20,000 bases of DNA from an uncultured virus (IMG/VR IMGVR_UViG_2775506815_000003) (lineage: Duplodnaviria > Heunggongvirae > Uroviricota > Caudoviricetes): the IMG/VR virus record IMGVR_UViG_2775506815_000003, positions 55,251 to 75,250 of that record. One strand, given 5' to 3'. The notes beneath the pieces are model-generated. The model searched no databases. It was not told the DNA's origin and saw nothing but the letters and a program-made list of their open reading frames with translations. The position numbers and the translations under genes were made by a program. Shown here piece after piece: positions 1 through 20,000 of this stretch (position 1 is its first letter; each line of letters starts with the position of its first letter).

Positions 1-909
1 GCTTATAGCGTGATACACGCTGTAAGTGAAGATTTAAATTTAAAAGATATCACTAAGATAGATATAGGATGTCTACCTTATTGTGATTTGATAACCCATG
101 GATCGCCTTGTCAAGATTTCTCTGTATCGGGAGAAAATAAAGGTGGAGATGAGGGAAGTAATACAAGATCAAGTTTAATGTGGAATACTGTAAGCATAGT
201 AAAACACATTAGACCTCGATATGTGGTGTGGGAGAATGTAAAAAATGTACTATCTAAGACACATGAACATAATTTTGATAAATATATTAATACTCTTAGA
301 AAACTAGGCTATAACAATTATTATAAAGTATTAAATGCTAAAGATTTTAACATACCCCAAAATAGGGAACGTATATTTGTAGTGTCTGTTCGGAATGATG
401 TTAAGATATCAGATACTTGGATAGAAGATATAAATACTAAGGAACTGAGTATGTGCTTAAAAGATATAATAGAACCTATAGAAATGGTTCCAGAAAAATA
501 TTATTTAAGTGAGAGTGTAACTAGTAAGTTAATATATAGACAAAATACTACGGCCAAGAGTGGAATTACAATAGTAGGAGATTTAAATAATAGTGAACTA
601 AAAATGAATAAACGCATATTTTCAACATTAGGCATATGTTCTACTATCCTTACCACTAATCCACCTAAAATATATATAGAAACTCCTACTGATACTGGAT
701 ATAAAATCAGAAAGCTAATGCCAGTAGAGTGTTGGCGGTTGATGGGTTTCAGTGATAAGGATTATTGGAGGGTAAAGGAGACACTAGAGAAAACATTTTA
801 TAAAGGGAAAGATAGGACAGACAGTCAAATGTATAAAATGGCAGGAAATTCCATAGTGGTAAATGTATTAGAGTCTATATTTAAAAGTTTATTAATAGAC
901 CAGGATTAA
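1..909 (+). CDS. DNA (cytosine-5)-methyltransferase, 5'-truncated by the window edge
   Basis: Motifs IV (GSPCQDFS), VI (ENV), VIII (QNRER) and X (GNSI) are present. Motif I is absent and the frame is open from base 1, so the start lies upstream. Confidence 0.95.
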   Translation, partial: AYSVIHAVSEDLNLKDITKIDIGCLPYCDLITHGSPCQDFSVSGENKGGDEGSNTRSSLMWNTVSIVKHIRPRYVVWENVKNVLSKTHEHNFDKYINTLRKLGYNNYYKVLNAKDFNIPQNRERIFVVSVRNDVKISDTWIEDINTKELSMCLKDIIEPIEMVPEKYYLSESVTSKLIYRQNTTAKSGITIVGDLNNSELKMNKRIFSTLGICSTILTTNPPKIYIETPTDTGYKIRKLMPVECWRLMGFSDKDYWRVKETLEKTFYKGKDRTDSQMYKMAGNSIVVNVLESIFKSLLIDQD

Positions 910-925
910 GTTCCTGGTCTTTTTT
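897..925 (+). terminator. Intrinsic terminator after the methyltransferase
   Basis: AGACCAGGA (897-905) and TCCTGGTCT (912-920) form a perfect 9-bp stem, followed by a T run. Confidence 0.85.
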
Positions 926-1098
926 ATTTTTTGCATTCTATTTAAATATTCTGAAATATATTGAGGCAATACAAGAAAAATTATCTTTACATTTAGCCTA
1001 GAACAAGCTTTTATAATAGCACTAATAGAATTCCTATAGTACCATTATATAATCGCTGCAATGGCCTATAAAAGCCTAATATGAGGAAAATGCTCTAT

Positions 1099-1584
1099 TT
1101 AAAAGATATTTTTATAAATTTCATAAAAATGAGAAGAATCATCTAATAAATGACGAATATTTTTGTAATTTTGCCTTGCCGGAGGAGATTCTTCCTTCTC
1201 CCATCTAGAAATAGTTTTTCTATGAACATTTAATAAATCTCCTAATTTCTTTTGGGTTAAATTCAAATTCATTCTTATACTTATAATTTTATTACCATAA
1301 TCACTACTAATAAAATTAAAATAATCATCATATACAATTGAAGGTTTTACTTTAAGGGCTATACAAATTTTATTTATAATATCTATAGAATGCTCTACTA
1401 AATTATTTTCATATCTAATTATAGTAGCTCTATCTAAATTGGATTTAGTGGCTAATTCTTCTTGAGTAAAATTATTAAGTAGTCTATAATATTTGATACG
1501 AGAGCCTATAGTAGATAAATCAGAAATACCCTTTAATAAATTTTGATTGTGATTAAATGTTTCCGTAGTGATACTATTGCCAAT
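1099..1584 (-). CDS. Tandem XRE/HTH regulator reading frame with no start codon upstream of the first HTH (not in the ORF track)
   Basis: Manual translation gives TIGSRIKYYRLLNNFTQEELATKSNLDRATIIRYENN...GNKIISIRMNLNLTQKKLGDLLNVHRKTISRWEKEE, with TAA at 1101-1099. The frame is open back to 1632 with no ATG/GTG/TTG before the internal ATG at 1272. Confidence 0.8.
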   Translation of the reverse strand: MGNSITTETFNHNQNLLKGISDLSTIGSRIKYYRLLNNFTQEELATKSNLDRATIIRYENNLVEHSIDIINKICIALKVKPSIVYDDYFNFISSDYGNKIISIRMNLNLTQKKLGDLLNVHRKTISRWEKEESPPARQNYKNIRHLLDDSSHFYEIYKNIF

Positions 1585-1605
1585 GAAATATTGATGACTA
1601 TAAGG
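1560..1605. other. Putative attR of an upstream sigK-intervening element (core AATGA 1582-1586)
   Basis: sigK similarity begins at AATGA in the (E)NE codons. From memory, this is the position and core of the B. subtilis skin junction. Confidence 0.7.
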
Positions 1606-1674
1606 GCTAATAAAAAATCCAAAATAGAGGTATCATTACAAGAGCCTATAGGAGTAGATAAAGAAGGCAATGAA
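1582..1674 (+). other. sigK: Internal fragment of split sporulation sigma factor SigK
   Basis: NEILMTIRANKKSKIEVSLQEPIGVDKEGNE matches SigK (ENEILM..R..KK....VSL.DPIG.DKEGNEIS), not SigE (EPLNIDWDGNE). Similarity starts and stops abruptly: SDTIA replaces ARCIE upstream and LPLTV replaces ISL.D downstream. Confidence 0.9.
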
Positions 1675-1700
1675 TTACCCTTAACGGTTTATCTATCTTC
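1650..1700. other. Putative attL of the downstream element (core AATGA 1669-1673)
   Basis: sigK similarity ends here. An inverted repeat TAGATAAA (1655-1662) / TTTATCTA (1688-1695) flanks the core, and the recombinase stop codon is about 65 bp away. Confidence 0.8.
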
Positions 1701-1739
1701 AAGGGTACATATTGAAAAATACATAAGTATAGGGTTTGT

Positions 1740-3287
1740 CTATTTAGGCAGCTTTGGAAACAAAGTTAGAGTAAATTGGTCATTTCTTTGCTCTTTTTCT
1801 TTTTCATATACGGCAGAATCTAATACAGACTTAAGTAGTTTATTTTTCCTTTCTGGATCATCAGTCTTAGGGTATAGGTCCAATACCTTTTTTACCTTAG
1901 GAATTATATTTCGTTGAGCATCAATTCTTTTTTCTTCATTTTTTATATTTTTAGAAGTATTCTCTATGTTGAATTTAGTGTCATCAATCCTTTGAGCTAA
2001 TAACTGTGACCTTTCTAAATAAGTATTTACATCATAAATTCCTCTTTCAAGTAAATCGTGTAAATTGTTTTTCTGCTTTTCTAATTCTTCTAATTCATTT
2101 TTTAGTCTGCTTAGGGAAAGTTTATGCATTCTTAAAGTATTGTTTGCTTTAGATTTATTTTCCTTGTCTTCTACATTGTCCCATTCAGCTTTATATTCTT
2201 CTAGCCATTCCTCTAGTCCTTTGAGAAGTCTTTGTTCTACAAACTTAAACTTAGAACTTTTATTGTTACAACTAGTGTTATAACAGACTATATGAGGGTC
2301 TATATTGTTGGTATATGGTCTATACACCATAGAAGAACCACATTTTGAACAAATGATAATACCAGCCAAAGGATTAGTTATTTTAGTTTTATATGGCACA
2401 TGGCTTCTCTTTTTAAGGATTTCTTGAGCTTTATCAAATATATCATTACTTATTAATGGTTCATGTTTACCTTTTACACTTATCCATTCTTCACGGGGTA
2501 AACTTTTTACTTCTTTTATTTGTTCAGGATTATCAGATTTTTTATATACTTTCTTTCTCCATTGAATCTTTCCAACATATACTTCATTCTTAATGATATT
2601 TAGGACCAAGTGACTGGACCAGTTTTTTCCCGTGTATGTTTTATACCCTAGCTCGTTCAATTTATTAGCAATTTTACCGCCGCCCATGTTGTGGTTTGCA
2701 TATAAATCAAATATCATTTTAACAATAGGTGCTTGTTCTGGATGTGGAGTTAGAGTTCTGGTTTTCCCTTCACAGACGATTTCATATCCAAAGGGAGGTA
2801 ATGGTCCTAAAAAGTTTCCATCTTCTATAGAACGAACTCTGCCACGTTGTAAACGTCTATTTATTATTTTTAATTCCTTCCTAGCCATAAAAGCTTCAAA
2901 CTCAGAATATTCTTCGTCAAATTCATCTTGAAGGTCATAAGTTTTTCTAGGAGTAATAATTTTTGTGTTAGATTCTTTGAAAGTTTCTAGTATTAAACCT
3001 TGCTCCTGCATATTGCCACGACCTAATCTATCCATGTCCATTACTAGAACTGCATCGTATTCTTTATTCTTGACTTCTTTTAGTAATTCAAGCATTTCAG
3101 GTCTATGAACTAAACTCTCCCCAGAAACTATTTCTTCACGAATCCTTAATATATTAAGGCCTTTCTCCTTGGCCACTTTAAGCAATATTTTTTTATGTTT
3201 AGCTAAAGTTTCACCTTCACCATACTTTTCAGCTTCTTCATCAGCCCTAGACTTACGAAGATACATGCAAATACGATCCATAGTCAT
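1740..3287 (-). CDS. Large serine recombinase (SpoIVCA/CisA-like integrase)
   Basis: Catalytic YLRKS and DRLGR motifs, PFGY recombinase domain, zinc ribbon LAGIIICSKCG...CYNTSC, and a coiled coil. RBS GAGGTG. Uninterrupted 515 aa. Confidence 0.95.
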   Translation of the reverse strand: MTMDRICMYLRKSRADEEAEKYGEGETLAKHKKILLKVAKEKGLNILRIREEIVSGESLVHRPEMLELLKEVKNKEYDAVLVMDMDRLGRGNMQEQGLILETFKESNTKIITPRKTYDLQDEFDEEYSEFEAFMARKELKIINRRLQRGRVRSIEDGNFLGPLPPFGYEIVCEGKTRTLTPHPEQAPIVKMIFDLYANHNMGGGKIANKLNELGYKTYTGKNWSSHLVLNIIKNEVYVGKIQWRKKVYKKSDNPEQIKEVKSLPREEWISVKGKHEPLISNDIFDKAQEILKKRSHVPYKTKITNPLAGIIICSKCGSSMVYRPYTNNIDPHIVCYNTSCNNKSSKFKFVEQRLLKGLEEWLEEYKAEWDNVEDKENKSKANNTLRMHKLSLSRLKNELEELEKQKNNLHDLLERGIYDVNTYLERSQLLAQRIDDTKFNIENTSKNIKNEEKRIDAQRNIIPKVKKVLDLYPKTDDPERKNKLLKSVLDSAVYEKEKEQRNDQFTLTLFPKLPK

Positions 3288-3481
3288 AAAATCACCTCAT
3301 TGGTATTTATATGTTTATTATATTGGAATATTGGGGAAAAGGAAAGTAGTTTAGTTGAAGTTATGTGGAATAGGCCTACAATAAGTGAAATATATGTTCT
3401 TTTGTTATTATGGCGTATTTAAATTAAAATGTAGAAATAAATAAAATAATTTACTTTTAACTATGAAATAATATTTTTTAA

Positions 3482-3510
3482 GAATAAAGTTCCTTTTGAG
3501 TACATAATAT
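3482..3510 (+). promoter_or_regulatory. Possible SigE-type sporulation promoter
   Basis: GAATAAA-14 bp-CATAATAT, upstream of the RBS (GGAGG) and ATG at 3544. Confidence 0.4.
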
Positions 3511-3543
3511 TATATAATGATCATGACAAGGAGGGATAATAAA

Positions 3544-4107
3544 ATGAAAGAGCTTATTTGTACAACTTTATTGACAATAATTACCTATACCGCTACGCAG
3601 TTTTTCTCCATAAATAATTCAGCTTTGGAAGCGTTGGTAAATTCAATCCAGTTGTTATCCCAATCTTTTTTATGTGGGTAAGAGTTCCTAAAAATTATCT
3701 AAAAGTTATGTGTTTTAAAAGCGTAAATATAAAATATCTAATAAATATTAAATTAGATGATTGCAAAATCTCTGATACTCATTTTTACTCATTTTAGAGA
3801 AATTAGGCAGGATTTATTGATGTTAGATCAAACAAATGATAGTAGAATACTCAAACAGAATTTTGGAGATATAATGTATTTGTCTACTATTGAAGTAAAT
3901 AATGGAATAATTGATTTGTCATATTATATTGATGAGGGAAGCTTAATTATTCAATCTAAAAATAGAGTTAAATATAAGGTATTCTTTAGAATATCCGAAG
4001 ACCTTTTTCAAAAAGTAAATTCAGTGTTTACTGATAATAAAGGTATTTCATATAACAGTGATAGCGTGAAAAATAATTCGAAGCAAAGCAAAAATGAGTA
4101 TACTTAA
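3544..4107 (+). pseudogene. Probable frameshifted hypothetical gene with a hydrophobic N-terminus
   Basis: A strong RBS and ATG at 3544 give a short ORF (MKELICTTLLTIITY...). Overlapping open frames lead into ORF 3757-4107, which has no clear RBS. Confidence 0.35.
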
Positions 4108-4154
4108 TAAAGGCCTATAAAGGTCTCAAAAATTAAGTTTAATTTTGTTTATAG

Positions 4155-5412
4155 CTATGCCACAGAAATATCCGTATCTTTTATAATACCATTAGAGATT
4201 AATAGTTTTATAGCTTGATTAAGGGCTTTCTCTTTTTGTTTATTCATTAATTCTTGTGGCATATCAATTTTATATAGATCAGAAGGATTCCATACTTCCT
4301 CTGTTACAAACATATTATAAATAGCAGTTAGTATCATCCTCGCTATAACGATAATTGCTCTCTTTTTTCCTCTCCTTTTGTAAATGCATTCATATTTATT
4401 TTTGTAGTAAGGAGATTTGTCCGATTTAACGGCAGTATGGGCAACTTGTACCAATGCTGGTTTGAGGTAAACTCCAGCACGTGTAATTCGAACAGATTTC
4501 TTCTTACCAGCAGATTCATTGTTGCCTGGTGTTAAACCAACCCGGCAACACAAACGCTTAGAGCTGGAAAATTGAGACATACCAATACCAATCTCAGAAA
4601 TAATAGTGATAGCTGAGTCCCTTTTGACCCCGGGAATGGTACATAAAATATTTACATGATTTTCATAGGGCATAATCATCTTATTTAAATTTTCATCAAT
4701 CTCTGCAATTGATGAAGTGACATAATTAAGATGTGATCTAACCATTAATATGCGTTCTTTTTGTTCTTGTGTCATTTGGTAACCTTCAATAGATTCAATT
4801 ACTAGATCTGCTTTTTTCTTTAAGCTTTTTTGTAAAAGTGAAGTACAATAGTCTGGGTTAAATGAATCTGAAGAAATTAGATAGTCTGTGATGGAAGTGG
4901 CAGATTTGCCAAACATGTCGGAAACGACAGCATCAAAGGCTACATTACCAACAGTGAAAGCATTTTGAAATCTATTTTTTTCACTACTTCTACAAGAAAC
5001 AAGTTTTGAACGATGACGAGTATATTCACGAAGAATACTAATTGGCTTACTGGGGATATAAACTTCCAGATACTAAACCTAAACGAAACAGATCACCAAT
5101 CCATTTAGAATCTTTGACATCATCCTTATTACCTTTTATTGCTTTAACCCATTTAGGGTTAGCAATGGTTACGTTGATAGTGTCCTCTAAAATGTTAAAA
5201 ACAGGTATCCAATACTTTCCTGTAGATTCCATGTATACATCATAGCAGTTGTTATCAATAAGCCATTGCTTAAATTGTAAGATGGAATTATTAAAAGTAG
5301 AGAATCTCTTTTTTGAATAATGTGGGGTAATCCCCTGTGAAATGATGATTGTGGCAACGAGAAAAGTTTTATGCACATCGACACCACAACAAATAGGATA
5401 AACAACTTTCAT
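4155..5412 (-). pseudogene. IS110-family transposase, frameshifted near 5060
   Basis: DEDD-domain motifs GVDVHK, MESTG and KDDVKD; C-terminal TIPGV...EIG and ESAGK. The second frame continues YIPSKPISILREYTRHR into ORF 4155-4916. Confidence 0.92.
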
Positions 5413-5533
5413 AGCACAGCCTCCTTTTAAGATAATGAGGAGAAGACATTGACTGAATCGTCACACATATAACTATTAGCTAAAGCAATGATTAGCGTGC
5501 GGACTTTTAGTACCAATTATTTGTGCTTGAAAG

Positions 5534-6210
5534 ATGGTTCTTATTAATAGTGATAAAAGTGAGCAAAAAGATTTCCAATATGATTTATTTCCGGCGCTAA
5601 AGAAGAGCTTGACACAATTAAATAAGGATAGGAAAATAGATTTAATTCTCTTATCTGGCGATTTAATTGATAAGAGAGGAAGGGGATTTGAAAATATAGA
5701 TGTAGCATTTAATCGATTTAGAAAAGAATTTATATTGCCTATTAGTGAAGAGTTGAATATCCCAGAGAATTTATTTATACTAACTCCAGGTAATCATGAT
5801 GTTGATCGAACTAAAATTAACCCTAATACAGATAGGGGTCTTAAAATTAACCTACAAAATACAGATGTTGTTAATAGGGAGATTGAAGAAAATAATCCTG
5901 ATAATATAAGGGGTATATTGTCATATAAAAATTTTGAAAGAGAATTTTATAAAGATAGTGATAATTCAATAATAACTGATTTTCATTCATCACACATAAT
6001 AAATATAGATGGATTGAGGTTTAGTATATCTTGTATAAACTCAGCATGGACATGTTATGAATCAGATGAAACAGATAGGCTGATTATAGGAGATAGACAA
6101 ATAAGTAATGCATATAACGAAATTAAAGATTGTGATGTTAAGATAGCTTTGATGCATCATCATTTTGATTTACTAATAAAGTTTGATAAGCGTGATGTAA
6201 AAAATAAAAT
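5534..6210 (+). pseudogene. Calcineurin-like metallophosphoesterase domain, truncated at both ends
   Basis: SGDLID, PGNHD and MHH motifs are present. The N-terminal DxH and C-terminal GHxH motifs are missing, and the frame runs into the IS3 left end at 6211. Confidence 0.85.
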
Positions 6211-6279
6211 TGGATAGGTTACACTTAATAGGACAGATCTTTACTTAACATGGTACAATAAAATCAGGAGGAGATTTTA

Positions 6280-6554
6280 ATGACCAGGAAACGTTATGAT
6301 GAAGATTTTAAAAGACAGTTAGTAAAGATCTATAACCAAGGAAATCACAGCTATAGAAGCCTTGCTGATGAATATGGTGTAGCTGCCCCTACTATCAGAA
6401 CATGGGTAATGAGATATAATAATTCCCAGTCTTTTAATATAGAAGAAAATAGAACTGAAGAAGATAGAGAATTAATAGAGCTTAGAAAGAAAGTAAAACA
6501 ACTGGAAATGGAGAATGATATCTTAAAGCAGGCAGCACTACTACTAGGCAAAAA

Positions 6555-6558
<4 letters not shown>
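6280..6558 (+). CDS. IS3 transposase OrfA (HTH)
   Basis: RKRYDEDFK...LADEYGV...TIRTWV...[11 protein letters not shown], with RBS AGGAGG. Confidence 0.92.
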
Positions 6559-7417
<859 letters not shown>

Positions 7418-7473
7418 TTTTAAATAAAATCTATGTTAAGTATGATTTTATCTAAAAAGGGGTTGCCAATCCA

Positions 7474-10400
7474 GTATTTAATCCTATTGGTTCATTAAGT
7501 ATAAATAATATTCAATCATTGTTATCAATCAATGGACATCAATTACGACTTCCTAGGATTGAAATTAAAATGAATAGCATAAGAGATCAAATAATTATAA
7601 ATAATAATAAAATTCAACTAATTAATAAAGAGTTTGCAGATTATGTTGTCAGCTATTATTTTAGCAAAAAAGATGTCAAAGAATTTATAAAATGTATTTT
7701 TGATTGGTTTGCACATGGCCAAGAAGTAGAGTATGCTCTAATTGGAGACTTCTTAAGATATGGTAAAAGATATGAAAAAATGAACTACATAAAAATCGAA
7801 GAGTTATTAGATAGGTTTATTAACAAAAAATATGAATTAGGAGATGCAAACTCTTTATTCAAATTAGGCATATATATTTATTATGAATATGCAGAAATGA
7901 AAAATTATGCTATTAAACTTCTTGAAAAAGCTAATGATATGAATAATTTAGATGCTAAAGCTGCATTAGGAATTTGTTATTTAGATGGAAGTAACTTAAA
8001 TGAAATTAATAAAGTAAGAGGCGAAAAATTATTAAGAGAAGTAGTTGTATTAGATAACATTAAGGCTAAAGAAATATTAGGTAACATGTTAATTAAAGGA
8101 AATATAATAAAGAGGAATGAGATTGAAGGGGAGAAGCTTTTAGAAGAAGCTACTCTAAAAGGGAGTAATTTTGCTAAATATACATTAGCTGTGAGAACAT
8201 TATTTGGGTATGGTATAAAAGCTGATTCAGACAAAGGAAAGAAATCACTTTATGAATTAATAGAGGAAAATGATACTAAAGCAATGATTGCACTTGGGGA
8301 AGCGCTAATAGACGGAATTGGTAGTAGTTTTAATGTAGACGAAGGAATAAAGTTATTGAATAATGCCATTGATCTAGGAAATAATAGAGCAAAATTATAT
8401 TTAGCATGTAGATTTGTTTTAGGTGAAGGAGTAGAGCAAGATTGTAGAAAAGGAATAAGAATGGTTGAAGAACTAGCTGAAAAGGGAGAGACAGATGCTA
8501 AACTTTATCTAGCGAATTATTAATTAAAGGAAGATATGTAGATAAAAACGTTGAAAAAGGCTTAGATATATTAAAAAAATTGATGAGAGGTAATAATACA
8601 GATGCTATCATTGTATACTCTAAATTACTTATAGAAGGAAAAGGGATTAATCAGGACATTAATGAAGGAATTAAGTTATTAGAAGATCTAGTAGAGAAAG
8701 ATAATTTAGATGCTATCCATGAATTAGGCAAGTTATTAATAGATGATGAATTTGTCAATAAAAATCCTGAAAGAGGAATAGATTTACTTGAACAAGCTTA
8801 TAGAAAAGGGAATATGGATTCAGGTAGATTGTTAGCTTTTTTCTTAATTAGTGATAGTAATAATTTATACAAAAATAAAGTAAAAGGGAAGAGTATAATA
8901 AATAAGCTAATTGAACAAGGAGATAAAGAGACAAAAACAAGATATGGTATTAGACTTTTAAATATAGGTAAAGAAAAGGAGCTAGGAATTAAGTTGCTAG
9001 AGGATGCTGTAAGTGAAGGAGATTCAAATGCTAAAACTATATTAGCTGACGAGTTAGTGACAGGTAGAACTATAACTCGAGATATAATTAGAGATAGAGA
9101 GCTTTTTGATGAAGCAATTAAATCTGGAAATGTTATTGCATTCAGGATTTTGGGCTATAGGCTTTTGTTTAATGATAGTTTGAAACGAAACTCTAATTAT
9201 GGTTGTAAGCTTTTATTAAGGGGCATAGAACGTGGGGACTCTATGGCTAAAGTCATATTAGGTCATGGCATACTTTTAGGATATGCTGAAAATTATAAAT
9301 TAGAAGAAGGCATAAGATTATTAGAAGAAGCATCATCAGAAGAACTAATTGCATACACTATTTTAGGAGAGTTTCTTGTTAAAGGGATATATATAAGTCA
9401 AAATAAGATTAAAGGAGAGAAATTATTAAACTATGCTTCTGAAAAAGGTAATATTAATGCTACAATGTTACTTATCAAAATGTTATTAGATGGTGAATAT
9501 TTAAAGCAGGATAAAATAAAAGGAGAACAATTGTTGATAGAAGCAGTGGATAAAGGGGAGTGTCAGGCTAAAATCGAATTAGCAAATAGAATAATAAGTG
9601 AAAAAAATTATGAAAAAAATCTCAAAAGAGGTATTGAAATTTTTGAGGAATTAGTTGGAGAGAAAAACAGTGAAGCTATGTTAGAATATGGGAATATGCT
9701 TGTTGAAGGAAGAGATAAAGATATAGATAAGGGAGTAGATATGCTAAGATTAGCAATAAAAAATGGAAGTGCTGAAGCAATGTATGATTTAGGTAATAGA
9801 TTGATTTTTGGAATAGATATTGCTCAAGATAAGAAAAAAGGCTTCGAACTTCTTAAGAAATCAAGTAATGCAGGTAATAAATATGCTAAATTAAATATAG
9901 CAGAAGTTTTAATTAATGGAGAAGTAACTGAAAAAAATACTGATGAAGGACTAAAGTTATTAAATGAATTAATAAACGATGGTTTTAAAGATGCAAGAAG
10001 ACAACTAGCATTTAGATTAATTAAGGGTGATAGAATACCTAAAAATATAGAAAAGGGAAAACAACTTATTGAAGGTCTAATACATGAAGATGATATAAAG
10101 ACTATTATTAAATATGGAGAAATTTTATTAGATGGAGTTTATCTAGAGAAAGATGTAGTAAGAGGGCAAAAATTATTGGAGTTTGCTGAAATGGAGGACT
10201 CCTTTGATGTATCCTATTATATTAGGGAAAAGATATATTAAAGGGGACGGGTTGAAGAAGCATAAATCTAAAGGAACAAAAAAATTTAAGAAGGCAATAG
10301 ATGTGGGAAACATATTAGCAAAATTTGAATATGGTATAAGAATGAAATATGGTATTGATATCCCTAAAAATGTTAAAAAGGGAGAGCAATATATCAAAGA

Positions 10401-10962
10401 AGCTCTATACCAACGAGATAGTAGCAATAAATATGACTTTGGAGTTGTTGCCTATAAACTTAAGGATTATAAAATAGCAGCAGAATTGTTTTATGATGCG
10501 TATAAAAATAACATAAAAATAGCAGGAGTTTCTTTGGCATACATGTCAAGAAGAGATGAGATTAAGGATAAGAAAAGTATTCCAGGTGTTAAAGAACTAT
10601 TACAACCAGAATTAGATGATAATGCTCCTAATGCAAAAATTAATTTGGCTTTGAGTTTAGTTAAAAAGTTTAGTAATAATCAAAATTGGAAAGAAGCTGA
10701 TAAAGTTTTTAGTACCCTAGATTCTTGTGTTTCAGAAATTGAATGGTGGTATGATTATTCTCTACAAGGAGATTATGAAGGAGACTTAGTTCTAGGATGG
10801 ATGGGTAGACATGACTTGATTGATAATTATGATAACATATCTTTTAGTGAACGATTGGATAGAGCGAAGAAAAACGGGTGGGACATTCCAAAATGGATGT
10901 TTCAAAAAAGTCATGGCGAGTGTTTTAAAGCTATGTCTCAGACGGCAGTAAGCAAGGAGTAG
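7474..10962 (+). pseudogene. Large Sel1-like repeat protein split by two frameshifts; N-terminus lost at the IS3 end
   Basis: About 36-aa Sel1 repeats (A...LG..L..G.G...D...G..LL..A...G) run through ORFs 7519-8523, 8580-10241 and 10183-10962. Frame changes occur near 8521 and 10220, and the frame is open back to 7474. Confidence 0.85.
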
Positions 10963-10996
10963 TAATAAAATAGTAAAACCAAATATCTTGAAATTC

Positions 10997-11030
10997 AATC
11001 GGTGTGATTAACTTGGCACCGATTTTTTAT
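10997..11030 (+). terminator. Intrinsic terminator
   Basis: AATCGGTG (10997-11004) and CACCGATT (11017-11024) stem followed by a T run. Confidence 0.8.
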
Positions 11031-11457
11031 TATCTAAAGAACAATATTTGTGGATAAAAAGTTTATATGAATTGACAGTATTAATCCAAAAATATAATAT
11101 AGTCAAAATATAAAATTTTATTGCCTAAAGTCAAAAAAATGGCTTATCTTCGATACTTAGGACGATATGATATTATATTTATAATTTAAGAGAATGTTGA
11201 ACTTGATTTTAAAGATAAAATATTTATTATTAAGTTTTCGTAACAATATATAAAATGGTAGATGTGTATTCCAAGCTATTATTAACAATGATATTTATAT
11301 ATATTTAAGCAATATACTATATATATTGTATTTTCTCCCAAAAATAGTACAATGGAAAACCGTCATTTTAATTCGTTTATGATAAAATTGTATTATAAAT
11401 ATAATTTCAAAATATTAAATGCAAATGATTACTAAGGAAATAAAAAGGCAATATTTA

Positions 11458-11505
11458 TTGCATATAGAACAAATGTTTGCTATAATGTATTTAAACATAC
11501 GTTCG
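11458..11505 (+). promoter_or_regulatory. SigA promoter overlapped by two LexA (Cheo) boxes
   Basis: TTGCAT (11458)-17 bp-TATAAT (11481) with extended -10 TG. GAACaaatGTTT (11467-11478) and AAACatacGTTC (11493-11504) each match 7/8 of GAAC-N4-GTTC. Confidence 0.8.
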
Positions 11506-11537
11506 CCACTGATTACATTATAAAGGGGGTCCTGCTA

Positions 11538-11672
11538 GTGGTGGAGGATACAAAGTACATAGAAATATTAGAACAATTTCTTGATAGATATAAAGAAGAA
11601 AACATTATAGATGTTTATGAAAAAACAGTGTTTAGAATAATGGATTATTTAGAAAAAGCAATTAACTTTTAA
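11538..11672 (+). CDS. 44-aa small protein downstream of the SOS-box promoter (not in the ORF track)
   Basis: RBS AAGGGGG at 11523 and GTG start. Sequence MVEDTKYIEILEQFLDRYKEENIIDVYEKTVFRIMDYLEKAINF. Confidence 0.7.
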   Translation: MVEDTKYIEILEQFLDRYKEENIIDVYEKTVFRIMDYLEKAINF

Positions 11673-11674
11673 TG

Positions 11675-12049
11675 TTAGTTGCTTTTGTTTATTTCATCTA
11701 TTTTTAAAGCTTTTACTATTATTTTAGCTATTTCTTCTTTTGATTTATTTCTCAAATTGAATCCTGCTTTTTCTGCCTCTTTTACAACATAGTCAATGAA
11801 ACTTTCTGACTTAGGAAATTCTTTATCAGATTTGTAATGGATAATATTATCAGTTTTTCCTAGAAGGTAGTCAAGTGAAACATCGTAGTATTCAGCTAGA
11901 AGTCTAACAGTGTCTAAATCAGGTTCGCTTATGCCTCTTTCATACCCAGATAAGGTTTTGTTATTGATACCAGTATCTTTATAGACTTGAGTTTGTGAAA
12001 CTCCTTTGTTTTCTCGTGAAATTTTTAACCTGTCGCTAATTTTCCTCAT
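11675..12049 (-). CDS. XRE-family phage repressor (ImmR/CI-like, no peptidase domain)
   Basis: HTH SQTQVYKDTGINNKTLSGYERGISEPD...VSLDYLLGKTD. RBS AGGAGG. Divergent from a Cro-like gene. Confidence 0.9.
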   Translation of the reverse strand: MRKISDRLKISRENKGVSQTQVYKDTGINNKTLSGYERGISEPDLDTVRLLAEYYDVSLDYLLGKTDNIIHYKSDKEFPKSESFIDYVVKEAEKAGFNLRNKSKEEIAKIIVKALKIDEINKSN

Positions 12050-12086
12050 TTAATTAACCTCCTAACTATATAAAATTATATACCAT

Positions 12087-12153
12087 TTCTTTAAATATAA
12101 GATAAATTTCTTAAAAACAATGAAAATACCATTGGGTTCTTAGAAAATAAGAG
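12087..12153. promoter_or_regulatory. Three 17-bp operators of switch 1 (TTCTTA-N5-TAAGAA type)
   Basis: TTCTTTAAATATAAGAT (12087), TTCTTAAAAACAATGAA (12108) and TTCTTAGAAAATAAGAG (12137). Confidence 0.7.
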
Positions 12154-12169
12154 AATGGAGGTGTAAACA

Positions 12170-12400
12170 ATGAAACAATTGCATGAAATGATAGCGGAAT
12201 ATAGAAAACCTAAAGGCATTACACAAACTTGTATTTCAGAAGTAACGGGAATAGATAATAAAAGAATTAGTAATATAGAAACAGGGAGAGTAGAACTAAA
12301 AGCCGAAGAATTCATATTAATTTGTCAAAAAGGTTTGGGAGTTAGTCCTTCTTTTTTTACAAGTAGATTCTTAGAAACTAAGAAAGATTATTCGGCATAA
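12170..12400 (+). CDS. Cro-like XRE regulator
   Basis: 76-aa HTH (ITQTCISEVTGIDNKRISNIETG), with RBS GGAGGTG. Confidence 0.85.
   Translation: MKQLHEMIAEYRKPKGITQTCISEVTGIDNKRISNIETGRVELKAEEFILICQKGLGVSPSFFTSRFLETKKDYSA
12368..12384. promoter_or_regulatory. Perfectly symmetric operator copy in the 3' end of the cro-like gene
   Basis: TTCTTAG-AAA-CTAAGAA. Confidence 0.7.
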
Positions 12401-12498
12401 TAATTATCATATATGTACAGTTTCAAAAGAAGTAAATTTTGAAGTTAGAGGAAAAGTACTTTGAAAAAAGAATACAGTGGCTGAATGCTTAATCCAGC

Positions 12499-12813
12499 CT
12501 ATTTAATATACTTTCTCTGTTTTGTAAGTTTTCTTTTAAGATGGAACATTTCTTTTTCAGTTTGGAATTCTTTGTGGGTTAGGAAGTCAAGATCATCTGA
12601 TATTTTATTTAATTTGGTATTTGTAGATACATGATTCGCAGCATTTGATCCTTCTAATTCCTGAAATTGATTTTCAAGCTTATCAAAACGAAGGAGAATC
12701 TCTTGATGATTAGAATCAACTTTAGTTTCAAGGTTATCCATTTGACTTTGCATATCGTTCATTTGAACTTGCATTTGAGTTAATAAATTAAGTATTTTTT
12801 CTTCGTTATTCAT
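12499..12813 (-). CDS. Hypothetical coiled-coil protein
   Basis: 104-aa ORF with heptad-like pattern and RBS AAGGAGTG. Confidence 0.75.
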   Translation of the reverse strand: MNNEEKILNLLTQMQVQMNDMQSQMDNLETKVDSNHQEILLRFDKLENQFQELEGSNAANHVSTNTKLNKISDDLDFLTHKEFQTEKEMFHLKRKLTKQRKYIK

Positions 12814-12842
12814 AATAACACACTCCTTATATATATTATAGA

Positions 12843-13148
12843 CTATTTTAGAGTTTTTAAGAACTCTGTAAGGATAGCAAGCTGTTTAGGAGTTAAGTTT
12901 TTAGCATTATCAAGAAGCTCTTTAAGTTCAGGCGTGATAATGGTATCGCTGGAATTGTCATCAAAAAAATTGGATAATGTCATTCCATATACATTTAATA
13001 TATTAGCTAAGGTTTCAATAGTAGGGGTGTTAGAGCCACTTTCTATGTAACTTAAAGACGATTGAGAGATGTTTGCTTTATGGGTAACCTCTTTCATTGT
13101 AAGGTTTTTGCTTTTTCTAATTAGCTTTAATTTTTCATAGTAGTTCAT
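12843..13148 (-). CDS. Second XRE-family repressor
   Basis: HTH LTMKEVTHKANISQSSLSYIESGSNTPTIETL, with RBS GAGGTG. Confidence 0.9.
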   Translation of the reverse strand: MNYYEKLKLIRKSKNLTMKEVTHKANISQSSLSYIESGSNTPTIETLANILNVYGMTLSNFFDDNSSDTIITPELKELLDNAKNLTPKQLAILTEFLKTLK

Positions 13149-13172
13149 TAGGTTTCACCTCAATATAATTGG

Positions 13173-13260
13173 TTCAGTATTCTGATTATATCATATTCTT
13201 TTACTAGAAAGTATCAAAATAATGATTAATAACATCAAGTAATATCATCATAATGATATT
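13173..13260. promoter_or_regulatory. Operators of switch 2 (ATCA-N6-TGAT)
   Basis: TTCAgtattcTGAT (13173), ATCAaaataaTGAT (13213) and AATATCAtcataaTGATATT (13241-13260). Confidence 0.6.
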
Positions 13261-13294
13261 AAGTTTATAAATTTATCAGAAAGGTGTGAGTAAC

Positions 13295-13498
13295 TTGAAG
13301 CTAGGAAAAAAAATTAAATATTGTAGAAAACAATTAAATATGTCTCAAAGAGAATTAGCTGATAAGGCTAAGGTCTGACAATCTTCTTTTCATTACATTG
13401 AAAATGATATTAATAGTCCAACCATATCAAACTTAGATAAAATAGCCAAAGCATCAGGTGTAACAGTAGCAGAGTTGTTAGATGATAAGGCAGTGTAA
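13295..13498 (+). pseudogene. Second Cro-like XRE gene with a nonsense codon (not in the ORF track)
   Basis: TTG start; MKLGKKIKYCRKQLNMSQRELADKAKV*QSSFHYIENDINSPTISNLDKIAKASGVTVAELLD. TGA at 13376-13378 sits where Ser (TCA) is expected. Confidence 0.85.
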
Positions 13499-13724
13499 GT
13501 GGTGGACAGGCCAAAGAACAAGCAAATGTAAAATCAATTATTCAACAAATAGGAAAGAAGATGAATAGTCAATACCTTAAATCTTTTATTCCTGGAAATC
13601 CCTTTAGAGATTAAAACCTATAAGAGATTAATAGGCAAGAAAGGAGATAAAAATTTAGTAGTTATGAAAATATGCGAATAGTACAAACCAGGAATTTAAT
13701 AAAAATATAAAAAGGGGTGAGTCC

Positions 13725-13955
13725 ATGAAGAAATGGAGACATGCAGCAACATATGAATATGCAGCAACATATAAAGGAGGTAAATTTGGGAATACCACAG
13801 TTAATGTTGTAGCACCACCACCTAAATCAGAAGAAGAGATAAAGAGGATACTTGAAGAATATCACCAGGCGGGATGGGACATTTGGGATTCACTTTCAAT
13901 TGAAGAACAAATTCAGATTAACAAAGAAGCTACTGCCGAATCAGGCAAAGGATAA
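13725..13955 (+). CDS. Hypothetical phage protein
   Basis: RBS AGGGGTG and a 76-aa ORF. Contains an in-frame 18-bp-period duplication of ATGCAGCAACATAT (13741, 13759). Confidence 0.7.
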   Translation: MKKWRHAATYEYAATYKGGKFGNTTVNVVAPPPKSEEEIKRILEEYHQAGWDIWDSLSIEEQIQINKEATAESGKG

Positions 13956-14023
13956 AGGACGAGGTTGTCCTTAGGTAATGAAGGAGGACATGCACTTTAA
14001 AAAGAAAGGAGGAAAAGGAAGAG

Positions 14024-14140
14024 ATGAAACAGATTAGATTGGTAGCCTTTACTTGTAAAGCTAGAGATTTATCTTCTAAATTGCAGGAAGAATTGAAGAA
14101 GTTAGAAAGGAAATTAAAACAATCTAAAAAGTTAGCTTAG
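14024..14140 (+). CDS. 38-aa basic hypothetical protein
   Basis: Purine-rich RBS upstream. Sequence MKQIRLVAFTCKARDLSSKLQEELKKLERKLKQSKKLA. Confidence 0.5.
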   Translation: MKQIRLVAFTCKARDLSSKLQEELKKLERKLKQSKKLA

Positions 14141-14183
14141 TTCTTCACTAATTAAATAATATCATGAAAAGAGGCGAATTAGA

Positions 14184-14717
14184 ATGAACTCAAACTATCT
14201 AATTGACTATCAAACACCATGTGAGAGTAAAGGATTAACTAGAAATGATGTAGTTTTACTACTATCAACAAAAGGAATAGAAATTAGCATAGAAAGTCTA
14301 GGTTGCTATGAAAGGGGAATAAGAGAACCTTCACCAGACATGGTAATAGAATTAGCTGATATATACAAAGAACTCTTTCTAACTCAGAAGTATTGTAAAT
14401 TCAACTGTGCTATAGGACAAGCTTATAGCTACGAAATATTAGATAGTATAGACCTAAAAGCTTTAAAGTTACTAGAAGAACATAGAGAGTCATATGAGGT
14501 ATTAGCAGAAACAATAATATTAATTGTAAATAAAGAAACTAAAGAAGATTTTACGGCAGATGAATTAGAAAAGCTTAAGAAAAATGTACATGAGTTGCTT
14601 GATACAGAACATACTATAGAAATTTTTAAGATAGCATTAAATAAGTTTATAGACATGAAAGAAATGATAGCAGAACATAATCAGAAATGCAGGCAAAGAG
14701 GATATGCAAGGGGGTGA
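14184..14717 (+). CDS. Phage XRE/HTH-domain protein
   Basis: ISIESLGCYERGIREPSPDMVIELADIY, followed by a YCKFNCAIG motif. Confidence 0.8.
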   Translation: MNSNYLIDYQTPCESKGLTRNDVVLLLSTKGIEISIESLGCYERGIREPSPDMVIELADIYKELFLTQKYCKFNCAIGQAYSYEILDSIDLKALKLLEEHRESYEVLAETIILIVNKETKEDFTADELEKLKKNVHELLDTEHTIEIFKIALNKFIDMKEMIAEHNQKCRQRGYARG

Positions 14718-14722
14718 AATAA

Positions 14723-15016
14723 GTGCAAGCTGATACGGTTTTTGATCTTCGATATAACATAGCAGATTTGTATATAGCAATTTTAAAGGAAGGTATAGCA
14801 ACACCAGAACAAACTTTTGTAGTTGTCTCCAATACATCAGTTATAAAAGCTACTACATGTGAAGATGTGAAAGACATGATAGGAATGAGAAATCAAGGAT
14901 TAACTTATAAAGAAATAGCTGAAATATATGGTTCAACAGATTCAAATATATATCACAGAATTAAATATAAAGAAAAAAAGACCTTTCAGCCACCAACTGA
15001 AAAGGTCAACAGTTAA
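14723..15016 (+). CDS. Small HTH DNA-binding phage protein
   Basis: MRNQGLTYKEIAEIYGSTDSNIYHRI, with RBS AGGGGGTG. Confidence 0.75.
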   Translation: MQADTVFDLRYNIADLYIAILKEGIATPEQTFVVVSNTSVIKATTCEDVKDMIGMRNQGLTYKEIAEIYGSTDSNIYHRIKYKEKKTFQPPTEKVNS

Positions 15017-15059
15017 AAAAACCATTAACTTATTATACCATATCGGAAGGAGAATTGAA

Positions 15060-15407
15060 ATGGGTAGACATAGTAGTTTTAGACTTAGATGGAGTAGATA
15101 CTATCAGTTTTTAATAGAAAGGCAAATATTCTATTTAAAACTTAAAGCATATAGGAACAAGAGCCAAGGAATGAAAGAGTGGGAAATGATTACAGAACAA
15201 ACATATAGAGACGCAATGAAGAAAAAATATCAGGATAATGTAGTAGCGGTGGAGGAAGAGATAGCACTTATGGATTCATGGCCATTAGCATTAATATTTA
15301 GTGAAGTATATGGCTTAGATGAAGATGACACAATAAGGGCAGTTGCAGAAGGTCAAGAGTCAGTTAGAGAGTTAAGAAAACATGTAAAGATTCCAGTAAA
15401 GCGTTAA
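15060..15407 (+). CDS. Hypothetical phage protein
   Basis: The ATG at 15060 follows AAGGAG, which is a better start than 14928. Confidence 0.6.
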   Translation: MGRHSSFRLRWSRYYQFLIERQIFYLKLKAYRNKSQGMKEWEMITEQTYRDAMKKKYQDNVVAVEEEIALMDSWPLALIFSEVYGLDEDDTIRAVAEGQESVRELRKHVKIPVKR

Positions 15408-15487
15408 CCAAAGCAGAGGCAAACGAAATAATAAATATGCTACAGGCTATGGAGAAATAGGAGAATGATGAAAATGATACATTTTAG

Positions 15488-16282
15488 ACTGGGGCTTTTC
15501 AGATGGATAGAGGAATTTTTCAAAATAGTATTTGGAATAACGTAGCAGAATAGAGAGTATTTTTCTACATTGTTGGGAACGCAGTTTGGAAAGAAGAAGG
15601 AACATATGTAGGAAATATTCACATTAAAAGAGGACAGTATTTAAGGTCTTATAGAAATCTAAGAGAAGATCTAATGTATATGGAAAATAATGCAGTTAAA
15701 TATTACTCAGTTTCATATATAAAAAAGGTTACAGATAAATTAGTTAGTGATGGAAGACTAGAAAAAGAGGAAACAAAGCTGGGAACACTATTTACAATCG
15801 TTAACTACAGTCATTATCAAGGGTTCAATAGATTTGAACAGGTAGACCAAGAACAGAATGAGAACGGACTGAGAACAGCGAAAGAACAGGGTACTGAGAA
15901 CGAAGAAAGAACAGGCGAAAGTCAGGGGGCTATGAACAATAAGAAGAATAAGAATAAAGAAATATATATAGATATAGTCGAGTATCTGAACCAACAAACA
16001 AATAAAAATTTCAAACACACGACTAAGTCAACTGAATCTAAGATAAACGCTAGATTAGAAGAGGAGTTCACTTTAGATGACTTTAAAAAGGTTATTGATA
16101 TAAAAACGAGTGAATGGCTCAACGACGCTAATATGCAAAAGTATCTTAGACCAGAGACTTTGTTTGGGACAAAGTTTGAAAGCTACTTAAATGAAAATAC
16201 GGAGCTGATACACAGGCAGAACCAAATAATCGGAGAAGGAGTGATAGAAGGCTATGATTTCAAAAGACGATCTAAAAATTGA
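15488..16282 (+). pseudogene. Phage replication initiator with conserved phage C-terminal domain; N-terminus cut by in-frame stops (true start uncertain)
   Basis: C-terminal IVEYLN...FTLDDFKKVID...KYLRPETLFGTKFESYLN. The same frame upstream reads GAFQMDRGIFQNSIWNNVAE*RVFFYIVGNA...KRGQYLRSYRNL, with TAG at 15551 and 15485. Confidence 0.8.
15835..15915 (+). repeat. Putative replication-origin iterons inside the initiator gene
   Basis: AGAAC at 15850, 15861, 15872, 15883, 15897 and 15908 (mostly 11-bp spacing), followed by an A-rich tract. Confidence 0.7.
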
Positions 16283-17569
16283 GTGTCAAATAATTGGTTC
16301 GTTTTTAATAGAAAGAGCTACACATGATTTTATATCACATTTAAAGGAAGATGACTTTATAGATGGCACAATCAGAGAATATTCAAGGCAATAATAAAAA
16401 TGAATACCGAACATAAAGAAATAAATATATTCACAGTGCATGAAATATCAAAAGTTCCAATATCACATTTAGCTGATATAACAAATTTGATAGCTAGTAC
16501 ATCTACCATAGAATCTAATATAAAAATATTAAAAGATAAATCTAACAGAAGAAAATTAATTCAAAAAGCTAACAAAATAGCTGAGATGGCAAAGGATAAA
16601 AATATAGACATTGAAACTATAAAAAACAATGCTGCAAAGGAAATTGATGAAATAGAAAACATCACAGATGATGGAGTAGTCACTTTGAAGGAAGCTATGT
16701 TAGAGACTGTAGGAGTCCTAGATAAAAGATATGCAAATAAAAATGACAGGAGCTACTATACGGGATTATCAAAATTAGATAATTCAACAGCTGGGTTACA
16801 TCCGGAAGAATTAACAACCATAGGAGCAAGACCAGGAGTAGGTAAAACGATAATAGGAATGCAAATAGCTCTTAACATAGCAGCAAAAAATAAAAAAGTA
16901 ATGTACACATCATTAGAGATGAGCGTTACCCAGCTATGTGAAAGAATAATATCAGCTAGAGCAAGTGTAAATGGACTAAGGCTAAGACTAGGCGACATTA
17001 AAAATGACGAAGAATGGAAAAGAATCTATAGGGTAGCAAGCCATTTCGCCATGGATAATTTCTTTATAGATAAAACTAGTAGAAATCCACAGCACATAAG
17101 AGCAAAGTTAAGGAAACATAAGCCGGATTTAATTATTATTGATTACCTACAATTACTGCAATCAACCAATAAAGAACAATCTAGAGAAAGAGAAGTAGCT
17201 ACTATAACGAGAGACCTAAAACTTATGAGTTTAGAATTCAAGATACCAATTATAATATTATCTCAGCTTAATAGAAATGCAGAAGGAAATAGACCAACTA
17301 TGGCAGATTTAAGAGAGTCAGGAGCAATTGAACAGGATTCCGATAATATATTCTTTTTACATGAACCTACAGGGAAGGAAGTGGACAAGCTAATAGAGCA
17401 GGGAATATATACACAACAGTTCATAAATCAATTAGAAAAAGAAGATAAAGCATTAAGTCAGTTGATTATAGAAAAGCAGAGAAATGGTCCTGTAGGGACA
17501 TTAGAAATAGTAAAGGTGCCAAGGCTAATGAAATTTGTTGAGATAGAAAGGAGTAACAGAAATGACTAA
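16254..17569 (+). pseudogene. DnaB-like replicative helicase, frameshifted near 16370
   Basis: GARPGVGKT, SLEM, IIDYLQL, LSQLNR, DLRESGAIEQDSD and KQRNGP motifs. The N-terminal domain starts at the RBS-preceded ATG 16254 in a different frame from ORF 16400. Confidence 0.85.
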
Positions 17570-17732
17570 GAATCCAATGGAGATTTTATATAGACACTTT
17601 GGGGAAAATCAGAGGAAGGTTAAGACATGCTAAGCGTATCTAACATATTTTATGAAATGGGACATAAGGAAGAAAAAAGTAAAGATTGTAAAGATGAAGA
17701 AATTAAAAAACTGTTTAAGGAAGTTAATTAAA

Positions 17733-17879
17733 ATGAAGCTTTGTCATAAATGTAATAGCCGAATGGTAGAAGTTAAGTTAATAGATTTAGAAGGCAAGAC
17801 ATATAAGGCCTTAGTATGTACTTATTGTGGACATACCTATAGCAGAGATAAAGCTTTCAATATGGGTAACTTTTTATGA
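17733..17879 (+). CDS. Small zinc-ribbon protein
   Basis: CHKC...CTYC in MKLCHKCNSRMVEVKLIDLEGKTYKALVCTYCGHTY. Confidence 0.55.
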   Translation: MKLCHKCNSRMVEVKLIDLEGKTYKALVCTYCGHTYSRDKAFNMGNFL

Positions 17880-18114
17880 TATAAAAGATTATGGTTTATC
17901 AATCGCAGAAATTAATGAAATAGCAGTTACAAAGCAGTTTAGAAAATCTGGAATTGGTACATATGCTATAGAATATTCAGAGAAAACTGCTAAAATAAGA
18001 GGTGCAAATATTTTTCGTTCAGGTACAGGCTATGGAAATATCCCATCGAAAGAAATTCATGAACACTGTGGATTTAAGCCATATAGGATTGAATATGAAA
18101 AGATATTAGATTGA
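17860..18114 (+). pseudogene. GNAT acetyltransferase C-terminal half
   Basis: Acetyl-CoA motif IAVTKQFRKSGIGT and N.PS......CGF. No N-terminal half and no RBS. Confidence 0.65.
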
Positions 18115-18177
18115 TTAAATTATCTCATAATATCTATATTAAACATCATGTTTGTTAAAACTAAGAATTCTATTGAG

Positions 18178-18216
18178 ATACCGTATTATTCAGAAGTGAG
18201 TTTTACGGTATTTTTA
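18178..18216 (+). terminator. Probable intrinsic terminator
   Basis: ATACCGTA (18178-18185) and TACGGTAT (18204-18211) followed by a T run. The loop is long. Confidence 0.55.
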
Positions 18217-18245
18217 TATTGTAATGAAATTTAGGAGGAATAGCT

Positions 18246-18437
18246 ATGGAGATACAAAAGCAGTATAATCAATCAAAGAAACAAAATTTAAAAAGTGAGA
18301 TGATAGGTCACATAGACGATATATTAGATGTAGCAGAGGGTATAAAAAGCCTTGATTTCTTCACTATAGAAATTAAGGTTCACAATGGGGAATTAAATGC
18401 TAATTGCACTTTAAAGAATAAGAAGAAGGTGTACTAG
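18246..18437 (+). CDS. Hypothetical phage protein
   Basis: RBS AGGAGG and a 63-aa ORF that overlaps the next start by one base. Confidence 0.75.
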   Translation: MEIQKQYNQSKKQNLKSEMIGHIDDILDVAEGIKSLDFFTIEIKVHNGELNANCTLKNKKKVY

Positions 18438-19120
18438 TGGAAGATAACATAATTTTAAGGATAAAAAAGCTATTAGCATTAAGTGAAAATTCAAACGAAT
18501 ATGAAGCAAAGGTATCTATGTTAAAAGCTCAAGAATTGTTAGTAAAGCATAAGCTTTCTTTAAAAGAGATAGAAGATCATAAGGATATAAATGTGATAGA
18601 AGGTACGACAAATGTAACGTTTAGGCAAGGAAAATGGAAAGCAAGGTTAGCAAATTTAATTGCTGAAAACTTTGGATGTTATCACTTCTATAGGACAAAC
18701 AAAACTCATACAATTATTTTTATGGGCAAGGATGAAGATGTAACAGTTTGTAAAATTGTACTAGAATACGCAGTAGATAGTGTAAATTCTGTAGTAAAAA
18801 GATTTAGATACCAATATGGTAAAGAGGGATACTCAACTAAAGGCTTAGAAAATGATTATGCTTCGGGTTTTATAGAGGGATTAGAATACGCTTTTGAAAA
18901 ACAAAAAGAAGAAAATCAGGAATGGGGATTGGTATTAGTAAAAGATAAAGAAGTAGTAGAAGCTTACGAGAAAAAAGAATTTGCACGTTCCATTAATATA
19001 AATACTAAATTTCAAGGATTTAATCAAGCTTACTTTAAAGGGATAGAAGATGGAGAAAATTTTAGTATATCAGATAGAATAGCAAAAGAAAAAGAGGAAA
19101 CGTTGCAAATAGAAAACTAA
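18437..19120 (+). CDS. DUF2786-domain protein
   Basis: N-terminal RIKKLLALSENSNEYEAKVSMLKAQELLVKH signature. Confidence 0.8.
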   Translation: MEDNIILRIKKLLALSENSNEYEAKVSMLKAQELLVKHKLSLKEIEDHKDINVIEGTTNVTFRQGKWKARLANLIAENFGCYHFYRTNKTHTIIFMGKDEDVTVCKIVLEYAVDSVNSVVKRFRYQYGKEGYSTKGLENDYASGFIEGLEYAFEKQKEENQEWGLVLVKDKEVVEAYEKKEFARSININTKFQGFNQAYFKGIEDGENFSISDRIAKEKEETLQIEN

Positions 19121-19147
19121 ATAAGTCTTACTGTACCTAGACAGCGG

Positions 19148-19187
19148 ACACCAAGATTACTTAATTGTAGTTGAAGTGTCTTTTTTA
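19148..19187 (+). terminator. Possible intrinsic terminator
   Basis: GACAC...GTGTC imperfect hairpin followed by TTTTTT. Confidence 0.45.
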
Positions 19188-19285
19188 TTACTTGTTAAAC
19201 GTTGAATAAAGTATTTTGCAGTTTTATTACAATTTTATCAAGTGAAGAAGTTACATAATATAAAGTTTACCATTAGGAGGATAAT

Positions 19286-19567
19286 ATGCAGATACTTATA
19301 ACAGAAATAGAAAGATTAAGGAAAGATTTAAATAATACAGTAGAAAAGCTTCAAAAGGCGGGATATGAGAAAGCAAATACAGAGTATACTTACAGGATAG
19401 CATTAGTAAAAGAACTCTTAAAATTAAGAGATGGAGTGCTACCAGCTACACTTACCAATGATGTAGCTAGAGAAAATGAAGAAATAGCAAAATTTAAATT
19501 TAATAGAGATGTAGCAGAAACTATGTATCAATCTACACTAGAAAAATTAAGAGCAGTAAAAATATAG
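19286..19567 (+). CDS. Hypothetical helical phage protein, possibly prematurely stopped
   Basis: RBS AGGAGG. After TAG 19565 the frame continues LGIVERQIEE, suggesting GAG>TAG. Confidence 0.7.
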   Translation: MQILITEIERLRKDLNNTVEKLQKAGYEKANTEYTYRIALVKELLKLRDGVLPATLTNDVARENEEIAKFKFNRDVAETMYQSTLEKLRAVKI

Positions 19568-19616
19568 TTAGGAATAGTTGAAAGGCAGATAGAAGAGACT
19601 AGGAGGGGCGAGCATT

Positions 19617-20000
19617 ATGTTACTTATATCAACATATCAAGATTTACTTACAGAAATAGAAATATATGAAAATAGATTAGATGATTTATATAGGGAAGAT
19701 TATGCACTTAGAAGCATAGAATATAACAGAATAGATTTAGATGTATATGTAGAAAGAAAGCATAAACTAAATAATGAGGCAGCGATAATACAAGCTATCC
19801 TTGACGATAAAAGAGAAACTCAAAGACAAATATTAGAGAAACTTAATCAACTGGAGGGATTAGAATATAAAATAGCATATAAAAGGTTCATAGAAGGAAA
19901 GACATTAAATGAAATAGCTGGGGAATTAGGGTACTCTTATCAATATATGAAAGAAGTATCAGCTAAAATCTACCAAGAATCTACTGACAAAGCAAAATGA
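19617..20000 (+). CDS. ArpU/RinA-like phage late transcriptional activator (sigma-70 region 4-type HTH)
   Basis: IAYKRFIEGKTLNEIAGELGYSYQY, RBS AGGAGG, and position at the end of the early module. Confidence 0.8.
   Translation: MLLISTYQDLLTEIEIYENRLDDLYREDYALRSIEYNRIDLDVYVERKHKLNNEAAIIQAILDDKRETQRQILEKLNQLEGLEYKIAYKRFIEGKTLNEIAGELGYSYQYMKEVSAKIYQESTDKAK

Follow-up and report, generated by a model that had tools for sequence, protein, structure and literature searches.

We found that sigK, which encodes a sigma factor of late sporulation, is split into three pieces by two mobile elements inserted 90 nt apart in the genome analyzed here. The explanation that best accounts for this arrangement, and to which we assign a probability of about 0.75, is that each element carries its own recombination unit and that both are excised to rebuild SigK. 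We observed the anatomy of the locus, the complementarity of the gene pieces, a frame that can be restored from them, singly occupied and empty states of both sites in relatives, and the recurrence of the layout in other genomes. The elements are of a known kind, the skin-type developmentally excised element; what is new is the presence of two of them in one gene. The window, i.e., the whole 20,000-nt stretch of DNA that was analyzed, corresponds to G000:C14:434214-454213, a part of contig C14 of genome G000. Positions given below are those of the window unless they are preceded by the name of the contig.

Window positions 1582-1674 on the plus strand read NEILMTIRANKKSKIEVSLQEPIGVDKEGNE and translate into 31 codons running from N to E, which we confirmed as an internal piece of sigK, hereafter the micro-exon. 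The original prediction, made from the window alone, had described 31 SigK codons with non-sigK DNA on either side, and both translation and the NCBIfam profile TIGR02846 agree with it. The profile match at C14:435780-435917 (approximately window 1567-1704) covers profile positions 106-151, and the sigK frame gives way to unrelated sequence to the left and right of 1582-1674. As had been anticipated, the left flank consists of mobile-type cargo, which proved to be the right end of the upstream element (element 1). It holds the 3′ part of a C5 cytosine DNA methyltransferase gene (1-909, plus strand; PF00145, E = 1e-60) and a fragmentary XRE-type HTH ORF of 57 aa (1099-1272, minus strand; PF01381, E = 2e-7), upstream of which the translated frame contains many stops as far as position 1600 on the minus strand. 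The serine recombinase and prophage expected on the right were likewise found: the former is a large serine recombinase of 515 aa, and the latter, which comes after it, is degraded (element 2). The heptamer CAATGAA does occur at both edges of the micro-exon, at 1581-1587 and 1668-1674, because both crossover cores fall on Asn-Glu codons. It was ruled out as a significant repeat, with nine copies in the window vs. 4.7 expected and nine of 200 shuffled sequences also reaching nine, and as a target-site duplication, the two cores being different and both lying on Asn-Glu codons.

When the whole genome was searched with TIGR02846 (cut-off, 298.65 bits), sigK was recovered as three collinear pieces on the plus strand of a single contig, C14, in gene order. 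The 5′ piece (C14:378641-378946) matches profile positions 14-115, the micro-exon follows with the match given above, and the 3′ piece (C14:462414-462683) matches positions 138-226. Their translations read ...TYAARCIEN and then foreign sequence, foreign-NEILM...KEGNE-foreign, and foreign-(GNE)ISLLDILG... to the stop, and are complementary, with neither an overlap nor a duplicated segment. Thus, both elements sit inside the sigK coding frame and divide it into separate pieces, as skin-type elements do. No intact sigK exceeded the cut-off anywhere in the genome. The sole other full-length match (contig coordinates 325443-326072) scored 259 bits and is followed by a second sigma gene, and this pair looks like sigE-sigG. 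The original prediction of two occupied sites and a gene in at least three pieces was therefore borne out by three pieces and two elements. Its more specific expectations were also realized: an upstream 5′ piece ending in ...ARCIEN, a second serine recombinase in the upstream element (found adjoining the 5′ piece at C14:378964-380601, minus strand), a downstream 3′ piece beginning (N)EISL.D, found as (GNE)ISLLD, and the lack of an intact copy elsewhere.

The two insertions were delimited at the nucleotide level. Element 1 measures 56,863 bp (56.9 kb) and is inserted in ...ARCIEN|EILM..., and element 2 measures 26,538 bp (26.5 kb) and is inserted in ...DKEGNE|ISLL.... The junctions of element 1 read GAAAATG / CTATAGTCACATTGCGGAAACATTT (attL1) and AAATGTTTCCGTAGTGATACTATTGCC / AATGAAATATTG (attR1), and those of element 2 read GGCAATGAA / TTACCCTTAACGGTTTATCTATCT (attL2) and ACGTAGATAAAGATGTAAGGGT / AATGAAATATCA (attR2). 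A core of AATG is common to attL1 and attR1, and AATGAA is common to attL2 and attR2. As in skin-type elements, imperfect terminal inverted repeats surround the short core at both sites. The element-side arm of attR1 (1552-1581), which is the right terminal inverted repeat of element 1, matches the reverse complement of the left-end arm (C14:378934-378963) at 21 of 30 bases. The element-side arm of attL2 (1674-1703), the left terminal inverted repeat of element 2, matches the reverse complement of the right-end arm (approximately C14:462393-462422) at 19 of 30, the first 10 being identical, whereas the host-side arms match at only 11 of 30 (site 1) and nine of 30 (site 2). The crossover dinucleotide would be AA at 1582-1583 (plus strand) for site 1, where the symmetry center of the reconstructed attP1 falls within the AATG core, and GA at 1672-1673 (plus strand) for site 2, at the center of TAAGGGTAAT-GA-ATTACCCTTA in the reconstructed attP2. 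Symmetry centers that lie inside the cores are the trace one would expect from a serine integrase with a 2-bp crossover. The two putative crossovers are separated by 90 nt, and both sites contain AATGAAATAT.

Deleting the DNA between the crossovers in silico gave a frame that aligned with the intact SigK of a genome of the same genus (G001) at 202 of 226 residues (89%). There was no gap at either junction, and the sole gap was N-terminal. Hence, precise deletion at both cores restores a full-length SigK frame, again as in skin-type elements. Public data provided examples of the unoccupied sites. A Logan contig from run X1 matches window 1582-2232 and runs upstream into ...CTTGCCACTTATGCAGCAAGATGTATAGAA, which is 5′ sigK, while a Logan contig from run X2 matches window 1598-1674 and continues with ATATCATTACTCGATATATTAGGAAGCGAA, which is 3′ sigK. 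Because the X1 contig departs from the window exactly before 1582 and the X2 contig exactly after 1674, the boundaries of the micro-exon are fixed independently, and each site was seen unoccupied. In another Logan contig, encoding P0005, the 5′ part and the micro-exon are contiguous and are followed by LPLTVY..., the end of element 2; the micro-exon protein of G000 is identical to this form. P0005 thus represents the element-2-only state in a near-identical SigK. A 130-aa protein of Keratinibaculum paraultunense (P0006) begins MIKCFRSDTIA-NEILM..., like the right end of element 1, and continues into the 3′ part, a state with an element-1-type insertion only. Taken together, the X1 and X2 contigs, P0005 and P0006 therefore indicate that all four occupancy states exist. 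Since P0005 has element 2 alone, the data also suggest that element 2 was in place before element 1, the former being the older resident and the latter a later arrival.

Each element has a large serine recombinase (LSR) at its left junction. With Pfam profiles, the genome holds exactly two Resolvase-domain and two Recombinase-domain matches, one beside each left junction. Int1 of element 1 (545 aa; C14:378964-380601, minus strand) lies 18 nt past the end of the profile match of the 5′ piece, and Int2 of element 2 (515 aa; 1740-3287, minus strand) lies 66 nt past the micro-exon, each gene facing away from the sigK piece upstream of it. Both proteins are full length, with the PF00239 (Resolvase), PF07508 (Recombinase) and PF13408 (zinc ribbon) domains, and both match the PHROG integrase family phrog_95 (E = 8e-111 for Int2). 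The catalytic-type Ser13 of Int2 lies in a YLRKSR motif that is invariant over 18 homologues (alignment A1), and the N-terminus of Int1 reads MKIAIYSRKS. The two recombinases are 22% identical to one another. A BLAST search of the genome with Int2 returned Int2 alone, and Int1 surfaced only with the Pfam profiles. Among phage integrases, that of Thermoanaerobacterium phage THSA-485A shares 61% identity with Int2, those of the Clostridium tetani phages phiCT453A, phiCT19406A, phiCTC2A and phiCT9441A share 52-53%, and that of Clostridium perfringens phage PhiS63 shares 48%; Int2 groups with the PhiS63 and C. tetani phage integrases.

Element 1 starts at C14:378934, outside the window, and its right end occupies window 1-1581. 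It encodes, in order, XRE-type or repressor-like HTH regulators, RecT, replication protein O, RecU, a ParB-like protein, the small and large terminase subunits, portal, Mu F, protease, a capsid-like protein, tape measure, tail proteins, holin and amidase. With modules for lysogeny, replication, packaging, head, tail and lysis, each in its place in the order, it looks like a complete temperate prophage of the siphovirus type, a continuity that depends on a scaffold join at a single N (C14:398304) within the element. Defense-like cargo, comprising a PF14350 protein and an Mrr_cat-FtsK fusion, lies near Int1. At the opposite end, the C5 methyltransferase gene noted above is right-end cargo located after the holin and amidase lysis genes. 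Element 2, by gene content a degraded, skin-like prophage remnant, occupies 1674-20000 and extends to window coordinate 28210. It contains fragments of IS110, IS3 and IS200, Sel1/TPR proteins, several XRE regulators, Phg_2220_C and a DnaB helicase, and a nucleoside deoxyribosyltransferase is encoded close to the right end. Neither structural nor lysis genes were found among its 45 ORFs, and an element this full of IS fragments may be decaying.

Small elements in related genomes led us to a candidate directionality factor (RDF) for each recombinase. The 2.4-kb site-2 mini-element of G021 has just three ORFs of at least 60 aa in coding orientation, one for the recombinase and two that are small (63 and 101 aa). 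The 63-aa ORF has a single homologue in the whole G000 genome, ORF76 (13725-13955, plus strand), which encodes a small acidic protein of 76 aa (55% identity, E = 2e-12). Homologues of ORF76 occur in 10 other site-2 elements, including those of G021 and the fully fetched element of Wukongibacter baidiensis. Similarly, an ORF of 65-66 aa that is divergent from Int1 is common to two site-1 mini-elements (2.6-2.7 kb), those of W. baidiensis and G012, and ORF59 of element 1 (59 aa; C14:386761-386940) is 64% identical to this ORF (E = 1e-19). Relatives of ORF59 lie next to Int1-type genes, in these mini-elements among others. This co-occurrence leads us to regard ORF76 and ORF59 as candidate RDFs of the Int2 and Int1 lineages, respectively. 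Neither could be assigned to a Pfam or PHROG family, the phage collection gave no hit for either at E ≤ 0.01, and in the Atlas they fell only into unnamed clusters with scores of 0.83-0.89 (<0.9). A conserved box, AATAGTACAAACC (13677-13689, plus strand), lies approximately 35 nt upstream of the ORF76 start, and the form (C/A)ATAGTACAA(A/C)C precedes six of the eight ORF76 homologues examined. Five of those six also have CATAnnnT or ATAnnnT 8-10 nt past the box; in G000 the spacing is off by one, and ORF76 is without a clean CATA −10 element. Several ORF59 homologues are preceded by ATAG(G/T)ACAA and then CATATA. The motifs upstream of ORF76 and ORF59 seem similar to a SpoIIID box and to the −10 element found in mother-cell promoters, and the box upstream of ORF76 could possibly be a mother-cell promoter or SpoIIID-like box. 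Genome-wide, neither the composite box (17 copies vs. 8-16 in shuffled sequences) nor ATAGTACAA (63 copies vs. ~98 expected) was enriched.

To place the double insertion in context, we considered 41 genomes around G000, a sample that is unbiased with respect to the micro-exon. SigK exceeded the cut-off in 24 of them. The gene was split near profile position 115 in G004, G009, G012, G016 and G034, and near positions 140-148 in G002, G021 and, apparently, G005 and G024; only G000 was split at both sites (1/41). Homologues of Int1 (72-83% identical) lie beside the 5′ piece at site 1 in G004, G016, G009 and G012, with elements as small as 2.6 kb, and the G012 gene has one in-frame stop. Homologues of Int2 (74-75% identical) occupy site 2 in G002 and in the G021 mini-element.

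Additional micro-exons came to light beyond this sample. P0012, a 71-aa entry in a large protein collection, is another micro-exon ORF, although the contig encoding it had no 100% match among genome contigs. With P0012 as the query, we examined 80 loci out of 493 confirmed stretches and found a micro-exon ORF, i.e., a stop-to-stop frame of 47-87 aa bordered left and right by non-sigK sequence, in 12; this proportion is not a frequency because the ranking favors query-like flanks. An Int2-type gene lies just downstream in all 12 loci, and an Int1-type gene lies within the fetched flank in five. Whole-genome profile searches found three sigK pieces and no copy over the cut-off in nine of the 12, namely the complete chromosomes of W. 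baidiensis (L034) and Wukongibacter sp. M2B1 (L036), in both of which the pieces are collinear, Marinisporobacter balticus (L035), Anaerosolibacter carboniphilus (L072), and L047, L038, L043, L065 and L077. Among the remainder, one piece was not found in the incomplete MAGs L054 and L079, and L063, which has an extra fragment covering profile positions 72-226, gave an ambiguous picture. The doubly split layout thus recurs in at least nine other genomes belonging to several other genera, and G000 is not unique. Over the 78 pairs of 13 micro-exons, pS was 0.81 and pN 0.094 (pN/pS = 0.12), and in four pairs of doubly interrupted genomes all of the 4-11 changes in the micro-exon are synonymous. 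These values show purifying selection on the micro-exon, as would fit a segment still required to encode protein, and part of the divergence may be older than the insertions. Separately, some genomes carry the sigK pieces in inverted order (loci L080 and L047 have such a layout), which suggests that rebuilding of sigK by inversion might be possible, too.

Other readings of the locus were weighed against these data. One holds that a sigK segment of 31 codons was left behind as a copy where a prophage ends, and that the real sigK lies elsewhere, whole or in two pieces. Nothing was found in its favor. The original prediction had itself named the presence of this segment in the other pieces as evidence against a double interruption, but the 5′ piece extends only to ...CIEN, the 3′ piece does not begin until ISLL, and the genome contains no other copy of the segment. 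Additionally, the joined frame aligns without gaps to intact SigK only when the micro-exon is included, and we consider a duplicated remnant practically dismissed. It is also very improbable that the locus is an assembly chimera of two strains, each with one element, threaded through the common 90-nt segment. Such an artifact would be favored by a micro-exon that typical reads or k-mer paths exceed in length and by the existence of both singly occupied alleles in public data of close relatives. The contig is, moreover, a scaffold with single-N joins, and a search of sequencing runs returned two runs only, each with 6-7% of the words (no RNA run was listed). However, C14:398305-458885 is free of N and spans attR1, the micro-exon and attL2, together with Int2 and the greater part of element 2. 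At 99.18% completeness and 1.27% contamination, the genome has five large contigs and contains no second sigK allele, whether intact, contiguous from the 5′ piece to the middle, or contiguous from the middle to the 3′ piece. That this layout is also present in a pair of complete chromosomes and in further isolate genomes likewise argues against a chimera.

A decaying sigK pseudogene in an asporogenous strain, with one or both elements no longer excisable or with the 5′ end deleted, is unlikely as well. The 5′ piece contains a single N at C14:378649 where, relative to G001, approximately 50 nt are absent, including the start codon and about 17 codons of the pro-sequence; if this deletion were real, sigK would be a pseudogene. 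We read it instead as an assembly gap, because the other single Ns mark IS110 repeats and P0005 has a full N-terminus; single Ns elsewhere look like scaffold joins. In favor of a dead gene are the heavy IS degradation of element 2 and the in-frame stop in the Int1-type gene of G012, the latter showing that such units do decay, yet in G000 both recombinase genes are full length with catalytic serine motifs and the att arms are preserved. Moreover, all three sigK pieces are open, and the encoded protein is identical to P0005 over the common part. SpoIIID and Spo0A are both present, with scores of 149.5 and 410 bits (cut-offs, 111.5 and 200, respectively), and are, like the sigE-sigG-like pair, intact. 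Strong purifying selection on the micro-exons of other doubly interrupted genomes also speaks against a dead gene. We therefore favor a sigK that is split by two elements and rebuilt by excision of both.

Skin elements are the classic illustration of how a mobile element can serve as a genetic switch, and we know of no described sigK case with more than one element per gene. Site 1 (profile position ~115) presumably corresponds to the position of skin in Bacillus subtilis, where the recombinase likewise adjoins the 5′ piece and is divergent from it. As here, B. subtilis skin is a prophage-derived element in sigK (spoIVCB/spoIIIC) with an LSR, SpoIVCA, at its edge. In contrast to that system of one element, one recombinase and one excision, the gene described here has a second element with an unrelated recombinase 90 nt away, and element 1 looks complete whereas B. 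subtilis skin is defective. Short cores within imperfect inverted repeats of ~21 bp are described for B. subtilis skin (PMC5025042, PMC4191935). Site 2 also has precedents. PhiS63 of C. perfringens, a functional siphovirus, inserts itself into sigK within the 3′ part of the gene, where its attB core is GTAATGAAAT (PMC3442830). This is the sequence of site 2, and attR2 reads GGGTAATGAAATATC. A conserved prophage in sigK has been reported from C. tetani strains (PMC5553647), and phiCT453A, phiCT19406A, phiCTC2A and phiCT9441A are, we infer, that prophage. The hosts of PhiS63 and of the C. tetani prophages are described with a single insertion, whereas here site 1 is occupied, too, and the site-2 element, unlike those phages, is a remnant devoid of structural genes.

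In Clostridioides difficile, the LSR CD1231 and the RDF CD1234 are required and also suffice for excision of skin(Cd), and CD1234 is a small acidic protein of 72 aa under sigma-E/SpoIIID control (PMC5025042). ORF76 (76 aa) and ORF59 (59 aa) are similarly small, conserved with their recombinase lineage and preceded by a box, a likeness of size and context. The orientation and site of skin(Cd) differ from those of both elements described here. Outside this group, single Anabaena/Nostoc genes can carry several excision elements. The heterocyst elements of these cyanobacteria (nifD, fdxN and hupL) are developmentally excised and interrupt genes needed solely in a terminal cell (PMC4191935, PMC5025042), but they differ from the sigK case in phylum, recombinases and developmental program. 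The supposition that multiple interruption had not been known for sigK is in line with the open full-text literature searched, which has single insertions only and no doubly interrupted sigK. No double split appears in the available text of PMC5553647, PMC5025042, PMC3442830, PMC13141910, PMC5595907, PMC6957869 or PMC4191935, and a survey of 15 split-sigK genomes gives two fragments for each (bioRxiv 10.1101/2022.02.25.481979).

The site-specific recombination unit of each element consists of the LSR at the left junction, the imperfect inverted repeats around a 4-6 bp core and the conserved small ORF encoding the candidate RDF. By analogy with B. subtilis and C. difficile, we propose that the recombinases, each acting with its own RDF, would excise the two elements as circles in the mother cell, and pro-SigK would be encoded only once both elements were gone, while the forespore would retain both. 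The original prediction spoke of an AND gate on late sporulation, which may overstate the case if one sporulation signal triggers both excisions. More tentatively, and with somewhat less than even confidence, we suggest that the doubly split sigK is a recurrent, maintained architecture, in which two LSR lineages, one per site and each with its own RDF and mother-cell-type promoter box, would form a two-key lock.

The presence of two unrelated recombinases in one gene raises the questions of the order of excision, of cross-talk between recombinases and RDFs, of how a deletion between attL1 and attR2, with loss of the micro-exon, is avoided, and of how a live prophage and a domesticated remnant share a landing gene. 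The recurrence of the layout across genera provides natural replicates, and the 2.4-2.7 kb mini-elements represent minimal recombination units whose two candidate RDF families are possible serine-integrase tools. Since a 31-codon piece is invisible to normal gene callers, genomes of this type would seem to be without sigK or to carry a pseudogene. If our reading is correct, late sporulation in these bacteria would depend on two independent DNA excisions, the micro-exon would be kept by purifying selection as a free-standing piece of DNA between two mobile elements, and a live phage such as element 1 could land in a sigK that was already split.

The two integration sites that interrupt sigK in this genome have the 10-mer AATGAAATAT in common, at window positions 1582-1591 and at C14:462420-462429 on the contig that carries all three sigK pieces, where the underlying codons read ENEI at one site and GNEI at the other. 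The sequence is found at both sites despite an identity of only 22% between Int1 and Int2, the large serine recombinases of elements 1 and 2. Its sharing may be a chance effect of Asn-Glu-Ile codons where the genome is AT-rich; alternatively, it may reflect a common preference of the recombinases.

Element 1 carries cargo at its left end, in the interval from Int1 to the prophage repressor (L011:4003-7868, corresponding to C14:381003-384868). This cargo encodes a phrog_984 protein, a PF14350 "Beta protein", a peptidoglycan-binding protein and an Mrr_cat-FtsK/SpoIIIE-FtsK_gamma fusion, and has the appearance of an island of defence or accessory genes. Element 2 contains several broken insertion sequences (window 4155-6976 and L014:1901-7037): at least three fragments of IS110, together with an IS3-type HTH pair and IS200, with three single-N joins among them. 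Another single N, beyond the window, falls within the 5' sigK piece (C14:378649), at a point where ~50 nt of the same-genus gene are absent, among them the start codon and ~17 pro-sequence codons. Since other single Ns on this contig adjoin repeated IS110 sequence, they look like scaffold joins.

Among related genomes, the family member G018 has an intact sigK and, ~3.6 kb upstream of it, an 83-residue Int1-type recombinase remnant (L028, G018:C21:81295-81543; 87% identity) that may be the scar left by a lost site-1 element. The 2.4-kb site-2 mini-element of G021 carries a second small ORF (L016:3536-3841, 101 aa) adjoining its homologue of ORF76, the small acidic protein that is a candidate recombination directionality factor for Int2; a search of the present genome for the 101-aa ORF returned no homologue. 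The metagenome-assembled genome G049 (locus L063) possesses both a micro-exon and a 5' sigK piece, together with a further fragment, distinct from these, that spans SigK profile positions 72-226 (256 bits) and is unsplit at both sites, which suggests that alleles or strains are mixed in the bin.

Non-collinear sigK pieces were observed in two other genomes. On the complete chromosome of G054 (L080, G054:C1:179928-181919), the 5' piece (- strand) and the 3' piece (+ strand) are 1.3 kb apart, with an ORF76 homologue between them and an Int2-type gene beyond, while in G045 (L047, G045:C65:45746-55497) the 5' piece points towards the micro-exon and 3' piece. With pieces arranged in this way, rebuilding of sigK through recombination would be an inversion rather than a deletion.

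Follow-up and report, generated by a model that had tools for sequence, protein, structure and literature searches.

The gene for a tandem-HTH regulator at the right end of a prophage inserted in sigK, here designated E1, appears to be split when the phage integrates, and would be whole and expressed only on the non-integrated circle, where it would be coupled to the integrase gene. We estimate the probability of this reading at roughly 0.7. Three features of the locus suggest it: (i) in the integrated state, the HTH frame runs open through the att core and lacks a start codon ahead of its first HTH domain, (ii) joining of the two ends of E1 brings an in-frame ATG in front of this frame, and (iii) both the start-less and the complete arrangement appear in natural contigs. 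Positions given without a contig name refer to the window, the whole 20,000-nt stretch of DNA that was analyzed (G000:C14:434214-454213).

Two elements interrupt sigK

A search with the sigma-K model identified sigK as three co-linear pieces on C14, at 378641-378946, 435780-435917 (about 1567-1704 in the window) and 462414-462683, and found no intact sigK elsewhere in the genome. Thus, two elements interrupt one sigK gene. The first element, E1, comprises 56,863 bp between common AATG cores at C14:378932 and 435795 (window 1582-1585), so that window positions 1-1585 are its right end. The second element, E2, comprises 26,538 bp between AATGAA cores, the left one at 435882 and the right one outside the window (Table 1). 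The sequence containing E1 and E2 is interrupted by single N's only, and therefore holds no scaffold gaps.

E1 starts at its left end with a minus-strand gene for a 545-aa large serine integrase with the Resolvase, Recombinase, and Zn_ribbon_recom domains. Among the 73 ORFs scanned, this gene is followed by accessory genes, a divergent HTH pair, Gam, RecT, a replication initiator, terminase and portal genes, and then by head and tail genes, the tape measure, holin, endolysin, and a C-5 methyltransferase; the tandem-HTH gene comes last, on the minus strand beside attR. By this inventory, E1 looks like a complete temperate siphophage-like prophage. Its left arm (G000:C14:381003-384868, equivalent to L009:5003-8868) carries defence-like cargo, namely a 'Beta protein' (PF14350), a peptidoglycan-binding protein, and an Mrr_cat nuclease fused to FtsK/SpoIIIE with a gamma domain.

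The genes of E2 (window 3757-20000 and L012:1-8400) encode broken IS110-family and IS200 transposases, three XRE proteins, Sel1/TPR proteins, a DnaB-like helicase, Phg_2220_C, and a nucleoside deoxyribosyltransferase. No structural or virion genes were found in the gene content of E2, which is apparently a decayed, phage-derived, skin-like remnant.

The two serine-recombinase elements lie only about 90 bp apart within sigK (window 1582-1674). The same double occupancy was observed in Marinisporobacter balticus (L051) and in a Clostridia MAG (L054), where the HTH gene is followed by about 40 sigK codons and an E2-like recombinase gene; the products of the latter are 61-65% identical to the recombinase of E2. 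A poor search of open-access papers and preprints found nothing relevant on a sigK gene carrying two elements.

Table 1. Features of the window at the junction of E1, sigK and E2
Feature	Position	Strand	Remarks
C-5 cytosine DNA methyltransferase gene of E1, 3' part	1..909	+	convergent with the HTH gene
Terminator-like hairpin	897..920	+	between the convergent methyltransferase and HTH genes
Decapitated tandem-HTH regulator ORF (putative)	1099..1584	-	161 codons, from the att core to TAA 1101-1099; lacks the start and the first 10 codons
Second XRE-type HTH domain, approximate limits	1138..1296	-	second HTH_3 stretch; HTH_Crp_2 120-143; MqsA_antitoxin 113-159
Sole ATG/GTG/TTG of the open frame	1270..1272	-	ATG, codon 121, between both domains
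First XRE/HTH_3 domain	1339..1497	-	best HTH_3 stretch, residues 46-98 of the 177-residue translation
Phage-derived half of E1 attR	1556..1585		outer repeat arm 1556-1565 (AATGTTTCCG, + strand; T-E-T-F in the HTH frame) and core AATG 1582-1585
sigK middle fragment, about 30 codons	1582..1674	+	...EILMTIRANKKSKIEVSLQEPIGVDKEGNE...; between both element cores; TIGR02846 positions 106-151
In-frame TGA closing the HTH frame upstream	1633..1635	-	inside the antisense of the sigK middle fragment
attL core of E2, AATGAA	1669..1674		right end of E2 outside the window, at C14:462420
Large serine recombinase gene of E2, 515 aa	1740..3287	-	co-directional with the HTH frame

A tandem-HTH frame without a start codon

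Scanning of the window showed that the minus-strand frame is open for 177 codons between the upstream TGA and the terminal TAA. HTH_3 (PF01381) matches it in two stretches (E 9.4e-21, 74 bits versus the cut-off of 23), which places the product in the XRE / Cro-C1 type, and further HTH models of Pfam match residues about 113-165 of the 177-residue translation. Ahead of the first HTH domain, the open frame contains no ATG, GTG or TTG, and no GGAG, GAGG or AGGA precedes any of its codons there; the methionine at codon 121 is not kept as M among the homologues. Upstream, the frame crosses the core and extends over 16 further codons that are antisense to the middle fragment of sigK. The frame scan and the two HTH_3 matches thereby confirm the first-pass annotation, which had described a frame of about 160 codons with two XRE domains that runs through the att core and has no canonical start or ribosome-binding site before the first HTH.

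Reconstruction of attP and attB

The right end of E1 was joined by script to its left end at the common core. On the minus strand of the resulting attP, the integrase gene ends with ...GADSRKK-TAA, and this TAA forms TAATG with an overlapping ATG of the HTH frame. A second in-frame ATG is located two codons past the first one, and an in-frame stop is located three codons upstream of the first one; no in-frame stop separates the far end of E1 from the HTH frame across the rebuilt attP. The left end of E1 provides the ten codons M-E-M-F-P-Q-C-D-Y-S, and the window side continues with I-G-N-S-I-T-T-E-T-F. The attP itself is a 54-bp imperfect palindrome that has the outer arms AATGTTTCCG and CGGAAACATT and extends from the integrase stop to the T-E-T-F codons. 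Large serine integrases are expected to use an imperfect palindromic attP of roughly 50 bp; in E1, as in the natural contig L072 described below, such a palindrome lies next to a gene with the Resolvase, Recombinase, and Zn_ribbon_recom domains.

The first-pass annotation had proposed that attP could bring an in-frame start, with a ribosome-binding site, or else a fusion to the HTH frame without an intervening stop. In silico, this central prediction is borne out, as the start was found and no stop interrupts the frame. No Shine-Dalgarno motif precedes the attP-arm ATG in the E1 phage or in L072, and a fusion of the integrase with the HTH protein was rejected, as their frames differ and stops intervene. 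The HTH gene on the rebuilt circle is instead a predicted second cistron behind the integrase gene.

At attB, the E1 join at AATG connects ...CIEN to EILM... and gives ...TYAARCIENEILM... of sigma-K. When E1 and E2 are both removed in silico, an uninterrupted sigma-K reading of 225 residues is obtained. The expectation that the same crossover would rebuild sigK was not upheld, since excision of E1 alone is insufficient and E2, with its core at 1669-1674, still interrupts the gene. The in-silico attP of E2 is a clean palindrome with no ORF across it, and hence E2 has no comparable split gene.

Both rebuilt attB sites contain AATGAAATAT, corresponding to the codons N-E-I of ...ENEIL... and ...GNEIS... 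(window 1578-1595 and 1665-1674). The recombinases of E1 and E2 are only about 23% identical (tblastn), and the motif common to their attB sites could reflect convergent targeting or chance.

Integrated and attP forms among homologues

Searches of the protein database yielded 31 homologues with the 161 residues of the window as query and 88 with a profile. In 8 of the 31, and later in 11 of the 88, the protein begins with the attP-arm start M(EM)FP, and I-T-E-T-F comes after residues that vary between the proteins. The corresponding nucleotide arrangement was observed in two metagenome contigs. In L072, the gene for an integrase 79% identical to that of E1 ends with TAA and is followed, after 2 nt, by ATG, MFPLCVYSISNSNITETF... 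and the whole HTH gene, the intact product of which is identical to the database protein P0015. In L073, the integrase is 51% identical and its gene again ends with TAATG, with GGAG located 8 nt upstream.

The integrated counterpart of L072 is provided by a third contig, L071. The two are 98.1% identical over 1132 bp, beginning exactly at the core CATT; past the core, L071 continues as antisense sigK and L072 as the integrase gene. The first 90 codons of the L071 frame contain no ATG, GTG or TTG. As judged from this pair, nearly the same phage occurs in nature both integrated, with the gene lacking its start, and in the circular form, with the gene complete.

The integrase stop overlaps the HTH start in two of the three attP forms that have the arm repeat, and a 2-nt gap separates them in the third; the integrase and HTH genes are adjacent in every attP-form locus. 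No terminator was seen between the two genes of L072.

Other sequence collections were less productive. A tblastn search of 50,697 phage records yielded 7 partial generic XRE matches among cultured phages, none of which covers 80% of the query. The phages with the closest integrases (44-46% identity: Clostridium phage HM T, Terrisporobacter phage TPELB_ph1, and CP51) have no HTH gene behind the integrase gene and no att motif. Only two of the 34 IMG/VR loci are true homologues; both are cut at the prophage border and are therefore uninformative on the upstream flank. Among the genomes of 40 relatives, the HTH gene is present in three, one copy containing stops and one being a fragment (G016, G009), a patchy distribution as expected for a mobile element.

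Position of the att site across genomes

We examined 20 genome loci with the HTH gene (L047-L066, of 24 returned; the last four, being weak XRE matches, were left out). The HTH gene abuts the 3' part of sigK, in antisense and at the same site, in nine of them, and abuts sigK at a deeper point in L061. In three loci, the 5' part of sigK is located upstream on the same strand in another frame, i.e. in reversed orientation. The two loci L051 and L054 have the double arrangement described above. The remaining loci are L058, with an E1-like integrase directly upstream, three loci at contig edges, and one fragment. The check suggested in the first-pass annotation, whether homologues also abut att sites, had a positive outcome: the HTH gene abuts an att site in sigK in 15 of the 17 genome loci having an upstream flank.

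Eighteen foreign homologous loci carry the 11-mer ACGGAAACATT at the corresponding position, and the attP-form contig L072 has two copies in inverted arrangement. In the window it occupies 1556-1566, and it is invariant, third codon positions included, even where the protein identity of the homologues is as low as about 40%. We regard this motif within coding sequence as a candidate for the site recognized by this clade of integrases.

A more distant subgroup (L059, L063, L064 and L079, about 2950-3080 in each) uses the same sigK codons in the opposite orientation. In this reversed subgroup, the 5' part of sigK, and hence the mother-cell promoter, reads into the HTH gene in another frame. Four proteins of the group start within sigK sense codons, and P0051 and P0069 have an in-frame ATG derived from sigK's own R-C codons.

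Five other proteins (P0030, P0044, P0046, P0048, and P0053) start with MHQN..., which is the antisense of the sigK codons L-M-H. These host codons contain the palindrome ATGCAT, which yields an in-frame antisense ATG seven codons before the core, that is, a start supplied by the host when the phage is integrated. In the E1 host genome, the corresponding sigK codons are M-T, and there is no host-supplied start. Because the flank supplies an in-frame ATG in some integrated copies, restriction to the circle is not universal in the family; the strict circle-only state would apply to the E1 phage and some relatives.

The locus L058 of Anaerosolibacter carboniphilus (L058:1375-3441) has an integrase 49% identical to that of E1 encoded directly upstream of the HTH gene, and its arm has neither an ATG nor the outer repeat. 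This pair, which may represent a module that was stranded or domesticated, is contiguous in a 115-kb chromosomal contig with non-phage flanks encoding TPR, PdaC-like and rubrerythrin-like proteins.

Protein model

The natural full-length homologue P0008 was modelled with AlphaFold2 from the alignment of 31 sequences. The mean pLDDT of the model is 85, with both HTH domains above 90. The attP-encoded residues 2-13 have pLDDT below 50 and are predicted to be disordered, and residues 14-31 form a weakly supported helix. The closest solved sequences are those of R-M controller proteins (3clc, E 3e-8; C.Esp1396I), P22 C2, SinR, and HipB. The fold search returned single-domain XRE matches only, with TM (target) of 0.7-0.9, and gave no two-domain template or functional hint. 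According to this model, the HTH protein is a predicted DNA-binding protein with two covalently linked reading heads, and the attP-encoded leader is probably just a leader, dispensable for the fold.

Frame maintenance and candidate internal starts

Comparison of 25 unique loci over the 28 codons before the first HTH revealed that (i) the three frames contain 8, 35 and 83 stops, (ii) the 8 stops of the HTH frame are all located beyond the core, in flanking DNA, and none lies between the core and the HTH, and (iii) insertions between the core and the HTH stay in frame (two codons in P0022, P0023, and P0030). The dN/dS ratio is 0.11-0.38 in eight pairs, start-less copies included, and two further pairs are saturated. 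We find it hardly credible that the HTH frame is a functionless, decaying remnant that is open by chance. Such a remnant would account for the missing start and ribosome-binding site in the E1 genome and for the matches with stops or in fragments in G016 and G009, but it is at odds with the dN/dS values, with the 0 in-frame stops from core to HTH versus 35 and 83 stops in the other frames, with the intact full-length forms in nature, and with the complete look of the E1 prophage.

The 23 codons before the HTH contain no ATG, GTG or TTG in 8 of 23 loci. The other 15 loci contain 18 candidate internal starts, with positions varying from codon -3 to codon -22. None of the 18 has a GGAG, GAGG or AGGA at -18..-4, versus 32 of 53 crude ORF starts in E1. 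In many homologues, an internal ATG is found at the codons matching window 1537-1535 (TTA here) or 1566-1564 (ACG here). Gene callers start many homologues at internal M codons, and about a third of the database proteins start from the M-L-K position. A start of homologues at an internal codon had been named in the first-pass annotation as evidence against completion of the gene on the circle; many homologues are indeed annotated in this way, from an internal ATG, but the candidates without a Shine-Dalgarno core and the loci without a candidate leave this objection only partly in force.

According to a rival explanation that we consider unlikely, the gene is expressed in lysogens from a start of its own next to attP, located at the M-L-K or M-E-T-F position. 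The window copy would then have lost its start (TTA, ACG) and be a young pseudogene, or use a non-canonical start, and the open frame would be a by-product of the integrase-binding palindrome. A point against the preferred reading is that conservation of the attP-arm ATG can be explained at the DNA level alone, because this ATG is part of the integrase-binding inverted repeat. The internal ATG, GTG or TTG codons of the 15 loci could be real SD-independent starts allowing expression in the lysogen, and an own start would also suit the annotation of most database homologues from internal M codons, the disordered leader, which the fold probably does not need, and the arm of L058 without an ATG. 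It does not agree with the variable positions of the candidates, with the complete lack of Shine-Dalgarno cores among them, or with the 8 loci that have no candidate. A start at M-L-K does not require a frame open to the core, as observed in all 25 unique loci, and the purifying selection covers start-less copies; the annotated starts, in turn, are forced on gene callers whenever the contig is the integrated form. The absence of in-frame stops, the lack of Shine-Dalgarno motifs at the internal starts, and the low dN/dS together argue for a functional gene whose translation begins upstream of the core. Such translation is possible only in the attP form, which returns us to the preferred reading of a gene completed on the circle.

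Proposed mechanism

The 54-bp attP would lie within the first ~19 codons of the tandem-HTH gene, directly behind the integrase gene, and integration would cut the HTH gene after codon 10. We propose that the resulting switch has the following states: (i) in the lysogen, the start, the ten leading codons, and the integrase cistron with its promoter would stay at attL, 56.9 kb away (C14:378932-380601 and upstream), and the gene body would stay at attR (window 1099-1584) behind antisense sigK, which offers no start, (ii) on the circle, after infection or excision, the ends would join, the integrase TAA would overlap the in-frame ATG (TAATG), and the regulator gene would become the second cistron of the integrase operon, translated most likely by termination-reinitiation coupling, and (iii) the regulator would be produced only from non-integrated phage DNA, and would then act on phage promoters as a two-domain (pseudo-dimeric) XRE protein.

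We infer that on the circle the HTH gene is co-transcribed with the integrase gene and coupled to it in translation, and that it is silent in the lysogen. Co-transcription is suggested by the lack of room for a terminator between the genes, in line with the L072 contig. Promoter-like sites are at or below the level of shuffled controls (12 versus 15.8 in the window and 20 versus 24.2 in L072), no motif is common to the integrase upstream regions of the E1 phage and L072, and the search for operator-like repeats in the E1 early region returned only AT-rich noise. Five public sequencing runs were found, the best with a share of words of 0.08, and none contains the E1 locus.

As to the targets of the regulator, our guess is that it controls early genes of the phage, or else the integrase operon, while the phage DNA is circular, in preference to a role in recombination. 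No RDF was identified for E1; such a factor is needed in the integrated state to turn the integrase to excision. The integrated HTH copy has no start codon, and therefore the regulator is not expected to start excision; nor is it expected to block integration, because it would be made 1:1 with the integrase on the circle. The same points bear on another alternative, in our opinion quite improbable, that the HTH protein is an accessory factor of the integrase, produced 1:1 with it on the circle, and modulates synapsis or blocks a second recombination by way of the integrase or attP. The overlapping or nearly overlapping stop and start codons in the arm-repeat attP forms, the constant adjacency of the two genes, and the position of attP inside the HTH gene are all compatible with such a factor. 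However, sequence and model depict ordinary XRE domains with the above-mentioned regulators as nearest relatives, and a protein that is obligatorily co-produced on the circle cannot be an inhibitor of integration and would be missing at the onset of excision. A regulator of phage promoters that is completed on the circle is the reading that we retain.

Implications

A temperate phage has to register whether or not it is integrated. If this reading is true, expression of the E1 regulator is tied to the circular state. The E1 locus would add a simple, compact design to the switches hard-wired at att sites, in which the attP of a serine integrase also provides the 5' coding sequence of a regulator, the start of which overlaps the integrase stop. 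The phages concerned reside in sigK, where excision also decides on the completion of host sporulation, and the regulator is thus a candidate link between the phage state and host development. For genome annotation, the locus is a warning that prophage genes beside att sites can appear start-less or be assigned false internal starts.

In a broader form that we advance only tentatively and with more doubt than confidence, the sigK-targeting phages of Tissierellia/Clostridia would use attP as the first ~19 codons of an integrase-coupled regulator that senses chromosome versus circle and mirrors integration-dependent immunity. Were this true, the regulator would be off in the lysogen and on within one translation round after excision or infection. 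Excision, whether it follows induction or takes place in the sporulating mother cell, could then be connected through the regulator with the decision for lytic growth, silence, or re-integration.

Comparison with known systems

To our knowledge, few hard-wired switches have been described in which the att site itself alters a gene product, namely integration-dependent immunity, splitting of SSV integrases, and junction promoters. In open-access papers and preprints, we found no account of a regulator gene that spans attP behind a serine integrase.

In the mycobacteriophages BPs, Brujita and their relatives, attP is located inside the 3' part of the repressor gene beside the integrase gene, and integration strips a C-terminal degradation tag, which yields stable, active repressor in the lysogen; viral and prophage genomes thus encode different forms of the protein (PMC3694055). 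As far as this system is outlined there, E1 resembles it in that attP lies inside the coding sequence of a regulator, the integrase gene is adjacent, and the gene structure reports the integration state. The logic is reversed, however: the 3' cut activates the repressor, whereas the 5' cut in E1 removes the start and the upstream cistron. E1 loses the 5' end of the gene and not the 3' end, so that no degradation tag is removed. E1 differs further in its tandem XRE regulator, its host site in sigK, and its large serine recombinase.

In the SSV-type archaeal integrases, the tyrosine-integrase gene itself contains attP and is split on integration (PMC7253208). In both systems, to the extent that this source details the archaeal one, integration divides one of the element's genes, which is complete only in the circular form. 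The gene divided in SSV is the integrase gene itself, whereas the integrase ORF of E1 (545 aa) is left intact; attP starts at the stop codon of this ORF, and it is the following gene that becomes divided.

In ICEclc, the Pcirc promoter is placed before the intact integrase gene on the circle, boosting its expression (PMC5812530). E1 has a Pcirc-like geometry, with the integrase gene and its upstream region placed in front of the HTH gene after circularisation. Within the account given in that paper, the likeness is that joining of the ends puts signals of one end before a gene at the other end; the difference is that Pcirc makes a transcriptional fusion, whereas in E1 the coding sequence itself would be completed and coupled to the upstream cistron. 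Apart from ICEclc, junction effects of a comparable kind are known from Tn916 and from IS elements, and the sib retroregulation of lambda is a further case.

The host site, finally, connects E1 with skin of Bacillus subtilis and with skinCd, sigK-intervening prophage elements with a large serine recombinase, the excision of which rebuilds the gene (PMC5025042). A functional sigK phage is PhiS63 of Clostridium perfringens, and SPbeta in spsM behaves likewise (PMC3442830, PMC4191935, PMC5595907). Like these, E1 is a serine-recombinase prophage, intact or remnant in the individual cases, within a mother-cell sporulation gene. The passages of these papers that deal with the elements describe no attP-spanning gene, whereas the locus analyzed here has two elements in sigK and an apparently split phage regulator. 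Taken by its structure, the E1 arrangement is a putative variant of the integration-state-dependent gene switches, with candidate expression and a candidate role on the circle.
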